Source: an uncultured bacterium (lineage in GTDB: Bacteria; Acidobacteriota; JAQAZP01). Taken from it: a stretch of DNA of 64,000 bases. The stretch is from contig CBESOE010000004.1 in assembly GCA_965531145.1 (NCBI GenBank), positions 24,912 to 88,911 of the forward strand, given 5' to 3'. Numbering within the stretch: the first letter of the stretch is position 1; every line of letters starts with the position of its first letter. Of the stretch, positions 1 to 64,000 are shown one piece after another. The position numbers and the translations under genes were made by a program. Under the pieces are notes generated by a model, which saw only the letters and a program-made list of their open reading frames with translations, searched no databases and was not told the DNA's origin.

Positions 1-1456
1 CGAACTCGCCGTCCATGATCCGCACGCGCATCCGGGTGGCTCCCGGCGTGGCCCCGGCGGGAGGCGTGACGGTAACCGTGTAGGGTCCAACGCCGATCCA
101 GCTGGTGGTGATGGTCTCGCCGGCATCGTCAAAGTCCTCGTCCTGGTTCCAGTCGATCCACATTCCGCCGATGTCGGTGGCGTAGGTCGTGTTGAGGGTG
201 ATGGTGGTCAGATAGCCGCTGCCGATATTCATGTCGGTGGACTGGCCGGTGTAGTCACTGTAGCCGGAGGCGCCGCTGCTGTTATCGATGGTGCCCATTT
301 GCACCCGTTCGATGTACTCGTAGTCGGAGCTGTTGGAATTGGCCGAACAGTACCCGCCGCCGCCCCCGCCGCAGAGCGAATCACGGGCCGCCTCGAAGGC
401 CGAGAGGTCTATCCTGGTGGCGTAATTCTCGCAGGAGAAGGAACAGTGGGTGATGATGCCGATGATCTCGTCGTTCTTCAGCAGCGCCGAGCCGGAGTTG
501 CCGTAGGTCATGTCAAGGTCGAAGGCGTAATAGGTGCTGGTGCGGGAAAGGATGTCGCCGCTGTGGGTCTGCTGCACCTGGCTGCGGGTGGGGTCGCTGT
601 TGTCCACGCCGTAGCCCCAGTTGTCGCAGGGGTCGCCCGAGCCGGCCAGGGCGGTGGCGATGGGCCGCATTTCGCCATAGCGCTCATAGGGCGTCTGGCC
701 GAGATTGTTGGTGCCCACCGTCATCACCGCCCAGTCGGCGCCCACGCCGCCGTTGACGAACTGGTGCGCGGTGACCGGGAACTGGTCGGCCACCGGCGGG
801 TTGTAGGTGTAGCAGCTGGAAGACGAGGCGGGCACGTTGAACTGCAGCGTGTCGTCGTAGCTGCCGTCGGCGCAGTGGCCGGCGGAGACGACACAGCTGT
901 CGGTGGAAACGATGGATCCGGTACAGCCCACCGGCACGATCCGCGCGCACCACAACTCGCTGGAGAGCGTGCGGTTGTCGGCGCCGCAGATGCCGCAGTC
1001 GTCATCGGCGCAGGGACCGCGGGTCACATCGGGGATGTGCACCGACACCCGGTCGATCACCACCCGGTTGCGCGCGGTCCCGGGCCAGACGAGCAGCTCG
1101 AGATAGACCTGGTCGCCGTTGAAGTAGGCCGAGGTGTTGTTCCACATGGCCAGGGCGTCGGCGTCCAGTTCCTGCACCTCGCCGTCGAACAGCGAGGTCA
1201 TCCGGATCAGGCTGCCCTCTTCCAGCTTGACCTTGCCGAAGTAGATCCGCATCCAGGCAGCATCCTTCACCGTGACCAGTTCCTCGTAGGCGATCTCCGG
1301 CTGGAGGCCCCGGTTGGCCAGCACACCGCTGTCCAGTTCGGACGCGCGGAACTCGCCGGTGGGCCAGTCCAGGGTTGACTGGGCCGCGGCCAGAGCGGGG
1401 AAGCCGACACAGAGCAGACCGACCAGCAATAGCTTCACCAATACTCGGTGTTTCAT
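1..1456 (-). CDS. Secreted trypsin-like (S1 family) serine peptidase with a C-terminal extension; 3' end runs off the window. Not in the ORF track because no in-window stop.
   Basis: Reverse-strand frame is open from ATG (rc of cat at 1454-1456) to position 1. N-terminus MKHRVLVKLLLVGLLCVGFPALAAAQS is a signal peptide. His motif VVSAGHC, Asp region GADWAVM, Ser motif YGNSGSALL (GDSGG-like, as in glutamyl endopeptidases). A Gly-rich linker (GGGGGGY) precedes ~130 aa of unknown C-terminal domain. The + ORF 299..1378 is its antisense artefact. Confidence 0.7.
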   Translation of the reverse strand, partial: MKHRVLVKLLLVGLLCVGFPALAAAQSTLDWPTGEFRASELDSGVLANRGLQPEIAYEELVTVKDAAWMRIYFGKVKLEEGSLIRMTSLFDGEVQELDADALAMWNNTSAYFNGDQVYLELLVWPGTARNRVVIDRVSVHIPDVTRGPCADDDCGICGADNRTLSSELWCARIVPVGCTGSIVSTDSCVVSAGHCADGSYDDTLQFNVPASSSSCYTYNPPVADQFPVTAHQFVNGGVGADWAVMTVGTNNLGQTPYERYGEMRPIATALAGSGDPCDNWGYGVDNSDPTRSQVQQTHSGDILSRTSTYYAFDLDMTYGNSGSALLKNDEIIGIITHCSFSCENYATRIDLSAFEAARDSLCGGGGGGYCSANSNSSDYEYIERVQMGTIDNSSGASGYSDYTGQSTDMNIGSGYLTTITLNTTYATDIGGMWIDWNQDEDFDDAGETITTSWIGVGPYTVTVTPPAGATPGATRMRVRIMDGEF

Positions 1457-1829
1457 CAGGTCCATGGATCTCGAGACCTCCTAGAATTGTGATGATTAAA
1501 ACGTGCGATCGTGCAACGGGGCCCGCCGTCCCACTGTGTCCGGAAAGCGATGGCTTTGACGAGAAACAGGGATAGCTGGCAGCAAGCTGAGGGATATGGC
1601 CGGATTACCCGGAAACCATTCCCCCCTTACCTGACATAAATATAGGGATACCGGTGCCGTGCCGTCAAGAGGAGTGTTGTTTGGACAGGGGAAAAGGGTG
1701 ACCGTTGCAGTCCTGAGTATGAAGTGGTTTCAGAACCCCATCTGTGGTTCGAGAGCGAGGCGCCGGCTGACGAGGACACGCAAAATACTCCGCTGGTATG
1801 CGAGCATTCCGAGGAAGCCGGCAACGACG

Positions 1830-2945
1830 CTATCGGTCCTCAGATGAAGTTGTGGAACCGCTTCCCGGCATTTCCTTGAGATAGAGATCGAGCTTGCTGT
1901 AGGGGATTTCGATACCGGCCTCATTGAACGCCTTGTAGACCCGAGTGTTCAGCGCGTCAAGCACCCGGCCCCGAAACACCGGCTCCTCGATCCAGGCCAG
2001 CAACTCGAAACGCAGCCCGGAATCACCGAATTCACGGAAACGGACCCGGGGCTCGGGCTTCGCAACCAGGTGCTCCACATCGTTCACGCAGGAGAGCAGC
2101 ACCTCCCGCACCTGGTCGGTATCGCTGCCGTAGGCGACGCTGACGCTGACCCGCACCCGCATCTTCTGGTCCCGGCCGCCGGCCTCGTTGATGATCTGGG
2201 CGTTGGCGATCAAGGCGTTGGGTACCGTGACCTCGATGTCGTCACGGGTCAGCACCCGGGTGGAGCGCACCCCGATGTCAGTGACCCGGCCGCGGACCTG
2301 GTTGTCGAGGTTAACGAAATCACCAATTTTGTACGGCGTGTCGGCGAGGATGAACACCCCGGCAAAGAGGTTGGCCAGGGTGTCCTTGGCCGCAAAACCC
2401 ACCGCGATACCCACCACCCCGGCCGAAGCGACCCAGGAGGTGACGTCGATGTTCCAGGAGACGAGGAAGAGGTAGAACGCACTGCCGATGATGATGACCT
2501 TTGAGCTGATCTCGAACAGGGGCAGTGTTTTGGGCTGGATCCAGGAGAAGCGTTTCATCGATCGGCTCAATCCGCCGAGAACGATACTGACCACCCGCGA
2601 GGCACCGAAATACCAGATCAGCAGGGCCATGGTCTTGATCGCGCCGAGGATGAAGTATTCCGCGGTGGGTTCCAGATCGAGGTCGAGCACCACCAGGGCC
2701 AGGCCGGCAAGAATAAAGGAGTAAAAGACCGGCCCGCGAACCACCAGGGCTACCCGATCGTCAATATCGGTATTCGTCTTGCTGACCAGGGCCAGTACGA
2801 CACGCAGAAATACGTAACGGGAGAGCAGAGCCGCCAGCACCGCCCCGGCCATGATCAGCCCCGACTTCACCCCTGGCAGTTGCAGCACGGGCTGCAGATC
2901 GGCCACCAGCTGCTCCATGGTCCCCTCCCCCTTCAGCAACGCCAT
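1830..2945 (-). CDS. Small-conductance mechanosensitive channel (MscS family)
   Basis: 371 aa with N-terminal TM helices followed by the conserved MscS beta-domain (...AAKDTLANLFAGVFILADTPYKIGDFV...TRVLTRDDIEVTVPN...). Confidence 0.85.
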   Translation of the reverse strand: MALLKGEGTMEQLVADLQPVLQLPGVKSGLIMAGAVLAALLSRYVFLRVVLALVSKTNTDIDDRVALVVRGPVFYSFILAGLALVVLDLDLEPTAEYFILGAIKTMALLIWYFGASRVVSIVLGGLSRSMKRFSWIQPKTLPLFEISSKVIIIGSAFYLFLVSWNIDVTSWVASAGVVGIAVGFAAKDTLANLFAGVFILADTPYKIGDFVNLDNQVRGRVTDIGVRSTRVLTRDDIEVTVPNALIANAQIINEAGGRDQKMRVRVSVSVAYGSDTDQVREVLLSCVNDVEHLVAKPEPRVRFREFGDSGLRFELLAWIEEPVFRGRVLDALNTRVYKAFNEAGIEIPYSKLDLYLKEMPGSGSTTSSEDR

Positions 2946-2999
2946 TCGTTCCAGTGAACAACCATAGCGTAGAACTATACCGTAAAACCGGTATCCGAT

Positions 3000-3692
3000 T
3001 CAGGGTTTCCTGCCAAAGGTGTAGTTGACTCCCACCATCAGCCGCGGCACAAACTCCGGCTGGTTGATCGCCGCGTTGGCATCGGCATAGGTGTATCCCC
3101 CTCGGGGGTTCACATCGGACCCGTGGGGATTGTACGTGGTGTCGTGGCCGCTGAGCCCCGAAGGGAAGTAGTAGTCGAGCATGGCCGAGAGCACCAGGTC
3201 CACCTTCCGCTTGCTGGACAGGCGGTAGTGCCCCTCCAGCCCCGCCCCGATCCCCCACTGCCTGGAGGTAACGTCGAACTGCTCGTTGCCGCCCACATAG
3301 TGGAAACTGCCGGTGAACTTCGAGTAGCGGGGACCGAGAAAGACGTAAGTCTCGCTGTTCATGAAGAGTTCCAGATCATAGAGCAGGTCGCAGCGCAAAT
3401 CCCAGGCCTCGCCGTCCTCGGTGGGCGTCCCGTTGGTGCCGTCATTGATAAATATCCGGCGGGCCGCCAGCGGGTCTCCGGGATCCCGCTCGGTCCAGGA
3501 GAAGCCGAAGCGGACATCCAGCGGAAAACCTTTGGCAAAATCGGAGAGCGTGGTGTTGAGCATGAAGCCGAAACCCTGGCCATAACCCACCGAGCCGCCC
3601 ACGGCCTTCTCGGTGGCGAACAGGGAGGGGGAAATGAGCAATAAGCATACAATTGTGTAACAAAGCGGGTTCAGGATCGTAATTCTCTTCAT
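3000..3692 (-). CDS. Outer-membrane beta-barrel protein (hypothetical)
   Basis: Signal peptide MKRITILNPLCYTIVCLLLISPSLFA; alternating hydrophobic/aromatic beta-strand pattern with Gly/Tyr-rich segments; AT-rich divergent promoter region 3693-3875. Confidence 0.55.
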   Translation of the reverse strand: MKRITILNPLCYTIVCLLLISPSLFATEKAVGGSVGYGQGFGFMLNTTLSDFAKGFPLDVRFGFSWTERDPGDPLAARRIFINDGTNGTPTEDGEAWDLRCDLLYDLELFMNSETYVFLGPRYSKFTGSFHYVGGNEQFDVTSRQWGIGAGLEGHYRLSSKRKVDLVLSAMLDYYFPSGLSGHDTTYNPHGSDVNPRGGYTYADANAAINQPEFVPRLMVGVNYTFGRKP

Positions 3693-3875
3693 TGTTTTCC
3701 TCTGTAATTTTGGCGCATCAGCCTGATTTTGAATTAATTACAGTTCATAAAGAGCAAACTGGATGCCAGTCTGGTCAGTAACCGGGAACTTTCCCGGGAC
3801 CCGGGCGTTGTGTCAGGTGAATCGGGAATTGAATCGCGGCCCTGGAAGCCGACAGCAACTAACAGATGGAGGAAC

Positions 3876-4763
3876 ATGACGATGCGGATCAAGACACTGA
3901 CCACCCTCTTCTCCCTGACCCTGGTGGCCCTGCTCTCCTGGAGCGCCGGTGCGGCGGTGCTGGCCGACGACGAGGTTCTGGAGCCGGTGCAGGTAGAGCA
4001 GACGATCTGGGTCACCAGCGGTGACGCGGGTGACGAGGACGTGAAAACCTGGACCACCGACAACGGCGAAGTGATCGTGATCAAGGGTGACTGCAAGCTG
4101 GAAACCATCGGCGAAGATGGTGAAAACGTGATGGTCCAGGTCCACGGCTGTGGCGACGGGGACATCCACAAAGTGATCCATATGGGCGGCATGGGCGGCG
4201 AGCCTGTGCAGCGGACCTTTCTCGGCGTGGGGCTGAGCAGCCTGACCCCGGAGCTGCGGGTGCACTTCGGCTCCTCCGAAGGTACAGGCATCATGGTCTC
4301 CAGCGTGGTGGAGGGGAGCCCGGCCGAGGCGGCAGGCCTCCAGGTGGGTGACGTGATCACGGCCATCGGCGGCATCGAGGCCACTTCAGCCTCGGCGGTG
4401 CAGGAAGCGGTGCGCGAGTTGAGCGAAGGCGACACCGCCCTGGTGGAAGTGCTGCGCAACAGTTCACCGATGAGTTTCGAGGCGGTGCTGACCACCAAGG
4501 AACTCCCCGGGTTCGACTTCAACTTCGATTTCGACCATGTGCTGGAAGGTGTGGAAGGCGCGCACCAGTGCATCATCAAGATGAAGAACGGCGACAACGA
4601 GTTCTACTACGACACCGAAAACCTCGACGAGGCCCTGGAGAAGCTCAACGTCTATCTGGAGGGGCCGGAGTTTGAAGAGATGATCGAAAAGCACCAGGCC
4701 AGCGGTGAGGACATCGAAAAGCGCCTCGAGATTATCGAGAAGAAAGTTGAGGAGATCGAATAG
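3876..4763 (+). CDS. Secreted PDZ-domain protein (no protease domain) with an acidic coiled-coil C-terminus; paralog of 5920..6828
   Basis: Start chosen at MTMRIKTLTTLFSLTLVALLSWSAGAAVLA (signal peptide) inside track ORF 3810..4763. PDZ core FLGVGLSSLTPELRVHFGSSEGTGIMVSSVVEGSPAEAAGLQVGDVITAIGG. C-terminal E/K-rich helix. Confidence 0.7.
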   Translation: MTMRIKTLTTLFSLTLVALLSWSAGAAVLADDEVLEPVQVEQTIWVTSGDAGDEDVKTWTTDNGEVIVIKGDCKLETIGEDGENVMVQVHGCGDGDIHKVIHMGGMGGEPVQRTFLGVGLSSLTPELRVHFGSSEGTGIMVSSVVEGSPAEAAGLQVGDVITAIGGIEATSASAVQEAVRELSEGDTALVEVLRNSSPMSFEAVLTTKELPGFDFNFDFDHVLEGVEGAHQCIIKMKNGDNEFYYDTENLDEALEKLNVYLEGPEFEEMIEKHQASGEDIEKRLEIIEKKVEEIE

Positions 4764-4848
4764 AATAGGACCGGTGGATTCCGACCCGGGTCCCGTTGCG
4801 GGGCCCGGGTTCACCTGATCGACCCGGCGCCATAACCGGTGGAGTGAA

Positions 4849-5415
4849 ATGGTGGAGGCAAGTGAAGCAGAACTGATGGCCCGCACCAGGCAGGGGGACG
4901 AAGAGGCCTTTGCCTTGATCGTGGACCGCTTCAAGGACCGGGTGGTCAACTACCTCTGCCGGCTTACCGGGGACCGCGACCGCGCCGAGGACACGGCCCA
5001 GGAAACCTTCCTCCGCCTCTTCCGCACATCATCCGGCTACCGCGAGGAAGGACACCTGGCCGCTTTAATCTTCCGGATCGCCACCAACCTGGTGCGGTCG
5101 GAGGAGCGGCGTAACCGGCGCTGGCGGCTGTTCCGGGCCACGGTGCCCGCAGGGGGGAACGGCAACGGCGGACCGCCCAATCCCCAGACCCGGCTGCTGC
5201 AGCGGGAAGCCGCGGAGCAGCTCGGCGCCGCCATCGGCGAGCTGCCGCTGAAGTTCCGGGCGCCGCTGATGCTGCGGGAGATCGAGGGCCTGTCCTACCA
5301 GGCCATTGCCGAGGCCATCGGCTGCCGGGAGGGAACGGTGAAGTCGAGAATCAACAGGGGCCGGCAACAGCTGCGGGAGCGGCTGGAGCCATACTGGATC
5401 GGAGGGATGGGATGA
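4849..5415 (+). CDS. ECF (sigma-70 family, group IV) RNA polymerase sigma factor
   Basis: Region 2 (DEEAFALIVDRFKDRVVNYLCRLTGDRDRAEDTAQETFLRLFR) and region 4 HTH (REIEGLSYQAIAEAIGCREGTVKSRINRGRQQLRE); 188 aa. Confidence 0.9.
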   Translation: MVEASEAELMARTRQGDEEAFALIVDRFKDRVVNYLCRLTGDRDRAEDTAQETFLRLFRTSSGYREEGHLAALIFRIATNLVRSEERRNRRWRLFRATVPAGGNGNGGPPNPQTRLLQREAAEQLGAAIGELPLKFRAPLMLREIEGLSYQAIAEAIGCREGTVKSRINRGRQQLRERLEPYWIGGMG

Positions 5416-5828
5416 GCGACGAGCGTATCAGCAAAGAGCTCAAAGCGCTGCCCAGGGAGAAGGCGTCGGAGAAGTTCACCCGCCGCGTTCTCGCCAACCT
5501 CCCGCGCACCGAGAAGCGACGGATTCCGGCCTGGGGCTACCGCCTGGCGGCCGCGGCCACGGTGATCATCCTGCTGGTGATCCCGATGAGCCTGCGCCGC
5601 TGGTCCATGTCCATCGATACCGGAAACGAAGCGGTGCTTGCCGAAATCGAGGCGGTCCGCTCGGAAAAGGCGCTGATCGAGAGGGAATTGCGTGACCTGA
5701 GGGAGAAGGCAGCCGAAGAAAGCCCGGTGGTCTACCTCGGCGGCAACGAAGAGGTAAACCTGGTGCTCGACGTGGGCGCCCTGCTCAATCGGAGCACCGA
5801 GGCGAACGAGGGCACATCGGCCTTTTGA
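5412..5828 (+). CDS. Putative membrane-anchored anti-sigma factor
   Basis: ATGA start/stop overlap with the sigma gene; 138 aa; single TM (AAAATVIILLVIPM); cytoplasmic N-terminus, short coiled-coil C-terminus. No zinc-finger anti-sigma motif, so assigned by context only. Confidence 0.55.
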   Translation: MSDERISKELKALPREKASEKFTRRVLANLPRTEKRRIPAWGYRLAAAATVIILLVIPMSLRRWSMSIDTGNEAVLAEIEAVRSEKALIERELRDLREKAAEESPVVYLGGNEEVNLVLDVGALLNRSTEANEGTSAF

Positions 5829-5919
5829 GCGACAGTGAGACGAGAAACGAGAGCACCGGACAACGGTGCCGGAACAGCACGATGCACAACGATCCGAGGA
5901 TCGACGGAGGAACTGAACG

Positions 5920-6828
5920 ATGAAGTGGAACACGTGGAAACTGATCGTCACCGGCTGCACCCTGGCCGGTCTGGCCCTGTTTACGTCCGTGGCGCCGGCC
6001 GCGGTGCTCCCCGACGACGAGACAGGCACCGCCGGCGAGCAGGAGAAGGCGGTGGTCAAGGTGAAGGAGATCCGCGCTGACGGCGCGACCAAGATCAACG
6101 TCAAGGTCGTGGGGGACCATGATGGTGAGCATGTGGTCCACTGGGTGGGCTCGCCGGCCAATCGGGGTTTTCTCGGCGTGGCGTTGAACTCGCTGAGCCA
6201 TGATCTGCAGAAGCACTTCGGCGCGGCCGAAGGCAGCGGAGTGATGGTGGGCTCGGTGGTGGAGGGCAGCCCGGCCGAGGCCGCCGGCATCAGGGTGGGC
6301 GACGTGATCACCGCCATCGACGGCGCTGACGTGGCGTCGCCCTCCGACGTCCAGCGGATCATCCGCGAGAAGGAGGAGGGAGAGGCCGCCACCATCGCGC
6401 TGGTGCGGAGCGGCGCCCCGCTGACCGTCACGGCCACGGTGGGCGTGAAGGAGATGCAGGAATTCGACATCGGCATGCTGGGCGATATCGGGGACCTGAA
6501 AAAGAAGGCGTTCTTCATTTCCAGCGGCATGGAAGGCGGGAACATGGTCTTCGAAACCGTGGACGGCAATGTCACGGTGGACCTGACCGAGGAGATGGAT
6601 AAACTGGAGAATATTTTCATCGAAAAACTCGGCGATTCCGACGACCTGATCTACTTCGACACCGAGACCTTCAACGATTCGATGAAGGAAGTGCACGAAT
6701 ACCTGGCCAGCCCCGAGTTCCAGGAAAAGCTGAATGGTCTGCAGGAGCGTGAACTGGAGCTGCAGCAGCGGCTGGAGGCCCTGGAACTGAAACTGGAGAA
6801 ACTGGAAGAAGTGCACGAAGAGCAGTAG
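5920..6828 (+). CDS. Secreted PDZ-domain protein with coiled-coil C-terminus; paralog of 3876..4763
   Basis: Signal peptide MKWNTWKLIVTGCTLAGLALFTSVAPAAV. PDZ core FLGVALNSLSHDLQKHFGAAEGSGVMVGSVVEGSPAEAAGIRVGDVITAIDG, collinear with the first paralog. C-terminus ELELQQRLEALELKLEKLEE. Confidence 0.7.
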   Translation: MKWNTWKLIVTGCTLAGLALFTSVAPAAVLPDDETGTAGEQEKAVVKVKEIRADGATKINVKVVGDHDGEHVVHWVGSPANRGFLGVALNSLSHDLQKHFGAAEGSGVMVGSVVEGSPAEAAGIRVGDVITAIDGADVASPSDVQRIIREKEEGEAATIALVRSGAPLTVTATVGVKEMQEFDIGMLGDIGDLKKKAFFISSGMEGGNMVFETVDGNVTVDLTEEMDKLENIFIEKLGDSDDLIYFDTETFNDSMKEVHEYLASPEFQEKLNGLQERELELQQRLEALELKLEKLEEVHEEQ

Positions 6829-6980
6829 CTCCGCCACTCCGTCGATATGCTGAAAGCCTCCCGACCCCCACGGGCCGGGAGGCTTCTCTTTGTACGGCCG
6901 GTAATTGACAGTGCGGGAATATCCACTATGCTGATCCTTGGGAATCGAAGATTCGAAAAACATATTTCTCTGGTGGTGTA

Positions 6981-9266
6981 ATGATGAACTCCCGTCCTTT
7001 CATGTTGTTCCTGCTTCCGACCCTGCTCGTCCTGGCTGCGCTCCTCACTGCCGGTCCGGCCGTGGCCGAACCCTACGACGCCAGCGGGATCGAGCCCCTG
7101 CGCTGGACCGGCCCGGAGCCGCCCACTTCGTATACCGAGTGGTCAGCCGGCCAGATCAGGGAGCCGTTCAGCATCCACCCGCTGGAATGGATGACGGCGG
7201 AAAGCAACGGCAGCGACAACGGTGCCGGCAGCAACGTCCTGGTGATGGTCAACGAGGGACTGCGGCCGGCCATCGAAGCCAACCTCAACCGCTATGTGGG
7301 AGACATCGCCAGTGGCGGGTGGAGCCCGCAGGTCTACGAGACCGCCGGCGGCACGCCGGAGATCCTCAAGTCGTTCATCATCGACCACTCCGCAGACCTG
7401 GCGGCAGTGGTCTTCTTCGGCCGGATGCCCACACCGTGGTACGAGTCGGACGAGGAGTTCCCCTTCGACTATTTCTACATGGAACTGGACGGGGAATGGA
7501 TCGACGCCGACGAGGACGGCATCTACGACGGGCTGGAGGATGGCGCGGGCGACCAGGGGCCCGAGATCTTTGTCGCCCACATCGATTCATCGATGATGAC
7601 CTGGTGGGATGAGGCGGAGTCGGTGAACCGCTACCTGGACAAGGACCACGAATTCTGGAGCGGCGGGATCACTTGCACCGACTACGGCCTGACCTACACC
7701 GAGGACGACTGGGCCAGCGGGGACGACATCTGCACGGCCATGCGCTACGCCTACCCGTCATACCACGAGATCCGCGCGCCGGAAACCCACCGCGACGACT
7801 ACGTGCTGAACCGGCTCCCCGAACCGGCCTACGAGTTCATCCAACTGGCCTGTCACTCCTGGTCCGGCGGCCACGGGTTCACCCGCGGCGGTGACGCCAG
7901 CAGCTGGCGGGTGGCCAGCACCGAACCGGAGGCCCTGTTCTACAACCTTTTCTGCTGCAGCGCCCTGCGCTGGGTCGAGGAAAACCACCTGGGCGGGGCC
8001 TACATCTTCAATCCCGGCACCACCTGCCTGGCCACACTGGGAAGCACCAAGAGCGGCTCGATGCTCAACTTCAGCTGGTTCTACGAACCGTACGGCTCCG
8101 GCGCCTCCCTGGGTGAGTCGCTGCGGATCTGGTTCGACGAAGTGGCCCCGTTCGAGCAGTGGGAGATCGACTGGCACATGGGGATGTCGATCACCGGCGA
8201 CCCCTTTCTCAACCGGACCAACAGTTCGCCGGTGAAACCGCAGATCATCACCGGGCCCGGTCCGCTGGCCGGCCAGGACCCCTTTGTCCGGGGCTACGGC
8301 GTTGACGGCGTACCCCGCCCCTGCACCGAGTTCGACCCCTATGTCTGGCTCAACGGATACGGTACGCGGGTGGCTGTGGGCGACCTGGATGCCGACGGTC
8401 TGATCGACATCGTCACCGGCACCGGCCCCGGGCCCGAACTGGCGCCGGTGGTCCGGGCCTACGACCTGGGCGGGACCCATCATGCCGGTTCGAACTTCCG
8501 CCCCTACGGCACCAGCGGCTGGGGCGTGGAGGTGGCCTGCGGCGACCTTGACGGCGACGGCCGCGACGAGATCGTCACCGGGCCCGGGCCCGGGCCGGTG
8601 GCCGGGCCCCATGTCCGGGCGTTCACCTGGGACGGTGAAACCGTGGCGCCGCTGGCGGGAACGAACTTCCAGGCCTACGGCACACCGCGCTATGGTGTGG
8701 AGGTGGCCTGCGGCGACCTGGACGGTGACGGCTTCGACGAGATCGTCACCGGCGCCGGGGCCGGAGCGGTCTTCGGGCCCCACGTCAGGGGCTGGAACGT
8801 GGACGGCGGGCCGGCCACGGCCATCCCGGGAGTCAGCTTCTTTGCCTACAACACGCTCCGCTGGGGCGTCAACGTGGCCTGCGGCGACCTCGATGGGGAC
8901 GGCATCGATGAGATCGTCACCGGACCCGGCCCGGGGCAGATCTTCGGGGCCCACATCCGGGCCTGGCGAGTCAGCGGCGGCAGTTGCAGCCCCCTGCCCG
9001 GGGCCAGCCTGCTGGCCTACCCAGGGGGCATGCGCTACGGCGCACGGGTCGCCTGCGCCGACATCGACGGTGACGGCCGCGACGAAATCATCACCGCCCC
9101 GGGGCCCGGCCCGGAGAACAGCGCCCACATCCGCGGGTTCGAATATGCCGGCGGCACCCTGGCCCCCCTGACCACGCCGGACTTCATCGCCTGGTCAGCT
9201 GAGGAGTACCGCGGTGGTTCGCTGCTGGCAGCGGTGGACCTGGAGAGCGTGATCAGGCTTCGCTGA
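6981..9266 (+). CDS. Secreted protein: N-terminal caspase-fold (clan CD; C25/gingipain-like) cysteine-peptidase-like domain plus C-terminal seven-blade FG-GAP beta-propeller
   Basis: Signal peptide MMNSRPFMLFLLPTLLVLAALLTAGPAVA. Candidate His-Gly / Cys dyad spacing ...ACHSWSGGHGF...(26 aa)...NLFCCSAL. C-terminal 7 repeats of ~65 aa, e.g. YGVEVACGDLDGDGRDEIVTGPGPGPVAGPHVRAF. Protease assignment is by motif only. Confidence 0.7.
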   Translation: MMNSRPFMLFLLPTLLVLAALLTAGPAVAEPYDASGIEPLRWTGPEPPTSYTEWSAGQIREPFSIHPLEWMTAESNGSDNGAGSNVLVMVNEGLRPAIEANLNRYVGDIASGGWSPQVYETAGGTPEILKSFIIDHSADLAAVVFFGRMPTPWYESDEEFPFDYFYMELDGEWIDADEDGIYDGLEDGAGDQGPEIFVAHIDSSMMTWWDEAESVNRYLDKDHEFWSGGITCTDYGLTYTEDDWASGDDICTAMRYAYPSYHEIRAPETHRDDYVLNRLPEPAYEFIQLACHSWSGGHGFTRGGDASSWRVASTEPEALFYNLFCCSALRWVEENHLGGAYIFNPGTTCLATLGSTKSGSMLNFSWFYEPYGSGASLGESLRIWFDEVAPFEQWEIDWHMGMSITGDPFLNRTNSSPVKPQIITGPGPLAGQDPFVRGYGVDGVPRPCTEFDPYVWLNGYGTRVAVGDLDADGLIDIVTGTGPGPELAPVVRAYDLGGTHHAGSNFRPYGTSGWGVEVACGDLDGDGRDEIVTGPGPGPVAGPHVRAFTWDGETVAPLAGTNFQAYGTPRYGVEVACGDLDGDGFDEIVTGAGAGAVFGPHVRGWNVDGGPATAIPGVSFFAYNTLRWGVNVACGDLDGDGIDEIVTGPGPGQIFGAHIRAWRVSGGSCSPLPGASLLAYPGGMRYGARVACADIDGDGRDEIITAPGPGPENSAHIRGFEYAGGTLAPLTTPDFIAWSAEEYRGGSLLAAVDLESVIRLR
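8229..9266 (+). repeat. Coding tandem repeat: 7 x FG-GAP blades (C-terminal propeller module, copy 1 of 3 in the window)
   Basis: Repeating GDxDGDGxDEI[VI]TG[PA]GPG...GPHVR[AG][FW] units; homologous modules at 9941..~11030 (-) and 57161..~58230 (-). Confidence 0.75.
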
Positions 9267-9303
9267 CCATTCCTGACCGTAGCGGGCAATGCCGCTGGCG
9301 CGA

Positions 9304-9831
9304 CTAGAACCCCACCCCCACTCCCACACGGTAAACCCACGGTGAGTTGTAGGAACTGTAAGGATCACCACTGTCATAAAGGAAATCGTAGAGCACCGAG
9401 AAATTGATCGCCGCGTGATCGCCCAGGGGCTGGGAGAACCCGCCGCCGCCCAGCAGACCGTTGTGGTTGGTGCGCTCGGTGCTGCCGTTCAGGGTGTAGT
9501 ATTCGTAGTTCAGGTAGTCGTACTCACCCTGGACGAAGATGTGCGGTATCACGTGGTAGCGGAGAAAAAGCCCACCGCCGTAATCGCTGGTGGAGAGGCT
9601 TGGCGAATACCGGCTGTCCTTGCGGTAACGGTAGGTCAGCCGCAAACCGGTGGCCAGCTTATCCACCGGGTAAAATCCCACCGTGGGTGAAAACTCGACA
9701 AAATCCACCGTGCCGAAGCCGGCCCCGAACCAGCCGCCCCAGAACATGTTCTTGTCCCCCCGCTCCCCGGCACCGGCCACGGTACTCAGGGTGAGAACCA
9801 CGAGCACGATCAAAACAATTCTGCATTTCAT
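9304..9831 (-). CDS. Small outer-membrane beta-barrel protein (OmpW/opacity-like, hypothetical)
   Basis: Signal peptide MKCRIVLIVLVVLTLSTVAGA; Gly/Tyr/Phe-rich strand pattern; C-terminal ...RVGVGVGF (terminal Phe typical of OMPs). Confidence 0.6.
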   Translation of the reverse strand: MKCRIVLIVLVVLTLSTVAGAGERGDKNMFWGGWFGAGFGTVDFVEFSPTVGFYPVDKLATGLRLTYRYRKDSRYSPSLSTSDYGGGLFLRYHVIPHIFVQGEYDYLNYEYYTLNGSTERTNHNGLLGGGGFSQPLGDHAAINFSVLYDFLYDSGDPYSSYNSPWVYRVGVGVGF

Positions 9832-9940
9832 TTTTCGGGCCTCCTGATCTCATGACCGGTTCACGGGGCGAACCGTTGCCGGATTCGCATCTGCCCACAG
9901 GTTAGTGAATTGACCCATGGGCGTCAAGATGCGCCCCCGG

Positions 9941-11030
9941 TCAGAAGCGGCCAGCGGCCACGGTGGCCCCGTGACTCATACCGGAGAAGCTCTCCAGGGT
10001 GGCCCAGGAGGTAACCTGGCTGCCGTCATAGCTGAAGACCGACACCGTGCTGCCCACCAGCGGGTCGGGGCCCAGACCGGCCACGATCTCGTCCCGACCG
10101 TCGCCGTCCAGGTCGGCCCGGGCGCTGACGTTCGCACCGAAGCGGTTCTCCGGCCAGGAGAAGGCGAAGAAGCTGAGACCGGGCAAGGGACTGATCCCGC
10201 TGCCGTCGTGGTTCCAGCCGCGGACGTGGGCGCCGAACACCGCCCCCGGCCCGGGTCCGGTGACGATCTCGTCGATGCCGTCGCCGTCCACGTCACCGCA
10301 GGTCACGTTCACCCCGAACTGGTTGGTGGAGTATGCGAAGTAGCTCACGCCGGGGATCGACGCTGCTGCCCCACCATCCACGTTCCAGCCCCGCACGTGG
10401 GGGCCGTAGACCGTGCCCGGGCCGGCGCCGGTGACGATCTCGTCGTAGCCGTCGCCGTCGATATCGCCGGTGCAAACGTTGACTCCCCACTTGGGCGTGC
10501 CGTAGGCAAAGTAGTTCACCCCGGACAGTGCGGTCACCCCTGAAGTGCCGTCATAGTCCCAGGCGCGCACATGGGGCCCGAACACCGCGCCGGGGCCGGC
10601 GCCGGTGATGATCTCGTCGAACCCGTCACCGTCGATGTCGCCGGCAGCAGCGTTCACCCCGTATTTGTTGGTGCCGTAAGCGAGGAAGCTCAGGCCGGGA
10701 AGCGGCGTGCCGTCGATGTCGAAACCCCGCACGTGGGGCCCGTAGATCGCCCCCGGTCCGGCACCGGTGAGGATCTCGTCCAGGTCGTCGCCGTCCAGGT
10801 CGCCGGCGCCCACGTTCACCCCGAAGCCGTCAGCGCCATAGGCCGCAAACTCGTAGAGGTGCACCGCCCCGCTCTGCGGGGGAAAGACTCGCACGTCGGG
10901 CGGGTTGGTTTCGGACGGGCCGGGGCCGGTGATGATCCGCGGCGCACTGAGGTCGCCACCCGGCTCATAGAGCGGCCGCTCGAAAATGCCGTTGCCATGG
11001 GTCGCCGCGCGGAGCAGCCGGTCCGGGGCG
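9941..11030 (-). repeat. Coding tandem repeat: FG-GAP blades (C-terminal propeller module, copy 2 of 3)
   Basis: Same repeat family as 8229..9266, in opposite orientation on the other side of the small OMP gene. Confidence 0.75.
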
Positions 11031-13255
11031 TAGACCTTGAGGTCGTTGATCATGGCCGGACCCATCCCTTCCTGGAAGCTGTACCAGGTCTGGCCGCTGT
11101 CCGGCGAAAGATAGACCCCCAGATCGCCGCCCACATAGACCACCTGCGGGTGGAGCGGATCCACCATCACCGCCGAGGTGGGGACGTCGGGCAACCCCTG
11201 GCCGATGTCGGACCAGCTGTCACCGCCGTTGACACTGCGGAAGACGTGGCTGGTGCCGTAGCCCATGATGGTGGCGTAGACCACGCTGCTGTCGCTGGGA
11301 TCCACGGTGAGATCGGTGATGTAGCGGTCGGGCAGGCTGCCGGTGACTTCCTCGAAGGTGTCACCATTGGTGGTGCGGTAGACCCGCGCCCGGTCGGTGT
11401 TCGCGGCAGTGGCGACGTAAACCACATTTTCGTCGGTGGCCGAGATGGCCATGCACATGGCCGCGTTGATGCCGTTCAACGTGCTGCCGCCATGGATGGA
11501 GTCCCAGTCAAAGCCGCTATTGGTGCTTTTATAGACCCGGGAGCGGCCAGCGTAAACCACATCCGGGTTGGAGGGACTGAGCACGAAGGGCGCGATGAAG
11601 GCGGTGTTCTCGCCGCCGGTTTCCGGGGGGGCGATATAGTTCCAGTAGGCACCGTCGTTGGAGGTGCGTTGCAGGTAGAGGAACTGCGCCGAACCGTAGA
11701 GGATGTCGTCATCCTGAGGATTCACCGCGGTCCAGGATCCGTCGCCGCCGATCACCCGCTCCCAGGCCGGGCCGCCGCGGTAGATGGCGGTGGCGGTGTC
11801 CTGCATCCCGCCGATCAGCTTGTCCCGGCTGGTGGCCGACAGGCCCATGCCGTTGTAGAACTGGGTGGTGATATAGCCGCCGATCAGGCTGGCAAAGCTG
11901 TCGCCGCCGTCGGTGCTCTTGAACACCCCGCCGTCGGAGCAGAAGAAGATGGTGTTGGGGTCGGTGGGGTGCCAGAAGGCGTTGTGGTGGTCGGCGTGAG
12001 CGTAGTCGGAACCACCGATGGGGCCTTCCGGGGGTGGTGTACCGTAATACATGCTGGTCCAGTCCGACCGCCGGGAGAAGGAACTCCCGCCGTTGGTGGA
12101 GCGATGGATCTCGATGCCGGCCACGAAGACCAGGTTCACGTCAAAGGGGCTGGGCAGCACGTAGTGCGAGTAGAAGCCCTGGTATTGCTGGTAGTCGCCG
12201 CCGTAGGCCTGCACCCAGGTGTCGCCGGTGTCGGTGGAAAGGTAGAGCCCGCGGCCCGACTCGGTGTTGCCGATACTGGCGTAAATCCGGTTTGGCTGAG
12301 GGAGGGCAATGGCCAGCTGGGTCTTGCCGCTCCAGGAGGCGGGCAGGCCGTCGGTCAGTTTGGTCCAGCTGTCGCCGCCGTCGGTGGTGCGGTAGATCCC
12401 GTGGTTTTCCGAGCTGAAGTTGCCGTGGGCGCTGAACACGGTCTCCGGGGTGGTGGGGTGGATCCGGATGTCGGTGCCCATGATCACGTCGTGCACCAGG
12501 GTCCAGTCACCGCCGGCATTGGTCGACTTGTAAATCCCCTCGGTGGTGGCGGCATAGACGATATTGGAATCGGTGGGGTGGACGGCGATCATCCAGACCC
12601 CGCGGTTCTGGTCATAGCTCCAGTCGAGGCTCTGGGTCCAGCTGGCCCCACCGTCAGTGCTCTTGAGGATGCCGATGCCGTAGCTGCCGCGGGTCAGGCG
12701 GTTCAACTCGCCGCCGTCGGAAGCCTGGTAGCGGTAAACCTCGCCGGTGCCGATATAGATCACGCTGCTGTCGGCGGGATCGAGGGTGACAGTGCTCACC
12801 GCCAGGATGGGGTAGCCGGTCTCAACCCGGTCCCAGGCGTCGGCCCCCACCCCGCCCACGGTGGTCTTCCACAGCCCGCCGCTGGCGCTGCCGGCAAACA
12901 TGGTCTGAGGGTTGTCGGGATCGATGGCCAGGGTGAGGGTGCGGCCGCCGATGTTGTACGGCCCGAGCACGCTCCAGGAATCGGCACCCCGGTCGCCGGT
13001 GGCGGCGTCCTCCACCCGGGGGATCAGCTTCGACTGCTCCCACGCCCGGCCAAATCCGCCGGCCGGGATCAGGTTCCCGGGATAGGCCCGCTGAGCGGCC
13101 CAGAGATCGAGCGCCTGGAGGGCGCCGCTGTATTTCAGTTGCGGCTGATCCTGCTCCACGCCGGCCGGCGGCAGCAGGAAAACCAGGGCCACAACGGTCA
13201 ACACCGCCGTGGCCGTCCACAAACGCCCGTCACTGATACTGCGTATCATCGTCAC
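9941..13255 (-). CDS. Secreted BNR/Asp-box (sialidase/GH74/sortilin-like double beta-propeller) protein fused to a C-terminal FG-GAP beta-propeller
   Basis: N-terminal TM/signal region, then >10 Asp-box motifs (STDGGASW, STNAGGDW, TTDGGDSW, STDTGDTW, STNGGSSF, STDGGDSF, STNSGFDW, SVNGGDSW, SPDSGQTW). C-terminal FG-GAP blades (GVNVGAGDLDGDDLDEILTGAGPGAIYGPHVRGF...) ending ...HGATVAAGRF. Confidence 0.8.
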   Translation of the reverse strand: MTMIRSISDGRLWTATAVLTVVALVFLLPPAGVEQDQPQLKYSGALQALDLWAAQRAYPGNLIPAGGFGRAWEQSKLIPRVEDAATGDRGADSWSVLGPYNIGGRTLTLAIDPDNPQTMFAGSASGGLWKTTVGGVGADAWDRVETGYPILAVSTVTLDPADSSVIYIGTGEVYRYQASDGGELNRLTRGSYGIGILKSTDGGASWTQSLDWSYDQNRGVWMIAVHPTDSNIVYAATTEGIYKSTNAGGDWTLVHDVIMGTDIRIHPTTPETVFSAHGNFSSENHGIYRTTDGGDSWTKLTDGLPASWSGKTQLAIALPQPNRIYASIGNTESGRGLYLSTDTGDTWVQAYGGDYQQYQGFYSHYVLPSPFDVNLVFVAGIEIHRSTNGGSSFSRRSDWTSMYYGTPPPEGPIGGSDYAHADHHNAFWHPTDPNTIFFCSDGGVFKSTDGGDSFASLIGGYITTQFYNGMGLSATSRDKLIGGMQDTATAIYRGGPAWERVIGGDGSWTAVNPQDDDILYGSAQFLYLQRTSNDGAYWNYIAPPETGGENTAFIAPFVLSPSNPDVVYAGRSRVYKSTNSGFDWDSIHGGSTLNGINAAMCMAISATDENVVYVATAANTDRARVYRTTNGDTFEEVTGSLPDRYITDLTVDPSDSSVVYATIMGYGTSHVFRSVNGGDSWSDIGQGLPDVPTSAVMVDPLHPQVVYVGGDLGVYLSPDSGQTWYSFQEGMGPAMINDLKVYAPDRLLRAATHGNGIFERPLYEPGGDLSAPRIITGPGPSETNPPDVRVFPPQSGAVHLYEFAAYGADGFGVNVGAGDLDGDDLDEILTGAGPGAIYGPHVRGFDIDGTPLPGLSFLAYGTNKYGVNAAAGDIDGDGFDEIITGAGPGAVFGPHVRAWDYDGTSGVTALSGVNYFAYGTPKWGVNVCTGDIDGDGYDEIVTGAGPGTVYGPHVRGWNVDGGAAASIPGVSYFAYSTNQFGVNVTCGDVDGDGIDEIVTGPGPGAVFGAHVRGWNHDGSGISPLPGLSFFAFSWPENRFGANVSARADLDGDGRDEIVAGLGPDPLVGSTVSVFSYDGSQVTSWATLESFSGMSHGATVAAGRF

Positions 13256-13485
13256 CCCTCCGTTGGTGGTTTCAAAACAAGGCTGTTCCTATTGTAGCCC
13301 AAGATTGCCGGGCCGCACTTCCACTTGCTGAAAGCCGTCTGCACTATTACAACTGAGCGTGGAAATAGTTCGGTGGATTGCCGGACGGCGGTCAACATCT
13401 GCGGGATAGGCCACGTATATCATTGTGAGGCCCGATGGAAATCCCTTTGGCCGCGGTTTCAGCCCCGGCTTCGGGTGTGCACAAC

Positions 13486-14535
13486 ATGATCGCATACAGG
13501 ACCCTTGCCGTCCATATACTTGTTGCCCTTCTGTTCTTCCCGGGCATGGCCGCCCCGGTCGACGCCGGAGCGTCGCGGTGGTCGTTTGACGGGGTGAAAC
13601 TCTATGGAATCAACGACTTCAGCAGTCTCCACTTTCACGGCGAGAAGCTGGTGGCCTTCCTCGATGACGTGAAACACTTCGGCAACTGCACCCTCATCGT
13701 CCTGGAACGCTCGGAGCGGGCCTGTGTCGGTGGGTGGTGGGGTCAGGTGAGGGACGGGGGGTATGTGCCCCAGTTCGGCGGCTACCTCCGTTTCCCCGCG
13801 GAGGACGGTGGATTCAATCCGGAGGCGCTGGCCAAACTGGAGTGGTACTGGTCCGAGGCCCGGGTCCGCGGGCTGTGGGTGATCACCACCCTGTGGAACC
13901 CCTGGGACACGAAGAAGTTCGGTGTCTGGCCGGCAATGCACGGCGCGGAATGCGGCGAGGAGAAGCAGCTGTTCCGGATCCCGGGAAACGGGAAAGCGCT
14001 GCAGCGGCAACTGGCCTTCACCCGCCTGGTGGCCGCGGCGGCGGCGAAGCACCCCAACGTGATCCTCAGCGACAACTGGGAGGAGGGATCCCCGAGGGTG
14101 GGAGTGAACCTCGCCTGGAAACAGAAAATCTACGCATCCGTGCGAGCGGCCGGGTTCACCGGCCCGTATCTGGTCTACGTGGGTGACCGGCACGGCTTCG
14201 ACGACCGGGAGGCGACCCTGCGCTGGGTGAAGAGTGAATCGGGCATCAACGGCATCCAGGTACACTACGAATATCCGTCCCCCGGCTCCCTGGGCCTGCG
14301 GCAGGACCAGCGGGTGGTGAACACCGAAGACGTGCAGCTGCTCCTCGGCCCCACCAAGGACCAGCCGGAGAATCGCTGGATCCACCAGATCTACCGTCAC
14401 GCCCGTGAGAGGGGCGCGGAGTGCTGTTACTGTATCTGTGACTGGCGCGACTTCATGCGCACCGACAAAGGGCCAGATCCGCTGAGCGGGATGCGGGAGG
14501 AGGCCCGCCGGCGGCTGGAGAAAGCTCAGCCCTGA
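13486..14535 (+). CDS. Hypothetical secreted protein (possibly a TIM-barrel glycosidase-like fold)
   Basis: Start taken at MIAYRTLAVHILVALLFFPGMAAPVDA (signal peptide) within track ORF 13435..14535. No confident family motif; convergent 10-bp overlap with the next gene. Confidence 0.5.
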   Translation: MIAYRTLAVHILVALLFFPGMAAPVDAGASRWSFDGVKLYGINDFSSLHFHGEKLVAFLDDVKHFGNCTLIVLERSERACVGGWWGQVRDGGYVPQFGGYLRFPAEDGGFNPEALAKLEWYWSEARVRGLWVITTLWNPWDTKKFGVWPAMHGAECGEEKQLFRIPGNGKALQRQLAFTRLVAAAAAKHPNVILSDNWEEGSPRVGVNLAWKQKIYASVRAAGFTGPYLVYVGDRHGFDDREATLRWVKSESGINGIQVHYEYPSPGSLGLRQDQRVVNTEDVQLLLGPTKDQPENRWIHQIYRHARERGAECCYCICDWRDFMRTDKGPDPLSGMREEARRRLEKAQP

Positions 14536-15875
14536 TCTGCCGCGTCCCCGGCCGGCTCCAGAAGTTCCAACAGCCGATCCCGGGTCTCCACATATTCCGG
14601 GTGCTCGCCCTTGTCCAGCTCAACCGCTTTTTCGGCGTACCCCAGGTCCGCTTCGGTGGGCTTGCCGCTGGACAGGGCGTGAGACGCCAGGGCGTGGTGG
14701 GCCACCGCCGTGGGGCAGAGTTCAAGCAGCTTCTCGGCGATGACCAGGGCGTCGGTGGTCTTGCCCAGCCCGCGTGTGATCTCGTAGTCCTCGGCCACTC
14801 GCCGTATCGTCCGATCTTCCATTGAGGCGAGATGCGCGGCCTTTTCCTCCGCGCTCATCTTCCCATAGCGCTCCCTCGCCTTATCCTGGGCGCCCGCAGG
14901 GCGACCGTCGGAAACGCCGGCGGCCAGTTCGCACTGCCGGCGCAGCAGATCGATGCGATTGAGGGTACCGACCAGGCTCCACCGGCAAAGAGCGCTCAGC
15001 GCCTCGTAATCCCGCCGCTCCAGCAGGGCCTGCCGGCAGACCGTGCAGAACCCGGCGAGCACCTCAGCCGGGACATCGCCATCCTCCTTCAGCCGGTCGT
15101 AGAGCGCGAGTGTCTTCTCCTTCTGGTTCAGACCAAGATCGATGTCGATGATCTGCTCCAGGTCCTCGCGGTCGCCCTGACCGCTCTCCAGCCTTGCGGC
15201 CAGCTTCTCCCGCTCCACGGCCACCGCTTCCCGCGCCGGTGGGTAGTCCCCGGCCATGCCGCAAATGTCATTGACCAGCCGAGGCCTGTACCTCTGCGAC
15301 ATCAAATCGGTACCCAGACTGTCCAGCGCCTTCAGATACTCGGCCAGGGCTTCGTCCTTCTCGCCGGCCATCAAAAGGGCGGTGCCCAGCCTGTGCCGGG
15401 CCATGGCCTCGGGCCAGTAACCGGAGGCCAGTTCTTCCCGCGCCCGGGCCACGGCATCCTTCTCCGGGTGTTCCACCACTCTCCCGGCTGTTTTGAGGAA
15501 CTTGTCGCTGTCCTGGTAGCCCTGGACCCGCTCCAGCTCGGTCCCGTCGGCACGGAGAAAGACGAGGGTCGGCATGGCCTTGACCAGAAAGCGCTTGCTA
15601 ATGTCCTTCTGCTGATCCACATCGATCTTCAGCGACACAGCGTGTTTGTCGAGCCAAGCGATCACCTTTTCGTCGGCGAAGGTGGTGCTGTCCAGCTGCT
15701 TGCAGGGACCGCACCAGGTGGCGAAGAAATCGATGAAGACCACCTTCTCCTCAGCCCTGGCCCGGGCCAGTGCCTCGTCGATGGTCAGGTCGAGGAACGG
15801 GCCGCCGGCCGGGGCGGCAACCGTTACCAGCATGAACAGTGCCGGCAGAATCAGGTATGGACGCAGGTTGTTCAT
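14526..15875 (-). CDS. Secreted thioredoxin-fold protein (WCGPC active site) with a helical TPR-like C-terminal region
   Basis: Signal peptide MNNLRPYLILPALFMLVTVAAPAGG; thioredoxin motif VVFIDFFATWCGPCKQLD; ~300-aa helical repeat tail. Confidence 0.8.
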   Translation of the reverse strand: MNNLRPYLILPALFMLVTVAAPAGGPFLDLTIDEALARARAEEKVVFIDFFATWCGPCKQLDSTTFADEKVIAWLDKHAVSLKIDVDQQKDISKRFLVKAMPTLVFLRADGTELERVQGYQDSDKFLKTAGRVVEHPEKDAVARAREELASGYWPEAMARHRLGTALLMAGEKDEALAEYLKALDSLGTDLMSQRYRPRLVNDICGMAGDYPPAREAVAVEREKLAARLESGQGDREDLEQIIDIDLGLNQKEKTLALYDRLKEDGDVPAEVLAGFCTVCRQALLERRDYEALSALCRWSLVGTLNRIDLLRRQCELAAGVSDGRPAGAQDKARERYGKMSAEEKAAHLASMEDRTIRRVAEDYEITRGLGKTTDALVIAEKLLELCPTAVAHHALASHALSSGKPTEADLGYAEKAVELDKGEHPEYVETRDRLLELLEPAGDAADQG

Positions 15876-16007
15876 GGGACCTCCTCGGTTCAGACTACTT
15901 TACTCTGCCACATATTTACCAAAGAATAGAAAATCATTCCTCTCCGGTCAAGGTGAACGGGGAGAACCGCATTGACCGGTGATCGAATTGACGATAGGTT
16001 CGGTGGG

Positions 16008-16469
16008 ATGGACAACAAGCCGATCATTTTCACCGTGGGCCACTCGTCACTTGAGGAGGAGGCCCTGCTGCGTCTGCTCTCGGCCCACGGGGTGAAGGCC
16101 GTGGCCGACGTGCGCAGCGTCCCCGCATCCGGCCGGCACCCGCAGTTCAACCGGCGGGGGTTCGAGCCGTTTCTCGAGAAGGCCGGATTCCGCTACCTCT
16201 GGCTGGGGCGAGAACTGGGCGGGCTGCGAAAAGGGATGACCTACCAGGAGCACATGTCGACGGAACTCTTTTCCACCGGCCTCGAGGTCCTGGAATGCAT
16301 GGGCCGGGTGCGCCGCACCGCCATCCTCTGCGCCGAGCGGCACCACACCGACTGCCACCGCAAGCACATCGCCGACGCCCTGGTCCGCAGGGGGTGGCGG
16401 GTGGTGCACATCACCGAAGAAAATCGGGCGGAAGACCACCAGCTGCAGCAAACGCTGTTCGACAGCTAG
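16008..16469 (+). CDS. DUF488 family protein
   Basis: MDNKPIIFTVGHS... start motif and ...ILCAERHHTDCHRKHIAD motif typical of DUF488; track ORF begins at 15972, so start uncertain. Confidence 0.65.
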   Translation: MDNKPIIFTVGHSSLEEEALLRLLSAHGVKAVADVRSVPASGRHPQFNRRGFEPFLEKAGFRYLWLGRELGGLRKGMTYQEHMSTELFSTGLEVLECMGRVRRTAILCAERHHTDCHRKHIADALVRRGWRVVHITEENRAEDHQLQQTLFDS

Positions 16470-17806
16470 TCCGGATTCCCCACCACCACCAGGACGTAGC
16501 GGCCGGCGTCGAGGAAACGGCGACCTGTCTCCAGAGCCGCGGCGGCATCCACATCCTTCAGAGTCTCGATGTGGTCGAGGACGTATCGATCGCCCAGGCC
16601 GAGCATCCGTGCTGAAATCATCATCCCGGCCAGCCCGTCCGGTGTGGCCGAGGCCAGCTCGTAGCTGCCGATCAGGTATTCCCGTGCCTCGGCCAGTTCC
16701 TGCAGGGTGATCCCGTCTTTCAGCAGTCGTTCCAGCTCACGGAGGATCAGGGCGGTGGCGGCATCGGTGCCGGCGCTGGCCGTGGCGGTGGCGATGGTGA
16801 TCGGGCCGGCAGTGAGCCCGGCGCTGGCCGAGGAGTTGATCCCATAGGTCCGGCCCTCCTCCACCCGCACCGCCTGCATCAGCCGCGAGGAGAACCCGCC
16901 ACCACCCAGCACGTAATTGAAGACCTGGAAGCGCTCCCAGTCCGGATCGGTGCGCCGGATTCCGGGCCAGCCGAGAGTGATGCTCGACTGGGTCAGGCCC
17001 TTCATCGAGACTCGGACCACCCGCGGCTTTTCCAGCGTCACCCGTGGCGCCGGGACGGGCGGGAGGAGTTCTCCCGGTTCCCACTTCCCTGCCGTCTCAT
17101 TGACCGCGGCGATAAAACGATCGGACTTGATGTTTCCCACCACCACCAGCTGCGCTCCATCAGTACCGTAATAGCGGGCAAGTCGCTCCCCCGCATCCTT
17201 CAGGCCCGTGCGGCCCAGGGTGCGCCAGGTGGCGTTGCGACCCAGGGGGTGGTCTTCCCCGTACAGTTCGATCATCAACCGGCGACGGGCCACCGCACCG
17301 GGCCTGCTCTCATCCAGTTTCAGCTCCCCGCGCAGGCGATCCCGGGCGCGGGTAAGGTCAGCCTTGTCTATCCGTGGGTCGGCCACGGTCTGCACCAGCA
17401 GTTCCAGAAGCCGTTCGAAATCGGCGGCCAGTCCGCGGATCCAGAAGACCGTGTAATCGTTGGTGACGTAAGCGCCCGTCTGGCCACCCAATGCCTCCAC
17501 CTGGCCCGCACGAACGTCGCTGAGGGTACGGGCCAGCAGCTCGGCCATCCCCTCCTTACCCTGGGGGTCGTGCAGGCGGCCCACCGGCAGGCCCAACCGG
17601 AGGGTCACCAGGGGCAGTTCATCGTATCCGGCAAGTTGGCCGTGCAGCCCGTTCTCCAGATTCACCACGGCGATGATCCCTGACTCGACCATCAGGGCTG
17701 CCGCCGGCACGTCGCTGAACAGGGCCACGCAGACGGGGATGAGGCAGAGCAGCAGACTGCCCACCACCAACCGGCCAGCGTGACTGTTTGACAGGTGCCT
17801 CACCAC
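16466..17806 (-). CDS. M16 family (pitrilysin-like) peptidase, likely non-catalytic partner subunit
   Basis: 446 aa with M16 N/C domain architecture but no HxxEH motif; adjacent to the HxxEH-containing M16 gene; signal/TM at N-terminus. Confidence 0.75.
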   Translation of the reverse strand: MVRHLSNSHAGRLVVGSLLLCLIPVCVALFSDVPAAALMVESGIIAVVNLENGLHGQLAGYDELPLVTLRLGLPVGRLHDPQGKEGMAELLARTLSDVRAGQVEALGGQTGAYVTNDYTVFWIRGLAADFERLLELLVQTVADPRIDKADLTRARDRLRGELKLDESRPGAVARRRLMIELYGEDHPLGRNATWRTLGRTGLKDAGERLARYYGTDGAQLVVVGNIKSDRFIAAVNETAGKWEPGELLPPVPAPRVTLEKPRVVRVSMKGLTQSSITLGWPGIRRTDPDWERFQVFNYVLGGGGFSSRLMQAVRVEEGRTYGINSSASAGLTAGPITIATATASAGTDAATALILRELERLLKDGITLQELAEAREYLIGSYELASATPDGLAGMMISARMLGLGDRYVLDHIETLKDVDAAAALETGRRFLDAGRYVLVVVGNPD

Positions 17807-17807
17807 C

Positions 17808-19247
17808 CTACCTCCCCAGCAGGCTCTTCAGAATCCCGAAGATCCAGTAAGTGAACCGGAACTCATCTGGTTTGATCCAGCCCACCACCGCGTTCTCCTC
17901 CGCCAGGTAGATCGCGGCCACCCGCCGCACGTCCCCGGCGGTCACCGCCTCGATGCGGGCCACGTGGTCCGCGAACCGTTCCGCATCCCCCTCGATCACC
18001 GTTGCCCACCCCAGGGCGCTGGCCGCCCCCTCCGGGCCGGAGAGGCCGAAGAGCCGGCGGACCAGCAACCGGCGGCGGGCCTGCCCAAGCTCGTCTTCCG
18101 GAACATCCTCTTCGCGCAGCCGGCGGACCTCCTCCCACATGGCCCGCTCCACAGTCTTTGATCGCACCGAGGGGAGGAAGACGGCAAAGGCCACCAGGCC
18201 GGAGGGGTCGATGGTGCGCTCGAAAATGGTGTCGACGTAGACCGCCAACCGCTGCTCGCGGACCAGGCTGTTGGTCAGCCGCGCCCGGCTGCCACCGGTG
18301 AGCAGTTCGCGGACAACCTCCAGGGCGGGGTAGTCCGGGTGTGAGGCCTCGGGTGTATGAAAACCGAGGCCCACCACCGGTACCTCCACCGGCAGTTCCA
18401 GGGTGTGGCGGGCCAGTTCCTCACCATAGGGCTCCGGTGTTGGCGACGGGCGCTCCAGTGCCGCGCCCACCGGCACCGGCCCGAAGTGGCGGCGAACCAG
18501 TTGCTCGACTTCGAGCTTGTCCACACTCCCGGCCACCACCAGCACCGCATTGCCCGGCTGGTAGTAGCGGTGGTAGAAGTCGCGGCACTGCTCCACGGTG
18601 AAGCTGTTCAGCTGCTCGGCATCACCCAGCACATCGTGGCGGTAGGAGTGGACGGTGAAGAAGAGTTTCTTGTACCAGGAATAGGCAGCGCCCAGCTGGT
18701 CGTTCTCCATCCGCAGCCGCAGTTCCTCCAGCACCACTTGGCGCTCGGTATCCAGCATCCCGGCGTCCAGGGCCAAATTGGCCATGCGATCCGCTTCCAG
18801 CTCCAGGGCCAGTTCCAGGCGCTGCGCCGGCAGGGTCTCGTGGTAAACGGTGACGTCCTCGCTGGTCCAGGCGTTGCTCCGCCCCCCCACCGCCTGGATC
18901 CGGCGGATGAACTCCTCGGGGCCCACCGTGTCGGTCCCGCGAAACATCATGTGTTCGAAGAGGTGGGCCAGGCCGTGCTCACCCTCCCCCTCGTCCCGGC
19001 CGCCCACGCGGTACCAGACCTGCACCGCCACCGCCCCGGAAGATTCGTCGGGAAGCACGAGGACTTCGAGGCCGTTATCCAGAGTGAAGGTATGGAGGGG
19101 ATCGCAGAACGCTGGTGGGACAACAGCACAGGCAAGAAGGAGGGAGAGAAGAAGAAAAAATCGGGGACAGGCACCGCTGCCCTTCGGGAATCGTTGCCAG
19201 TCCCCATTTTTTCCAGTCCCCATTTTTGACAACGAAAAGGCCGTCAT
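17808..19247 (-). CDS. M16 family zinc metallopeptidase (insulinase-like), catalytic subunit
   Basis: Inverted zinc motif HLFEHMMFRG (HxxEH); signal peptide ...PRFFLLLSLLLACAVVPPAF; GAGG-type RBS before ATG at 19247. Confidence 0.85.
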   Translation of the reverse strand: MTAFSLSKMGTGKNGDWQRFPKGSGACPRFFLLLSLLLACAVVPPAFCDPLHTFTLDNGLEVLVLPDESSGAVAVQVWYRVGGRDEGEGEHGLAHLFEHMMFRGTDTVGPEEFIRRIQAVGGRSNAWTSEDVTVYHETLPAQRLELALELEADRMANLALDAGMLDTERQVVLEELRLRMENDQLGAAYSWYKKLFFTVHSYRHDVLGDAEQLNSFTVEQCRDFYHRYYQPGNAVLVVAGSVDKLEVEQLVRRHFGPVPVGAALERPSPTPEPYGEELARHTLELPVEVPVVGLGFHTPEASHPDYPALEVVRELLTGGSRARLTNSLVREQRLAVYVDTIFERTIDPSGLVAFAVFLPSVRSKTVERAMWEEVRRLREEDVPEDELGQARRRLLVRRLFGLSGPEGAASALGWATVIEGDAERFADHVARIEAVTAGDVRRVAAIYLAEENAVVGWIKPDEFRFTYWIFGILKSLLGR

Positions 19248-19275
19248 TGGGCCTCAGATCCAGGTTTAACCGCTT

Positions 19276-19719
19276 CTATGCGATCTCCACCAGCTCGATA
19301 TCGAAGGTCAGATCCTTGCCGGCCAGCGGGTGGTTGGCATCAAGGGTCACCTCGTCGTCGGTGATCCCGGTGATGGTGAAGTTCACCCGGTGCGCATCAC
19401 CCTCGCCCTCGGCTTCGGACCGGCCCTCCAGCTGGCGACCCAGTTTCAGCTCCAGGCCCTCGGGCATCTCCGAACGTTTGGCCTTGATCACCATCTCGTC
19501 ACGGTGCGGGCCGTAGGCCTGGTCCGAGGTGATTTCCACGGTGCGGGTGTCGCCCACGGCAAGGCCTTCCACCGCTTTCTCGAACCCGGGGATGACCTCG
19601 CTCTTGCCCAGGGTGAAGGAGAGCGGATCGCTCCCCTTGCTGGTATCGAACTCCTTGCCGTCGGCCATTCTCCCGGTATAGTGGATCTTGACCGCGTCGC
19701 CGCTCTTTGCTTTGCTCAT
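19276..19719 (-). CDS. FKBP-type peptidyl-prolyl cis-trans isomerase (SlyD/FkpB-like)
   Basis: Start at MSKAKSGDAVKIHYTGRMADGKEFDTSKGSDPLSFTLGKSEVIPGFEKAVEGLAVGD (FKBP signature) inside track ORF 19276..19839; C-terminal insert-in-flap-like region. Confidence 0.85.
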   Translation of the reverse strand: MSKAKSGDAVKIHYTGRMADGKEFDTSKGSDPLSFTLGKSEVIPGFEKAVEGLAVGDTRTVEITSDQAYGPHRDEMVIKAKRSEMPEGLELKLGRQLEGRSEAEGEGDAHRVNFTITGITDDEVTLDANHPLAGKDLTFDIELVEIA

Positions 19720-19828
19720 ACACTTGTTTTCCGGCCGGGTCCTTCGCCCGGCAGCGGAACACTCCTCATGGTTATGTGAGTACACCTTCAGATCTTGTCC
19801 GAGCCCCGAATCGGGCCCGTAACCGGTG

Positions 19829-20623
19829 TTACTTGACAAATATTTCGACTTTCTCCATCACGTCGCCCTGGCCCCGCTGGGTCCGGGGGTCGACGATCAT
19901 CAGGGTGTCCACCACGCTCAACCCGCGGACGATCACGCCGAAGGCAGTGTGCTTGCCGTTGAGCCCCTTGAACGCCTGTTTGCCGGTAACCAGGAAAAAC
20001 TGGCTGGTGTTGGTGTTGGGGCCGGCGTTGGCCATGGCGATCACGCCCCGCTCCACCTTCAGGGAGGGCAGCGAGTTGTCGAACTTGTAGCCCAGCGCGG
20101 TGTAGAACTCCTCCACCGAGCGGTCGCCAAAAGTCTGCAGCTGTTCCCGGTTGGGAGGCGGAATGATGAAATTGGCCTTCTTCACCGTAATCTTGTCCAG
20201 CCCCAGGGCGGTGGCGCTGATCTCGTTGGGATAGTGGTAGGGGCCGTTGCTGATCCCGGGCAGGATGCCACCCTGGGCCATGAAGCCCTCGATCACCCGG
20301 TGGAACTTGCTGCCGTCGTAAAGGCCGTTGCGCGCCAGGTTGATGAAGCTGGTCACGGTGTACGGCGCGGCCGCCACGTCAAACTTGATGGTGATCGGGC
20401 CCTTGGTGGTGGTGATCACCGCAAAGTATTCTTTGGCCGGATCCACTTCGGGGCCGGCGGGCTTGGAGATCATGCTCCCCGACTTGGCCAGTTTCTCCGC
20501 CCCCTCGGGCACACCCGGTGCCGGGCCTTCGCCTGCCGGCGCCGCGCAGCAGACCAGCAGGGCCAGGATGGCGGTCAGGGCGATACGATTGACATGACTG
20601 TTGGTATTCATCCTCTGGAACAT
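19829..20623 (-). CDS. Secreted cyclophilin-type peptidyl-prolyl cis-trans isomerase
   Basis: Signal peptide MFQRMNTNSHVNRIALTAILALLVCCAAPA; cyclophilin motifs ...FHRVIEGFMAQGG...GVIAMANAGPNTNTSQFFLV...HTAFGVIVRG. The + ORF 19826..22243 (805 aa) is antisense artefact. Confidence 0.85.
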   Translation of the reverse strand: MFQRMNTNSHVNRIALTAILALLVCCAAPAGEGPAPGVPEGAEKLAKSGSMISKPAGPEVDPAKEYFAVITTTKGPITIKFDVAAAPYTVTSFINLARNGLYDGSKFHRVIEGFMAQGGILPGISNGPYHYPNEISATALGLDKITVKKANFIIPPPNREQLQTFGDRSVEEFYTALGYKFDNSLPSLKVERGVIAMANAGPNTNTSQFFLVTGKQAFKGLNGKHTAFGVIVRGLSVVDTLMIVDPRTQRGQGDVMEKVEIFVK

Positions 20624-20695
20624 TCTTCGAAAACTCCTTTTGCTCGAATCACCGCACCCCCGGGTCGTCCGGGGATCGGGTTTGCAATAGCGAAA

Positions 20696-20715
20696 GACCG
20701 GCCCCGGGGCCGGTC
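20696..20715 (-). terminator. Candidate intrinsic terminator after the repeat/PEGA/VCBS gene
   Basis: Perfect 20-bp GC palindrome GACCGGCCCCGGGGCCGGTC; on the minus strand it is followed by TTTCGCTATT. A second hairpin CCCCGGgtcgtCCGGGG lies at 20656-20672. Confidence 0.45.
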
Positions 20716-20728
20716 CGGACTTTATGCC

Positions 20729-23548
20729 TCACTCCGCGCCCTGCTTTCCGGCGGGCGTCTCGGGTACCATACCCGGCACGAACCATACCTCACCATCGGC
20801 GTTGCCCGCCAGCAAATCCGGCAGGCCGTCATGGTTGAAATCCACCACGCAGGGCACCGGGTCCGGGCCCAGGTAGAGCGTGCCCCGCTCGTAGGTCACC
20901 GGCTCGGCGGCCCCGAAGTTGCCCTCACCGGACTGCTGCCCCCTCTGGTTGAGGAAGAGGTAGAGACTGCCCTGGGCCGTCCCCAGCATGATATCCGGCA
21001 GAGCGTCCCCGTTCCAGTCGGAAACGGCAAACGGCGCCGCGCCGCCGTCCACCCGGCCGGGGTCGGGAGAGGCGTCGAAAACCACCCGCGCCGGCTCCAG
21101 CACGGGGTTGCTGTCCTCGCCCCGGTTGCGGTAGAGCAGTACCTGGCCCGACGCGCTGCCGCAGAGCAGATCCTTGCGCCCGTCTCCGTCCCAGTCCACC
21201 ACCACCGGGCAGGCATCCTCGCCAAGATCGATCTCCCGCGACCCGCAAGAGAGGTAGTGTCCCTCGTCGTATGCCGGCACAGTGCCGGAGCCCAGGTTGC
21301 GGAACAGGGTGAGGTAGCCGATGCCGTCCCCCACCAGCAGGTCCTCCCGGCCGTCGTTGTCCCAGTCCACCGGGAAGGGCGAGGAGAAGCTCTCCACCGC
21401 GTTCTCCAGCCGAAGACCGGGCTCGAAGCGCTGCCCCTCCGCTGCCGGATCACGGCGGAAAAGGGTCAGAAAGCCGAAGCGGTCCCCGCAGATGATGTCG
21501 TAGAAACCGTCGCCGTCGTAGTCCACTACCCGGGGCACACAGGCCCGGTCCACCACCAGCGGCCGGCCGGTGGTGTCGGTGAGCAACTCGGGGATGCCGA
21601 GGGAGAACGGCTCAAAGGGTGTCAGGGAGACCGAAAGGCTGCCGATCGAGCCCTCGGGCACCACCACGGTCTGGATCCGCTCGGCATAGCCGGGCGCGAT
21701 CACCCGCAGGCGGTGCACCCCGGCAGGAAGATCCTCCAGCTCCAGGGGCGTGGCGCCAAGGTAGCGTCCGCGGTAGGTCAGGCTTCCGTCGATGTAGACG
21801 TGGGCCCCGTCCGGGTTGGTGGTCACCGAAAGCGACCCGCCGTTGAGGCCGAACCGCTCGGCGGTTTCCGCCGGAGACTCCTCCACCAGCGAGCCCACCC
21901 GGCCGCCCACAATGTTGGAGAGCATACGGTCCATGGCCGAGGCGGGCATGCTCACCCTGCCGCCGCCCACGGCCTGGCCTTCCAGGGTTTTCATCGGCTC
22001 ACCGGCATCGCCGGCAGCCGGCAGTTCGGGTTGCTCTGCGGGCGGTGGCTCCGGCGTGTCCGGAACCTGGCGGGACTCGATCTCGCAGCTGACACCCTGG
22101 ACTCCCCACCAGTAGCGGTTGGGCGGGTTGAAGGCCGCGGAGAATGTCAGTGTGTTCAGCCCCTGGTCCGCCACCACGGTGTCGTCCACCCGGAGCACCT
22201 GCTCGCGGCTCCACTCCTGGTCGCCGGTGAGCGGCCCGTATGACCGGAGCAGGGTGCCGTTGAGCAGCACCTCCAGTTCGCCGGCGGTATCGATATCCCA
22301 CAGTTGGAAACGGAGCACCGCGTCCCCGGGAGCGCCGGGGAAAGTGAAGGAGGCCCGCTGTTCGTGCTCCATGTCACCGCCGCCGTCCATCCGGCCCAGC
22401 GGCCCGGACCAGGGAAGCGGACGGGCGGGCAGCACGCTGCGCACGCCCCAGATGTAGCGGTGCGGAGGGTTGTAGGTGTTGCGGAAGACCAGCCGGTTGG
22501 GCTGGCCGGGCTGCAGCAGGCCACGGGGCAGGACAAGATGCTGGGTCCGGCTCCAGGCGTCGTCGGAAACGCCGGGCCCCAGCGTCCGCACCACAGAGCC
22601 GTTGAGGCTGATCTCCAGCTCGCCGGGGGAATCGATGTCATAGGCCTGAAAGGTGATCACCTGATCGGCGGAACCCTCGGGGGTGAACTGGTAGGCCACA
22701 CTGGAGACGTTGCCCGCGGGCAGGCCCCGGGCGTTGCCGTAGGCCCGGAGGCTGGGCAACGGGATGGCCTGGCCCACCGCCACCCGGTTCACCCCCCAGA
22801 GGAGGTTCTGCCGCGGTTCCTCGGGATTCCAGAAACAGACCGTATTGGGCCGCCCGGCCAGCAGCAATTCTGCCGGAATGGTCCGGGACCGCAGGGAACT
22901 CCAGTTGTTGTTTCCCGGCACGGGGTCGGCCTGGGCCATTCGCCTGCCGTTGACCAGGATTTCCACCTCGCCCCGATAGTCCACGTCGAAAAGCCGGTAG
23001 GTCAGCACCGTGTCGGTTAAACCGGGCTCGGGGGTGAAGCGGAAGACCGCGGCCGGGATCTCCGGCGCGCCCACCTCCAGGTCGCCGGCCACCATCTCGC
23101 CGGCGGGGAGCGGCAGGGCATCGGCGGCGAGGATATCCACACCCCAGGGGTAGCGCTGGCCCGGTGGAGCGTTGTTGCGAAACACCAGCACGCCCCGACG
23201 GCCGGCCAACCGCTCCGCCGAAATCGGCGCTGAAAGAACCTCACCCCACTGCTCGTTACCGGTGGGCGGGATGGTGATCAGTGGTTTTCCATCCAGCAGC
23301 AGATCCAGTTCACCGGGGTAGTCCACGTCCCAGACGCGGAAGGTGATCACCCGTTCACGCCCCGGCTCCGCCGGCCCCACCGGGAAAGCCAGCATGGGCG
23401 ACCAGGAGTCGAAAGCCCGGGTGAACCGTACCTGCAGCTGTTCGGGAAATCCCCGTTCCGGCGAGGCCGGCACGGCCATGGCTGAGGGGCAGGTATAGGC
23501 CAGGCAGAGCAGCGCGGCGATCACCGCCAAGCCGGGCAGCCGCTCCAT
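20729..23548 (-). CDS. Large secreted protein: 4 x ~115-aa novel N-terminal repeats, a PEGA domain, and C-terminal VCBS/FG-GAP-like repeats
   Basis: Start at MERLPGLAVIAALLCLAYTCPSAMA (signal peptide) inside track ORF 20729..23770. Repeats ITFRVWDVDYPGELDLLLDG / LTYRLFDVDYRGEVEILVNG / ITFQAYDIDSPGELEISLNG / LRFQLWDIDTAGELEVLLNG. PEGA-like segment VTTNPDGAHVYIDGSLTYRGRYLGATPLELEDLPAGVHRLRVIAPGY. VCBS-like VVDYDGDGFYDIICG, PVDWDNDGREDLLVGD, VVDWDGDGRKDLLCGS, VVDFNHDGLPDLLAGN. Confidence 0.75.
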   Translation of the reverse strand: MERLPGLAVIAALLCLAYTCPSAMAVPASPERGFPEQLQVRFTRAFDSWSPMLAFPVGPAEPGRERVITFRVWDVDYPGELDLLLDGKPLITIPPTGNEQWGEVLSAPISAERLAGRRGVLVFRNNAPPGQRYPWGVDILAADALPLPAGEMVAGDLEVGAPEIPAAVFRFTPEPGLTDTVLTYRLFDVDYRGEVEILVNGRRMAQADPVPGNNNWSSLRSRTIPAELLLAGRPNTVCFWNPEEPRQNLLWGVNRVAVGQAIPLPSLRAYGNARGLPAGNVSSVAYQFTPEGSADQVITFQAYDIDSPGELEISLNGSVVRTLGPGVSDDAWSRTQHLVLPRGLLQPGQPNRLVFRNTYNPPHRYIWGVRSVLPARPLPWSGPLGRMDGGGDMEHEQRASFTFPGAPGDAVLRFQLWDIDTAGELEVLLNGTLLRSYGPLTGDQEWSREQVLRVDDTVVADQGLNTLTFSAAFNPPNRYWWGVQGVSCEIESRQVPDTPEPPPAEQPELPAAGDAGEPMKTLEGQAVGGGRVSMPASAMDRMLSNIVGGRVGSLVEESPAETAERFGLNGGSLSVTTNPDGAHVYIDGSLTYRGRYLGATPLELEDLPAGVHRLRVIAPGYAERIQTVVVPEGSIGSLSVSLTPFEPFSLGIPELLTDTTGRPLVVDRACVPRVVDYDGDGFYDIICGDRFGFLTLFRRDPAAEGQRFEPGLRLENAVESFSSPFPVDWDNDGREDLLVGDGIGYLTLFRNLGSGTVPAYDEGHYLSCGSREIDLGEDACPVVVDWDGDGRKDLLCGSASGQVLLYRNRGEDSNPVLEPARVVFDASPDPGRVDGGAAPFAVSDWNGDALPDIMLGTAQGSLYLFLNQRGQQSGEGNFGAAEPVTYERGTLYLGPDPVPCVVDFNHDGLPDLLAGNADGEVWFVPGMVPETPAGKQGAE

Positions 23549-23911
23549 ACCGCGACCCCGCTTCACGCGCTGCGGGCGGTGCCTGTGGTACACGATTTTC
23601 ACGTCAGCCATGCTCTCATACTCGAACAGCGTTCCGACGCTGTCACCCGGTGAAACCACCAATTCTTCCTGACGATGAGTAAGTACAAAGTCAAGTTTGC
23701 CCCGATTCGGCATCCGGTGCAAGCCGCAGCGCCACCAGGACCGTGACAAAACCATGACAAAATCAGTCAATTATTCCTGGCGAACCGGCTACAATAAACC
23801 TATATATGAAAACAGCCGCACCAAATGCCTTGCCAGAAAACCGAGTACTGATTCACGCGGGGTGGTAAGCTTTTTATAAGCCTTGCCTGCCGCCCAGGAT
23901 GGGGGCCACCC

Positions 23912-26900
23912 ATGAACAGGCATCCTGCACCACCGACCGGAATTTCTCGCAACAGACTCATCATCGTCGCGGCAACGGTCTGCCTGCTGCTCACCGCACC
24001 GGCCCTTGCCGGCAGTGACATTCCACTGATGGAAGTCCCGGGCGGAATGGGCTCGGTGAGCCGATTGCTGGGTCATGCCACGGAAACAACGGACGGCTTT
24101 GCCCGCAGCGTCAACCGTATCCTCCTCGAGGTGGTCCGGCCGGACAACGACTGGCAGGAGCACGAGGAGCGTGCCCTGCTCTCCGCCTACATCACCACCG
24201 TCCGCGAACTGGAGGCGAGCTACGGGCCGCGTATCGAACTCTCACCCGCCACCGGCCAGGGCCGGCGCGAGTTCACCCGGCTGGCCGCCCTCTGCGGTTA
24301 TGCGGTACATCGCAAACGGGGCCGGCTGGTCTGTACCCAGCGCGGCGGCCCCAACCCGCTGCACCGTCGCCGCACCGCACTGGCCCTGGGCTGGGACCTG
24401 GCCGGCGAAGCGGAAAAACTGGACGCCGGCGAGACGGTGGTGCTGGAGTTTAAAAATGATCAGGCCAAAGCGCCTCTCGACTTCACCACCTGGGCCTCGA
24501 TCACCGGACGGCCGGTGGACAGCAGCACGGCGTTCCTGGAACTGGCCCGTGACCAGCGGCTGGGACTGGTGATCGAGGGGCTGCACCAGGTGACCGACGA
24601 GACCGGGGACTTCTTCCGCAACGGGCAGCTTACCTGGGTCTATGACGATGCCCCCGCCCCCTTCTACCGCTACTCCGCCCAGCTGGAGTTGCGGCAGGGG
24701 TCGCTGGTGGTGCCCGGCGGCAGCGGCGCCGAGTCAGGCTGGTCCGAACTGCTGGGGGTTCCGGTATCCGATACCGTCCCCTTCATCCGCGCCCTGCTCT
24801 GCACGGAAGACGCCCGGGGAGCCTACCTCTGGCAGCTGCTCTCCACGGTTCCCCCCGAGGTGCTGGACGAACTGGCCTCCACCGGTCTGGACCAGGCACC
24901 GTCCTGGACGGTGCGGCTGGAGAAGATGTACCAGCGGCTGGGTGAGGAATCGGACCGGTTGGCCTTTGCCCGGCCGCGGGCCCCCGGCTTTGGTATCGGC
25001 GACTGGGAGGTGCTGGGGCTGGTCTTCCCTGAAGGGCCCGGAGAGGAGTGGGACGGTGAGGAGCCCATCGCCAGGATCGTTCGCGCCTCGGGTTTTGCCG
25101 CCGGCTGCTCCGGCCAGGGGCTGCTCACCGACACCCGGGCTGATCTGCCGCTGCTGCTGCAGGCTGAAGACCGGACACCAATGGCCCTCCACACCCTGGA
25201 GAGCCTCTGCATCTCCGACCCGCTGCTGCTGCGCGATTACCTGGAGCTGGTGGACCAGATGGACCGCCGCACCTCGGCCCGCGGCAAGCCGTGGCCGGCG
25301 GAGAACTTCCAGGGCGGAGTGGTGCTGCTGCGGATCCTCGCCGAAGCCGGCTGGGTGGGACATGCCTTCATCGAAGACCGGTTGCGGGACTGGGTCGACA
25401 TCCACCGCCAGGCGGCACGGCCGGAGGAGGTCGGCTCGGCCCAGCTGCAGTGGCTGGCCGGTCTGCTCACCGATCTCCCTGCCATCAGCGACGATGCACC
25501 GGGCCGCGGTGAACGGGAACGGGCCTTCATCGCCTCGCTGATCAGACGTCGCGACCCCCAGGCCTTCCACTGGCGTGGCCTCGACTACCGGGGTGAGCGG
25601 GGCCGGGACCTGGCGGCTACCATGGCCCGCAGGATGGTGGACCAGCGGATTCCCTGCCCCGACCAGGTGGTGGAGATCGCCGCCCAGCTGTCCCGGTTGT
25701 CCGAGGCCTGCCGCACGGGAGATCTGGAGCGATCCCGGCGCATCGCCACGACCCTGGGCAGCCGCATCTCCGCCCTGCCCTACCCCCATTCTGAACCGCT
25801 GCCGGGACAGCCGAACACCGACGCCAGTCTGCTGCCCCTGGAGCGGAAAAAAATACTCAAACGGCTCACCGCCATCCGTGAAAACCGCGACCCCGGACGT
25901 CTGAGAGCCATGGCCCGGGCGGCGGAAGCGGCGGCGCGAATGATGGGCCCGGAGATCCGGCCGCTGTTCATCTGTCCGGCCTACCTCGAGGCCATGGGCG
26001 AGAAGGACCACTTCCTCTTTGCCGACCGGAACCTGATCCGGCGGCACGCGGTCAGTTCCGCCTGGGGGACCAAAGACCACCCGGTGACCCCGTGGCGCGC
26101 GGCCACGGTGATCCCGGCGGCGCACTCCGATCACGGAACCCACATTGCCGGCCACCTCACCGGCGTTCCGGCGGCCATGGCCGCGGTGCTCTCGGTGGGC
26201 AGCGATTCGGCGGCCGGGACCAGCAGGGCGTTCGCCCGTCTGGAACCGGCGTGGTACGAGAACGCGGTGACCACACCCTGGCACCGGATCACGCCCGAGC
26301 TGTCGCGCTTTGTCTCCGCGGCCCTGGTGGCCGGGGACCAGCTGATCAACAACGCCCTGGCCGATGGCGGGGCCAGCCAGGCGCTGAACCCGGTGCGCCT
26401 CTTCGTCCCCCCGGCCCGCCTGCAGCAGGAGGCCCGGCGGCTTCGCGAGGGCGACAACGGAACATCGCTGATCTCCACCAGCGAGCGCTTCATGGCCGGC
26501 CTGGCCGTGGCGGAGAACGGCCCGCTCACCGCGGCGGTCTGGGGCATCCCCACCGGCCTCTGCCAGGAACTGGAAACTTCACGCGTGCTGCTGGGCAGCG
26601 ACTGGCGGCGGCTGGTGGACGAGGCCGGCGCCCCCACCCCGGCGATCAACGGCCGGGGCCGGGCCTGGGTGGGCTACTGGCCGTCGTATGAATCCCTGGT
26701 GCGCAACGGCCCGGTGGAGCGGCTCCGGGAGCGACAGCTGATCGACCTTCGACTATTGGTGATCGACTACCTGGGCCGCAACCACCTGCCCGGCGAGGTG
26801 GGTGCCGACCTGTTCACCGATCTCCTCTTTGCCGTGCCGCGGGAACTGCTGATGGAAACGGCCCGTGACTGGGAAGGATTCCTCGCCTGGACCGCCATGC

Positions 26901-26971
26901 AGGATGAAAAGAGCTTCGACGAAAGGATGAGAAAATGTTTCGCCTCCGGACGTTATTTTGCGCAGCTCTAG
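23912..26971 (+). CDS. Hypothetical large secreted protein (1019 aa), no recognisable domain
   Basis: Signal peptide MNRHPAPPTGISRNRLIIVAATVCLLLTAPALAGS; uninterrupted protein-like ORF; 3' end overlaps the VWA gene by 37 bp. Confidence 0.55.
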   Translation: MNRHPAPPTGISRNRLIIVAATVCLLLTAPALAGSDIPLMEVPGGMGSVSRLLGHATETTDGFARSVNRILLEVVRPDNDWQEHEERALLSAYITTVRELEASYGPRIELSPATGQGRREFTRLAALCGYAVHRKRGRLVCTQRGGPNPLHRRRTALALGWDLAGEAEKLDAGETVVLEFKNDQAKAPLDFTTWASITGRPVDSSTAFLELARDQRLGLVIEGLHQVTDETGDFFRNGQLTWVYDDAPAPFYRYSAQLELRQGSLVVPGGSGAESGWSELLGVPVSDTVPFIRALLCTEDARGAYLWQLLSTVPPEVLDELASTGLDQAPSWTVRLEKMYQRLGEESDRLAFARPRAPGFGIGDWEVLGLVFPEGPGEEWDGEEPIARIVRASGFAAGCSGQGLLTDTRADLPLLLQAEDRTPMALHTLESLCISDPLLLRDYLELVDQMDRRTSARGKPWPAENFQGGVVLLRILAEAGWVGHAFIEDRLRDWVDIHRQAARPEEVGSAQLQWLAGLLTDLPAISDDAPGRGERERAFIASLIRRRDPQAFHWRGLDYRGERGRDLAATMARRMVDQRIPCPDQVVEIAAQLSRLSEACRTGDLERSRRIATTLGSRISALPYPHSEPLPGQPNTDASLLPLERKKILKRLTAIRENRDPGRLRAMARAAEAAARMMGPEIRPLFICPAYLEAMGEKDHFLFADRNLIRRHAVSSAWGTKDHPVTPWRAATVIPAAHSDHGTHIAGHLTGVPAAMAAVLSVGSDSAAGTSRAFARLEPAWYENAVTTPWHRITPELSRFVSAALVAGDQLINNALADGGASQALNPVRLFVPPARLQQEARRLREGDNGTSLISTSERFMAGLAVAENGPLTAAVWGIPTGLCQELETSRVLLGSDWRRLVDEAGAPTPAINGRGRAWVGYWPSYESLVRNGPVERLRERQLIDLRLLVIDYLGRNHLPGEVGADLFTDLLFAVPRELLMETARDWEGFLAWTAMQDEKSFDERMRKCFASGRYFAQL

Positions 26972-28071
26972 CCATCGCCGCCCTGTCCATTCCGGTCGGT
27001 GCCGGCAACCTGGTGCAGTTCATCTCACCGCAACCCGGTGATCTGGTCACCGGAATGACCCAGATCCAGCTGGCGGTGATCAACGGCACTCGGCACATCG
27101 AACGGGTGGACCTCTATGTACGGGGCCGGCTGATCGGCACCGCCTTCCCCCCCGAGTGGTCCCTGACCTGGGATGCACCCACCAACGTTTCGGCCGACGG
27201 CATCGACGCCGTTGTCTACGAGGACGGGTCGATGGTGGGCAAGGTGCGTCTGGACACCCGCGAGTTCTACTTCGGCGAGTCGATCAACATCTCGGCGGTG
27301 CAACTCTACCCGGTGGTGGTGGATCGCCGGGGCCGCTACATCAAAAACCTCTCGGCCGACGACTTTCGCATCTACGACCAGGGGCAGCCGGTGGAGATAG
27401 AACATTTCGCCACCGAGGCCACCAGCCTGAGCATCGCCGTGGTGCTGGACAAGAGCAACAGCATGTCAAAGAAAATCGGCGTGGTGCAGAACGCCTCCTG
27501 CGGCTTCGTGGACAAGCTGGGCGAGGAGGACGAAGTGTCGGTCTACGCCTTCAACCAGCAGCTGGAGCGGATCATCTCCCCCACCCGGCTCCGCGGTCCG
27601 GTGAAACGCGGGATCCGCACCCTGGAGGCCGGCGGGGGCACCGCTCTCTTCGATGCCCTGATCCGGGTGCTGGACGATATGGAGGGGGTTACCGGCCGCA
27701 AGGCGATCTTCCTCTTCTCCGACGGCCTGGACGAATTGAGCCTGGCCGGCCTGGAGATGGTGATCGACGCCGCCCGTGACCACCGGGCGATCATCTACAC
27801 CGTGGGCGCGGGACAGGACGAGCGCAGCGCGCGGGCGCGCATGGACCTGCGCATGCTGGCCGAGGAGACCGGCGGCGAAGTCCACTTCATCGAGCGTTTC
27901 GAGGAACTGCCCACCGTCTTTGACGCCATCCTCGACCACCTGCGCTCGCAGTATGTGCTCAGCTACCGGCCCAGCCCGGGCCCTCCCGGGACCCGCTCGC
28001 TGGAGATCCGCTGCGACAAGCGCTCCTATCGCGTGCGCTGCCGCAAAAGCTACTACCACCAGGGGTCGTGA
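26935..28071 (+). CDS. Secreted von Willebrand factor type A (VWA) domain protein (VWFA-related Acidobacterial-domain-like architecture)
   Basis: Signal peptide MFRLRTLFCAALAIAALSIPVGAG; N-terminal beta domain; MIDAS-type VWA motifs VVLDKSNSM ... GGGTALFDAL ... IFLFSDG. Confidence 0.8.
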   Translation: MFRLRTLFCAALAIAALSIPVGAGNLVQFISPQPGDLVTGMTQIQLAVINGTRHIERVDLYVRGRLIGTAFPPEWSLTWDAPTNVSADGIDAVVYEDGSMVGKVRLDTREFYFGESINISAVQLYPVVVDRRGRYIKNLSADDFRIYDQGQPVEIEHFATEATSLSIAVVLDKSNSMSKKIGVVQNASCGFVDKLGEEDEVSVYAFNQQLERIISPTRLRGPVKRGIRTLEAGGGTALFDALIRVLDDMEGVTGRKAIFLFSDGLDELSLAGLEMVIDAARDHRAIIYTVGAGQDERSARARMDLRMLAEETGGEVHFIERFEELPTVFDAILDHLRSQYVLSYRPSPGPPGTRSLEIRCDKRSYRVRCRKSYYHQGS

Positions 28072-28074
28072 GGC

Positions 28075-30489
28075 TCAAAATTCCCAGTTCACGCCGAACG
28101 AGGGGATGATGCCCAGCCAGTTTTCTGTCTCGAACACCACATCCACCGTGCCGTCGGCCTGCTCGATGTACTCCGGGTCGGTGATGTTGATCCCGCGGGG
28201 GTTCTCCCGGTTGTAAATGTTCATGATATCGATGAAGAAGATCAACCGGCCGATGCGGATCGGGGTGGCCCGGCTGATCCGGACATCCAGCCGGTGGTAA
28301 TCGTCCAGGCGTTCCCCGTAGAAGGGGCCCACGGTGTAGGCCAACTCCCCGGAACCATCGAGAGTGTCCACCAGCTCAGCCGACACCACGGTGGTGGGCC
28401 AGCCACTGTGCCAGGTCCAGAGCCCGGTGAGGGTCCACTTCTCGTTGGGCCGCCAGCTGCCGCTGACGGTGAAGGCGTGGGGCTGGTCGATGTATCGCGG
28501 CACGAACTCGCCGTCCAGCTCGTCCTCGATGGAGGAAATGGTGTAACTCAGCCACCAGCTGAACGGCCCGGCCCCGCGGCTGCCCAGGAAGAGTTCAACG
28601 CCCCGGGCCTTGACGCTTTCCGGCTCCAGACGCACCAGGCCGGTGGCCACCTCGGGCGCCGGGTGAAATGGGTCGAAGATGGTTTCGTAGCGGGGGCGGG
28701 GATCGGCCACCTGGCGCCAGTAGGCGTCGATCCGCAGATGTATCTTGTGCAGGAGGTCGGCGTCATATCCCGCGGTCCACTGCTCGGCCAGCTGCGAGCG
28801 GTAGAATTCGAAATCGCCAAAAGGCACGTTCAGTTCGTGGGGCCGCATGGTCTGGTAGTAGTGGCCATAGCCGGCGCGCACCAGGCCCCCGGCGCCCAGA
28901 TCGTAGACCAGGTTGACCCGCGGGCTGAGATCGCTGTCCTCGGTGAGGGACTGGGCATCGTAGCGCACCCCCAGTTCGGCGGTGAAGCTGCGGCCCAGAC
29001 GGAAACGGTCGGCCAGGTAGACAGCGTATTGTTCGGCGGTGTAGTCCTCGTTGAATGACGTGACCCCGGTCCCGGGCTCGAATCGGGGGTCGTCGATGGG
29101 ATCCTGCACCTGGAAGGTGTTGAGGTAGTCGTAAGTCGCATCATAGCGCCTGGCCTCGAAACCCCAGCGGAGATACTGCCGCCCGGACAGTTCGAACTGC
29201 CAGCCCTGGCGCAGGCTGAGCAGGTTCAGGTCCCGGTCGTCGTTGAGGTCGATCCCCTCTTCCGGGTCGACATAGAGGATGTAGCGGTCGGTGGTTACCT
29301 GGCCCAGGGAGAGCGTGGTGTCGACAAAGGTCCGAGCCCCGACGATCCACTGGTGGTCCAGCCAGACATAGCGGCTACCGTACCCGGTCTCCGCCTCGCT
29401 GTATTCCTCAGCGCTGTCCTCCTCCTCGAAGACTAGGCTGTCATCCGCAGCCAGCACGTTCAGCGCCAGCCGGTGCTCCTGGTTGAGGTTGTAGGCCAGC
29501 TTGAAGAACCCGTCCCAGTATTTCGGGTCGGGTGGATCGTCGTCATCGCCGTCCGAGGCCATACCGAGAATCACATCGAGATACCCGCGGCGCAGCGAGC
29601 CGAGCCAGCTCCCCTTTCCCTCGCCCCAGGTCCCGGAGGTGAACCCCCAGGCATTGGTGAAGCTGATGCCGATGCTGTGCAGGTTCTCCACCGGTTCCGT
29701 CGAATTCATCTCCAGCAGCGCGGTCATCCGGTCGCCGAAATCGGCCGGGAATCCGCCGGGGGTGAGGTCCACGCCGCCGATCACCTGGGGGTCGAGGATG
29801 CTGAACACCCCCTGGAAGTCCTTGAGGTGGAACGGCTCGAAGAGTTCCTGCCCGTCCAGCAGGACCAGGATCTCGTCGTGCAGGCCACCGCGCACGCTGA
29901 AGCGGGAGGAGATGTCCCCGGAAGCGGCACCGGGCAGTGCCGTGATCGCCCGGTAGAGATCGTCACCGAAGTGGGGCATGGTCATGATCTCCTCCCGGTC
30001 CAATGACACCGCCGAGACCGGGTCCTCACGGAGGATGGAGGCGGTGGAGGTGACCACGATCTCCTTCAGCGGCACCTCCACCCGGCCCAACTGGATGGTA
30101 ATCTCCGCCGTGCTTCCAACGGTCACGATCACGCCTTCCGCAACACCCACCGAAAACCCCGAGAGGTGGGCTTCCACCCGCCACTCACCCGCCGGCACGT
30201 CGCTTATCTCAAAGCGCCCGTCCCGGCCGGTGACGGATTCGTGCCCCGACTGGGGTATGTGAACCCGCACACCGCCCACCGGCTGGCCGTCTTCGTCGAT
30301 GACCGATCCGCCGATGGTGCCGGTGAAGGATGGAGGGGGAGGGTCGTCCGCGGCCAGCGCATCGCTGCCCGGGGCAAAACAGAGCCCGGTGAGCAGGAGA
30401 AGCAGGACAGGAAGAAATCGCAATGACGTGAGCCGGAGGCCGAAGAGTTGTATGCCTGAGCGGGACCTGTTCCTCTCATGCTGCAGCAT
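28075..30489 (-). CDS. TonB-dependent outer-membrane receptor with N-terminal carboxypeptidase-regulatory-like domain
   Basis: Signal peptide; CarboxypepD_reg-like segment GSVIDEDGQPVGGVRVHIPQSGHESVTGRDGRFEISDVPAGEWRVEA; plug then 22-strand-type barrel; C-terminal ...FGVNWEF. Confidence 0.85.
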   Translation of the reverse strand: MLQHERNRSRSGIQLFGLRLTSLRFLPVLLLLLTGLCFAPGSDALAADDPPPPSFTGTIGGSVIDEDGQPVGGVRVHIPQSGHESVTGRDGRFEISDVPAGEWRVEAHLSGFSVGVAEGVIVTVGSTAEITIQLGRVEVPLKEIVVTSTASILREDPVSAVSLDREEIMTMPHFGDDLYRAITALPGAASGDISSRFSVRGGLHDEILVLLDGQELFEPFHLKDFQGVFSILDPQVIGGVDLTPGGFPADFGDRMTALLEMNSTEPVENLHSIGISFTNAWGFTSGTWGEGKGSWLGSLRRGYLDVILGMASDGDDDDPPDPKYWDGFFKLAYNLNQEHRLALNVLAADDSLVFEEEDSAEEYSEAETGYGSRYVWLDHQWIVGARTFVDTTLSLGQVTTDRYILYVDPEEGIDLNDDRDLNLLSLRQGWQFELSGRQYLRWGFEARRYDATYDYLNTFQVQDPIDDPRFEPGTGVTSFNEDYTAEQYAVYLADRFRLGRSFTAELGVRYDAQSLTEDSDLSPRVNLVYDLGAGGLVRAGYGHYYQTMRPHELNVPFGDFEFYRSQLAEQWTAGYDADLLHKIHLRIDAYWRQVADPRPRYETIFDPFHPAPEVATGLVRLEPESVKARGVELFLGSRGAGPFSWWLSYTISSIEDELDGEFVPRYIDQPHAFTVSGSWRPNEKWTLTGLWTWHSGWPTTVVSAELVDTLDGSGELAYTVGPFYGERLDDYHRLDVRISRATPIRIGRLIFFIDIMNIYNRENPRGINITDPEYIEQADGTVDVVFETENWLGIIPSFGVNWEF

Positions 30490-30661
30490 CGGTCGGCTCC
30501 TTTTTCCTGAAAAGGGCTTGGACGGTATATGACCCTATTCGCTGTACAAGGAGAATTCAGTTGCGTATTTGAATACTACATTACTTGACATTCATTGATT
30601 ATAGAAACGGATGTAGAAACAGATTCGTTCGAATATGAATTGTCATTCTGATCGACTGCGC

Positions 30662-30699
30662 AAAAAATCGGCCCCGCCATCCTGGTGGATGACGGGGCC
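30662..30699 (-). terminator. Rho-independent terminator downstream of the FadL-family gene
   Basis: On the minus strand: GGCCCCGTCATC-cacca-GATGGCGGGGCC followed by GATTTTTTG; sits between the fadL stop (30727) and the TBDR promoter region. Confidence 0.6.
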
Positions 30700-30726
30700 T
30701 CAAAGCTCTTCAGCACTCGAACCTGG

Positions 30727-32091
30727 CTAGAAGGTCCAGCTCAGCTGGACACTGAGAATATCGACATAGGCCTTATATTCGCCGTGAATAGCCCCGCGGG
30801 TCACTTCCTCGGGCACAGTGCCTTCCTTGTGGATCCCCGCATTGGAGACAAAGATGTGGGCGTAGCCGCCACTCAGGGCAAAGGCATCGTTGATGGTGTA
30901 GGTCGTGCCGAGGGTCAGCCACCAGCGGTCGTTGCCCGGCACCCGCACCGTGCGCAGGGCCGCGTTGGGGATGGGTGACTGGTCATAGGCGCCGCCGAAA
31001 CGGAAGAGCCACTTTTCGCTGGGGTCGTAGTTGAACCCCATGGCCATGCGCCAGGCGTCGTTCCAGTCGAGGGTGGTCACGTTGTCGCTGGCCCCACTCT
31101 CGAACTGGATGCGCAGTTCCTCGACACAGCTCCAGCCGGTCCAGGTCGCATCCGCCATAATCGCCCATTCGTCGGTGAGTTCGTGGAAGATGCTGGCCGA
31201 GGCATTCTGGGGCACCGTGATCTCAGCCGCGGCCGGACCGTCCACCAGGCCGGCCAGACCGGCGAGGATGTCGGTATAGGCATTGGGAGAGCTGAAGTCG
31301 GCGTCCCCCTCCAGGTCGTAGTCGATCTCCGAACGATAGGAAAGACCGTAGCGGGTCCCCTCGGTCTGCTCGAAGAGGAAACCGAGGTTCCAACCGTACC
31401 CGTAGTCATCGGCCTCAATTGTGACAAACCCGTCATCACCCTGGGGGGTCAGCGGCAGGCCGGCGCCCAGGATGGCGTTGATCGTGCCGTAGTCGATGGC
31501 GTTGCTGAAGGTCCCATCCATACTCTGGACGTTTATGCCCAGCCCCATGGAAAACTTGTCGGTGAACTTCCAGGCCACGGTGGGATTGATGTTGAGCGTC
31601 ATCACCTCGGAGTCCACACCGTGGTAGCGACCCTTCCAGTCTTCCTCGTACTTGGTGGCCAGACCGAAGGGCACGCTCACACCGAGACCGAGAAAGAGCT
31701 TCTCGTTTATCTGCCCGGCCCACCAGATATTGGGAACGAGCGTGAGGTCGCCGGCATTTCCCCCGTCACTGCCGGTGAGCGGGATCTCCGCACCCAGCAG
31801 GGGGGTGAGGGTGGAGCCGTGATCCTCGAATTTTGTTGACGGAATGATGGCGTGGAGGCCCACCTCAATGTTCTGCCCCTTGAGCCGGGTCAGGCCCGCC
31901 GGGTTGAAGAAGATGGTGGTGGCGTCCTCGGCCACCGCCGCACCGCCGGCAAAGGCGTTGCCCAACCCCCTCACGCCCTGCTCGATCAGCGCGAAACCGG
32001 AAGCGCGGGCATCCAGCGCGCTGCCCCCCGCCATCAGGGCCGTAATGGTGACGATCAGAGCCAATTTGCAGGTAAACGTTCCTCTCGACAT
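30727..32091 (-). CDS. FadL/OmpP1/TodX family outer-membrane transporter of hydrophobic compounds
   Basis: Start at MSRGTFTCKLALIVTITALMAGGSALDA (signal peptide) inside track ORF 30727..32178. FadL N-terminal hatch motif ...FALIEQGVRGLGNAFAGGAAVAEDATTIFFNPAGL; ends ...QLSWTF. Confidence 0.85.
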   Translation of the reverse strand: MSRGTFTCKLALIVTITALMAGGSALDARASGFALIEQGVRGLGNAFAGGAAVAEDATTIFFNPAGLTRLKGQNIEVGLHAIIPSTKFEDHGSTLTPLLGAEIPLTGSDGGNAGDLTLVPNIWWAGQINEKLFLGLGVSVPFGLATKYEEDWKGRYHGVDSEVMTLNINPTVAWKFTDKFSMGLGINVQSMDGTFSNAIDYGTINAILGAGLPLTPQGDDGFVTIEADDYGYGWNLGFLFEQTEGTRYGLSYRSEIDYDLEGDADFSSPNAYTDILAGLAGLVDGPAAAEITVPQNASASIFHELTDEWAIMADATWTGWSCVEELRIQFESGASDNVTTLDWNDAWRMAMGFNYDPSEKWLFRFGGAYDQSPIPNAALRTVRVPGNDRWWLTLGTTYTINDAFALSGGYAHIFVSNAGIHKEGTVPEEVTRGAIHGEYKAYVDILSVQLSWTF

Positions 32092-32340
32092 TGTTCCCCC
32101 CTTAATTGTTAAGTTATTAATGATTACCTCACAATACCACCGCATCGTGCATTCTTCTGTAATCGCACGATACGGCATTCCGGGTCGCCGTCGATAAAAA
32201 TAGACTGAAAACTGGGACTACTTAAACCAGAATTGCTCTGAAATTTAGATGAAACGGGCATTTATGTCAAGCGGGCGGGCCTCCCCGGCGGCACGGATTA
32301 CCGTGGCGACACCGGGGAACGTGGGATACCGTCTCCGGGG

Positions 32341-33000
32341 CTACTTCTGCTTCCACTCCCCGTTGGGCATCTGGATCCAGTCGCCGGGCCTGGCATCCCC
32401 CCGCAGAGTGACGGCGTAGGTCTCCTTGATTCGCGGCACTTGGGAAAGATCCACGTTTTTCGCGGCGGCGATCTCCTTGAACAGCTGCTCCCGGTCCCGG
32501 TTCTCGTCCTTGATCAACCGCTGGACCTCGGCCCGCTGCTTGAGATCATTGATCGACTGCAAATTGCGGGGGACCAGCAGTGCGTCCTTGCCCTCGCCGA
32601 TCACACCCATGCCCTTGAACTTCCTCAGATCGGGCAGGCGGGCAGCGCGGGAGTCGATGATCCGCCGGATCGCCGGGTTGGTGATCTCGGGCCGCGACAC
32701 CTCGTCGGCATAGGCCGGGGTCACACCCAACAGGAGGTCGAAGAGACCGGCGGAGCTGGGGGCGGCCTCGCCTTCCCCGGCCGCCGGCACCGCGTCCGGC
32801 TCGCCCTCGCCCTGCTCCGCCGTGGCCGCCTCGGCGGCCTTCAGTGCCACCTCCTCCTCGATCTGCTCCGAGATGTCCTTGATCGCCGCTTCCGGAAAGT
32901 ACACGTTGATGGTGACACAGGCGATGACGAACAGAGCGGCCAGGCCGGTGAACGTCATGAGGGTCATTCTGGTTCTCATGGGATGTCTCCTTCTCATCAA
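32341..33000 (-). CDS. YnbE-like lipoprotein segment fused to a DUF1318 (YdbL-like) domain
   Basis: N-terminal lipobox-like LFVIAC followed by VTINVYFPEAAIKDISEQIEEEV (resembles the YnbE INMNVKIEHE core); C-terminal ...NPAIRRIIDSRAARLPDLRKFKGMGVIGEGKDALLVPR...KDENRDREQLFKEIA matches the DUF1318 pattern. Assigned from memory of family motifs. Confidence 0.6.
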   Translation of the reverse strand: MMRRRHPMRTRMTLMTFTGLAALFVIACVTINVYFPEAAIKDISEQIEEEVALKAAEAATAEQGEGEPDAVPAAGEGEAAPSSAGLFDLLLGVTPAYADEVSRPEITNPAIRRIIDSRAARLPDLRKFKGMGVIGEGKDALLVPRNLQSINDLKQRAEVQRLIKDENRDREQLFKEIAAAKNVDLSQVPRIKETYAVTLRGDARPGDWIQMPNGEWKQK

Positions 33001-33043
33001 GTGGAATATGGTGAGTATACCCGATTCTTCTGCAAATGGTGTC

Positions 33044-36000
33044 TCAGCGTTCCCTGCCGTCCCCGCCGGTGCTGGTCACCGATTCCGAGAAATCGATGGA
33101 CTGGAACCGGGCCAGCATGGTGCTGAAGGAGACCGTCTTGCCCGGCTCGGCATTGACCACGTCGATACGGAACGGCAGCCGGCCTTTGAGGAACAGTTCC
33201 TTGTCGCCACGGCTCTCGGTGCCGCGGAGATAGAACATGTCCTTTTCCAGACGCATCTTCACACCCAGTTGCTCGTAAGTGTAGCGGTCGAGCAGGGAGT
33301 GGAGCCCGCGGTCAAAGACCGTGATCCGGCCGCCGGTGCCGACGATGGCGATATTGTTTATCGCCTTGACATTTATGGTCTGGGCCACTCCCTTGCGCGG
33401 CACGGTGCGCATCTCCGCCCGGAACCCCACCGGCGTGCCGGCAAAGAGCCGGCAGTTGCTGACCCGCCCCTCGAGAATACCGCTGATCGCCCCGAAGTCG
33501 AATGTCCGGGTGACCTGGACCAGGTCGATCTCGCTGAACTCGGCGGAAAAGGAGAGGCGGGGATAGCGGGAGAGCACCTCCTCGCCGGAGATATCGCTGA
33601 TGATCACCTTCCCGCCAAACAGTGCCATCTCACCGCCACCGTCCACCCGCAAACGGGTGGGCGAAAGCTCCACCCGAGGCAGGTGCCCGTCCAGTTCGCC
33701 CTCGAACAGGGGCCAGTCCATCGCCCGGCTCAGTTCTCCCAGCTGCAGCCCGTCGATGGTCAACCCGGTCTCCAGGTAGCGGCTGTGGCCCAGCAGCCCG
33801 GCCAGGGTCAGCCGCTGGAAGGTGACCGTGCCGCCCAGCAGCGGCAAACTCTGCGAGGCCTCGAGGCTCACCGTGTCCCCCTGGACCACCAGGTCGGAGT
33901 CGGTCCGCTGAACGGTGACGGCGTCGAGCTTCAGCTCGTCAAAACCCATCCGCCCGTGCCGGGCAGCGCCGTCCACCGGCCTCACCCCGTCTTCCCCGGG
34001 CGGCCCCCAGACCAGGTCCAGCGGCAACTCCAGGTCCAGACCCCGCACCGCCATGGTCCGTTCCTCGCCGGTGAGGTCCAGGCCGTCCAGACGCACCCGG
34101 CCCTGGAGCGCGGCGCCCTCACCGTCCAGGTGTCCCTCGGCAAACACGTTGATGCGGCCGCCGGCGTCCAGACGCACCAGCAGCGGCAGCGAATCCCCCA
34201 GCGGCCGCCGGACGCAGCTCTCATAGGCCGAGGCCAGGTCATCCACCCCCAGGCTGGCCGAGAACCGGCGGTCAGGCTCTTCGCTGCCGGAGAAGGATGC
34301 CCGGAGGCGAAGTCCGGGGACCGGCTGCAGGTCGCCCTCGGCCCACCAGTGGCCGGCGCGATCCCCCTCTCCTTCCAGACCGGCGGCCAGACTGACCTGC
34401 GGCTCCAGCTCCCCGAAGTCGCCAAAGAGTGAGTCCCAGAGCAGCTGGAAGCCGCCGGCGGTAGTGGAAGCCTCCACCCGCAGGGAGCTGTCGGCACCGG
34501 CTTCCGCCTGCACCTGCCAGCTGGAGGCCAGGCCCTGAACCGCCCGGGCACCATCTTCCGAGGCGAACCAGGCCTGACCCATCTCCATGGTCCCGGCAGC
34601 TGTCCAGCCGTCCTTCTCGGAGTAGGCGGCATCTCCCCTGCCGCTGAGGGTGGCCTCCAGTTCGTATCCCGGCAGCAGTTCCCCGGTGAGGGGCACCAGT
34701 GCCCGGCGGATGGCCGGCAGATCAGCCTGGTCGAGACGCAGCGCCGCAGTGACCTGGGGCTCCTCGTCCGGGTTCCAGCGGCCATCGCCGGAGATCGTGA
34801 CCAGATCGCCCCATGTTGCCGTCCCGATTTCGAACCGGCCCTGGAGCGATACGGGATCGATCCAGCCCGAACCTGACAGGATCAGGGGCAACACTGACAA
34901 TGGCTTCGGTTGGAGATCGCCGCCGAGGCGCACACCGGGGAAGCGCAGGTTGTTCCGTTCTTCGAAGCGGAAGTCCGCAGCCAGCGTCCCCCCGTTCAAC
35001 GTCAGCGGGCAGGCCTGCCCACGGGCCGATTCGAGGCAGAAGTCCACGCCGTCCACATCCACCGTCCCCTCCACCAGCGGCTCGTCCAGGGTTCCGCTGA
35101 TCCGGCCGGCCGCCCGTGGCAGGCCGTCAAGCCGATACCGTTTCGATATGTTGAAACCAAAACCGGTTGCCGCCAGCCGGCGGAGGTCCGGGATGGACGG
35201 CCCGGTCCAGTTCCACTCCGCTGCCAGCCGGTTCTCCGAGGCACCGCCCAGCATCAACGATCCATCGGCGTGCAGGTCACCGGCCGATGCCGAGGTGAGC
35301 AGGGCCCGACCGGCGGTGAGCCAGTCGCCCGATTCCGTAACCTGCTCCAGAGTGCCCTGGTAGGTCAGGTCCAGCGGGCAGAGGCTGTCCAGTTGCCATT
35401 TGTCTCCGTCCGGCCTGTTCTGGCCACCCCGGAGCAGCGTCAGTGCTTCGGCCCGTGCCTCAAGACGGCAGAGCGGAGCCCCTCCGGTCGGCGCCCGCTC
35501 GAGGGTCAGCTCGGCCCGGCCCCCGCCCGTCACCCCTTCGGGCGCCAGGCCCAGGGCGAACAACAGCCGGACCGGGTCGCCGGTTTCCACGGTAGCGTTT
35601 TCAATCCGCATGTCCCTGCCGTCAGCCGCCATGCCCCCTTCGATGACCAGAGAGGCCAGTCCGGGCGCATCCGCATCAACGGTGTAGAGCCACGCCCCGT
35701 CCGAACCCTCCAGAAGGCGCAGGCTGAAGCCGGGAAATGCCAGCGGCTGGCGGTCCGGGTCACGGAATCCGATTTCGCCCCCGGCCCTGGCCTGGAGCGT
35801 GGCCGCAGCATCCGGAGGGTCGAACCGCACATCGATCTCCACGTCCGCCACCGGGCGGTGGAGATCGAGGGGCGTGTCTTCGACAAACCCGGCCACGTCC
35901 TCGGCCCCGGCCAGAAAGGAGAGCAGCGGGACCAGGGCCAGCTGCCCAGCCCGCAGTCGCACCTCACCACCAAGCCCCTGCCCCAGACCGGTGACCTCGC

Positions 36001-36454
36001 CGCTCACCTCGAACCGGCTCTCGCCCTCCCCGCCCAGCACAACGAGACGGCCGCCGGAGATCCCCAGCCGCCCCACCTCCACACTGGCCGGTTCCTCTCG
36101 GTCCGGCGGCGGCTCTTCACTCCCCCGCACCACGGCCACGACACCCTCCAGGACAAGCTCCTCGAAGCGGTTGTCGAGAATATCCCCAAGGCTGCCGGTG
36201 ACGATGAGCCGCTCCACTTCCAGCGATTCGAGCCAGGTGTATGAGTGTGCCCGACGCAGGTGGAGATCGTGGAGGATAAAGGTCCGCCGGTCATGCAGTT
36301 CCAGCCGGCCCAGATCGACATTGGCGTCCAGGGCCCGGGCCAGTGCCGACCGGACCTGGCGGCGGGGCCAGTCGCGGGCCAGCCAGACGGTGAGGGCCGC
36401 CGCCAGCACCATGGCCAGGACGATCCAGATCAGGATGCGGTACCGCTTTTTCAT
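33044..36454 (-). CDS. AsmA-family, YdbH-like large inner-membrane-anchored protein (candidate intermembrane lipid-transfer protein)
   Basis: 1136 aa; N-terminal TM anchor MKKRYRILIWIVLAMVLAAALTVWLA; long beta-rich periplasmic region; located immediately upstream of the YnbE/YdbL-like gene (ydbH-ynbE-ydbL synteny). Confidence 0.6.
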   Translation of the reverse strand: MKKRYRILIWIVLAMVLAAALTVWLARDWPRRQVRSALARALDANVDLGRLELHDRRTFILHDLHLRRAHSYTWLESLEVERLIVTGSLGDILDNRFEELVLEGVVAVVRGSEEPPPDREEPASVEVGRLGISGGRLVVLGGEGESRFEVSGEVTGLGQGLGGEVRLRAGQLALVPLLSFLAGAEDVAGFVEDTPLDLHRPVADVEIDVRFDPPDAAATLQARAGGEIGFRDPDRQPLAFPGFSLRLLEGSDGAWLYTVDADAPGLASLVIEGGMAADGRDMRIENATVETGDPVRLLFALGLAPEGVTGGGRAELTLERAPTGGAPLCRLEARAEALTLLRGGQNRPDGDKWQLDSLCPLDLTYQGTLEQVTESGDWLTAGRALLTSASAGDLHADGSLMLGGASENRLAAEWNWTGPSIPDLRRLAATGFGFNISKRYRLDGLPRAAGRISGTLDEPLVEGTVDVDGVDFCLESARGQACPLTLNGGTLAADFRFEERNNLRFPGVRLGGDLQPKPLSVLPLILSGSGWIDPVSLQGRFEIGTATWGDLVTISGDGRWNPDEEPQVTAALRLDQADLPAIRRALVPLTGELLPGYELEATLSGRGDAAYSEKDGWTAAGTMEMGQAWFASEDGARAVQGLASSWQVQAEAGADSSLRVEASTTAGGFQLLWDSLFGDFGELEPQVSLAAGLEGEGDRAGHWWAEGDLQPVPGLRLRASFSGSEEPDRRFSASLGVDDLASAYESCVRRPLGDSLPLLVRLDAGGRINVFAEGHLDGEGAALQGRVRLDGLDLTGEERTMAVRGLDLELPLDLVWGPPGEDGVRPVDGAARHGRMGFDELKLDAVTVQRTDSDLVVQGDTVSLEASQSLPLLGGTVTFQRLTLAGLLGHSRYLETGLTIDGLQLGELSRAMDWPLFEGELDGHLPRVELSPTRLRVDGGGEMALFGGKVIISDISGEEVLSRYPRLSFSAEFSEIDLVQVTRTFDFGAISGILEGRVSNCRLFAGTPVGFRAEMRTVPRKGVAQTINVKAINNIAIVGTGGRITVFDRGLHSLLDRYTYEQLGVKMRLEKDMFYLRGTESRGDKELFLKGRLPFRIDVVNAEPGKTVSFSTMLARFQSIDFSESVTSTGGDGRER

Positions 36455-36473
36455 CGGACGATTCCGATTGGTG

Positions 36474-36563
36474 GTGAAAAAAATGGGGTCAGGTACTTTT
36501 CATTTTCATTGCCGCGCTATCCTGAAGAGATGAAAATGAAAAGTACCTGACCCCATTTTTTTC
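36474..36563. terminator. Perfect 35-bp inverted repeat, 20-bp spacer, AT-rich, flanked by A7/T7: bidirectional intrinsic terminator or MITE/REP-like element
   Basis: TGAAAAAAATGGGGTCAGGTACTTTTCATTTTCAT (36474-36508) ... ATGAAAATGAAAAGTACCTGACCCCATTTTTTTCA (36529-36563); GC-rich core stem GGGGTCAGGTAC/GTACCTGACCCC. Lies between the nth stop and the ydbH-like start. Confidence 0.6.
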
Positions 36564-36564
36564 A

Positions 36565-37236
36565 TCATTGCTCCGCCGAGGGGCAGATATCGGCAAGAGT
36601 ACACTGGCCGCATTTCGGTTTGCGTGAGGGGCAGACAGCGCGGCCATGGTCGATGAGCAGGTGGCTGAGCAGGGTCCAGTCCTTGCGGGGAAACAGGGGC
36701 ATCAGGTCCTGTTCGATCTTCTCCGGGCTGCTCTGGCTGCTGAACCCCAGGCGGCCGCTGAGCCGCTTGACGTGGGTGTCCACCACCACACCAATGTTCT
36801 TGCCGAAGGCGTTGCCCAGCACCACGTTGGCGGTCTTTCTCGCCACCCCCCGGAAAGCGGTGAGTTCCTCCATGGTCCGGGGTACCTCGCCACCGTGCTG
36901 CTCGACGATGGCCCGGCTGCAGGCGATCAGCGAAGCCGCCTTGTTGCGGTAGAAACCGGTGGGACGGATCAGTGCCTCCAGTTTTTCCTGATCGGCCCGG
37001 GCCATGGCCGGCGCGTCGGGGTAGGCCGCAAAGAGGGCCGGGGTCACCTTGTTCACCATCACGTCGGTGCACTGGGCGGAGAGGATGGTGGCCGCCAGCA
37101 GACGGAAGGGGCCGTCGTGGACCAGACCGCAGGCGGAATCGGGATAGGCCTTTTTCAACCGCCGCAGGGCCAGGCTGGCGCGGCGGTCTGCCGGGGAACC
37201 GCTGTGGGTCTTCGGTTTACGTGCGGCCATGCTCAC
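36565..37236 (-). CDS. nth: Endonuclease III (DNA glycosylase/AP lyase)
   Basis: HhH-GPD motif ...LVHDGPFRLLAATILSAQCTDVMVNKVTPALF... and C-terminal [4Fe-4S] cluster CPSRKPKCGQCTLADIC. Confidence 0.9.
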   Translation of the reverse strand: MSMAARKPKTHSGSPADRRASLALRRLKKAYPDSACGLVHDGPFRLLAATILSAQCTDVMVNKVTPALFAAYPDAPAMARADQEKLEALIRPTGFYRNKAASLIACSRAIVEQHGGEVPRTMEELTAFRGVARKTANVVLGNAFGKNIGVVVDTHVKRLSGRLGFSSQSSPEKIEQDLMPLFPRKDWTLLSHLLIDHGRAVCPSRKPKCGQCTLADICPSAEQ

Positions 37237-38057
37237 CCGAGGATCGAATAGCCGCCGTCCACGATAATGGTCTGGCCCACGATCTGGTCGGTGCAGCGGT
37301 TGCAGAGAAAGAGGATCACGTCGGCCACGTCATCGGGGGTGGTGAGCCGGCCGGACGGAGTTCGCTCCTTGGCACTCCCGATCAGCTCGTCCCGGTTGGG
37401 GAAATGCTTCAGCGCATCGGTGTCCACCACACCGGCGGAGACGCAGTTGACCCGCACGCCCCTGGGGGCCAGTTCCACGGCCAGGTGGCGGACCAGCGAC
37501 TCCAGTGCGGCCTTGGAAGCACCCACCGCCGTGTAGTTGGGCAGGGCGCGGATGGCACCGAGGGAGGAGACGGCAATGATGTGGCCCCGGCGGCCTTCCA
37601 TCAGCGGCACGGCATGACGGGCCAGGGGGATCATGGTGCCGGCGTTGATATCCATGGTCCAGTGCCAGTGGCGCTCGGTGAGTTCCAGGGCCGGTTTGAG
37701 CACCCCCGAAGCGGCGTTGGAGACCAGGATGTCCAGCTGGCCGAACTCCTCCCTGATCTGCCGGAACATGTCGGCCACGGCCTTCTCGTTGGCCACGTTG
37801 GCCTTGACGATCAGGGCCTTCATCCCGGCCGCCCTGACTTCCTCGGCCACTTCCTCGGCGGCCTTGCGCTGACGAAAGTAATTGACCACGATATGGCAAT
37901 TGGCCTTGGCCAACCGCACGGCGATGGCGCGGCCGATCCCCCGGCTGCCGCCGGTGATCAGGGCCACCCGGCCGTGCTGGTGCAGCCCGCACCCCCCGCT
38001 TTCGCAATCCCTGGATACTGATTTCACCTGCCACCCCCTTGAGATCACCCGGACCAC
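37233..38057 (-). CDS. SDR family NAD(P)-dependent oxidoreductase (FabG/FabL-like)
   Basis: Cofactor motif ALITGGSRGIGRAIA; NAASG; catalytic YTAVGASKAAL (YxxxK). 4-bp overlap with nth. True start may lie downstream of the track ATG. Confidence 0.8.
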   Translation of the reverse strand: MVRVISRGWQVKSVSRDCESGGCGLHQHGRVALITGGSRGIGRAIAVRLAKANCHIVVNYFRQRKAAEEVAEEVRAAGMKALIVKANVANEKAVADMFRQIREEFGQLDILVSNAASGVLKPALELTERHWHWTMDINAGTMIPLARHAVPLMEGRRGHIIAVSSLGAIRALPNYTAVGASKAALESLVRHLAVELAPRGVRVNCVSAGVVDTDALKHFPNRDELIGSAKERTPSGRLTTPDDVADVILFLCNRCTDQIVGQTIIVDGGYSILG

Positions 38058-38183
38058 CGCTGCCGATATCCGTCCGGTATTCTGTTCTATATGTAACGTA
38101 CGTATGGATTGGCACCCCTATTGTAGCCGATTTACCGCTGGATGCCAGCCTGCCGGAGGGAAGAAACCAGGGCTCAAAATCTC

Positions 38184-38224
38184 TTGACAGGGGCAGGACC
38201 CTTCAGTATTCTTAGCCGTCTAAA
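38184..38224 (+). promoter_or_regulatory. feoA promoter (TTGACA...TATTCT) with an overlapping TTAG-N5-CTAA iron-box-like operator
   Basis: TTGACA at 38184-38189, -10-like TATTCT ~17 bp downstream, then TTCTTAGCCGTCTAAAATAATG (38210-38231). Near-identical motif context at the dtxR-family promoter (42222-42243). Confidence 0.4.
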
Positions 38225-38306
38225 ATAATGTTTGGGGGGTCTAAGTCGGGGACAATCCGGCCGATAAGTAAAGAGAGTCGGATATGTCACCAACGGAGGA
38301 GCCGGG

Positions 38307-38597
38307 ATGAAAGGGCGTCGTCAAAAGCACCAGCGCGGCGGCTGCGGCAAGGGGCTGAAAGGTCCCGATATCCCGCTCGATACGATCCGGGTTTCCCAGG
38401 AAGCGGTGATCACCTCTTTCGACGCCCTCAACGGCGAGGCCGCACGGCTTCGCGACCTGGGGATTCGGGAGGGAAGCCGGGTGCGCATCATCCTCAGCAG
38501 CCCTAACCAGATGATCGTGGCCGTTGACCAGGCGCGTGTCGGGCTGCCCAAGAAGGTGGCCAGCCTGGTGCTGGTGCGCCAGGTCACACCGGCCTGA
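38307..38597 (+). CDS. feoA: Ferrous iron transport protein A (FeoA family)
   Basis: SH3-like FeoA pattern ...LDALNGEAARLRDLGIREGSRVRIILSSPNQMIVAVDQARVGL...; GGAGGAG RBS; directly upstream of feoB. Confidence 0.75.
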   Translation: MKGRRQKHQRGGCGKGLKGPDIPLDTIRVSQEAVITSFDALNGEAARLRDLGIREGSRVRIILSSPNQMIVAVDQARVGLPKKVASLVLVRQVTPA

Positions 38598-38642
38598 TCC
38601 CCCGCCCGCCTGTATAGACCGGTTTCACCACGAAACAGGAAG

Positions 38643-40922
38643 ATGTTCGACAAACCCAACCGGCCCAGGGACCAGCACACCGGCAGCGACGTGCCGCCCG
38701 GTACCGATACCGCCCGGGAGGGGGGCGCCTTTCTGGTGGCCATCGCCGGGAACCCCAACGTGGGCAAGACCACGGTCTTCAACCAGCTCACCGGTATGCG
38801 GCAGAAGGTGGGCAATTACCCTGGAATTACCGTCGAACGAAAGACCGGTTACCTCACCGCCCCGGACGGCCGGCGGATCGAGGTGGTTGACGTGCCCGGC
38901 ACGTACAACCTCCACCCCAAGGCGCTGGACGAAGAGGTGGCCTACCGGGTGCTCATCGGGGCCATCGAAGGGGGCCGGGCGCCCGATCTGGCGGTCTGTG
39001 TCGTGGACGCGGCCAACCTGGAGCGAAACCTCTACCTCGTCTGCCAGATCCTCGACCTCGGGTTGCCCACCGTGGTGGCGCTGAACATGATGGACGCGGC
39101 CGAAGGGGCCGGGCTGAAGATCAACGTGGAGCGGTTGAGCCGTGAACTGCGGGTTCCGGTGATTCCCATGGTGGCCTCCAGGGGAACCGGTATTGCCGAG
39201 TTGAAAGATGCGGTGACCGGGTCGCCGCCGGCCTGCCCGCCACGGCGGTGGCACCTGGAACCGCAGGTGCAGCAGGAGGTCGATGCCCTGGCCGACCGCC
39301 TGGGCCGCGAGCTGCCCGATCTGACCGAACCCCAGCGTTTTGTCGACGCGTTGCGCGCGGTGGCCCACGAGGGGGCCGCCTTCTTCGAGACCCACCACGA
39401 CCAGGCCTTCTGGGAAGAGGTGAAGCGGGCCCGCGCCCGGCTGGAACAGGCCGGGGTGGCCTTTGAGCAGGCCGGGGTCAGCGGCCGCTACGCCTGGCTG
39501 TCACCGCTGGTCAGCAAGGTGGTCCGTCACCGCCGCGCCCCACGGCTCACCGGCAGCGACCGGGTGGACGCGGTGGTGACCCACCCGGTGGCGGGGCCGC
39601 TGATCTTCCTCCTGCTGCTGATGCTGATCTTCCAGTCGGTGTTCACCGCCGCCGTGCCGTTGATGGACGGCATCGATTTCGGGGTGAGCGCCATCAGCGA
39701 GTGGCTGGAACGGGTCCTCCCCGCCGGCATGCTGACCAGTCTGCTGGTGGACGGGGTGGTGGCCGGATTCGGAGCGGTGGTGATCTTCCTGCCCCAGATT
39801 CTGATCCTCTTCTTCTTCCTCGGACTGATGGAGGACAGCGGCTACATGGCCCGGGCCGCCTTTATCATGGATCGGCTGATGCGGCGGTTCGGGATGAGCG
39901 GCCGCTCGGTGGTCCCCCTGGTCAGCTCCTTTGCCTGCGCCGTGCCGGGGATCATGGCCACCCGGAACATCGAAAACCACCGCGACCGGCTGGTGACCAT
40001 CCTGGTGGCGCCGCTGCTCACCTGCTCGGCTCGCCTGCCGGTCTACACGCTGCTCATCGGCGCCTTTGTCCCCCAGGCCTACTTCCTCGGCATCTTCGGC
40101 TACCAGGGCTCGGTACTGCTGAGCCTCTACCTGATGGGGATATTCTTCGCCGTGCTGGCCGGCGCCATCCTGCGCCGCTTCGTGCTCCGCGGCGAGCACA
40201 CGCCCTTCATCATCGAGTTGCCCCCCTACCGGGCGCCCCGGCTCCGCGACGTCCTGTTCCAGATGATGGAACGGGCCTGGCTCTTTGTCACCCGCGCCGG
40301 TGCCATCATCGTCTCCATCAGTATCGTCCTCTGGTTCCTGGCCAGCTTCCCCGACCCGGGGAGCAAGCCGGGCCTGGAAGCGGCACGGGAGCAGTTGCTC
40401 TCGGCCCGCCAGGCGCAGAACGGGCCGGTCACCGATGCTGAAGCGACGGAGCTGGCGGCAGCGCTGGCCGGCCTTGACGGTGAGGAAGCTCGCTACCGGG
40501 TGGCCCACAGTTACATCGGCCGCATGGGGCGGCTGATCGAACCGGTGATCGCACCGCTGGGATTCGACTGGAAAATCGGCGTGGCCCTGATCTCCAGCTT
40601 CGCCGCCCGGGAGGTGGCGGTGAGCGCCCTGGGCACCATCTACAGCATCCAGGACGCGGACGAGGGGAGCGAGAGCCTGCGCGAACGGATCCGCAACGAC
40701 GTCAACCCGCGCACCGGCAAACCGGTGTTCACCCCGCTGGTGGCCTTCAGCCTGATGATCTTCTACGTTCTGGCCTGCCTCTGCATGAGCACCCTGGCCA
40801 TCGTCAAACGCGAGACCAACAGCTGGCGCTGGCCGCTGTTCATGCTCGGCTACATGACCGTGCTGGCCTACGTCGCCTCACTGGTCACCTTCCAGGGCGG
40901 CCGGCTGCTGGGATGGGGATAG
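38643..40922 (+). CDS. feoB: Ferrous iron transporter FeoB (G-protein domain plus polytopic membrane domain)
   Basis: G1 motif VAIAGNPNVGKTTVFNQLTG; G2/G3 ...DVPGTYNL...; gate motifs and 8+ TM helices in the C-terminal region; 759 aa. Confidence 0.95.
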   Translation: MFDKPNRPRDQHTGSDVPPGTDTAREGGAFLVAIAGNPNVGKTTVFNQLTGMRQKVGNYPGITVERKTGYLTAPDGRRIEVVDVPGTYNLHPKALDEEVAYRVLIGAIEGGRAPDLAVCVVDAANLERNLYLVCQILDLGLPTVVALNMMDAAEGAGLKINVERLSRELRVPVIPMVASRGTGIAELKDAVTGSPPACPPRRWHLEPQVQQEVDALADRLGRELPDLTEPQRFVDALRAVAHEGAAFFETHHDQAFWEEVKRARARLEQAGVAFEQAGVSGRYAWLSPLVSKVVRHRRAPRLTGSDRVDAVVTHPVAGPLIFLLLLMLIFQSVFTAAVPLMDGIDFGVSAISEWLERVLPAGMLTSLLVDGVVAGFGAVVIFLPQILILFFFLGLMEDSGYMARAAFIMDRLMRRFGMSGRSVVPLVSSFACAVPGIMATRNIENHRDRLVTILVAPLLTCSARLPVYTLLIGAFVPQAYFLGIFGYQGSVLLSLYLMGIFFAVLAGAILRRFVLRGEHTPFIIELPPYRAPRLRDVLFQMMERAWLFVTRAGAIIVSISIVLWFLASFPDPGSKPGLEAAREQLLSARQAQNGPVTDAEATELAAALAGLDGEEARYRVAHSYIGRMGRLIEPVIAPLGFDWKIGVALISSFAAREVAVSALGTIYSIQDADEGSESLRERIRNDVNPRTGKPVFTPLVAFSLMIFYVLACLCMSTLAIVKRETNSWRWPLFMLGYMTVLAYVASLVTFQGGRLLGWG

Positions 40923-41143
40923 GTGTAACAATGGACCTGCAGTTTCTTGCCGTGCTGGTCATCGTGGCCCTGGCCGCTCTCTACGCCGGCTGGCGTTTCC
41001 TGCGGCAGTTCTTCCGGGCGGACGACGAAGCGGCGGCCTGCGCCAAATGCCCTGCAGCCCAGCCCGATTTCTTCAGCGCTACCGGCGGTGAAGCACCAGC
41101 ACCGTCGAGTGACGAGCCACCGTCAGACGAGCCCCGGCCGTGA
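40913..41143 (+). CDS. FeoB-associated Cys-rich small membrane protein
   Basis: Overlaps the feoB stop; single TM LAVLVIVALAALYAGW followed by the Cys motif CAKCPAA; the likely true start is MDLQF at 40931. Confidence 0.55.
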   Translation: MGIGVTMDLQFLAVLVIVALAALYAGWRFLRQFFRADDEAAACAKCPAAQPDFFSATGGEAPAPSSDEPPSDEPRP

Positions 41144-42096
41144 ATCCCGCATCGCCCAGCCAGCCGAGCACCTCTTCCTCACTGTAGGACCGGCCATCTT
41201 CGGTGCCCACCAGCATGTTGATGCTGAACACCGCCGGCCAGAGCGGGCCGGTGCGGTCCTTCTCCACGAAAAAGTCCTTGAGGATCAGCCGCCCCTCCGG
41301 CTCCAGCGACCGGTGGATCCGGCCAAACAGGCCCTTGTTCTCTTCCGGCCCCAGAGAGTGGATGATGTTGGAGAGCAGCGCCAGCTGGTTGCCGCCCGGC
41401 AGCTCGTCGCCCAGGTAATCCCCACCCACGGCACTGACCCGCTCCCCGAGGCCGCGGGCCGCAATCTGTTCCCCGGCGATGGGCACCACCTCGGGCAGGT
41501 CGAAGACCACGGCGTGGAGTTCCGGATTGTACTCGGCGAACTGCAGGGCATAGGTACCCGGACCGCCACCCACATCGAGCATGGTCATGGGTCCCCGGGG
41601 GTCGAGGGCCCGCACCAGTTCCCGGGCACCCTGGGCGCCGATGTTGGCCATACCGAGGATGAAGTCCCGCCGCGCCCCCTCATCCTCACGGGCACCGGGC
41701 ACGTCCACCCGTGGCACCGGCCGGCCGCTGATCACCACGTCGGTGAGCTTTGACCAGCGGTGCCACAGCCGCTCGTGGTGGCCGAGGATATCCCCCACAT
41801 AGTAAGGGCCGCCGGGAACCAGGTAGTCTTCACGGCCGGGTGAGACACGGTAGCGCCCCCCCTCCTTGGCCACGAACCCCATGGCGCAGAGGGCATCGAG
41901 CAGCATGGCACAGGCCCGCGGGTCGGCACCCGCCGCCCCGGCCACTTCTCCGGCCTCCACCGGTCCCTGCTCTCCGAGAATGCCGAACAGGCCGAGACGG
42001 ATCGCGGTGAGCAGAATACGGGATTCCATATACTTCGAGCCGACGGAGGTGATGGCCTCGATGTCGAGACGTGCTTTGTGACTGGTCATATCCATC
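41079..42096 (-). CDS. Class I SAM-dependent O-methyltransferase (COMT/CrtF-like)
   Basis: Start at MDMTSHK inside track ORF 41079..42233. SAM motif MLDVGGGPGTYALQFAEYNPELHAVVFDLPEV; dimerisation-type N-terminal winged helix. Confidence 0.8.
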
Positions 42097-42195
42097 TCCC
42101 ATCCTGAATGTCGTTTTGAACGAGACAACTGACAGTACCCGCTCCGGATTTCAAAGGCAATACCAGCCGGCCATCCTCCCCCGGACCTTCCGTTC

Positions 42196-42240
42196 TTGAC
42201 AATTATCGTGATGGATGTATATTTCTTAGGCAAGCCTTAA
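42196..42240 (+). promoter_or_regulatory. DtxR-family gene promoter (TTGACA-N16-TATATT) with an overlapping imperfect palindrome TTAGGCAAGCCTTAA (candidate autoregulatory iron-box)
   Basis: TTGACA 42196-42201; TATATT 42218-42223; TTAGGC/GCCTTAA inverted repeat 42226-42240, resembling the TTAGGTTAGCCTAACCTAA DtxR/IdeR box. Confidence 0.45.
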
Positions 42241-42270
42241 AATGTTGGGGAGATTTGCCGGAGGATCGCC

Positions 42271-42774
42271 ATGGCCAGGGAAGAATCACTCAGTGCCAGC
42301 CTCGAAGACTACCTGGAGGCCATCTTCCTCATCATTGCCGAAAAAAAGGTGGCCCGGTCCAAGGACATCACCAAAAAACTGGGGGTGAGCGGGGCCTCGG
42401 TCACCGGTGCTCTGCGGGCCCTGGGCGAACGCGGCCTGATCAACTACGCCCCCTACGACGTGATCACCCTCACCGACCACGGCGAGGAACTGGCCCGGAA
42501 CATCGTCCTGCGCCACGATACGTTGAAGAACTTCTTCCACAAGATCCTCTTCATCGACGAGGCCGAAGCGGAACGCTCCGCCTGCGAAATGGAGCACTCC
42601 CTCTCCCGCCCCATCCTGCACCGCATGGTTTCCTTCATCGAGTTCATGGAGAACTGCCCGCTGGCCGGCGTGGAGTGGGCCGAGGGCATCGGCTTCCGCT
42701 GCTCCCACGGCGAGAGGATCGAAAACTGCCAGCGCTGTCAGGAAGAGTGGAAGGAAAAGGAACCGGACGCCTGA
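42271..42774 (+). CDS. DtxR/IdeR/MntR family metal-dependent transcriptional repressor
   Basis: N-terminal HTH (LEDYLEAIFLIIAEKKVARSKDITKKLGVSGASVTGALRALGERGLI); metal-binding and dimerisation region (...DEAEAERSACEMEHSL...); 167 aa; divergent from the OMT gene, next to feoAB. Confidence 0.85.
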   Translation: MAREESLSASLEDYLEAIFLIIAEKKVARSKDITKKLGVSGASVTGALRALGERGLINYAPYDVITLTDHGEELARNIVLRHDTLKNFFHKILFIDEAEAERSACEMEHSLSRPILHRMVSFIEFMENCPLAGVEWAEGIGFRCSHGERIENCQRCQEEWKEKEPDA

Positions 42775-43158
42775 GTGTACTGCCCCCTCCCTGACCTGCT
42801 CAATCCATCACAGTTTGCTATGGATCAGTGCCCGATTCCGCGTGGACGATGCAGTTCCCGATTGCCGTGCTGCCGGTGATGGTGAATCCCCGAACCAGGA
42901 CCCCGCCGGTGGTCCAGTAAATTCCCGGCTGGCTGCCGCCCTGGCAGTCGATGGTGCAGGCGGACGGGCCATCCTTCAACCGGAGGGTGATGCGGCGGAG
43001 AGCAACAGGCAGAGGGCGGACAAGAAAATCACGAACCGGATCATGGTGGCTGTCTCCTCTGATGAATACGGATGAGAGCACACCGGTAGAGCACGGCGTA
43101 TCGATATCATTGACTTCAATATAGGTGGATTTTCAGGATTCGGCAACCAGAGCCCGGC

Positions 43159-46056
43159 TCACGTCTCCCACCGCCAGCTGCCCAGGGCCAGCCCCGCCAC
43201 GATGTACGCCATGAGGTTCAGCGAGAACCAGTAGAGCCCGTCGAAGAGCAGCATGCTCAGCGAGAGGCCGGCCAGGCCGTAGATCATCGCCGTGGCCAGC
43301 TGGCGCCCCTCCTCGTCGGGGCAGGAGGACCGGCGGGTGAGGAGCGAGCGGAAAAGGAACCAGAGGAAGAGCAGGAAGAGGAGCGCCCCGGTGACCCCGG
43401 TCTCGGCGGCGATGCGGATCATCATGTTGTCCGGGGTGTTGTATTGCTCGTGGAGGAACTCCTTGCCCTTGTGGCCGCCAAAGTTCAACGCCTCCCGGGA
43501 GTAGTTGCCCGGCCCCACACCCAGCAGGGGGTTGGCGGCAGTCATGGCCAGACCGCTCTGCCAGCCGGCCAGCCGCTGGACCACCGCCGCCGACCGTGAG
43601 ATGGAGCCGAGGTCGACAAAGCGGTCCCGCAACTGGTCGCGGGCCGTGCCGGAAACCAGGGCCAGCCCGCCCAGGGACAGGACCAGGAGGACGGCACCCG
43701 CGACCAGCAGCAGCAGCTTGCGCCGGCCGAGGAAAACAGCGGCAAAGAGGGCGAGGATGACCAGCGCCCCGCGGGAGAAGGTGAGCACCAGGGCCGCCAG
43801 GATCACCAGCGACCAGGCGCTCCAGAAAATGCGGGACAGATAACAGGCGCCCTTGCGCCAGCCGAGCCACACCCCCAGGGGCAGAACCAGCAGAAGAAAG
43901 GTGGCCAGGGCGATGGGCACCACAAAGGTGGAGGCCGCGCGGAAGATCGGCACCTCGAAGTAGAACGGGGCATAGACCTTGAGAATGTTGTGCAGCAGCG
44001 GGTTGTAGCCCAGGGCATACTCGGCGACGGCCAGCAGCGAAACGGCCGTGGCCGAGAGGACCAGCGCCCGCAGCAGCAGCCCTGTTCCACGCCATGTTCC
44101 CGAGGAGGCGAGAATCAGCAGCAGGACCAGTGCGGGGAGGACAAAGAAGAGAATCGTCTGCAGGCTGGGCAGGGACCAGGCGGAGAAGAGGCTGCCGGCA
44201 AGGGCCACGAGGAGAAAAAGACCGAAAGAGATCAGGGCCCGCCGGGCCTGGACACCACCGGGCTCTTCTTCCGCGGGGAACCAGAGCCGGCGGCCCAGGA
44301 GCAGACGGAAAGGCACCAGCAGAAGCAGCAGCAGGTGCAGCGGGGTGAAGCTGATCCCGCCAACCCAGGTGCGCATGCCGCTGTAGTGTTCGAAGGGGAA
44401 GCAGGCGGCCAGGGCCACGAGCAGGATCAGCAGCAGCCGGTACGGGGTAACGGTCAGGGCGGAACCGGGAACGGTGCCTCCCTGACGGCGCAACCTGCCG
44501 ATGAGCGGCAGGATCAGCAACAGGGCCACGGCCGTCTGGAGCCACTGGCCCCAGTCCAGGCCCAGGGGCCGGGCGCGGCAGAGCTGCAGCACCGGTGCCT
44601 TGACCAGCCGGACCCGCTGAACACCGGTCCGCACAGGGTGGTTGGCCGGTTCCAGGCGCAGCCGGGTGATCTCCCCCTCCCACAGCGGGTGGGATCCGAC
44701 ATCGAGGTAGTAGATCTCGTCTCCGCCGTAACGGTTGAGGCGGAACTGGATGGAGCGGCGGCGGCTGAACCTCGGGTCGCTGCCGGTGGCCCAGTAGAAG
44801 CGCCCCTCCCCCACCCCGCTGTTCACCCGGCCCATGACTTCGATCAAGTCCACATCCCCGGCCCGGATCTTCTGCTGCTTCGCGGTGATCAGTCCGTCTC
44901 CGGGCAAGGCCAGGTCAAGCAGGGCAAATCCGCTCTCCAGCACCGGCGGCGGCTGGTTCTTCCGCGGCTGCCAGCCCTGCCAGCCCCGCTCCTCGGTGAA
45001 CACCCATTCCGCGGCAAAGGGGCCGATGAACTCCTCGTCGCCGGCCCGCGCCCTGGCAGCGTTCCTCTTGGTCTCCAGTACCCAGTCGGTCTGCAGGGCC
45101 ATGGCGTCGAGGTGCAGGCTGAGCCTCCCCTGGTTGACCGGCAACTCCAGTAACTCCACCCGCACGGCCCGCGGTGCGACGACCTCCGGCAGCCGGCGGC
45201 GGCTGTAGAAAGAACGACCGAGGCAAATGATGCCGGGGATCGTCTTCCACAATCCGGGGAGGGAGATATCGGCACAATCGAGGCCGTTGACCAGTTGGAT
45301 CTCGGTCTCCCCGCCCTCGGCATCCTCGATCACCAGCCGGGCCACGGCCTGACCGAACTCGATGCCAAAGGTATCGTTGAGCGATGACGAGATCTCGATG
45401 GCCCGGCAGGGGGGGAACCCGGGGGTGGGGATCCTGGTGGCCGGCTGCCCGGCGGTCAGGGTGATCAGCTGGTTCTGGGGCACCGGCTTGAAGTGCATGA
45501 ACGCTTCCCGCCGGTCGTCCGACTCCTCCGCACCGGTGACCCGGATCGACTCCAGGGCCAGGGTTCCCTGCTCCATAATTGGATCGAAACGGAGCTGGTC
45601 GATGGTCCCCCGCCACCAGGGCGAGCGGCCCACCTCGACGCGGCAGGTCTGCTGGACACCATCCAGCACCACCCGGAAGTAAGCACTTTTCCTGCTGCTC
45701 CAGCCCTGGTCACCCGGGTTCATCCAGAAGAGCTGGCCCACGGTGGCATCCCGCCCCAGCCGGCCCCTGGCGGCCAGTCGCATCAGTACCAGCGAGGCCT
45801 GGTCGGCGTCGAGGGCGAGGCCGGGCCGGGTGATCAGGTAGGGATCTTCCCCGGGCACTGTGTAGACCGGCATTCCCCCGATCTCACCCGCTGCGGAGGG
45901 TTCCAGTTGCTGGACATACTCGAACCGGCTGAAAGAGGGATCCTCCGCGGCTGACCAGGACCAGAATGGTGCCGGCCCGGGTTCATTCTGCGCCAGAGCG
46001 GGAATGGAGAGAGAGGTCAATACGGCGCACAGGGCCATGAGCAGCAGTCTTCTCAT
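43159..46056 (-). CDS. O-antigen ligase/Wzy-like polytopic membrane protein with a ~500-aa N-terminal extracytoplasmic domain
   Basis: Signal peptide MRRLLLMALCAVLTSLSIPALA; a 500-aa soluble domain; then ~12 TM helices with a Wzy_C/O-antigen-ligase-like periplasmic loop (...LTFSRGALVILALFAAVFLG...). 4-bp overlap with the downstream GT2 gene. Confidence 0.7.
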   Translation of the reverse strand: MRRLLLMALCAVLTSLSIPALAQNEPGPAPFWSWSAAEDPSFSRFEYVQQLEPSAAGEIGGMPVYTVPGEDPYLITRPGLALDADQASLVLMRLAARGRLGRDATVGQLFWMNPGDQGWSSRKSAYFRVVLDGVQQTCRVEVGRSPWWRGTIDQLRFDPIMEQGTLALESIRVTGAEESDDRREAFMHFKPVPQNQLITLTAGQPATRIPTPGFPPCRAIEISSSLNDTFGIEFGQAVARLVIEDAEGGETEIQLVNGLDCADISLPGLWKTIPGIICLGRSFYSRRRLPEVVAPRAVRVELLELPVNQGRLSLHLDAMALQTDWVLETKRNAARARAGDEEFIGPFAAEWVFTEERGWQGWQPRKNQPPPVLESGFALLDLALPGDGLITAKQQKIRAGDVDLIEVMGRVNSGVGEGRFYWATGSDPRFSRRRSIQFRLNRYGGDEIYYLDVGSHPLWEGEITRLRLEPANHPVRTGVQRVRLVKAPVLQLCRARPLGLDWGQWLQTAVALLLILPLIGRLRRQGGTVPGSALTVTPYRLLLILLVALAACFPFEHYSGMRTWVGGISFTPLHLLLLLLVPFRLLLGRRLWFPAEEEPGGVQARRALISFGLFLLVALAGSLFSAWSLPSLQTILFFVLPALVLLLILASSGTWRGTGLLLRALVLSATAVSLLAVAEYALGYNPLLHNILKVYAPFYFEVPIFRAASTFVVPIALATFLLLVLPLGVWLGWRKGACYLSRIFWSAWSLVILAALVLTFSRGALVILALFAAVFLGRRKLLLLVAGAVLLVLSLGGLALVSGTARDQLRDRFVDLGSISRSAAVVQRLAGWQSGLAMTAANPLLGVGPGNYSREALNFGGHKGKEFLHEQYNTPDNMMIRIAAETGVTGALLFLLFLWFLFRSLLTRRSSCPDEEGRQLATAMIYGLAGLSLSMLLFDGLYWFSLNLMAYIVAGLALGSWRWET

Positions 46057-47090
46057 CGACCACCTCCACCAAGGAAAGGCCGGAAGCGAAAGAACCCGGC
46101 AGCCATGCCGGCCAGCAGCGCCAGGGCGCGCAGTCCCAGCAGGAACGGCGAGGCCAGGGCCAGCAGCGGGTCCCGGCGCAGCGTGGCCGCGGCAAAGGGG
46201 ACCGTGGCCGCTATAAAAATCACCAGGAAGAGCAGTGACAGCAAAGCTGCCGGCGGGTAGACCAGGGCGGCGGCCAGCGTGGCCAGAGCCCCGGCCGCGG
46301 CGGCCAGCTGGGCCTTCAATGTCCGCGGGGTGTAGCTGTCCCCGGCAGCCTTGCCCGGGTAACGGCGGTAGACCTTCATCCGCCAGTAGCCACGGCTCAC
46401 CTTCAACCTGACATACCCGGCCAGCGAGGCCCGGTGCCGGTGCTCCACCACCGCCGCCGGGGCAAAGACCATCCGGTGACCGGCAGCGGCAATGCGGTAG
46501 GAGAGATCAACGTCCTCGTTGTTGGGCACCGGGAAGCTGGTGTCGAACCCGCCCACCTCTTCCAGCACCAGCCGGCGAAACGCCGCGGCATAGGTGTCGA
46601 CAAAGTCGATGGAGTCGAGGCGGGCCATCAGGCGATACCGTTCCTCGAATTCAGCCTGGGCAAACCTGGCGGCCAGCGAGCGCTGGGCCGTACGGTAGGT
46701 GCCTTTCACCCCGCCCACCTCCGGGTCCTCCAGCAGGGGGCGGCAGATCTCGGCCACCCAGCGCTGGTCGGGAATGCAGTCGGCATCGGTGAAGAGCACC
46801 AGATCTCCCCGGGCCGCCTCGATACCGGCGTTGCGGGCCACGGCCGGACCACCCCGGGTGCCCAGGCCGATTACCCGCAGCGCCTCGCCCCCGGCCTCCC
46901 GGGCCGCACGGGCCGTGCCGTCGGTGGAGCCATCGTCCACCACCAGCAGTTCCACCCGGCCGGGCAGATCCTGCTGGCCGGCCAGGGCGCGGACACAGAG
47001 CGGCAGCCGGTCCGCGGCATTGAACACCGGCACCACCACCGAGATCAGCGGTGCGGAAGTATCCTGCTGTTCGGCTGTGCTGGTCATCAT
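46053..47090 (-). CDS. Family 2 glycosyltransferase with C-terminal TM helices
   Basis: Start at MMTSTAEQ (47090) inside track ORF 46053..47228. GT2 motifs ISVVVPVFNAADRL ... VDDGSTDGT ... FTDADC. 4-bp overlap with the radical SAM gene. Confidence 0.85.
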   Translation of the reverse strand: MMTSTAEQQDTSAPLISVVVPVFNAADRLPLCVRALAGQQDLPGRVELLVVDDGSTDGTARAAREAGGEALRVIGLGTRGGPAVARNAGIEAARGDLVLFTDADCIPDQRWVAEICRPLLEDPEVGGVKGTYRTAQRSLAARFAQAEFEERYRLMARLDSIDFVDTYAAAFRRLVLEEVGGFDTSFPVPNNEDVDLSYRIAAAGHRMVFAPAAVVEHRHRASLAGYVRLKVSRGYWRMKVYRRYPGKAAGDSYTPRTLKAQLAAAAGALATLAAALVYPPAALLSLLFLVIFIAATVPFAAATLRRDPLLALASPFLLGLRALALLAGMAAGFFRFRPFLGGGGR

Positions 47091-48532
47091 CCCCTGAACA
47101 GGTATTTGATAAATGTCTTCAGCGCCTTGACATTGCGCACCGCTTCCCCGGGATCGGTCACCGTCTGCCAGGCCTTGTAGAGCAGGTACCGCGGCCGGAG
47201 GTAGAACCGCCTCCGGGCGCGGTTGCAAAAGGCCACCAGTTGGGCGCCGTCAACGCTGCCGGTGGAAATCACGCAATTGTGCTGGCCGGTCTCATCCAGC
47301 CATTGGGTGTAGTCCTCGGTCTCCAGCAGCCCTTCCGAGCGGTAGAACTCGTAGGCCGTGGTGCCGGGGTAGACCATCACCGGGTAGAACTGAGCCGTGT
47401 CGGGCCGCAGGGCGGCGGCCAGCCGGTAGGTCCGCTCCAGGTCGTCGGCGGTCTCCCCCGGGAACCCGACGATGAAGCAGCCGTGGACCAGGATGCCGGC
47501 CTGGCGGGCGTCCCGGACAAACTGGTGCATCCGCATGGTGTCCAGCTTCTTCTCGATAAAGGCCAGCGAGGCCGGGGCGCCGCTTTCGAAGCCGACGCAC
47601 ACCTGCCGGCAGCCGGCCCGTTTCATCAGCTGCAGCAGCTCCACCGGGACATCGGCCCGGGCATTGGCCGTCCAGGGGATATCGATGCCGGCGGCGAGGA
47701 TCGCCTCGCAGAGCGCCGCCACCCGCTTCGACCCCAGGGTAAAAGTGTCGTCCTCGAAAAAGAGCCCGCGGACCTCGGGGAAATGTTGCTTGATGTAGTG
47801 CAGTTCCTCAACCACGTTCTCCGGCGAGCGGGTGCGCAGCCGCCGGCCCATGGTGGTCTGGGGGTAGAGACAGAAGCTGCAGCTGTGGGGGCAACCGCGG
47901 CTGGTGACCAGGGTCAGCATGGGGTAGAGCGAATTGGGGTTGAAGTAGTGAGCCGGCACCAGGTGGCGGCGGTAGAAGGCGGAGACAAAGGGCAGCTGGT
48001 CAAGGTCGGCGATGGGTTGACGGGGCGCGGTGACCACCGTCCCGTCCCCCTCGCCGCGCAGCACCAGGCCCGGAACTCCGGACAGCTCCAGGCCCTGCTC
48101 CAGGGCCGCGGCGAGATCACGAACGGTTTCGTCGTATTCACCCACCACCACCGCGTCCAGCGCCGGGCACTGGTCCAGTGCCTCTTCCGGCAGGGAGGTT
48201 ACATGGGTCCCGGTGGCCACCGTAAAGCAGTTGGGCAACCGCTCCCTGATCCGCTCCGTAAAGCGGAGGTCATTGTTGATGCTCGGGGTAGAGGTGTCGA
48301 TCACCGCCAGTGCCGGGTCACCGGCAACGGCCTCGTCCAGGGCGGCCGTTTCGTCCAGGCCCCGGGCCGGTGCATCCACCATGGTCACCAGGAACCCCGA
48401 CGCCTCCAGCAGCGCGCCGGCGTGGGCCAGCCAGAGGGGATAGTAGAGCGTCCCGCTGCGGGTCACCGCCGGGCTCCGCTGAGCCCTGGAATAGAGCGGC
48501 AGGTAGGGCGGGTTGATCAGGCTGACCTTCAC
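47087..48532 (-). CDS. B12-binding domain radical SAM protein (class B radical SAM)
   Basis: Likely GTG start at 48532 (VKVSLINPPY...) preceded by GGAAGGAG RBS and overlapping the GT9 TGA stop (GTGA). N-terminal B12-binding Rossmann-like region, then radical SAM core SRGCPHSCSFCLYP (CxxxCxxC). Confidence 0.85.
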   Translation of the reverse strand: MKVSLINPPYLPLYSRAQRSPAVTRSGTLYYPLWLAHAGALLEASGFLVTMVDAPARGLDETAALDEAVAGDPALAVIDTSTPSINNDLRFTERIRERLPNCFTVATGTHVTSLPEEALDQCPALDAVVVGEYDETVRDLAAALEQGLELSGVPGLVLRGEGDGTVVTAPRQPIADLDQLPFVSAFYRRHLVPAHYFNPNSLYPMLTLVTSRGCPHSCSFCLYPQTTMGRRLRTRSPENVVEELHYIKQHFPEVRGLFFEDDTFTLGSKRVAALCEAILAAGIDIPWTANARADVPVELLQLMKRAGCRQVCVGFESGAPASLAFIEKKLDTMRMHQFVRDARQAGILVHGCFIVGFPGETADDLERTYRLAAALRPDTAQFYPVMVYPGTTAYEFYRSEGLLETEDYTQWLDETGQHNCVISTGSVDGAQLVAFCNRARRRFYLRPRYLLYKAWQTVTDPGEAVRNVKALKTFIKYLFRG

Positions 48533-49752
48533 CGGGTCTCTCCTTCCACTGTGGGTCCGGCGGACAGGATCTCCATACAGCAATTATAAACCGCTTCGAG
48601 GTCGATCTGCTCCATGCAGGGGGTCGATCGTGTGCAGCCGGGAAAGGGCTCGTTGTTGTAACAGGGGCTGCAGTCCTGCCGGGCCTCGATCACCCGCACC
48701 CCCGGCTGGTCCAGGGGCAGGAGCGCCGCCGCCCTGGTGGGGCCGAAAAGGCCCACCAGGGGAACACCGAGGGCCAGGGCCATGTGCATCGGCGCCGAGT
48801 CCACCGTGACCAGCAGGGCCACCCGGCGAATCAGTCCGGCCAGCGATCTGAGGCTGGTGGACCCGGAAAAATCGACGGCCGGGCGGTTCATTCTTCCGGC
48901 CACCTCCCGGACCAGCTCCGCTTCCCCAGGTGAGCCGAAAAGCCAGACCGGCCGCCCGGTCTGCTCGTTGATCCGGTCGGCCAGGGCGGCAAACCGATCG
49001 GCCGGCCACCGTTTCTCCGGCACGCGATCACGCGGATTGACCCCGCCGCCCGGGACCAGGCCCACCGGCCCGCCGTTGCCGGCATCGGCACCCAACGCCT
49101 TGATCAGCCGCTCCGCCTCCCGGTCCGCCTCCTCCCCCGGATGGAACTCCAGCGACCGGCCGCCCGGGCCAGACTCCGGCACACCGCCGCCGCAGGCCGC
49201 CGCGGCCAGCCGGAGATAGTCGTCCAGCACGTAGTGCAGGTCATTGGGCCCGCGCCAGGGCACAGACGAGGTGAGGGAGAACCCCGATCCGCCGGCATCG
49301 AAACCGATGCGGTTGGGCACACCGGCCAGGCGGGCCAGCAGGTGAACCGGCCAGGCCGGGTGGAAGATCACCGCCGTCTCGCATCCCAGCCGGCCGATCA
49401 ATCGCACCGTCTCCCGCACCGCAGCGGGACGGCGGGCCAGCAACCGCTGCTCGGGTACAGCCACCACCCGGTGAAGATGGGGATTCCCCTCGAGGAGCGG
49501 CAGGGCGCTGTCTCCGGTGAGAAAGATCAGCTCCGCCTCGGGAAGCTGCCGGCGGAGCAGGCGGATCGCCGGCGTGACCATCAGGATGTCGCCGAGGGCG
49601 TGGGTCTTGACCAGCAGCACCCGGCCCGGTCGGGTCCGGTCGGGCCGGCGGTCCAGGCCCCGGGAAAGGGCCCGGCCCAGACCCTGGACGGTCTGCCTCC
49701 AGAACTGGCTGCCGCTGACGGTCATCCCGTCACCCTGGTCCTGCGGCTGCAC
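48529..49752 (-). CDS. Family 9 glycosyltransferase (LPS heptosyltransferase-like)
   Basis: GT9 pattern VLLVKTHALGDILMVTPAIRLLRRQLPEAELIFLTG ... GSPGEAE ... VTVDSAPMHMALALGVPLVGLFGPT. Start may be M at 49725. Confidence 0.8.
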   Translation of the reverse strand: MQPQDQGDGMTVSGSQFWRQTVQGLGRALSRGLDRRPDRTRPGRVLLVKTHALGDILMVTPAIRLLRRQLPEAELIFLTGDSALPLLEGNPHLHRVVAVPEQRLLARRPAAVRETVRLIGRLGCETAVIFHPAWPVHLLARLAGVPNRIGFDAGGSGFSLTSSVPWRGPNDLHYVLDDYLRLAAAACGGGVPESGPGGRSLEFHPGEEADREAERLIKALGADAGNGGPVGLVPGGGVNPRDRVPEKRWPADRFAALADRINEQTGRPVWLFGSPGEAELVREVAGRMNRPAVDFSGSTSLRSLAGLIRRVALLVTVDSAPMHMALALGVPLVGLFGPTRAAALLPLDQPGVRVIEARQDCSPCYNNEPFPGCTRSTPCMEQIDLEAVYNCCMEILSAGPTVEGETR

Positions 49753-49753
49753 C

Positions 49754-51193
49754 TCAGGTGAGCCGGAATTCCTCCCGCTGGCCCGCGGGCCAGATCACCC
49801 CGGCGTGCTCGTGCTGGGGGCAGAGGGCTGACGGTCCGGGCCCGGCCAGGGCTTCGGCCAGGTCCAGGCCGGCCTCGATGGAGTCGTCCATGTTGTTGTA
49901 CCAGAAGGTCCCGCAACGCCCGAGACAGAGGAGGTTGGCAAAGGGTGACAGCTGGTGGACGAAGCTGGCCAGCTGCTGCGGGTATTCCATGCGGTAGACC
50001 GGGTACGCTCCCCTGACCACTTCGCTGTGCACCCGCTCCACCCGGCTGCGCTCCACCAGCCTCACCGCTTCCAACTCGCCCACCACCTGCTCCTGGATCC
50101 GGGCCAGTTCCTCTGCCGCCGGCGGCTCGCCGGGCCAGGTCACTTCAACGCAGAGCCCGTCCTTGCCTGCGGGCACCAGGCCGGGGTGGAAGTTGCGCGG
50201 GAAGGAGATCCGCGAGATGGCCAGGTCGCTGTCCGAAAAGTATGTCCACTGATTCGGCGTCTCCACCTGCCCCGACACCTCCACATTGAAGATCAGCAGG
50301 CTGAGAAAGTCCAGACGGGGCAGGTCCACCCCCAGGCCGGCGGCCAGGTCGGCCGGAGGCGCGGTCCAGACCATCCAGGACGGCTCCACCCGCTGGCCCT
50401 GGAAACGAACCGCGGTGACCCGTTCCCCGTCACTCTCCAGGGCCAGGTCCTCCACGCCGGTGACCAGGCGGCCGCCGTCCCCGAGAAAGGCGTCGCGCAC
50501 CCGCTCCGCATAGAGGTCGATTCCCCCTTCGGGGTAGATGAACTTGGTCACCTTGGGCTTGGGCAGCAGAGCGATCCGCAGCACGTCGAACAGCGACCCC
50601 TGCTGGTAGCGGCGGTCGATGGTGGCCCGGTGGATCGACTGGCTGGCCCAGCTGTAATGCAACCGGTCGGGTGTGCAGTGGGCAAACTTGGTGGTGTAGC
50701 CCTTGAAGAAAACATCGTAGAGCGTCGGTCCGTAGCGGCTGACGATGTACTCTTCGAAACTCTGGTCGCCGCCGGCATCGTCATCCCTGTCCCCGCCCCG
50801 GCGCCCGGTCAGCAGGTCCCGCAGGCAGCGCAGAAGGACCGATGGCGGGAGGCGGAAGATGGAGGAGGTCCCCAGGGGCCAGGTGTGGTAGCGGCGGAAG
50901 AGGTAGACGCTGCTGCAGCGGTCGATGAGTACATACTGCTCCCCCAACGCTTCCCGGATCAGCGCCAGCGCCCGTTCGCTGTATGTATGGAAGCGGTGCG
51001 GCCCGATGTCGAAGGTGAAATCACCGTAGCGAAAACAGCGGGCCAGGCCGCCCACTTCGGGCAGACGCTCGATGAGCAGCACCGGCAGGCCGCGGCGGGT
51101 GAGCTCCCGCGCGGCGGTGAGACCGGCGATGCCGGCACCCACCACCACCACCGGCCGGCTGGTGTCGATCTGCCCGTTGTTGGTGCTCTCCAT
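49754..51193 (-). CDS. FAD-dependent oxidoreductase, UDP-galactopyranose-mutase-like / amine-oxidase superfamily
   Basis: Start at MESTNNGQIDTSRPVVVVGAGIAGLTAAREL (GxGxxG dinucleotide motif) inside track ORF 49754..51349; UGM-like ...GGLARCFRYGDFTFDIGPHRFHT. Confidence 0.7.
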   Translation of the reverse strand: MESTNNGQIDTSRPVVVVGAGIAGLTAARELTRRGLPVLLIERLPEVGGLARCFRYGDFTFDIGPHRFHTYSERALALIREALGEQYVLIDRCSSVYLFRRYHTWPLGTSSIFRLPPSVLLRCLRDLLTGRRGGDRDDDAGGDQSFEEYIVSRYGPTLYDVFFKGYTTKFAHCTPDRLHYSWASQSIHRATIDRRYQQGSLFDVLRIALLPKPKVTKFIYPEGGIDLYAERVRDAFLGDGGRLVTGVEDLALESDGERVTAVRFQGQRVEPSWMVWTAPPADLAAGLGVDLPRLDFLSLLIFNVEVSGQVETPNQWTYFSDSDLAISRISFPRNFHPGLVPAGKDGLCVEVTWPGEPPAAEELARIQEQVVGELEAVRLVERSRVERVHSEVVRGAYPVYRMEYPQQLASFVHQLSPFANLLCLGRCGTFWYNNMDDSIEAGLDLAEALAGPGPSALCPQHEHAGVIWPAGQREEFRLT

Positions 51194-51460
51194 CGTCCTC
51201 GCCTCTGCCCCGCACATCAACCCCGGCGGGCCTGCATTCATCTCTGACGGGAATTGGTTCTGGATCAGGGATGTGTCCTTCGACGAACAGCCAGTGTATC
51301 GGGCATTTCCGGCCCGCGTCAACCCGGGAGGAGCAAGCTGTCCCGGCAATTGGACTTGCCCGCTGATCTGATCCTAAGTAGAGTAACCACAGGTTATAAA
51401 CCATCACCCCCGGAAAGCCGATGAGAGAGAAGTGACTTCGGGGGAGCAGGGACCAGCAGC

Positions 51461-52603
51461 ATGCAGCGAGCAGCATTTTCCAGAACGGCAGCAGCGCAGA
51501 GATACGGGATACTCATCCTTCTGGTCGTTTTCTATCTCATTACCGGAGCGGTGGCAACAACGGCATCTGCCGATGAGACCACCTGCTCTGCCTGTGGCAA
51601 GACCATCCGCGGGGAGTACCTGGTTCTCGATGGTCACCCCTATTGCAGCCAGAACTGTATCGACGCGGTGCTCCCGGCCTGTGCGGTCTGTGGCGAGGCG
51701 ATCAGGGGCCCCTACCTGACCTTTGACGGCAGGCGGTACTGCAGCCAGGCCTGCCTGGACCGGAATCTGCCGGCCTGCGACATGTGCGGGCGTCCGGTGC
51801 AGGGTCAGTATTTTGAGAGCAAGGGGAAAACATACTGCAGCGATGACTGCTACCAGCTCTCGCTTCCCCGCTGCGAGGCCTGCGGCGAAGGGATGAAGGA
51901 GTGGCTGGAAATCGAGGGTCGGCTCTACTGCCACCCCTGCGCGGCCAGACAGCGTTGTGACGTCTGCGGCCACCCCGGGCAGACGTACGGCCTGGGCGAC
52001 GGACGGCGGATCTGCTCCCTCTGCCGGGAGACGGCGGTGATGGATCAGGCCGACGCCGAACAGCTCTTCCAGATGGTGCGCAAACGGATGGACCGCTCGC
52101 TTGACCTCGCCACCGACCACGAGATCGAGTTCCACCTGGTGAGCCGCGACGACCTGGACCGGATCAGCAACGGCTCTTCCAGCGGCCGGGAACTGGGCTA
52201 CTACCAGTACCAGGCCGAAACCACCACCACCTACCTCACCACCCGCGACCGCTACGGTCGGGAAGACAAACGGGTGGCCGGCGAGAAGACCGACAAGAAG
52301 TTCCGCATCTATGTTCTCTACGGGCTGCCGGAAAAACGACTGATGGAGGTGACGGCCCACGAACTGGCCCACGACTGGATGTATGCCAACCTGCCGCGGA
52401 TCAAGGCCCCGATCTTTGAAGAGGGATTTGCCGAATACGTGGCCTGGCTGGTCAATGACCGCTTTGGCCACGAAAAGCTGAAGATACGGATCGAAGAGAA
52501 CAGTGACCCGATCTATGGCGACGGCTTCCAGATGATGAAGGGCCTGGCTGACCGGTATGGCGGCCTCGACGGTCTGATCGGGTATCTCGACGAACTTCCC
52601 TGA
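51461..52603 (+). CDS. Membrane-anchored DA1-like protein: five tandem LIM-type single zinc fingers plus a C-terminal HExxH metallopeptidase domain
   Basis: TM anchor ILILLVVFYLITGAVATTASA. Five C-x2-C-x(13-15)-[HC]-x2-C units (CSACGKTIRGEYLVLDGHPYCSQNC; CAVCGEAIRGPYLTFDGRRYCSQAC; CDMCGRPVQGQYFESKGKTYCSDDC; CEACGEGMKEWLEIEGRLYCHPC; CDVCGHPGQTYGLGDGRRICSLC). HELAHDWMY close to the DA1-family HEMMHAW motif. Confidence 0.7.
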   Translation: MQRAAFSRTAAAQRYGILILLVVFYLITGAVATTASADETTCSACGKTIRGEYLVLDGHPYCSQNCIDAVLPACAVCGEAIRGPYLTFDGRRYCSQACLDRNLPACDMCGRPVQGQYFESKGKTYCSDDCYQLSLPRCEACGEGMKEWLEIEGRLYCHPCAARQRCDVCGHPGQTYGLGDGRRICSLCRETAVMDQADAEQLFQMVRKRMDRSLDLATDHEIEFHLVSRDDLDRISNGSSSGRELGYYQYQAETTTTYLTTRDRYGREDKRVAGEKTDKKFRIYVLYGLPEKRLMEVTAHELAHDWMYANLPRIKAPIFEEGFAEYVAWLVNDRFGHEKLKIRIEENSDPIYGDGFQMMKGLADRYGGLDGLIGYLDELP

Positions 52604-52841
52604 ACACCACCACTCGCCGGCAAAACCTCCGCGCGGCCATCATCACGGCACACCCTCGAATTTCCAGTAGTCCACTTTTTTTATCCTCCATACACGAAAA
52701 ACTCAACGACGAATTCGTCATCGAATTTCAATTTCGAAAGTGATCCTGAACCACATGCCAACAGAATGACATTTCACTCGCTAACAAAATGAAATCAATA
52801 AGCTTAACTCGTTAATAGACCGTCACTTACTTGGAACGGTT

Positions 52842-52879
52842 CCGTGCCGGAGCCTTCACCGGCAATGGCACGGTTTTTG
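52842..52879 (+). terminator. Candidate intrinsic terminator / leader hairpin between the DA1-like gene and the cytochrome promoter
   Basis: CCGTGCCGG...CCGGCAATGGCACGG imperfect hairpin followed by TTTTTGT; ~240 nt downstream of the stop at 52603 and just upstream of TTGATAG / TATATG promoter-like hexamers. Confidence 0.35.
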
Positions 52880-52946
52880 TATCCTATTTGATAGATATTC
52901 ACTGTGGTATATGTAGGCATTAATTAGTATTCAATGATGTGAACCA

Positions 52947-55502
52947 GTGAAGGAGGATATCTTGTCATTCTATCCCGGCCGCAGCCTTCCGGAGAACGAC
53001 CCTCAACGGCCGTCCAGGACAGCCGGACGGGATAGTACGCTGCTTGATAATCCGTGGCTCCGATCAGCCCTGTTCCTGATCCTCTTCGCCGCCCTCTTCT
53101 TCTTCACCACCGGGATGAACGGCGAGGACGATTATCCCCACGGCGAGTTCGACGAAGACTGCACACTCTGTCACGGTGATGAAGATTGGCTGCCGGTGGT
53201 GATTTCGCCGGAGTTCGACCACGACGAGGTATCCGGCTTCACCCGGCGCGGAGCGCACCTCGACCTGGGCTGCCCCGCCTGTCACAAGAGCCTCAACTTC
53301 GCCGAGGCGCCCCGGGAGTGCGCCGGCTGCCACCTCGACGTGCACATGGGCGAGCTGGGCTCGGACTGCGGACGCTGCCATGAGATTTACAGTTTCATCG
53401 ACAACGCAAGCTGGCTGCGCCGGCACAGTTCCACCCGGTTTCCGCTCACCGGCAGGCACCTCACCGCCGACTGCGAGGAGTGCCACCCGCCCCAGCCCCA
53501 GGGCCGGCTGATCTGGGTCAACCGGCCGGTGGACTGTTTCGCCTGCCATAGGGAAGAATATGAAGGGACGGGCAATCCCGACCACCGCGCTGCCGGATTC
53601 CCCACTGGTTGCGAGCAGTGCCACTCCACCAGCAGTTGGACCACGGGCAGTAGCAGCAGCGGTCACAGCGGGTTCCCGCTCACCGGCGGGCACACCGGTC
53701 TCGATTGCGACCTCTGCCACATCGACGGTGTGTACGAAGGCACACCCACCCACTGCTTCGGTTGCCACCAGGACGACTACAACCGGGAGCACGCCGGCAG
53801 CGGCTTTCCCACCGACTGCACCCAGTGCCACTCCACCAGCGACTGGGACGCAGAGGAGACGGGGCACACCAGCTTCCCGCTCACCGGGGCCCACGCCCCG
53901 CTGGACTGTGACGCCTGCCACGCCAACGGGGTCTACGAAGGGACACCCAGCGACTGCTACGCCTGCCACCAGGACGACTACGACCAGACCGACGACCCGG
54001 ACCACCAGGCCGCCGGCTATCCCACCGACTGCGACCAGTGCCACTCCACCAGCAACTGGGATGCCGAGGACGCGCACACCAGCTTCCCGCTCACCGGCGG
54101 GCACGGCGGTCTCGACTGCAACGACTGCCACGCCAACGGTATCTACCAGGGAACGCCCACGAACTGCGTGGCCTGCCACCAGGACGACTACAACCGAGAG
54201 CACACCGGCAGCGGCTTTCCCACCGACTGCACCCAGTGCCACACAACGGCAACCTGGGAGGGAGCCACCGATCACTCGTCGTTCCCGCTCACCGGGGCCC
54301 ACGGCACACTGGACTGCGACGCCTGCCACGGCAATGGGGTCTATGAGGGGACACCCACCGACTGCTACGACTGCCACCGCAGCGACTACGACCAGGAGCA
54401 CGCCGGCAGTGGCTTCTCCACTGACTGCACCGAGTGCCACACCACCAGCAACTGGGATGCCGACATCGATCACACCGGCTGGCCGCTCACCGGCGCCCAC
54501 GCTGCTGTGGACTGCAGCCTCTGCCACATCAACGGGGTCTACGAGGGGACACCCACCGACTGCTGGTCCTGTCACAGCAGCGAGTACAACGAGGAGCACA
54601 GCGGCAGCGGCTTCCCCCATGACTGCACTGAATGCCACACCACATCCAGCTGGGACTCGGAGGATGCGCACACCGACTTCCCGCTCACCGGCGGGCATGG
54701 CGGCCTGGACTGCAACCTCTGCCATCCCGGCGGGTCCTACCAGGGGACACCCACCGACTGCTGGTCCTGTCACCAGGAGGACTACGAAGACGAGCATGCC
54801 GGCAGCGGCTTCCCCCACGACTGCACCGAGTGCCACACGATCAACGACTGGGACGCCGATTTCGCCCACACCACCTGGGCCCTCAATGGCGCCCATGCTT
54901 CGGTGGCCTGCAACGACTGTCATGAAAACGGCGTCTACGAAGGAACGCCCACCGACTGTTTCGATTGCCACCAGCAGGACTTCAGCGGTGAACATGGCGG
55001 GGAGGGATACCCCCACGACTGCCTGCTCTGTCACGACGAGAACAACTGGGACTCCGATTACGACCACGACTCGGTCTGGCCGCTCACCGGCGAGCACCGC
55101 TTTGCCAACTGCACCGAGTGCCATATCAACGATGTGTACCAGGGGACACCCACACTCTGCTACGACTGTCACCGGGAAGATTACGAGGACGAGCACTCCA
55201 GCAGCACGCCCCACCAGTGCGAGGAGTGTCACAACACCAGTGACTGGGATGATGCCAACAGCCGGGCCGCCATGCCGAACCACGACGCGCTGTTCCCCAT
55301 CCACTCCGGCCGGCACCGCAACCTCTGGTTCTCCTGCAAGGACTGTCATCCGAACAAGAAGAACCCGTCCGTGTTCACCTGCGCCGGCTGTCACTCCCCC
55401 GGTGACCACCCGGCCTCCGGCCTGAAAAAAGCGGGCCCGGCCCCCTCTGTTTTCAGAAGCGTGGACCGGGACTGCCTGGTCTGCCATCCGAGGGGGGACT
55501 GA
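52947..55502 (+). CDS. Multihaem c-type cytochrome with 34 CxxCH motifs, N-terminal membrane/signal anchor
   Basis: 34 CxxCH motifs counted in 851 aa (CTLCH, CPACH, CAGCH, CGRCH ... CAGCH, CLVCH), many as paired CXXCH ~10 aa apart with abundant extra His for bis-His ligation. Hydrophobic N-terminal segment SALFLILFAALFFFTTG. Likely real start is TTG at 52962, 5 nt after a strong GAAGGAGGA SD; the track used GTG at 52947. Confidence 0.8.
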   Translation: MKEDILSFYPGRSLPENDPQRPSRTAGRDSTLLDNPWLRSALFLILFAALFFFTTGMNGEDDYPHGEFDEDCTLCHGDEDWLPVVISPEFDHDEVSGFTRRGAHLDLGCPACHKSLNFAEAPRECAGCHLDVHMGELGSDCGRCHEIYSFIDNASWLRRHSSTRFPLTGRHLTADCEECHPPQPQGRLIWVNRPVDCFACHREEYEGTGNPDHRAAGFPTGCEQCHSTSSWTTGSSSSGHSGFPLTGGHTGLDCDLCHIDGVYEGTPTHCFGCHQDDYNREHAGSGFPTDCTQCHSTSDWDAEETGHTSFPLTGAHAPLDCDACHANGVYEGTPSDCYACHQDDYDQTDDPDHQAAGYPTDCDQCHSTSNWDAEDAHTSFPLTGGHGGLDCNDCHANGIYQGTPTNCVACHQDDYNREHTGSGFPTDCTQCHTTATWEGATDHSSFPLTGAHGTLDCDACHGNGVYEGTPTDCYDCHRSDYDQEHAGSGFSTDCTECHTTSNWDADIDHTGWPLTGAHAAVDCSLCHINGVYEGTPTDCWSCHSSEYNEEHSGSGFPHDCTECHTTSSWDSEDAHTDFPLTGGHGGLDCNLCHPGGSYQGTPTDCWSCHQEDYEDEHAGSGFPHDCTECHTINDWDADFAHTTWALNGAHASVACNDCHENGVYEGTPTDCFDCHQQDFSGEHGGEGYPHDCLLCHDENNWDSDYDHDSVWPLTGEHRFANCTECHINDVYQGTPTLCYDCHREDYEDEHSSSTPHQCEECHNTSDWDDANSRAAMPNHDALFPIHSGRHRNLWFSCKDCHPNKKNPSVFTCAGCHSPGDHPASGLKKAGPAPSVFRSVDRDCLVCHPRGD
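53547..55227 (+). repeat. Coding tandem repeat: ~9 copies of a ~60-aa three-haem module
   Basis: Recurring unit GFPTDCTQCHSTSDWDAEETGHTSFPLTGAHAPLDCDACHANGVYEGTPSDCYACHQDDY with conserved F-P-L-T-G-[GA]-H and G-T-P-[TS]-D-C spacing. Confidence 0.75.
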
Positions 55503-57154
55503 TGATGAACAGCAGAACCCTCTTCACCGTGGCAATACTCCTGGCCCTCACTACCCTGATCACAGCTCGGCCACTGGCCGCCGCGGAAGCCGAACAGGCC
55601 ACCTGCCAGGTGACCTATCTCACCGGCAGTTCGGTCTACATCGACGCCGGCAGCGAGGACGGCCTGCGTCCCGGCGACCTGGTGGAACTGCTCAGCGGTG
55701 AGCAGGTGGTCATGGTGCTCCGGGTGCGCGACGTCTCCAGCCGCAAGGCGGCCTGCGTCCCCCAGGACCAGGAACTGGCCCTGGCCGGCCTGGTCAATGC
55801 CGGCGATACCGTGCGCTATGTCAAACACACCGCCGAGGCCTCAGCAGACCCGGCCGCTGCCGCGGGAGCGGTGGCCGGACAATCGGCCGGCGGCGCGGAG
55901 ACCGAAGAGCACAACGTGCCGGCGGATTCATCCGACGCCACCATCTTCGGCGGCCTGCGCGGGCGGGTGGGCCTGGCCTACCTGATGGTCAACGACAATG
56001 AGAACGACAGCGGCGGGTTCAGCCGGCCGGCGGTCACCCTGCGTCTCGACGGTGAGCACCTGGGTGACTCACCGTTCAGCATCCACATCGACACCCGGAT
56101 GCGGCGCACCACCAGCAACGTCGACGACGAAGCGGTGAACCGCGCCCGGGTCTACCGCTTCTCCGCCGAATACCAGCGACAGGGGTCGCCATACCGCTTC
56201 TCCCTGGGCCGGCAGTACTCGCCGGGGCTCTCCGGACTGACCCTCTTTGACGGCCTGCTGGCCGAGCGGCGCACCGACAAATGGGCCTTCGGCCTTTTCG
56301 GCGGCACCCAGCCCGACTACGAGGACTACACCTTTTCCTCGGACACTACCCAGTACGGCCTCTACGCCCAGCGGACCAGTCTTCCCGGCGCGGAGAAGCA
56401 GTGGGATCTGACCGCCGGTCTGGCCGCCACCTACGGCAAGGGCGAGGACTTCCGCGAGTTTCTCTTTCTCCAGGCCAACTACTTCACCCGGCGGCTGACC
56501 CTCTCCTTCAACCAGGAGGTGGACTTCAACCGCGACTGGAAATCGGACGCCGGGGAGAGCACGGTCCAGCCCACCAGCACCTTTGCCATCGCACGCTACC
56601 GGGTGGGCGACAACGTGACGCTGAACATCGGCTATGACGACCGGCGCCAGGTGATGCTCTACCGCGAGTTCGAGAACCCGGAGACCGAGTTCGACGACGA
56701 CAACCGGCAGGGGCTGTGGGGCGGGGTCGACGTGAGCTTCCTCAGGCGCTACCGCGCCGGGGTGCAGTATCGCGGTAACAGCGGTGGCGATGCCGGCAGT
56801 TCCAACTCCTACACCCTGACCCTGGGGGCGGCGGACCTCTTCCCCTTCCACCTCGACATCGGGGCACGTTCCACCCGTTTCGAGAACGACCGCTCGGAGG
56901 GCTGGCTCAACTCGCTGAACCTCTACCTGCCGGTGGGCCGGCGCACCCAGTTCTCGCTCTACGGGGGGCTGCGCCAGGATGAATACCCCAACGCGCTCAG
57001 CTCGGACCTGACCAGCCAGGACCTGGTCTGGTATGGCGCGGAGATGAACCTCCGCCTGGGCCGGTCGTGGTTCTTCCTCATCTCACTGGAACGGAATTCC
57101 GGAGACACCGAGGACTTCGACCAGCTCTACACCATGATCAGCTACCGGTTTTGA
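55502..57154 (+). CDS. Outer-membrane beta-barrel protein co-transcribed with the multihaem cytochrome (candidate porin partner)
   Basis: ATG overlaps the cytochrome TGA (ATGATGA). Signal peptide MMNSRTLFTVAILLALTTLITARPLAAAEA; ~120-aa N-terminal soluble segment; then alternating-pattern strands rich in Y/G/R/D; C-terminal ...YTMISYRF. Confidence 0.7.
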   Translation: MMNSRTLFTVAILLALTTLITARPLAAAEAEQATCQVTYLTGSSVYIDAGSEDGLRPGDLVELLSGEQVVMVLRVRDVSSRKAACVPQDQELALAGLVNAGDTVRYVKHTAEASADPAAAAGAVAGQSAGGAETEEHNVPADSSDATIFGGLRGRVGLAYLMVNDNENDSGGFSRPAVTLRLDGEHLGDSPFSIHIDTRMRRTTSNVDDEAVNRARVYRFSAEYQRQGSPYRFSLGRQYSPGLSGLTLFDGLLAERRTDKWAFGLFGGTQPDYEDYTFSSDTTQYGLYAQRTSLPGAEKQWDLTAGLAATYGKGEDFREFLFLQANYFTRRLTLSFNQEVDFNRDWKSDAGESTVQPTSTFAIARYRVGDNVTLNIGYDDRRQVMLYREFENPETEFDDDNRQGLWGGVDVSFLRRYRAGVQYRGNSGGDAGSSNSYTLTLGAADLFPFHLDIGARSTRFENDRSEGWLNSLNLYLPVGRRTQFSLYGGLRQDEYPNALSSDLTSQDLVWYGAEMNLRLGRSWFFLISLERNSGDTEDFDQLYTMISYRF

Positions 57155-57160
57155 GGCTGG

Positions 57161-58230
57161 TTAAAATCCACCGGCAGCCACAGTCGCTCCATATTTCCAA
57201 TCGGCGGGAAAGGCCTGCAATGAAAACTGCAGGTGCATCCGGGACCCGTCATAACTGTACACATTGACCGGTGATCCGGTTGACGGGTCCGGCCCGGGGC
57301 CCACCACCACTTCATTCCGCCAGTCACCGTCCAGATCGGCGGTGGCACAGACCTTCGCCCCGTACCGCACCTGGCTCGGCAACCAGGCAAAGAAGTTGAA
57401 CCCCGGCAGTTCGGTCACCGCTGTCCCGTCGTAGTTCCAGCCCCGGACATGGGCCCCGAAGGCCGCACCCGGGCCCGCACCGGTGACCAGCTCGTCCAGC
57501 CCGTCACCGTCCACGTCACCACAGGTGACATTCACGCCGTATTCGTTGGTCCCGTATGCGAAGAAACTCACCGCCGGAATGGCCTCGGCCGGACCGCCGT
57601 CCACATTCCACCCCCTGACGTGGGGACCGAATATCGTACCGGGCCCGGCGCCGGTGACGATCTCGTCATACCCGTCGCCGTCGATGTCCCCGGCGGCCAC
57701 GTTCACCCCCCACTGGATGGTACCGTAGGCAAAAAAGTTGACCCACGGGGATGGGGCCGCACTGCCGCCGCCGCCGTACTGGACCAGGTCGAACGCGCGG
57801 ACGTGCGGGCCAAAAACCCGCCCCGGTCCGGCGCCGGTGATCACCTCCCACGCCTCGTCATCGTCGATATCACCGGCACAGACGTTCACCCCGTATCGGG
57901 GTGTGCCGTAGGCAAAGAAGTTGAGCCCGGGCACCGGCACCCCATCCACCGTGAATCCCCGAACGTGGGGGCCGTAGATCTCACCAGGCCCGGCGCCGGT
58001 GAGCACTTCATCCACCTGGTTGCCGTCCACATCGCCGCAGCTCACATTTACTCCGTGGCTGGGGGCGCCATAAGCGGTGAACTCGCTGGTGTGGGTTGCG
58101 TCCTGCTGTGGCGGGAAGGTGCGCACCAGGGGCGGATTGGTGAGGCCCGGGCCAGGGCCGGCGACCAGGCCGGGGGTGGTGATCGGCGATGATTCACCCT
58201 TGTACAGCGCACTGTAATGCCGGGTCAGGT
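57161..58230 (-). repeat. Coding tandem repeat: FG-GAP blades (C-terminal propeller module, copy 3 of 3)
   Basis: Same family as 8229..9266 and 9941..11030; produces the antisense ORF 57449..58192 (+) in the track. Confidence 0.75.
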
Positions 58231-59549
58231 TGATGAACTGGTCGTTGTACTCGGCGGAGTCGCAGACATCAGTCCCCTCGTAGAACTCGTTCCAAGTCTC
58301 GATGGCGATCATCGGTACCCCCGAGGCGATGGCCGCTTCCCAGCTCTGCCGGTAATAGCGTCCGCCCTCCCGGTCGCGGTAAGAAGGCGGGTAGCGCACC
58401 GATGAATCATCGTACCCCGGACCCACGGCAGCGGTCTCCAGCAGTCGGGGCCCGTTCAGCGCCGCCCCCCACTGGTAACGGCTGTCGGTATCCACATTCC
58501 AACTGGCCTCCCGTACGATATACGGGGCCACACCGAATTGAAGCTGGAACTGCTCCTCCAGCTGATCGATGGACCACTGGTTGTAGTTGCCGGCAAAGTG
58601 GCTGGCGTACAACTGGATCAGCGGGCGGCCGTCCACCGTGGCCCGCAGCTCGTCCGGCACCATGTCGAAAAAGTCTCGTACCGTCCGCCAGAAAAATCCG
58701 TGCGGTTCCGCGGCGGTGATGTCCAGACCGGGGTTGAGGCTGGCCTCGTACGATTCATCGACGAACTGCAGCATTGCGTCTCGCGAGCCGCCCCCGGTGA
58801 GAAAGTCGAGCCAGTAGAGATATCCCGTGCTGTCCGGTTCCCGGCCGAGGATCAGCTCGAAGGTGTCGTTGACGAATTCGGTGTCGCTGACGATCAGTGC
58901 GCCGTAAGCCGGGGAGTCGAGAATGCCGCCGATGAACTCCCGTCTGGTAATCCCCCCCCAGCCCAGGGCCAGCACCCCCTCCTCCAGTTCGAACAGATCG
59001 GGCGTGCGGTTGAGCAGCACCGTGTAGCAGCGGATAACAAAGTGGCTGTCCGACAGGAACTGCACCGCCCGGTAGCTGCAGCGCACGTAACGGTGCTGGT
59101 CGTAGTCGTAGGTCACCGGGTTCATGGTCAGGGTGACCGTGTCGTAAAACATGCCGATCTTCGGCGGAGTCTCCCCCGCGGCCGCCATCTGCTGCGCGGC
59201 CTGCACCAGCAGTTCCAGGCCTTCATTGCTCCAGTAGTTGTAGCGGGCGGCGCTGTGCGGAAAGCCCCAGTAGACCGGCAGCACCACGTCAATGCCGGCC
59301 TCGCTCATCCGGCGGAGATTGAAGGTGTACCAGGGCAGGGATCTCCACCAGAGGGGGGTCCCGGCAGGGAGCCAGGGGTGGTCGGACATCTCCCCCGGAT
59401 TCTCGTGATACCAGTAGAAGAAGTAGGTGGTGACCAGCTTCTCGTCCACCGGCACCGTGTCCGGCTCCGCCGAGAGAGGCACCGTAACCAGGACAAAACA
59501 GACCAGACAGAAACCTGCAATGTGCAACGATCTGGTCAGGCCGGCCATG
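57161..59549 (-). CDS. Secreted protein: N-terminal glycosidase-like domain with a DUF4214 insert plus C-terminal FG-GAP beta-propeller
   Basis: Start at MAGLTRSLHIAGFCLVCFVLVTVPLSA (signal peptide) inside track ORF 57161..59719. DUF4214-like LGREPDSTGYLYWLDFLTGGGSRDAMLQFVDESYEA. C-terminal blades GVNVSCGDVDGNQVDEVLTGAGPGEIYGPHVRGF ... ending KYGATVAAGGF. Confidence 0.75.
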
Positions 59550-59559
59550 TCGACATTCT

Positions 59560-60441
59560 TCAAGGGACGCTCCCCGTCACAGTGCAGCTGTCCGTATCGG
59601 TAACTCCCGACGGGAGGTAGGGTGGCTGGTTGTAAGGGGCGGGTGTGACGTCTTCGGCAACCAGGGTGAACACGTTTGGGCCCTTCAGTGGCCCGAGCAG
59701 AGGAAGATACTGATTCCATTCCTCGGTGAACTGCCGTCCGGCGTGCAGGTTCATAAACCCCGAGCGCCAGTTGGAGAACACGTATCCACCGGCCAGCTCC
59801 ACATCGATCCGTGCGGAGTATCGCCTGACCTGACCGCCGTAAAGGTTCTTCAGGTTGGCGTTCATGTGGACGTTCAGGGGCAGCGATCCCACGGGCGGGT
59901 CACATTGGAGAGTGGCCTGCAGAAACTCGTCGCAGGAGACCCAGGTGTGAAAGTTGAAATCACCGGCGTAATAATTGCCATCCCGGTAGCCGTGACCCGC
60001 CCCATAGCAGCCGCTGGAGACGGCCGTCCAGGCAAGATTGTGTGTCTCGGAGATGACCTCGATCACATATGTGCTCCCCGGTGTGAGGGGGATGGGCAAA
60101 TTGAAAGCACAGGGAACCCACTCGGTGTACACACCGGACCGCGGAATGAAGGTGACCGAACTGCCAGCCACAATAGGCCCGTCGATTACATTTTCATGGA
60201 GCAAAACGGTCACGGGGAGGTGATTACCAGGATTCGAGGAAGACAGCCGCAGATCGAGGCCAACATGCTCGGATTCGCTGGGCACGAAAGATTGTCCCAT
60301 GGGCATGGAGTTGACGATGGGCCATGCGGAATTCCATGGATCCGTGCACTCCTGATCCACGCAGCCGGCGAAGAGCGGCGAACATGAAAGAAGGGCGAGT
60401 GAGAGAATGAGAACCATGCGAATTGACGACTTCAATTTCAT
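59560..60441 (-). CDS. Hypothetical secreted lipoprotein-like protein
   Basis: Signal peptide MKLKSSIRMVLILSLALLSCSPLFAGC (lipobox-like LFAGC); 293 aa; no family motif recognised. Confidence 0.5.
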   Translation of the reverse strand: MKLKSSIRMVLILSLALLSCSPLFAGCVDQECTDPWNSAWPIVNSMPMGQSFVPSESEHVGLDLRLSSSNPGNHLPVTVLLHENVIDGPIVAGSSVTFIPRSGVYTEWVPCAFNLPIPLTPGSTYVIEVISETHNLAWTAVSSGCYGAGHGYRDGNYYAGDFNFHTWVSCDEFLQATLQCDPPVGSLPLNVHMNANLKNLYGGQVRRYSARIDVELAGGYVFSNWRSGFMNLHAGRQFTEEWNQYLPLLGPLKGPNVFTLVAEDVTPAPYNQPPYLPSGVTDTDSCTVTGSVP

Positions 60442-60728
60442 CCTCCTTTGTCACACCCCTGCCGTGGTGCGCCTTGTGGAAGTGACTGTAAAACAGATCC
60501 CATGATCGGTTTCTGTTTTTCAAGACCGTACACATCATCTCAGTTGCCTGGTACTAGCCTGAGAAACCCGGAATAGGCCAACAGACATCGGCTTGATCTA
60601 AAAGTAAATATAGGTTTCGTGTGCGTGAAGGGCAAGGAAGTAAGTGCAATATCAAAAAGATACAAACGTGAGAATGGGATTGAACCGCCGGAACCAGCCA
60701 AATATTCCCTAAAGTTCTAGACACTTTG

Positions 60729-60741
60729 CACCGATTCGGTG
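60729..60741 (+). promoter_or_regulatory. Candidate GntR/YtrA-type operator (6-1-6 palindrome CACCGA-T-TCGGTG) with adjacent ACAGT-N3-ACAGT direct repeat
   Basis: Located ~65 bp upstream of the GntR start in a 360-bp AT-rich intergenic region. Confidence 0.3.
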
Positions 60742-60804
60742 TATTACTACAGTGATACAGTAAATCGAAGTCGGCGGACTGAGCGAAAGAAGAGGGGCCA
60801 GGAG

Positions 60805-61215
60805 ATGAGACGGTTACTGCATGTCAATCCCGGTGATGCTGTTCCCATCTGGCGACAGATCGAGGAAGGAATGAGACAACTGGTGGCGGCCAAAACCTTG
60901 AAGCCGGGCGACCCGGTGCCTTCGGTTCGCGAGCTGGCCCGACAGCTTCAGGTCAATCCGGCCACCGTGGCCAAGGGCTACCAGCGGCTGACCGCTGACG
61001 GGCTGCTGATGATCCGCCGGGGGGAAGGCACTTTTGTCGCTGAACGGCCACCGGCACTGGCGAAGGGCAAACAGCGCGAACTTCTCCAGCAGGGGGCCCG
61101 GCGCTATGCCAGCCTGGCCATTACCAGCGGGACGGCAAAGAAGACGGCCTTCACTGTGCTGGATACCGCCTGGGATGAACTGGAAACAGCAGCGGAGGGA
61201 ACGGAAGATGAGTGA
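60805..61215 (+). CDS. GntR family transcriptional regulator, short YtrA-like subfamily
   Basis: Start at MRRLLHVNPGDAVPIWRQIEEGMRQLV inside track ORF 60739..61215. wHTH ...PSVRELARQLQVNPATVAKGYQRLTADGLLMIRRGEGTFVA. Stop overlaps the ABC ATPase start (ATGAGTGA). Confidence 0.75.
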   Translation: MRRLLHVNPGDAVPIWRQIEEGMRQLVAAKTLKPGDPVPSVRELARQLQVNPATVAKGYQRLTADGLLMIRRGEGTFVAERPPALAKGKQRELLQQGARRYASLAITSGTAKKTAFTVLDTAWDELETAAEGTEDE

Positions 61216-62137
61216 ACAGAAATCAAACACCGCCCCCGTGATCCAGGTTGGTGATCTCACCGTCCGCTATGGACGGCAGACAGCTCTCGATGCCGTCTCC
61301 CTCGATGTGGAGCAGGGAGAGGTCTACGCGTTGCTGGGACGCAACGGGGCCGGAAAGACATCACTGGTCAGTTGCCTGCTCGGCCACCGCAAAGGGCAGG
61401 CCAGCAGGATCGCACTGTTCGGGGATGAGATCTGGCGCCACCACCGGAAATTACTTCGGCGGGTGGGCGTGGTACCCGAGGAGCCGGATGCTCCGCCTGA
61501 TTGGACCGCGGCGGAACTCAGCCGCTTCTACTCCACCCTCTACCCCCGCTGGGATGAGAGTGTGACCACCGAACGGCTGAAGAGGTTCCGCATTTCGCCG
61601 GATCAGCGCTTCGGTCACCTCTCCAAGGGCCAGAAAGGCCAGTTGATGCTCACCCTGGCCCTGGCCGGACAGCCGGACCTGCTGGTGCTGGACGATCCGA
61701 CCCTGGGTCTCGACGCGGTGGCCCGCAGCCAGCTCTTTGATGAACTGATCGGTGAGCTGGCGGATCGGGGAACCAGCGTGCTGATCTCCACCCACGACCT
61801 GGCCGGCGTGGAGGGGATCGCCGACCGAGTGGGGATCCTCCGTGAAGGAAAGCTCGTTCTCGACGAATCCCTGGAGTCGGTCAAGAGCCGGCACCGCCGC
61901 ATTCGCGCCATGGCTGACCCGGATCAAACCGCGGTGCCGGCACTGCTCGAGCCGCTGGGTGTGATCAGCTTTACGGCCCATGAGCTGGGCCGGGAGTGGG
62001 TGGTGGACCGCTACCGGAATGACGCTTTCACTGCACATCAAGACTCCGGCAAGGCGATGTCACTGTCCGCCGATCCCATGTCGCTGGAGGAGATCTTCAT
62101 CACCCTCACCGGGGAAGCCGTGGAGGAAAGACGATGA
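61209..62137 (+). CDS. ABC transporter ATP-binding protein
   Basis: Start at MSEQKSNTAPVIQVGDLTVRYG inside track ORF 61034..62137. Walker A GRNGAGKTSL; signature LSKGQKGQ; Walker B LLVLDDPT; 4-bp overlap with the downstream permease gene. Confidence 0.85.
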
Positions 62138-64000
62138 AAGGCCTGACCCAACTGATCCTCAGGGAGGTGGGCACCCGCCGCCGGGTGTTTCTCCTGGCCG
62201 CCCTGATCGCCCTCCTGCCCTTCCTGCTCCCCTACTTGCCGGGGATGAAACCCTATGATCCGGCAACCCTCCGACCCACCTCGGCCCTCGCGCTGGCCGC
62301 CGGATTCTCGGTGGCCCTCTCCCTGATTCTCGGGGGTACGGTGATCGGCCGCGATTTGTCAGAGAGGCGGTTCGGGTTCTACTTTTCCCGGCCGCTGTCC
62401 GGTCTGACGGTGTGGGCCGGCAAGATGACCGGCACCCTGATTCTGATTATAGCGGTGGCGTTGATCGTGCTCATTCCGGCCTTCCTCGTCACCCTGCTGC
62501 CCGGGGCTGATGCCGTCCGCGGCCGAACGGTTTTCATGGAAGTGTTCAAGATGCCTTCCGTGGGCTTATTCCTGTTCTCTGTTTTCCTGCTCCTCGGGCT
62601 GGCACATGCCGTGAGCATTCTGGCCCGGGCCCAGTCAGCCTGGATCATGGCGCCCATCGCCGCGGGTGTGGCCGCGGCGTCGGTGGTCTGGCATTCCGCC
62701 ATCCCCCTGATCACGCTGGGCGGCGCATACGTCATCTCATCCCTGCTGCTGATGAGCGGCCTGCTGGTATCGCTCTTCCTGGCCGGCCTGCTCCAGGTGC
62801 TGCTGGGACGAGCTGATTTGAAACGGGGGGCCCGGGTGCTGGCCCTGGTGCTCACCGGAGGCCTGCTGATCAGCAGTTCGATTCATGCCGGGTATTCCTC
62901 GTGGATCATGGCCACGGAACCGCAGGACCTGGCGTATATCAATGGAGCCATGGCCGGTGGTGAGGGGAGCTGGGTCTATCTCACTGGCCCCGTGGAACGC
63001 GGGGGTACGAAATACCACCAGTCCTTCCTGTTTGAAACAACCAGCGGGCGCTGGCTGCGCACAGGAAAGCCGTGGCACGGATCGTCCAGTGTCGACTTCA
63101 CTCCCGATGGCCGACGCGCAATCTGGATTCTGCATGAATCTGACCCGCTTGGCGGAAACCTGACAAACCAGATCTGGACCGTCGATCTGGAAGAGCCGGA
63201 CAGCCAGCCGGAACAGGTGTTGGAACTCGACGAATGGATTCGGACGGTGGCGCTGTCAGCAACCGGCAACCGCCTCGCCCTGGTCACCGGCAACGACTTG
63301 CAGGTATACGATCTGGATTCGGGGCGGCTGCTAGCCGCCGCCCGCACCTGCCAGGAGTTGAGATACCACCGGATCATCTTCTCCAACCCGGACCTGGTCC
63401 GGTTCTACCGCACCGCAACCCGTGGAGAAGTGGCAAAGCTCGATCCCGGCTTGCCCGAGGAGCAGACGGCTCATGGTGCCCTGGTGATTGCTGAACTGGA
63501 CGTGGCACAGGGAGAGTTCCATCACCTGGGGATCATCCCGAGCGGAGCCTACGGGCTGTACGGAGTCTCCTGGTCACGGGATGCGGAGCGGATGACGATT
63601 CAGGTGAGGGATGGGGACACCAGTTCGATTTACCTGCACAACGGCAGGACCGGCGAACGCATTATGCAACTGGGGCAGAGAGACCGGTCTCGCTCGGATT
63701 CGGCACACCTGCTCTTCGATGGAAGGATTGTCACCCTGCAAGAGTTGGAAGACTCGACCAATCTAATTCTTTATTCCTCCGAAGGCACCGAAATACGCAC
63801 GATCAGGATTGCTGATGGCTTGAGGGAGATTGAGGGGGAAGTTGCACCCGGCCTGCTGGCGCTGCGGATAATCTCGTTCCTGCGGGAATCGGGCATCCGA
63901 GTACAGTCCGAATGCTATCTTGTTGACCTCGATACCGGTCTCTGCCGGCAACTCGGCCGGGATATCCTTCCGGTGATGGGCAGCTTGCGAGGTGTCGCCG
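62134..64000 (+). CDS. ABC-2-type membrane permease with a large C-terminal extracytoplasmic beta-propeller/TolB-like domain; 3' end runs off the window
   Basis: Open frame from ATG 62134 with no stop to position 64000 (read manually; absent from the track because no in-window stop). ~6 TM helices (aa 15-290), then a soluble region with repeated beta-rich segments (...IWILHESDPLGGNLTNQIWTVDLEEP...RLALVTGNDLQVYDLDSGRLL...). Confidence 0.6.
   Translation, partial: MKGLTQLILREVGTRRRVFLLAALIALLPFLLPYLPGMKPYDPATLRPTSALALAAGFSVALSLILGGTVIGRDLSERRFGFYFSRPLSGLTVWAGKMTGTLILIIAVALIVLIPAFLVTLLPGADAVRGRTVFMEVFKMPSVGLFLFSVFLLLGLAHAVSILARAQSAWIMAPIAAGVAAASVVWHSAIPLITLGGAYVISSLLLMSGLLVSLFLAGLLQVLLGRADLKRGARVLALVLTGGLLISSSIHAGYSSWIMATEPQDLAYINGAMAGGEGSWVYLTGPVERGGTKYHQSFLFETTSGRWLRTGKPWHGSSSVDFTPDGRRAIWILHESDPLGGNLTNQIWTVDLEEPDSQPEQVLELDEWIRTVALSATGNRLALVTGNDLQVYDLDSGRLLAAARTCQELRYHRIIFSNPDLVRFYRTATRGEVAKLDPGLPEEQTAHGALVIAELDVAQGEFHHLGIIPSGAYGLYGVSWSRDAERMTIQVRDGDTSSIYLHNGRTGERIMQLGQRDRSRSDSAHLLFDGRIVTLQELEDSTNLILYSSEGTEIRTIRIADGLREIEGEVAPGLLALRIISFLRESGIRVQSECYLVDLDTGLCRQLGRDILPVMGSLRGVA

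Follow-up and report, generated by a model that had tools for sequence, protein, structure and literature searches.

ECF sigma/anti-sigma modules are among the main means by which bacteria sense their envelope. In the well-studied modules, the PDZ domain that reads the signal is fused to a protease, as in DegS, AlgW and RseP. CnrH-CnrY-CnrX of Cupriavidus metallidurans is composed of an ECF sigma factor, a very short anti-sigma factor and a non-protease periplasmic partner that controls the anti-sigma factor, all encoded in the same operon. Acidobacteriota, the phylum analyzed here, are dominant in soil yet poorly studied. The PDZ domains of DegS and AlgW bind C-terminal aromatic peptides (PMC8103513, PMC8545111). 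At the locus described below, a PDZ domain that, by its sequence, appears to be of the same type resides in a secreted protein of its own, invariably encoded with one unannotated family of short putative anti-sigma factors that comprises hundreds of sequence clusters.

Gene content and promoter of the operon

The window, i.e. the whole 64-kb stretch of DNA that was analyzed, comes from an uncultured member of the Acidobacteriota and contains one operon (3785-6893), which is composed of an ECF-type promoter, a PDZ protein gene (PDZ1), an ECF sigma factor gene, an anti-sigma-like gene, a second PDZ protein gene (PDZ2) and a terminator-like hairpin. All four genes are located on the plus strand. 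The features of the region are as follows:

3000-3692, minus strand: divergent OMP-like gene (sub-threshold OMP_b-brl match, 17.6 bits against a cutoff of 28.7)
3785..3809, plus strand: predicted ECF-type promoter motif GGAACTTTCCCGGGACCCGGGCGTT (-35 GGAAC, 16-nt spacer, -10 CGTT)
3876-4763, plus strand: PDZ1 (295 aa), secreted and PDZ-only; opens the operon and is the extra paralog peculiar to the clade
4783..4811, plus strand: intercistronic hairpin between PDZ1 and sigma (13-bp GC-rich stem without a U tract)
4849-5415, plus strand: ECF (group 4) sigma factor, 188 aa (Sigma70_r2, Sigma70_r4_2, TIGR02937)
5412-5828, plus strand: 138-aa putative anti-sigma factor, single-pass and translationally coupled (start ATG and sigma stop codon overlap as ATGA)
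5920-6828, plus strand: PDZ2 (302 aa), secreted and PDZ-only; by position the ortholog of the one PDZ gene that the triad contains (see below)
6852..6893, plus strand: terminator-like hairpin followed by a U-rich tract, end of the operon

The sigma factor has the domain content and size by which ECF proteins are recognized (sigma-2 and sigma-4 domains alone, about 170-200 aa), and it scored 74.1 bits against the sigma70-ECF model TIGR02937 (cutoff 42.9); no equivalog-level NCBIfam model was reached. The first-pass annotation of this DNA had described a coupled sigma/anti-sigma pair next to a divergent OMP gene. The sigma factor (by Pfam and TIGR02937) and the ATGA overlap were confirmed, while the partner, which matched no family, is a putative anti-sigma factor, so named from its position, coupling and topology. 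The divergent gene is present as described, but its identity as an OMP stayed below threshold. The start of PDZ1 was placed at the ATG at 3876 rather than at the GTG of the open reading frame (3810), because the GTG start overlaps the promoter and the orthologs start at ATG 3876 or 3882.

A search for a sigma-E-type promoter upstream of the PDZ genes had been suggested as a check, and such a motif was found upstream of PDZ1, where it is conserved: in the window and at loci L001, L002 and L004 it forms an invariant island amid diverged upstream DNA. In the window's clade it lies before PDZ1. The exact sequence GGAAC-N16-CGTT precedes the first gene of the operon at 32/32 loci and at 24 of the 25 loci of a further set, in which the lone exception, L037, is the window's own copy, with the motif upstream of PDZ1; the total with L037 counted in is 57/57 loci with upstream DNA. 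The operon is therefore probably autoregulated, and the conservation of the promoter fits a sigma factor that probably drives its own operon. The AAC-containing -35 and CGT-containing -10 elements that characterize the ECF group are present in the predicted promoter at each of these 57 loci. No second copy of GGAAC-N16-CGTT, which would point to a further regulon member, was detected in the 64 kb analyzed, and tolerating one mismatch did not add any.

The intercistronic hairpin (fold of 4761-4850, -40.8 kcal/mol, z -2.2) is missing from L001; L002 and L004 retain it, and the base of its stem there carries compensatory changes. For the hairpin at the end of the operon (fold of 6826-6900, -31.1 kcal/mol, z -2.9), a consensus scan placed a terminator-like site at 6872-6885. 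No gene for a site-1 or site-2 protease was found in a Pfam scan of the 28 open reading frames of the window.

PDZ proteins, the putative anti-sigma factor and the conserved triad

Two secreted paralogs with one PDZ domain each had been placed on either side of the sigma/anti-sigma pair, and this arrangement, coordinates included, was borne out: PDZ1 and PDZ2 share 33% identity (E 2e-45) in a nearly full-length alignment that takes in a non-PDZ C-terminal block (Y[FY]DTE...PEF). Inspection by eye of both N-termini revealed a hydrophobic signal sequence with an AxA-type site, followed by AVL(A/P)DDE, and both proteins end in an acidic heptad-like helix. In the AF2 model of PDZ2, the PDZ domain (residues 78-182) is confident (pLDDT about 85-97) and residues 265-301 form a single helix of moderate confidence, the rest of the chain being of low confidence. 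Pfam matched PDZ_2, PDZ_6 and PDZ, and no other family, in PDZ1, and PDZ models alone in PDZ2; neither protein contains a Trypsin or Trypsin_2 match, nor the Peptidase_M50 core that membership of RseP calls for. The NCBIfam RseP models matched the PDZ region alone, below cutoff. Several of these PDZ proteins carry the name RseP at JGI. The best PDB matches of PDZ2 (Foldseek, phmmer) are the PDZ1 domains of AlgW, MucD, DegQ and DegS, and the carboxylate-binding loop R-G-[FY]-L-G-V is near-invariant across the PDZ family. Judged from these similarities, the domain is of the peptide-binding HtrA PDZ1 type.

The idea that PDZ1 and PDZ2 are what is left of a broken, decaying gene for an HtrA protease, named in the first-pass annotation as a way in which its proposal might fail, is effectively refuted. 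The best partial NCBIfam matches are to HtrA/DegP models, but they cover the PDZ region alone and fall far below cutoff. Alignment by hhalign was restricted to residues 254-349 of DegQ (its PDZ1 domain), no trace of a trypsin domain was present, and no intergenic gap is long enough to conceal the remains of a protease. Moreover, the PDZ proteins of the triad are full-length (227-330 aa) and carry a signal peptide in dozens of genomes, with 30-97% identity. A stretch of the N-terminal region that phmmer likened to a protease strand was also considered as an HtrA remnant, and was rejected as non-significant (-2.2 bits) and lacking from the hhalign alignment.

The anti-sigma-like protein was modelled by AF2 with a mean pLDDT of 85. 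Its N-terminus consists of two short helices within about 30 cytoplasmic residues; a long helix (residues 41-102) corresponds to the membrane span and a periplasmic part, and is followed by a beta-hairpin (106-120), a further helix (121-132) and a floppy tail ending in TSAF, which should be accessible since it is predicted to be disordered. The beta-hairpin is the most conserved motif of the family (PVVYLGGNE-V-LVLD). The window protein matched no Pfam or NCBIfam family, and 50 family members yielded sub-threshold Pfam matches alone; among the sub-threshold matches were weak ones to DUF5056 and RskA_C. The Pfam match to RseA that would indicate RseA/MucA membership was absent from the window protein and from these 50 members, and a PDB fold search with the model returned no match at E below 3. 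Nor does the protein resemble a class I ZAS: residues 1-40 contain no Cys/His motif, two short helices rather than four precede the membrane span in the AF2 model, and there was no zf-HC2 or RsiW match. The family is large, with at least 731 representative clusters at 50% identity.

The C-terminal residue of the anti-sigma-like protein is F or Y at 39/42 metagenome loci and at 27/32 genome loci, the latter sample being skewed both by the pattern used in the search and by a single abundant subgroup. This subgroup, from Thermoanaerobaculia, ends in ...PAAYHxETF. In a set of 149 diverse representatives, 36 end in R, 24 in L, 21 in Y, 17 in P and 12 in F; 23% have an aromatic end. Many members of the diverse family carry a motif [RQ]PAx[YF] close to the C-terminus, and the aromatic residue of this motif is the very last one of the window protein; in the ortholog at L001 (65% identity) the tail is wholly absent. 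A universal C-terminal PDZ ligand on the anti-sigma-like protein, suggested at first by the 27/32 count, was abandoned in view of the 23% in the diverse sample, and is considered at the level of individual clades only.

Another suggested check was whether the five-gene synteny is conserved. It is not: the OMP-like gene is kept in L001 only, and the upstream PDZ copy is restricted to the window's clade, orthologs of PDZ1 being limited to L001, L002/L003, L004/L009 and L037. The copy between promoter and sigma gene arose by duplication within this clade alone, which comprises the window, L001, L002 and L004. The core that is conserved is a triad of genes, encoding the sigma factor, the short membrane anti-sigma-like protein and a secreted, protease-less PDZ protein with a long C-terminal helix. 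A PDZ-only gene lies directly 3' of the anti-sigma gene at 68/68 related loci, some of which are redundant; these comprise 30/30 loci from genomes or encoding contigs, 35/35 metagenome loci with at least 450 nt of downstream sequence, and 3/3 distant members picked for their non-aromatic tails. The PDZ-only proteins are thus, as had been supposed, genuine, conserved and tightly linked to the sigma/anti-sigma pair. All named triad loci belong to Acidobacteriota, mostly to Thermoanaerobaculia, and no linked protease gene was found at the triad loci examined. Unrelated two-PDZ proteins of Pyrinomonadaceae, tried as wider relatives and rejected for want of sigma linkage, provided a negative control without ECF linkage.

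A full-text literature search turned up no account of an ECF/anti-sigma pair with a PDZ-only partner. In the ECF re-classification paper, the main text contains none of the terms 'PDZ', 'HtrA' and 'trypsin'; as this covers the main text alone, the triad may already be recorded in the ECF Hub.

Possible roles of the PDZ proteins

The reading that we favor, while holding it tentatively, is that the PDZ protein docks on the periplasmic part of the anti-sigma factor and shields it from proteolysis until other C-termini compete for the groove, with autoinduction resetting the system. The two short N-terminal helices of the anti-sigma factor would hold the sigma factor at the membrane, in a binding mode closer to class II (CnrY/NepR-like) than to the four-helix zinc anti-sigma domain. 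In the periplasm, the PDZ protein or proteins would dock on the long helix and beta-hairpin and on the flexible tail, which in the window (...TSAF-COOH) is the kind of C-terminus bound by HtrA-family PDZ domains. Docking would guard the anti-sigma factor from a separately encoded site-1 protease, as RseB and MucB guard RseA and MucA. Free C-termini of unassembled envelope proteins could then compete for the PDZ groove and uncover the anti-sigma factor, which would be degraded, releasing the sigma factor; induction of the operon would supply more anti-sigma factor and PDZ protein, and so reset the switch. We count in favor of docking the gene content and coupling, the strict PDZ linkage and its absence from the Pyrinomonadaceae control, the conserved promoter, the HtrA PDZ1 type of the domain, the accessible tail with its frequent F or Y end at the genome and metagenome loci, the [RQ]PAx[YF] motif, and the precedent of the aromatic C-termini bound by DegS and AlgW. 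Against it stand the low share of aromatic ends in the diverse sample, the tail-less protein of L001, the mucD-like position of the PDZ gene, the putative status of the anti-sigma factor and the lack of a site-1 or site-2 protease among the 28 open reading frames. Since the PDZ linkage persists with non-aromatic ends, binding of the tail is not the universal basis of the PDZ/anti-sigma partnership.

A feedback role like that of MucD, without the protease, is a serious rival, even if we consider it rather doubtful. The PDZ protein would here be a protease-less MucD/HtrA descendant and the main product of an autoregulated operon, making no contact with the anti-sigma factor: a periplasmic holdase whose PDZ domain binds exposed C-termini of misfolded envelope proteins and which oligomerizes via its C-terminal helix, such sequestration of peptides protecting the envelope and lowering the inducing signal (negative feedback). 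The PDZ gene lies where rpoE-rseA-mucD operons have mucD (PMC4229105), and an output or feedback role fits this position equally well. The PDZ1 domains of MucD, DegQ and DegP among the best PDB matches, the placement of all genes behind one ECF promoter with no other motif copy in 64 kb, and the independence of PDZ linkage from the tail sequence are all in keeping with it. However, the linkage to one anti-sigma family is absolute (68/68, redundant loci included), a closer association than a general factor of quality control would require; other PDZ-only proteins lack sigma linkage; and we found no precedent of chaperone activity in a protein so minimal, with a single PDZ domain and lacking a protease body that forms a cage. 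The opposite sign of regulation, in which the PDZ domain recognizes the anti-sigma tail or [RQ]PAx[YF] and hands the protein over to a separate site-1 protease of the HtrA/DegS or Prc/CtpA type, so that a DegS-like sensor-protease is split in two polypeptides, seems improbable. The HtrA PDZ1 type of the domain, the accessible and often aromatic tail, and a C-terminal helix that could mediate assembly with another protein are compatible with such an adaptor, but neither the loci examined nor the Pfam-scanned window offers a linked protease gene, and a positive regulator in an autoinduced operon would lead to runaway activation unless balanced.

A Cys/His cluster had also been pointed out in the N-terminal region of the first paralog. 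The sequence HGCGDGDIHKVIH is indeed found in PDZ1, but it is not conserved. It raises the question of a CnrX-like metal or redox sensor, in which these residues and an HxxH of PDZ2 would bind metal or form a redox switch and signal to the short anti-sigma factor. An H-x2-3-H pair occurs in most clade orthologs of both paralogs, and the cytoplasmic part of the anti-sigma-like protein is short and two-helical in the AF2 model, as is that of CnrY. This explanation is nonetheless very improbable: His90 and Cys92 are substituted in the L002 ortholog, the last two His alone are retained in the clade, the wider triad family has none of these Cys/His, the N-terminal region is modelled by AF2 at low confidence, and no likeness to CnrX was seen anywhere in the family.

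Broader than docking itself, and advanced with greater reserve, is the proposal that free-standing, protease-less PDZ proteins of the HtrA type serve as dedicated periplasmic sensors for the short anti-sigma factors of a large acidobacterial family that so far has no name. These sensors would read C-termini, including the anti-sigma tail, and control sigma release by shielding and exposing rather than by cutting, so that a DegS-like input would be kept apart from proteolysis and, in the window's clade, split between two specialized paralogs. If the PDZ protein does control the anti-sigma factor directly, the triad would show how signal recognition and proteolysis can be uncoupled, and would lend itself to study or engineering as a compact switch of three parts, orthogonal and with GGAAC-N16-CGTT as its defined promoter. 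Should the PDZ protein have no more than a feedback or holdase function, the finding nonetheless sets right the names given in databases ('RseP', 'FtsB', 'hypothetical') and establishes a new family of anti-sigma factors.

Comparison with known systems

The logic of the triad is like that of CnrH-CnrY-CnrX. Its partner protein, unlike the CnrX/CpxP-like metal sensor, is a PDZ protein with no sequence relation to it and no conserved metal-binding motif.

MucE/AlgW signalling provides the likeness of an aromatic protein C-terminus that acts as ligand of an HtrA-type PDZ domain controlling anti-sigma proteolysis (PMC8545111). In the window's clade and in the abundant ...ETF subgroup, by contrast, the aromatic C-terminus is on the anti-sigma-like protein itself, and the PDZ domain of the triad has no protease attached.

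With rpoE-rseA-mucD of Xanthomonas campestris and Stenotrophomonas maltophilia, and algU-mucABCD of Pseudomonas aeruginosa, the locus shares the order sigma, anti-sigma, HtrA-family PDZ gene, and an autoregulated promoter of the sigma-E type (PMC4229105); the PDZ1 domains of MucD and AlgW are among the best structural matches of PDZ2. MucD, however, is a complete protease in which a trypsin domain is combined with PDZ domains, whereas in the triad protein, which has no protease part, about 50 N-terminal residues are followed by a single PDZ domain and the C-terminal helix, and in the window a second PDZ copy precedes the sigma gene.

The E. coli sigma-E/RseA/RseB system with DegS and RseP likewise combines an ECF sigma factor with a co-transcribed single-pass anti-sigma factor behind a GGAAC-type promoter, an HtrA-type PDZ domain that serves to bind peptides in the periplasm, and an accessory periplasmic protein encoded in the operon (PMC8103513). 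It differs in that the PDZ domain of the triad is free-standing, secreted and protease-less, with a long C-terminal helix, that the triad has no RseB homolog, and that its anti-sigma-like protein has no RseA_N match, with about 30 cytoplasmic residues in two predicted helices. The triad is a real, conserved variant of sigma-E-type modules.

The operon and its PDZ-only proteins

Four plus-strand genes are located between positions 3785 and 6893 of the window:

3876-4763 (+), PDZ1, 295 aa
4849-5415 (+), ECF sigma factor, 188 aa
5412-5828 (+), single-pass membrane protein (putative anti-sigma), 138 aa
5920-6828 (+), PDZ2, 302 aa

The sigma factor was identified with Pfam (Sigma70_r2, Sigma70_r4_2) and NCBIfam (TIGR02937, 74 bits; cutoff, 42.9). 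The start codon of the 138-aa protein lies within the sigma stop codon (ATGA), and this protein had no match at all in Pfam or NCBIfam. PDZ1 and PDZ2 were matched by PDZ models only. They are 33% identical (E 2e-45), and the likeness extends past the PDZ domain: both have a Y[FY]DTE...PEF block, and the C-terminal helix is acidic in each. Judging from the sequence, each also has a hydrophobic N-terminal signal sequence with an AxA-type site at its end. The gene layout, family matches, paralogy and signal sequences therefore bear out the first-pass annotation, which had described paralogous secreted PDZ-only proteins flanking a coupled sigma/anti-sigma pair. Three antisense ORFs of 287-441 aa overlapping the operon, at 3734-4597 (-), 5295-6620 (-) and 5785-6963 (-), were dismissed as shadow ORFs typical of high-GC DNA.

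The PDZ domain of these proteins is of the HtrA PDZ1 type: the top matches, both in phmmer searches of PDB sequences and in Foldseek searches with an AF2 model, were the PDZ1 domains of DegP-like proteases, DegQ, MucD, AlgW and DegS. The possibility that the genes are pseudogenes or fragments of a disrupted HtrA-type protease was effectively refuted, since no trypsin domain was matched in PDZ1 or PDZ2 (Pfam), the intergenic gaps flanking the PDZ genes are <100 nt, and full-length homologs with signal sequences are maintained at 30-97% identity. The family profile aligns to DegQ residues 254-349 only, and the mature N-terminal region comprises ∼50 residues. The AF2 model of PDZ2 is confident for the PDZ domain (78-182) alone; confidence is moderate in the C-terminal helix (265-301) and low in the N-terminal strands and in the linker at 183-255. 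The Cys/His residues are not conserved, which makes a metal or redox function unlikely. Several of the homologous records (P0001, P0004, P0008, P0012 and others) are mislabelled at source as "membrane-associated protease RseP" or "serine protease Do".

Conservation of the module and its promoter

The order PDZ1, sigma, anti-sigma, PDZ2 is retained in close relatives (PDZ2 orthologs 65-97% identical), and distant relatives carry a three-gene unit of sigma, anti-sigma and PDZ. A genome scan seeded with the most conserved anti-sigma motif yielded 26 loci, 24 of them titled Acidobacteriota or its classes (mostly Thermoanaerobaculia, one Holophagales) and two titled only "bacterium". By ORF-level phmmer, the sigma factor, the anti-sigma and a PDZ-only protein (227-330 aa) occurred in this order in 30/30 loci with downstream DNA. 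A metagenome scan added 43 loci, with the PDZ gene present in all 35 having at least 450 nt downstream. It was also found in 3/3 distant anti-sigma members picked for non-aromatic tails; in one distant member it was masked by a frameshifted assembly and recovered by tblastn. The total linkage of the anti-sigma and PDZ genes is 68/68, in partly redundant sets. As a control, abundant Pyrinomonadaceae two-PDZ proteins, which resemble PDZ2 in the PDZ domain alone, were not adjacent to sigma factors.

The module is real and strictly conserved. Of the five-gene synteny proposed earlier, the triad of sigma, anti-sigma and PDZ genes held, but the upstream PDZ copy is confined to the window's clade and the OMP-like gene is retained only in one close relative (L001). 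The triad is the conserved unit, and the bracketing is a lineage-specific duplication.

The following genes were found around the operon.

Neighbouring genes in the window and in related loci
3000-3692 (-) and 9304-9831 (-), window: small beta-barrel-like ORFs with signal peptides, no confident family
6981-9266 (+), 9941-13255 (-), 20729-23770 (-) and 57161-59719 (-), window: four large FG-GAP-repeat-rich proteins
L001 6963-7856, L002 7107-8024 and L004 7103-8020, close relatives: Response_reg gene directly 3' of PDZ2
L006 5910-6830, L008 5794-7899, L080 4359-6423 and L081 4247-5170, three-gene loci: 2-oxoacid dehydrogenase E1/transketolase-like gene

The divergent ORF 3000-3692, annotated earlier as an OMP, gave a beta-barrel match below threshold only, and ends in ...NYTFGRKP, an OMP-like YxF plus four extra residues. 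One FG-GAP protein contains PEGA and one has DUF4214/GH99-like parts; relatives' homolog of 9941-13255 has Sortilin/BNR matches. FG-GAP-type repeat proteins are abundant in the neighbourhood, as genes like these also lie beside the operon in relatives. It also holds envelope genes (TonB-dependent receptor, FadL, O-antigen ligase, heptosyltransferase). The ∼300-aa protein encoded behind PDZ2 in close relatives has a receiver domain as its only Pfam match; its gene is absent from the window, where a 152-nt gap (6829-6980) with a terminator-like hairpin 3' of PDZ2 precedes an FG-GAP protein gene. The E1/transketolase-like gene, a recurrent neighbour, is convergent and immediately 3' of the PDZ gene in its four loci (L080, Thermoanaerobaculia; the others, metagenome contigs).

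Comparison of four orthologous loci revealed an invariant island, CCGGGAACTTTC...CCGGGCGTTGTG...GTGAAT, upstream of PDZ1 amid diverged flanks. The sigma-E-type promoter sought upstream of the PDZ genes was located before PDZ1 as GGAAC-N16-CGTT. This motif is present as a single exact copy 5' of the first operon gene in 32/32 loci and ≤200 nt upstream of sigma in 24/25 further loci. The sole exception is L037, the window's own copy, where it precedes PDZ1; no second copy was present in the 64-kb window, one mismatch allowed. The arrangement is that of a classic ECF promoter, which implies that the operon is probably autoregulated. PDZ1 was inserted between promoter and sigma gene in the window's clade. 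A 13-bp GC-rich hairpin without a U tract (4783-4811), between PDZ1 and the sigma gene, is shared by L002 and L004, where base changes in the stem are compensatory, and is absent in L001 (spacer 22 nt); it could determine how much PDZ1 is made relative to the products of the downstream genes.

The putative anti-sigma family and its C-terminus

The putative anti-sigma family has no name and is large: at least 731 clusters with E ≤ 1e-3, 363 of them with E ≤ 1e-10, were obtained when 1.84 billion representatives were searched with its profile. Among 50 members, no Pfam model scored above threshold. Source labels are "hypothetical", now and then "RsiW" or "FtsB"; the names of P0291, P0311 and P0371 ("cell division protein FtsB", "anti-sigma factor RsiW") are misleading. 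The AF2 model (mean pLDDT 85) comprises two short N-terminal helices, one long helix that crosses the membrane and reaches ∼40 residues further on the periplasmic side, a beta-hairpin (family signature PVVYLGGxExVxLVLD), and then a short helix followed by a flexible tail. It had no fold match in the PDB. The modelled two-helix cytoplasmic part resembles class-II anti-sigma domains (CnrY, NepR), not the four-helix zinc type.

The window's anti-sigma terminates in ...EGTSAF. In first samples the terminal residue was F or Y in 27/32 and 39/42 members, and ...PAAYHxETF is conserved in an abundant Thermoanaerobaculia subgroup. This picture was corrected by a diverse representative set, in which the last residues were R 36, L 24, Y 21, P 17 and F 12 (23% aromatic). 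A [RQ]PAx[YF] motif recurs more widely, 0-20 residues from the end, and the window's protein ends exactly at its aromatic residue. A tail-in-groove interaction is plausible for the window's clade and the ETF subgroup. It cannot underlie the partnership in all members, given the 23% aromatic ends, the loss of the tail in the L001 ortholog and the persistence of the PDZ partner in members with non-aromatic ends.

Possible function and comparison with known systems

We tentatively favour a periplasmic partner that shields the anti-sigma. The PDZ protein would dock on its periplasmic helix, hairpin and tail and, in the manner of RseB/MucB, keep a separately encoded site-1 protease away from the anti-sigma. 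Unassembled envelope proteins would displace the PDZ protein by way of their C-termini, and the autoinduced operon would reset the switch. The main rival, to which we give somewhat less weight, makes the PDZ protein a protease-less MucD analogue, an operon output sequestering exposed C-termini in negative feedback; it draws on the PDZ gene occupying the exact position of mucD in rpoE-rseA-mucD (PMC4229105). An adaptor for an unlinked protease seems improbable. Pfam scanning of 28 window ORFs showed no RseP-, DegS- or Prc-like gene; the sole protease genes among them were an adjacent M16 (insulinase-type) pair, 16466-19247 (-).

The searchable literature, including the main text of the ECF re-classification paper, yielded no account of an ECF/anti-sigma pair with a free-standing PDZ partner. 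The module defines an unannotated, putative anti-sigma family and makes PDZ gating of an anti-sigma without an attached protease a directly testable question. In membership tests, its proteins fell outside RseA, the HtrA proteases and RseP. By analogy, the module may be likened to sigma-E/RseA and AlgU/MucA (PMC8103513, PMC8545111), and it has its gene order in common with rpoE-rseA-mucD.

Follow-up and report, generated by a model that had tools for sequence, protein, structure and literature searches.

A C-terminal six-bladed FG-GAP propeller on unrelated, putatively exported proteins of an uncultured Acidobacteriota lineage: a candidate lectin-like retention module

This locus raises the question of why proteins with unrelated N-terminal heads should end in one and the same large repeat, and what that repeat might do for its carriers. 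Within the window, the 64-kb stretch of Acidobacteriota DNA that was analysed, the translated open reading frames (ORFs) at 6981..9266 (+ strand), 9941..13255 (- strand) and 57161..59719 (- strand), here genes A, B and C, each end in an FG-GAP repeat of about 340 aa. This agrees with the initial annotation, and all three exceed the Pfam gathering thresholds, both for FG-GAP (PF01839; 62.6, 65.2 and 36.2 bits against a cut-off of 22.1) and for FG-GAP_3 (PF13517; 59.4, 42.8 and 38.6 bits against 26.9). That annotation further proposed that the repeat is a dedicated sorting, anchoring or lectin module, and it is this proposal that is assessed below.

A fixed terminal module on unrelated heads

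Gene A encodes 761 aa, comprising a signal peptide, a head of about 400 aa and the C-terminal module (8229..9266, + strand), in which the motif register gives six FG-GAP units and a variant closing strand ending in ..GGSLLAAVDLESVIRLR. The head had been called protease-like, a description that finds little footing: Pfam returns FG-GAP alone for this protein, the best support being a faint Peptidase_C25 match (E=0.24, 11 bits), and sequence searches of the PDB and NCBIfam gave no match to the head. The heads of the other two proteins are as had been claimed. Gene B encodes 1104 aa, with an N-terminal hydrophobic segment, a Sortilin-Vps10/BNR head by Pfam, and a module (9941..10960, - strand; 339 aa plus stop) of six blades and five D-x-D-G-D-G-x-D-E loops, ending in ..SHGATVAAGRF-COOH. 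Gene C had been given a start at 59549; its ORF extends to 59719, and the most likely start is the ATG at 59548 (MAGLTRSL..., opening a signal peptide), such that the gene (57161..59548, - strand) encodes 795 aa with a DUF4214 and DUF5010/GH99-like head by Pfam and a module (57161..58198, - strand; 345 aa plus stop) ending in ..WKYGATVAAGGF-COOH. Rfam and tRNA scans of the 64-kb window returned no matches.

The three modules align from end to end at 47-65% identity. When an HMM built from these same three modules was run on the six-frame translation of the window, their ORFs scored 591-636 bits (591 for A and 634 for C), whereas everything else scored at most 2 bits, a separation far beyond chance. 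The remainder includes a fourth, generic FG-GAP protein (20729..23770), which reached only 1.7 bits. Nor do the more distant matches, in Kerfeldbacteria, Fimbriiglobus, Eisenbacteria and Roseivirga, place the module in a generic array, being neither terminal nor of fixed size. The initial annotation had itself allowed that the repeat might be such an array with no conserved tail; by sequence comparison, the module is instead a distinct family.

This family is large, with 1,643 clusters (at 50% identity) matching at E<=1e-30. Its position was assessed in the 150 representatives with the best scores and in loci picked by module motifs: the module was the last element of the protein in 130 of 134 representative clusters, and in the related loci, which total 1.2 Mb, it was terminal in essentially all of the 140 complete ORFs. 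Hence it does not lie at random positions, the other outcome against which its proposed role had been set. Its span is fixed at 334-345 aa, with between zero and five residues following it. Whole-module relatives were confined, among the matches listed, to three Acidobacteriota MAGs (GTDB species representatives) and related metagenomes, and copy numbers are high: at least 18 distinct copies are present in a MAG of 5.8 Mb, and five in the 89-kb contig holding the window. Some of the JGI records of the module are mislabelled 'fibronectin-binding autotransporter adhesin', most being unnamed or "hypothetical protein", and a look-up of cluster members gave no informative names.

The sharing of the module by unrelated heads, first noticed in three proteins, extends to at least 53 head clusters. 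These include peptidases of types S8, M14, C1, C25, M28 and C11, glycosidase-like proteins, GDSL lipase, PAD_porph deiminase and N-glycanase, as well as BNR, BACON, PKD and F5/8-C heads. Such diversity suggests that the role of the module is independent of head function. The carriers are mostly hydrolases, and most have an N-terminal hydrophobic export signal, which points to export via Sec.

Predicted fold, conservation and structural relatives

An AlphaFold2 model of the module (pLDDT 94.7, pTM 0.93) predicts 24 strands arranged in six blades, with the last strand joining the first three; a shallow model of the module of protein A likewise predicts a propeller, with its tail at low confidence. 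The initial annotation had counted seven blades, a number that both the model and the motif register reduce to six. The module shares with the FG-GAP/VCBS superfamily its Pfam repeats, its calcium-loop motif in the sequence and, as predicted, its four-stranded blades with velcro closure, but it departs from the integrin-alpha type in blade number. A C-terminal 12-stranded outer-membrane barrel, or autotransporter, prompted by the JGI names and by the terminal Phe, was rejected, as a propeller is predicted, there was no autotransporter match in Pfam, and just 55 of 130 representatives end in Phe.

The same model, together with family conservation, accounts for the two ends of the module, which had been read as a conserved junction and a separate closing tag. 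The entry segment (IITGPGP...) is real, as is the closing motif [KH]YGATVAAG[GR]F in B and C, for which the family consensus is THG.NVAAGRF and from which the closing end of protein A deviates. Yet the entry segment corresponds to three strands, and the closing motif to the fourth strand, of a single velcro-closed blade. Hence separate junction and closure motifs can be ruled out: they are two halves of one structural element.

Three features of the sequence bear on what this fold might do. Firstly, four or five calcium-loop motifs are intact in 102 of 144 family modules, the median net charge of which is -24, and the D-x-D-G-D-G-x-D-E loops probably bind Ca2+. Secondly, equivalent blades of different proteins are 56% alike, compared to 44% for blades at unlike positions, which indicates that the whole module is inherited as a unit. 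Thirdly, conservation across family modules is highest in the strand 2-3 loops and strand 3, and lowest in strand 4 and the 3-4 loops. This pattern, alongside the 47-65% identity between paralogues of the same genome that carry unrelated heads, is more in keeping with a single ligand common to the modules than with specificities that have diverged, although the conserved H, R and W residues could be purely structural.

Foldseek searches with both module models gave the UmbA4 lectin as the top match (E 1e-7 to 8e-7, TM 0.57-0.60), although the sequence profile of the module did not recover UmbA4. UmbA4, from the umbrella toxin particles of Streptomyces (PDB 9OEE), is a C-terminal six-bladed propeller lectin of a secreted multidomain protein, with conserved calcium-type loops and teichuronic acid, a bacterial cell-surface glycopolymer, as its ligand; the UmbA lectins of Actinobacteria have diversified binding pockets and serve toxin targeting (PMC13274773). 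The module, on the basis of motif and prediction, resembles UmbA4 in its six blades, its calcium-type loops and its position at the C-terminus of multidomain proteins that are probably secreted. It differs in being conserved across paralogues, in being attached to dozens of hydrolase heads and in occurring in Acidobacteriota, and its own ligand binding is putative.

The sequence-level relatives are of another type. A search of the PDB with the module profile, to E=5, recovered only integrin alpha, CRTAC1 and ITFG2, with a weak match to integrin alpha-V (E 8e-6), and Foldseek also matched integrins and PVL; none of these searches turned up a solved structure of a six-bladed propeller in which similarity to FG-GAP is detectable by sequence. 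FG-GAP (VCBS) propellers of the integrin alpha/PVL type (PDB 2BWM) have seven blades, with D-x-D-x-D-G calcium loops between the first two strands of the blade (PMC8023676). The module shares their FG-GAP/cage motifs and D-x-D-x-D-G loops, but superposes poorly overall (TM about 0.5) because it has six blades rather than seven, and it is set apart as well by an additional conserved strand, GPHVRG[WF], by lying strictly at the C-terminus and by its fixed size of 334-345 aa. Literature searches on Acidobacteria for FG-GAP modules that are six-bladed or C-terminal led to nothing relevant other than the UmbA studies and papers on FG-GAP/VCBS domains in general.

One account would give the module no special role, treating it as an ordinary FG-GAP domain, spread in one lineage by recombination at the 3' ends of genes, or as a Ca2+-dependent aid to folding or stability, with its terminal position an accident. 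Exported proteins of bacteria often contain FG-GAP repeats, the protein at 20729..23770 being a generic example, and in pairs of orthologues the module is conserved to about the same degree as the head, which implies no extra constraint on the module. The gene C orthologue in a related locus (L014), where gene order is the same, is 82% identical in the head and 83% in the module; gene B has an orthologue (P0124) at 78% identity, and two tandem paralogues in another related locus (L006). However, a fixed size of six blades with blade-specific conservation is hard to obtain by drift alone, and the extent of the family, its consistent terminal position and the reciprocal domain swap described below are equally difficult to reconcile with an accident, making this account highly improbable.

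An alternative C-terminal domain and the search for machinery

A second unannotated C-terminal domain of 118 aa, CTD2, takes the place of the propeller on near-identical heads, an addition to the initial annotation. One or the other is found on heads with 64-79% identity, with similarity ending exactly at the domain boundary, and the two versions occur in adjacent genes in two related loci, L106 (for example at 16419..18893 and 18908..20758) and L102. In the window, CTD2 forms the last 118 aa (59563..59916) of a 293-aa exported protein (59560..60441, - strand) that ends in ..EDVTPAPYNQPPYLPSGVTDTDSCTVTGSVP-COOH. It also forms the C-terminus, beyond the window, of an 844-aa exported protein with trypsin-like and GEVED matches in Pfam, of which the first 488 aa are in the window (1..1465, - strand); the full sequence is in another locus (L081:7222-9756), and the CTD2 HMM recognises its tail (as L132|2-1672). 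No residues follow CTD2 in 30 of 32 cases. It had no match in Pfam, NCBIfam or the PDB, including none to sorting-domain models at E<=1. A crude regular expression for lipoboxes and ordinary signal peptides found propeller and CTD2 carriers to be alike, and no third recurrent C-terminal domain was found in the related loci.

Two strictly terminal domains that exclude one another and exchange on the same heads are what might be expected if the propeller, or CTD2, were a sorting or attachment signal read by dedicated outer-membrane machinery, to be cleaved or covalently attached afterwards. The precedent is the type IX secretion system (T9SS) of Bacteroidota, the C-terminal domains of which are beta-sandwiches of about 70-100 aa that known machinery recognises and removes. 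The analogy is functional: in each case a shared C-terminal domain, multicopy, restricted to a lineage and of alternative types, is found on unrelated exported proteins, which in T9SS are hydrolases and adhesins, and with its C25, PAD_porph, M14, S8, BACON, PKD and F5/8-C members the set of heads looks much like T9SS cargo. Sorting domains are moreover usually lineage-restricted and high in copy number, as this family is.

Yet the evidence against such a signal is of several kinds. The module is a 340-aa folded, putatively Ca2+-binding propeller, unlike any sorting signal known to us, and neither it nor CTD2 matched the NCBIfam sorting-domain models; CTD2 is closer in size to a T9SS domain but likewise has no sequence match. 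More broadly, NCBIfam, Pfam and PDB sequence searches with the module, CTD2 and the head of A returned nothing specific. The layout of PEP-CTERM, LPXTG or GlyGly-CTERM proteins, with a short motif, a transmembrane helix and a basic tail at the end, is not that of the carriers, which end in the closing strand of the propeller (..VAAGRF), and there were no PEP-CTERM-like tails in the related loci. The annotation of the 64-kb window contained no sortase, exosortase, rhombosortase or T9SS components, and the fetched loci contained no T9SS machinery. The family sequences had no conserved motif ahead of the module that might be a processing site. Finally, no partner gene recurred beside module genes across 103 sequences (102 loci and the window), where ORF clustering, of 25 and then 102 loci with the window, gave only local synteny, histidine kinases and sulfatases. 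We therefore consider a sorting signal of this kind unlikely. A bolder proposal, equally doubtful, is that the propeller and CTD2 are two address tags of an undescribed Acidobacteriota sorting or surface-attachment system with its own machinery, deciding between display, release or another compartment, as a counterpart in other folds of the T9SS type A and B signals.

The role suggested by the initial annotation thus survives in part. The module is discrete, terminal and of fixed size, it is carried by many heads, and it swaps with CTD2; on the other side stand the lack of machinery in the window and the ordinary nature of the junction and closure. Among sorting, anchoring and lectin functions, a lectin or retention role would fit best, although carbohydrate-binding modules are not as a rule restricted to C-termini, and a strictly terminal position is more in keeping with a sorting signal.

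Retention, substrate targeting or docking

Our preferred reading, which we rate at about an even chance, is that the module is an interchangeable, non-catalytic, lectin-like propeller for the retention or targeting of exported proteins in this lineage. A carrier would be exported, presumably via Sec given its N-terminal signal, after which the propeller would fold around four to five Ca2+ ions held in the D-x-D-G-D-G-x-D-E loops on one face. The conserved opposite face and the blade interfaces (GAGPG..GPHVRG[WF], FxAYG) would then bind a common ligand, most likely a glycopolymer from the envelope or matrix of the producing cell itself, such that many enzymes would be held at, or directed to, one place. 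CTD2, occupying the same slot on the same heads, may specify an alternative destination.

The ligand might instead be external, such as detrital polysaccharide, peptidoglycan or a foreign surface, with the module gathering enzymes on food in the manner of a carbohydrate-binding module. Consistent with this, hydrolases predominate among the carriers, lectins are known from the same class of fold, and binding modules are commonly swapped among paralogous carbohydrate-active enzymes. Yet proteases, lipases, a deiminase, glycosidases and non-enzymatic heads would not be expected to share a single substrate. Substrate-binding modules, moreover, are often widely transferred and variable in position, in contrast to the lineage-restricted and invariably terminal propeller. 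Such substrate targeting is hence rather unlikely.

Docking is a further possibility, in which the propeller would connect enzymes to a scaffold or surface-layer protein and so build up multi-enzyme assemblies. Dockerins are also Ca2+-dependent and mostly C-terminal, and the module resembles both them and carbohydrate-binding modules in being non-catalytic, modular and swapped among paralogous enzymes; the conservation of one face across paralogues would suit a docking surface. However, its fold and size differ from those of either, as does its presence on proteases, lipases and non-enzymes. No candidate scaffold with repeated partner modules was found in the window or the 1.2 Mb of related loci, and we know of no cohesin-like partner for the module, so docking appears improbable.

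The abundant Acidobacteriota have for the most part not been brought into culture, and little is known of the way in which they use extracellular enzymes. That many putatively exported hydrolases of a single lineage share this large propeller, with at least 18 copies in one genome, offers a testable handle on enzyme localisation, and the propeller and CTD2 represent two new domain families for annotation. Dedicated machinery, if there is any, would amount to a new system of protein sorting; should the propeller prove to be a lectin, a conserved envelope or matrix polymer of this lineage would be identified through its ligand.

A C-terminal module shared by three genes

The translations of three genes in the window, A (6981..9266, + strand), B (9941..13255, - strand) and C (57161..59719 as an ORF, - strand), end in a shared FG-GAP repeat, as the initial annotation had proposed, and their C-terminal regions align over ~340 residues with 47-65% identity. 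Pfam FG-GAP and FG-GAP_3 exceeded their gathering thresholds in all three proteins, while no NCBIfam model matches the shared part. A profile HMM built from the three copies scored 591-636 bits on these ORFs and never above 2 bits elsewhere in the window's six-frame translation. The shared module is thus genuine, well outside anything expected by chance, and separate from generic FG-GAP arrays. This distinction is upheld by the internal control, an ordinary FG-GAP protein (20729..23770), which scored 1.7 bits; this 1013-aa protein (- strand) has four ~110-aa repeats of unknown type, a PEGA domain and FG-GAP_3 repeats near its C-terminus.

Pfam identifies the head, the part preceding the module, as Sortilin-Vps10/BNR in B, and as DUF4214 plus DUF5010/GH99-like in C. 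The description of A as protease-like is unproven, as its head has only a sub-threshold match to Peptidase_C25 (E=0.24), and none in PDB or NCBIfam. There are clear signal peptides in A and C, and a hydrophobic segment at the N-terminus of B. The start of C is most likely at 59548 (MAGLTRSL.., a signal peptide); a real gene terminates 12 nt upstream of that position.

Directly upstream of A, 3810..6828 (+) encodes an ECF sigma factor (4849..5415), a probable membrane anti-sigma factor (5412..5828) and two PDZ-domain proteins, with a possible regulatory link to A. Two small exported proteins, of 175 aa (9304..9831, -) and 230 aa (3000..3692, -), have signal peptides and alternating aromatic/Gly-rich sequence, with no Pfam match; the former, between A and B, resembles a small outer-membrane beta-barrel in its C-terminal end, ..YRVGVGVGF-COOH, and has no homologue beside module genes in the first 25 related loci. 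Adjoining C, 52947..57154 (+) encodes an 851-aa multihaem cytochrome (Cytochrome_C7, c3 and MtrC/MtrF-like domain), then, its start codon overlapping the preceding stop, a 550-aa exported protein whose family is unknown; this pair, whose gene order is kept in MAG CAWIIB01 (locus L014), is a possible extracellular electron conduit of the porin-cytochrome type. A 380-aa protein (51461..52603, +) matches LIM-like zinc-finger and DA1-like peptidase domains, a combination familiar mainly from plant DA1 proteins and, to our knowledge, unusual in a bacterial contig.

A predicted six-bladed propeller

The module consists of six units of ~57 aa each, with the pattern [IV][IV]TG[AP]GPG..GPHVRG[FW]..DG....F.AYG...[YW]GVNV..GD.DGDG.DE. 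Blades that share a position are 56% identical between proteins, against 44% for blades at different positions, and therefore the six-unit block has been inherited whole. An AlphaFold2 model, built with a 52-sequence alignment (pLDDT 94.7, pTM 0.93), has 24 strands arranged as six four-stranded blades, rather than the seven originally counted, and the heads of B and C stop just before the first unit, leaving no room for another. As the modelled final strand (..HGATVAAGRF) completes the blade opened by strands IITGPGP.., DVRVF and YEFAAY, the conserved entry segment and closure previously reported, both present in the sequence, are predicted to be two halves of one velcro-closed blade; the closing strand of A is a variant. 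The module is a discrete domain of fixed size, with six blades in the predicted structure.

Across family members, the strand 2-3 loops and strand 3 (GAGPG..GPHVRG[WF]) vary least, and the outer strand 4 and 3-4 loops vary most. Most modules retain four or five intact Ca-loop motifs, with a median net charge of -24. None of the solved structures comes close to the module. The best Foldseek match to both module models was UmbA4 (9OEE) of the Streptomyces umbrella toxin (TM 0.57-0.60), followed by integrin alpha, which is also the sole, weak, sequence-level match (E ~1e-5), and the PVL lectin. UmbA4 carries at its C-terminus a six-bladed propeller lectin whose Ca-type loops are conserved and which binds teichuronic acid on target cells (PMC13274773), and members of the VCBS/FG-GAP superfamily act in recognition, as in integrins, PVL and toxin components (PMC8023676).

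Terminal position and exchange with a second domain

A profile search over 1.84 billion cluster representatives recovered 17,421 clusters at E<=1e-3, and 1,643 at E<=1e-30. Among the best 150, at most five residues followed the module in 130 of 134 new representatives, nearly all with a module span of 334-345 aa; the last residue was Phe in 55 of the 130, and "RF" closed 32. The 120 best matches of a word-indexed search repeated this pattern of position and span; the length distribution of that search is unrepresentative because both runs listed only proteins shorter than ~1.75x the query. Related loci totalling 1.2 Mb contained 142 module ORFs, 140 with a complete 3' end, 128 of which had at most five residues after the module; the remaining apparent exceptions were short tails, or envelopes stopping before the last blade. 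These position statistics describe best-scoring members, and loci picked by module motifs, whose genes we called as ORFs and filtered by third-position GC. Many database entries of ~330-350 aa resemble stand-alone modules beginning at Met (P0026, P0067, P0104, P0115 and others), at least some of them short gene calls or fragments, as the P0026 cluster includes a 1073-aa member.

BLAST grouped 181 heads into 53 clusters, including peptidases (Pfam Peptidase S8, M14, C1, C25, M28 and C11), GDSL lipase, GSDH, BNR_2, Sortilin-Vps10, PAD_porph and N-glycanase, with F5/8 type C, PKD, BACON and Invasin_D3 also named in head regions. Source names were absent, "hypothetical protein" or, mistakenly, "autotransporter adhesin". 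The module is always C-terminal and is independent of head function.

It is also lineage-restricted and high in copy number. Among the matches listed for GTDB species representatives, full-length relatives came only from three MAGs (CAWIIB01, JAQAZP01 and JAXLQT01; 39-58% identity in the best segment), titled "Acidobacteriota bacterium" in their records, an occurrence that is a lower bound from two exact peptide patterns; more distant matches were ordinary, non-terminal FG-GAP arrays. One 5.8-Mb MAG encodes at least 18 distinct module proteins. In related MAGs, orthologues of B and C keep their neighbouring genes, with head and module about equally conserved, near 80%. Over window positions 1..8686, the sequence matches part of an 89-kb metagenome contig, L081 (ENA NODE_16_length_89262), at 99.98% identity; this contig has five module genes in total, two of them (566 aa; 832 aa with DUF362) just past the window's left edge. 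GDSL lipase and sulfatase genes also lie just outside this edge, and L081 shares the 3000..3692 protein and the sigma/anti-sigma/PDZ gene order. Positions 1..2050 match L082 (RCNC010001243.1) at 99.1% identity; this contig is from RCNC01, which appears to be a metagenome assembly rather than a single genome.

Head clustering also revealed many proteins that have heads in common with module proteins, yet end in a different domain of ~118 aa, CTD2: ..C.P.SGTLPF.T.M...L.N...GQ.RR.AGRID..LAGG..Y.NWR.G.TN...G......W.Q.IPALG.L.G.N.FTL.AEDVTPAPYNQPPY.P.GDT....C.VTG.AP-COOH. It ends ..EDVTPAPYNQPPY.P.GDT....C.VTG.AP-COOH with a conserved Cys pair, most CTD2 proteins have a PYNQPPY motif at exactly 25 residues from the C-terminus, and nothing in Pfam, NCBIfam or PDB matches it. 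Of 32 CTD2 ORFs in the loci (L002-L157), 30 have it terminally and none combines it with the propeller; both occur on the same MAG contigs. In the window, a CTD2 protein (59560..60441, -) is directly upstream of C, and 1..1465 encodes the N-terminal part of a trypsin plus GEVED protein that is also a CTD2 protein (L081:7222-9756). Heads 64-79% identical over their whole length bear either domain, with similarity between swapped pairs stopping no more than a few residues from where the domain begins, as in adjacent genes of L106 and neighbouring genes of L102. The two domains are interchangeable; the related loci contained no third recurrent terminal domain.

Candidate roles

The main rival explanation, that the propeller is a true sorting tag, draws support from the strictly terminal placement of both domains, and from a cargo list like that of T9SS, the Bacteroidota sorting system. 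However, the module is large for this purpose, matches no sorting model, and has no accompanying machinery in the sequence examined: no sortase, exosortase or T9SS gene is recognisable in the window, nor was any recurrent partner gene found beside module genes there or in the related loci. A sorting tag is therefore unlikely. The sorting, anchoring or lectin role first suggested is partly supported, by a C-terminal, fixed-size module on unrelated heads, with lectins among its fold relatives.

These relatives, together with the Ca loops, conserved face and size, favour a lectin-like domain for binding and retention, with one common putative ligand, a reading to which we give an even chance. External substrate targeting, a protein docking unit, or a module with no special role are each less likely. 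The window also has an envelope glycan cluster (43159..49752, -), encoding a 965-aa Wzy_C (O-antigen ligase-like) protein, a GT2 glycosyltransferase, a B12-binding radical SAM enzyme and a GT9 heptosyltransferase, which would be of interest if the putative ligand were an envelope glycopolymer. The module is an FG-GAP/VCBS propeller with a candidate role as a modular C-terminal targeting domain, and its exchange with CTD2, which was not anticipated, opens the question of localisation to testing.

Follow-up and report, generated by a model that had tools for sequence, protein, structure and literature searches.

The AT-rich palindrome between nth and the adjacent 1136-aa gene is, with a probability that we put at roughly three in four, a nonautonomous, REPIN-like inverted-repeat dimer related to TIRYT repeats, which lies within an apparent operon and probably attenuates or stabilizes its transcripts. 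It was found in a 64-kb stretch of DNA that was analyzed over its full length, referred to below as the window. It is a real and well-preserved member of a published, little-studied class of repeats; it does not represent a new type of element, nor is it a plain terminator.

Structure and Folding of the Element

The whole element comprises 90 bp (36475..36564, without an assigned strand) and is a head-to-head dimer of two GGGGWSAS-type inverted-repeat units. The first-pass annotation had placed it at 36474-36563; the length of 90 bp holds, but the position has to be moved one base to the right. Perfect inverted-repeat arms of 35 nt had been claimed, and a direct check confirmed them, with a 20-nt loop in between; the repeat finder had returned arms of 38 nt with 97% complementarity (36472-36509/36530-36567), of which 35 nt proved perfect. 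The left arm (36475..36509, plus strand; TGAAAAAAATGGGGTCAGGTACTTTTCATTTTCAT) consists of an A-rich flank, the core, and a T-rich inner part, and matches the family arm profile at E = 2e-6. It is the perfect complement of the right arm (36530..36564, minus strand), which is its reverse complement, and the asymmetric loop (36510..36529, no strand assigned) reads TGCCGCGCTATCCTGAAGAG on the plus strand. The family core ATGGGGTCAGGTAC lies at 36483..36496 on the plus strand and holds GGGGTCAG, which fits the published GGGGWSAS; the same core is found on the opposite strand at 36543..36556 and reads GTACCTGACCCCAT on the plus strand. Both parts of the inner GC core described earlier, GGGGTCAGGTAC and GTACCTGACCCC, are present in the element, and its GGGG ends point outward on each side. 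The A7 and T7 flanks are likewise where they had been seen: A7 at 36477-36483 pairs with the T7 tract at 36556..36562 (plus strand), and it is this A7 that encodes the U7 following the hairpin in a minus-strand transcript. That the element is AT rich in GC-rich DNA also stands, with somewhat different figures, as its GC content is 37.8% (about 35% had been given) against 64.7% for the window (about 66% had been given).

RNA folding gave -61 and -68 kcal/mol for the two strands, with a single long hairpin either way, and DNA folding of the element gave -37.6 kcal/mol; the folding z value is about -10 to -11, and 0 of 200 shuffles were as stable. The element is the longest and best inverted repeat within the window. 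The locus is base-for-base identical across three independent public assemblies, and an assembly artifact can therefore be dismissed. Rfam returned only subthreshold matches to generic microRNA hairpins at the element and no family across the whole window, and when the core variants were searched as exact strings in the literature, the matches were unrelated primers only. A similarity to SRP RNA (GGTCAGGT) was considered and dropped for want of support, as were sigma-54 or LexA boxes, a CRISPR-like origin, IS3/IS407 or Tn3 ends, and uptake sequences.

The palindrome accounts both for the eye-catching AT-rich hairpin and for two spurious ORF tails in the annotation. The mirror-image peptide tails that had been pointed out do exist: the ORF at 35799..36533 (plus strand) ends in ...VVKKMGSGTFHFHCRAILKR and the ORF at 36506..37072 (minus strand) in ...MMKKMGSGTFHFHLFRIARQ. 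These tails (...KKMGSGTFHFH...) are the ends of two spurious ORFs and are explained by the palindrome.

A Dispersed Family of Palindromes

By its core, flanks, and polarity, the element belongs to a dispersed family. Hairpins with the same core and the same outward-GGGG polarity, and with unrelated interiors, occur at 160 or more genome and metagenome loci on contigs with a GC content of 0.35-0.73. The family core can be written ATGGGG-W-CAG-N-TAC, which holds the published GGGGWSAS.

Among the GTDB species representatives (596 Gb), a search with the one-arm 18-mer AAAAATGGGGTCAGGTAC returned 42 genome stretches, against about 17 expected by uniform chance according to our own calculation. Many of these matches lie in repeated or palindromic settings, and several species carry multiple palindromic or clustered copies. 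One Planctomycetaceae genome contains four loci that even share GGTGAAAAATGGGGTCAGGTAC with the window element; further settings were seen in Pirellulaceae, in a Nomurabacteria hairpin, and in delta-proteobacterial hairpins, with dense hairpin clusters in Rudaea and Thermomonas and direct-repeat clusters in Peregrinibacteria.

Metagenomes were searched with the strict two-arm pattern ATGGGGNCAGNTAC-N18-48-GTANCTGNCCCCAT, which matched at least 120 stretches; the matches listed comprise 112 distinct elements with 20-nt flanks, on contigs with a GC content of 0.35-0.73. Interiors vary between subfamilies, some of which are multicopy within one sample; in sample Ga0123353, dozens of contigs carry one subfamily and many are broken exactly at the element. 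Among the matches listed, the first unconstrained base of the core (the fifth) is A in 186 cases, T in 37, C in one, and G in none, which is the W of GGGGWSAS, and the ninth core base can be any. The free flanks in the same set are A rich in the four bases before ATGGGG and T rich in bases 3-8 after TAC. As such flanks are common in the family, the A-tract flank and the AT-rich stem extension of the window element are family traits. Perfect arms have a median length of 26 nt in the family, and 35 nt is reached by 16 of 117 elements among the matches listed. It should be noted that the conservation of the core is partly by construction, because the family was collected by searching for it; independent evidence for the family comes only from the N positions, the flanks, the polarity, and the association with transposases described below.

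The same subfamily as that of the window element was found in another gene context on a metagenome contig (L129), downstream of an unrelated 200-aa gene. The inner arms of the two copies are identical at 26/27 and 27/27 positions, the outer flanks are unrelated, and the loop agrees in length and at its ends, with 11/20 bases identical. Because the A7/T7 outer flanks are not common to L129, the true ends of the window element are uncertain.

A rough count of flanking-gene orientation among the matches listed gave 34 codirectional, 19 convergent, and 13 divergent cases. The gene contexts were derived with a crude longest-ORF caller, and the 26 cases "inside ORF" likely reflect overextended or spurious ORFs; at this crude level the counts indicate no strong terminator-like bias, and copies have no fixed placement with respect to gene starts. 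Among 2.9 million viral contigs, neither the subfamily arm nor the two-arm pattern gave any match, and one arm gave 45 single-arm matches at chance level; the absence of subfamily and two-arm matches argues that the element is not phage borne.

The suggestion of a MITE/REP-like mobile palindrome in the first-pass annotation is supported by these data: more than 160 unrelated loci show the same core and architecture, a near-identical copy exists in another context (L129), and the motif brackets RAYT-like Y1 transposase genes, as in the GGGGWSAS TIR family of the literature. Multiple copies at intergenic sites had been named in advance as the sign of a mobile repeat, and such copies occur across public data.

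Association with Y1 Transposases

The family is associated with Y1 transposases like those of subclass 2.1. Repeats of this kind have been described around RAYT-like genes with long terminal inverted repeats, named "TIRYT" genes in "TIRtrons"; many of the TIRs share GGGGWSAS, and they form moderately abundant families, often as dimers or clusters (Di Nocera et al. 2013, PMC3733652). Most TIRYTs correspond to TnpA-Y1 subclass 2.1, a group of about 238 aa with the widest taxonomic spread, the HUH motif NHVH/NH[YF]H, the Y motif YIELNP/Y[IV]HLNP, and the same flanking consensus, GGGG[AT][CG]A[CG]; class 2 genes occur in about 25% of species with 1.5-1.9 copies each, and no REP-like hairpins were reported beside subclass 2.1 genes (Quentin et al. 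2018, PMC6006769). The clade is RAYT Group 1 of Bertels et al. (2017, PMC5581495), in which flanking 16-mers occur only about 12 times genome-wide.

ORFs from about 160 collected loci (1.05 Mb) were clustered all against all, and the cluster members were then used in tblastn searches. Clustering revealed one recurrent family that is not a housekeeping family, and tblastn added L062, bringing the number of distinct loci with a RAYT-like protein to ten. Protein clusters 1 and 2 (response regulators/histidine kinases and ABC ATPases) were set aside because such families are ubiquitous. Using the frequencies given by Quentin et al. (2018), we estimated that about 0.1 such gene would be expected per Mb of random bacterial DNA; ten Y1 genes in 1.05 Mb are a roughly hundred-fold excess over this estimate.

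Seven of the eight members scanned pass the curated Pfam cut-off for Y1_Tnp (IS200-like). The best NCBIfam match is the REP-associated tyrosine transposase, with E values of 1e-15 to 1e-21 for the intact proteins, which lies below the curated cut-off. For L171, the only member searched against solved structures, the best match is the Escherichia coli TnpA-REP (4ER8, E = 3e-5). The HUH histidines are conserved, as is the RY..NP tyrosine in every member that is long enough. Five proteins carry exact subclass 2.1 motifs (HUH motif NH[VYF]H, Y motif Y[IV]ELNP): L050, L066, L080, and L171 fit the Y motif, with the HUH motif NHVH in the three intact ones, and L055 has the HUH motif NHYH in an ORF that stops before the Y motif. 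L137, L139, and L179 have close variants of the Y motif (YVE[RN]NP), and the L144/145 protein (NHLH, YIHQNP) is a better fit to subclass 2.6.

Eight of these genes are bracketed in the form [GGGGWCAG.. ->] gene [<- ..CTGWCCCC], whichever strand the gene is on, with single or dimeric units on either side. The bracketing repeats contain GGGGTCAGGTAC in L137, L171, L080, and L055, cores of the GGGGACAG type in L139 and L144/145, and others of the GGGGTCAG type in L050 and L066. On plasmids of isolates, annotated transposase genes are likewise bracketed in Iodobacter fluviatilis, Rhodospirillum rubrum ATCC 11170, and Pseudomonas aeruginosa; in Skermanella rosea, motif copies were found only upstream of the transposase gene. 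The bracketing repeats have the polarity of the window palindrome, and the latter thus resembles one of these units from which the gene is missing. No Y1 transposase gene was found in the 64-kb window or at the orthologous loci.

History of the Locus

Both the presence or absence of the element and its orientation are polymorphic at the orthologous site. In L217, whose nth is 98.2% identical at the nucleotide level, the element is at the same position, with its loop inverted with respect to the flanking genes (18/20 identical when flipped). The L217 copy differs further by two compensated substitutions, each present in both arms (GGTAC/GTACC to GGCAC/GTGCC and CTTTTC/GAAAAG to CTATTC/GAATAG) and by one uncompensated substitution at the W position, and A8 replaces A7. 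The element is lacking in L091, L092, and L218, with Nth proteins of 93%, 91%, and 88% identity, respectively; their spacers hold a conserved CTTGTnT...CGGGATATA motif that is missing from the window and from L217. The spacer of L092 (91%) holds only a mini-hairpin, AAAATGGGAGGGACCCATTTT. In L094 (nth 90% identical) there is a 13-nt remnant identical to the end of the right arm (CTGACCCCATTTT), overlapping the nth stop codon, and L095 (84%) carries another family member in the spacer, with the core GGGGACAGCTACC.

The earlier description of the element as recently inserted is thus roughly right, given its presence in a strain with 98% identical nth and its absence at 93%, 91%, and 88% protein identity. 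To judge from these alignments, gain, loss, and turnover in the spacers between nth and the large gene appear to be as expected of a mobile repeat, and the window element itself is likely to be, or to have been, mobile. The flipped loop and the compensated arms between near-identical strains offer a natural example of palindrome maintenance, in which arm pairing would be kept over time through selection on the hairpin or through arm-to-arm conversion, and the loop would be free to invert.

A second, degenerate element of this class lies at 19154..19228 (no strand assigned), between FKBP and M16 peptidase genes that are both on the minus strand. It reads GAAAAAATCGGGGACAGGCACCG...CGTTGCCAGTCCCCATTTTTTC with an extra CAGTCCCCATTTTT, and its 27-nt arms match at 78%. 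Searches of the 64 kb for other copies with the exact core, paired GGGGWSAS, and a profile of 321 arms returned only the known arms and this weak element at 19.2 kb. One perfect and one degenerate copy in 64 kb is low for an active family; this low density agrees with the roughly 12 genome-wide 16-mers of Group 1 (PMC5581495).

Operon Context and Alternative Explanations

The nth gene (36565..37230, minus strand) encodes an endonuclease III of 221 aa with an HhH-GPD domain, and its TGA stop codon (36567-36565) abuts the right arm; its nearest named homologues, at 61-65% identity, come from MAGs of Gemmatimonadales and Holophagales. A short-chain dehydrogenase (SDR) gene (37233..38057, minus strand) precedes nth at a distance of 2 nt, and a promoter-like site ahead of the SDR gene (38148-38120) makes this the probable start of an operon. 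On the other side of the palindrome, the 1136-aa gene (33044..36454, minus strand) starts with ATG at 36454, 20 nt beyond the left arm, and is followed by a DUF1318 gene (32341-33000). The 1136-aa protein had no match in Pfam even at E = 10, and its label as "ydbH-like" comes solely from the downstream DUF1318 gene; in E. coli, the arrangement is ydbH-ynbE-ydbL. The fadL-like gene beyond has a promoter-like site before it (32270-32242) and a textbook terminator after it (30699-30670). A promoter scan found no promoter-like site from the hairpin to the 1136-aa gene and no promoter-like hexamers in or beside the element, and the element therefore lies inside an apparent four-gene operon, SDR-nth-large gene-DUF1318. 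The first-pass annotation had correctly placed the palindrome between nth and the large gene; the two genes are codirectional, both on the minus strand, and the site is apparently within an operon and not between convergent genes.

The first-pass annotation had also considered a bidirectional intrinsic terminator. The context bears on this reading, in which the palindrome would be a locally evolved terminator of nth, bidirectional in form and without mobile ancestry, and its likeness to other hairpins would be convergent. Its position immediately after the nth stop codon would suit a terminator, as would a GGGG/CCCC stem base followed by A and U7 with a matching A7 upstream (minus-strand RNA ...GUACCUGACCCC-A-UUUUUUU, -61 kcal/mol); classic terminators do occur in this organism, one of them (30699-30670) behind the fadL-like gene, and selection acting on an RNA hairpin would account for the compensated arm changes in L217. 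Against this, the 14-nt core, the polarity, and the A/T-rich flanks are common to more than 160 loci of unrelated organisms, so that the flanks are a trait of the family and not a local one; L129 has 53/54 identical inner-arm bases in another gene context; and Y1 transposase genes are flanked by the motif on both sides. With a 35-bp stem and a 20-nt loop, the hairpin departs widely from the usual geometry, and a simple terminator scan made no call here, as both stem and loop exceed its limits. Both neighbors are codirectional, and an efficient terminator would silence the two downstream genes, which have no promoter-like site of their own. Close relatives, with 93%, 91%, and 88% identity in nth, manage without the element. 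We therefore consider an origin as a plain terminator unlikely, and termination is a possible added function of the element.

It is improbable that the palindrome is a domesticated relic of a Y1 transposon that displaced the ancestral control region of the large ydbH-like/DUF1318 operon and now sets the expression of an envelope gene cluster as a variable or invertible cassette, either attenuator or promoter; this reading, in which the element would be more than selfish DNA or a passive terminator, is prompted by the opposite loop orientations in strains with 98% identical nth. A regulatory palindrome, acting as an operator or invertible control element of the large gene and having replaced the ancestral promoter region, is improbable as well: the CTTGTnT...CGGGATATA of the relatives is indeed missing in the window and L217, strains with 98% identical nth differ in loop orientation, and the hairpin ends just 20 nt before the start codon, but there are no promoter-like hexamers in or beside the element and no adjacent regulator gene, the family has no consistent position relative to gene starts in the crude orientation count (34 codirectional, 19 convergent, and 13 divergent), and loop inversion is expected of any palindrome. 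A classical MITE derived from a DDE-type IS (IS630/Tc1 or IS5 relatives) and moved by cut-and-paste with target-site duplication is very unlikely: the element is short, noncoding, bounded by terminal inverted repeats, and located between genes, but no direct repeats flank it at either the 90-bp boundary (GCAATGA/CCACCAA; ...GCAATGA/TGAAAA...TTTTCA/CCACC across the two ends) or the 74-bp boundary (A-run/T-run), Y1/HUH is the sole transposase family that recurs in the collected loci, and 2.9 million viral contigs yielded nothing.

Proposed Origin and Function

We propose that the REPIN-like dimer consists of two inverted copies of the TIR that brackets IS200-related HUH/Y1 tyrosine transposase genes. 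The transposase clade would be that known variously as TIRYT, RAYT Group 1, and TnpA-Y1 subclass 2.1, and the element would correspond to a "TIRtron" minus its gene. When single stranded, for example, at the replication fork, the arms could fold into a long hairpin. By analogy with IS200/IS605 and the E. coli TnpA-REP, a cognate transposase would recognize, cut, and rejoin such hairpins and so seed new intergenic sites; the arms would be the recognition sites of the TIRYT on single-stranded hairpin DNA, and the dimer would be the replicating unit. The protein-binding site that had been suggested earlier would hold only in this sense, as presumed transposase recognition sites in the arms. We found no biochemical evidence of a TIRYT cleaving or moving these repeats in the work of Di Nocera et al. 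(2013, PMC3733652) or of Quentin et al. (2018, PMC6006769).

At this locus, the element would have landed, or have been retained, directly after the nth stop codon, inside the SDR-nth-large gene-DUF1318 operon. The transcript is predicted to form the 35-bp hairpin followed by A and U7, and the hairpin would thus probably act as a partial intrinsic terminator or as a stabilizer of the 3' end of the nth mRNA. Some transcripts would then end at the element, and the hairpin would lower read-through into the large gene and the expression of the two downstream genes. The element marks a likely attenuation point inside the operon.

Comparison with Known Systems

Bacterial MITEs such as Correia/NEMIS, RUP, Nezha, and ERIC (covered in Di Nocera et al. 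2013, PMC3733652) resemble the element in being small, noncoding, intergenic, foldable in mRNA, and equipped with terminal inverted repeats. The element differs from them in having neither a target-site duplication nor a DDE partner, its partner family being Y1/HUH. Intrinsic terminators share with it a G+C-rich stem base followed by a U tract, with an A tract upstream, and the location directly after a stop codon; a stem of 35 bp and a loop of 20 nt are far above what is usual for them, however, and the sequence comes from a dispersed family. Repeat-derived intrinsic terminators include the inverted pairs of uptake sequences in Neisseria and Haemophilus.

The likeness to REPINs and to REP sequences with their RAYTs (Nunvar 2010; Bertels and Rainey 2011, PMC3116915) lies in the two inverted units around a spacer that form a long hairpin, and in the link to a Y1 transposase that is usually single copy and bracketed by the repeats. 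Compensatory changes across the hairpin are reported to be common in REPINs, and changes of this kind were seen here in the arms of L217. In contrast to the REPs and REPINs of RAYT Groups 2/3, the element has no GTAG/GTGG at the foot of the hairpin; the nearest tetranucleotide is GTAC, which lies within the long stem, between GGGG and the loop. The enzymes linked to the GGGGWSAS family also differ from RAYTs in scoring below the NCBIfam cut-off for REP-associated tyrosine transposases. Classical REPs are species-specific in sequence, whereas the core of the element is common to several phyla; a recognition core shared across phyla would therefore be a convenient handle for automatic detection and for the biochemistry of TIRYTs.

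TIRtrons and their TIRYT genes share with the element GGGGWSAS in each arm, the outward-GGGG polarity seen around the transposase genes, the dimeric form, the intergenic position, a copy number that would be moderate to low, and a very wide host range. It departs from them in that the cognate transposase gene is absent from the 64-kb window and the orthologous loci, and in having features peculiar to its subfamily or locus, namely the 13-nt AT-rich inner stem (TTTTCATTTTCAT) and the A7/T7 ends. The conserved stretch is also longer here than published (ATGGGGWCAGNTAC plus A-rich and T-rich flanks), and this is one of two modest additions to the literature: the published 8-nt GGGGWSAS sits within a longer unit (A-rich flank/ATGGGGWCAGNTAC/T-rich flank) that is common to several phyla, recurs as hairpin dimers at 35% to 73% GC, and flanks, on both sides, Y1 transposases from the RAYT group that is largest and least understood. 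The other is the loop inversion, together with compensated arm evolution, between near-identical strains at one locus.

Distribution of the Element at the nth Locus

The metagenome locus L217 (JGI 3300059818), whose nth is 98.2% identical to that of the window at the nucleotide level, carries an orthologous copy of the 90-bp palindrome at positions 963–1053. Compared with the window, the 20-nt loop of this copy lies in the reverse orientation with respect to the flanking genes, and its arms show two substitutions that are compensated in both arms and one that is uncompensated. Seven positions of the 25-nt spacer past the element also differ between the two loci, at an nth divergence of less than 2%.

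Three further spacers orthologous to the interval between nth and the large gene contain no palindrome (L091, ~4700–4770; L092, ~4900–4940; L218, ~680–720). They share the motif CTTGT(A/G)T...CGGGATATA(A/T), the remainder of the spacer being variable; this motif, which is missing from the window and L217 at the orthologous spacer, may represent the promoter or operator that originally controlled the large gene. In L094 (745–758) the nth stop codon is located inside GTCTGACCCCATTTTG, 13 nt of which match exactly the end of the right arm in the window's palindrome, and L092 has a mini-hairpin, AAAATGGGAGGGACCCATTTT, at ~4745–4765; older elements may have left these two sequences behind as remnants or footprints.

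Gene Context and Terminators in the Window

The large gene encodes a protein of 1136 aa (33044–36454, minus strand) that gave no Pfam match even with the E-value cut-off relaxed to 10. It is followed by a gene carrying DUF1318 (32341–33000, minus strand), and the pair is kept in every relative that could be checked. Directly 3' of a fadL/TodX-like gene (30727–32178) is a textbook intrinsic terminator (30670–30699, minus strand), with a 13-bp stem including 10 G-C pairs and then GATTTTTTGC; ordinary terminators are therefore in use by this organism. Other terminator-like matches occur over the whole window at chance level.

Related Elements in the Window and in Other Genomes

A degenerate hairpin of the same class as the palindrome is found at 19154–19228 (GAAAAAATCGGGGACAGGCACCG...CGTTGCCAGTCCCCATTTTTTC, then an additional CAGTCCCCATTTTT), between a gene for an FKBP-type isomerase (19276–19839, minus strand) and an M16 peptidase gene. 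Its 27-nt arms match at 78%, with a fold z-score of only -2.5.

Many contigs of the metagenome sample Ga0123353 have a family element as their exact terminus; breakage exactly at the element suggests a high-copy family within one organism (L096, L103, L140, L141, L146, L149, L165, L193, and L194 are listed together with L174). L174 itself (Ga0123353_10057050, 6254 nt) is a perfect palindrome from end to end with one family element at its center, most likely a fold-back artifact of assembly or amplification.

On isolate plasmids (L219–L222), four TIRYT-like "transposase" genes were examined, and three of them have type II toxin–antitoxin genes (HipA, death-on-curing, MazEF) as neighbors.

Direct repeats of the motif, in tandem or at short distances from one another, are found as well (L071, 3547–3790; L062, 5416–5500; L069, L079, and L090), with a period of 119 nt in a Thermomonas MAG and copies ~35–58 nt apart in Sedimentisphaerales and Peregrinibacteria MAGs. 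The direct repeats of L062 lie ~200 nt from a RAYT-like ORF.
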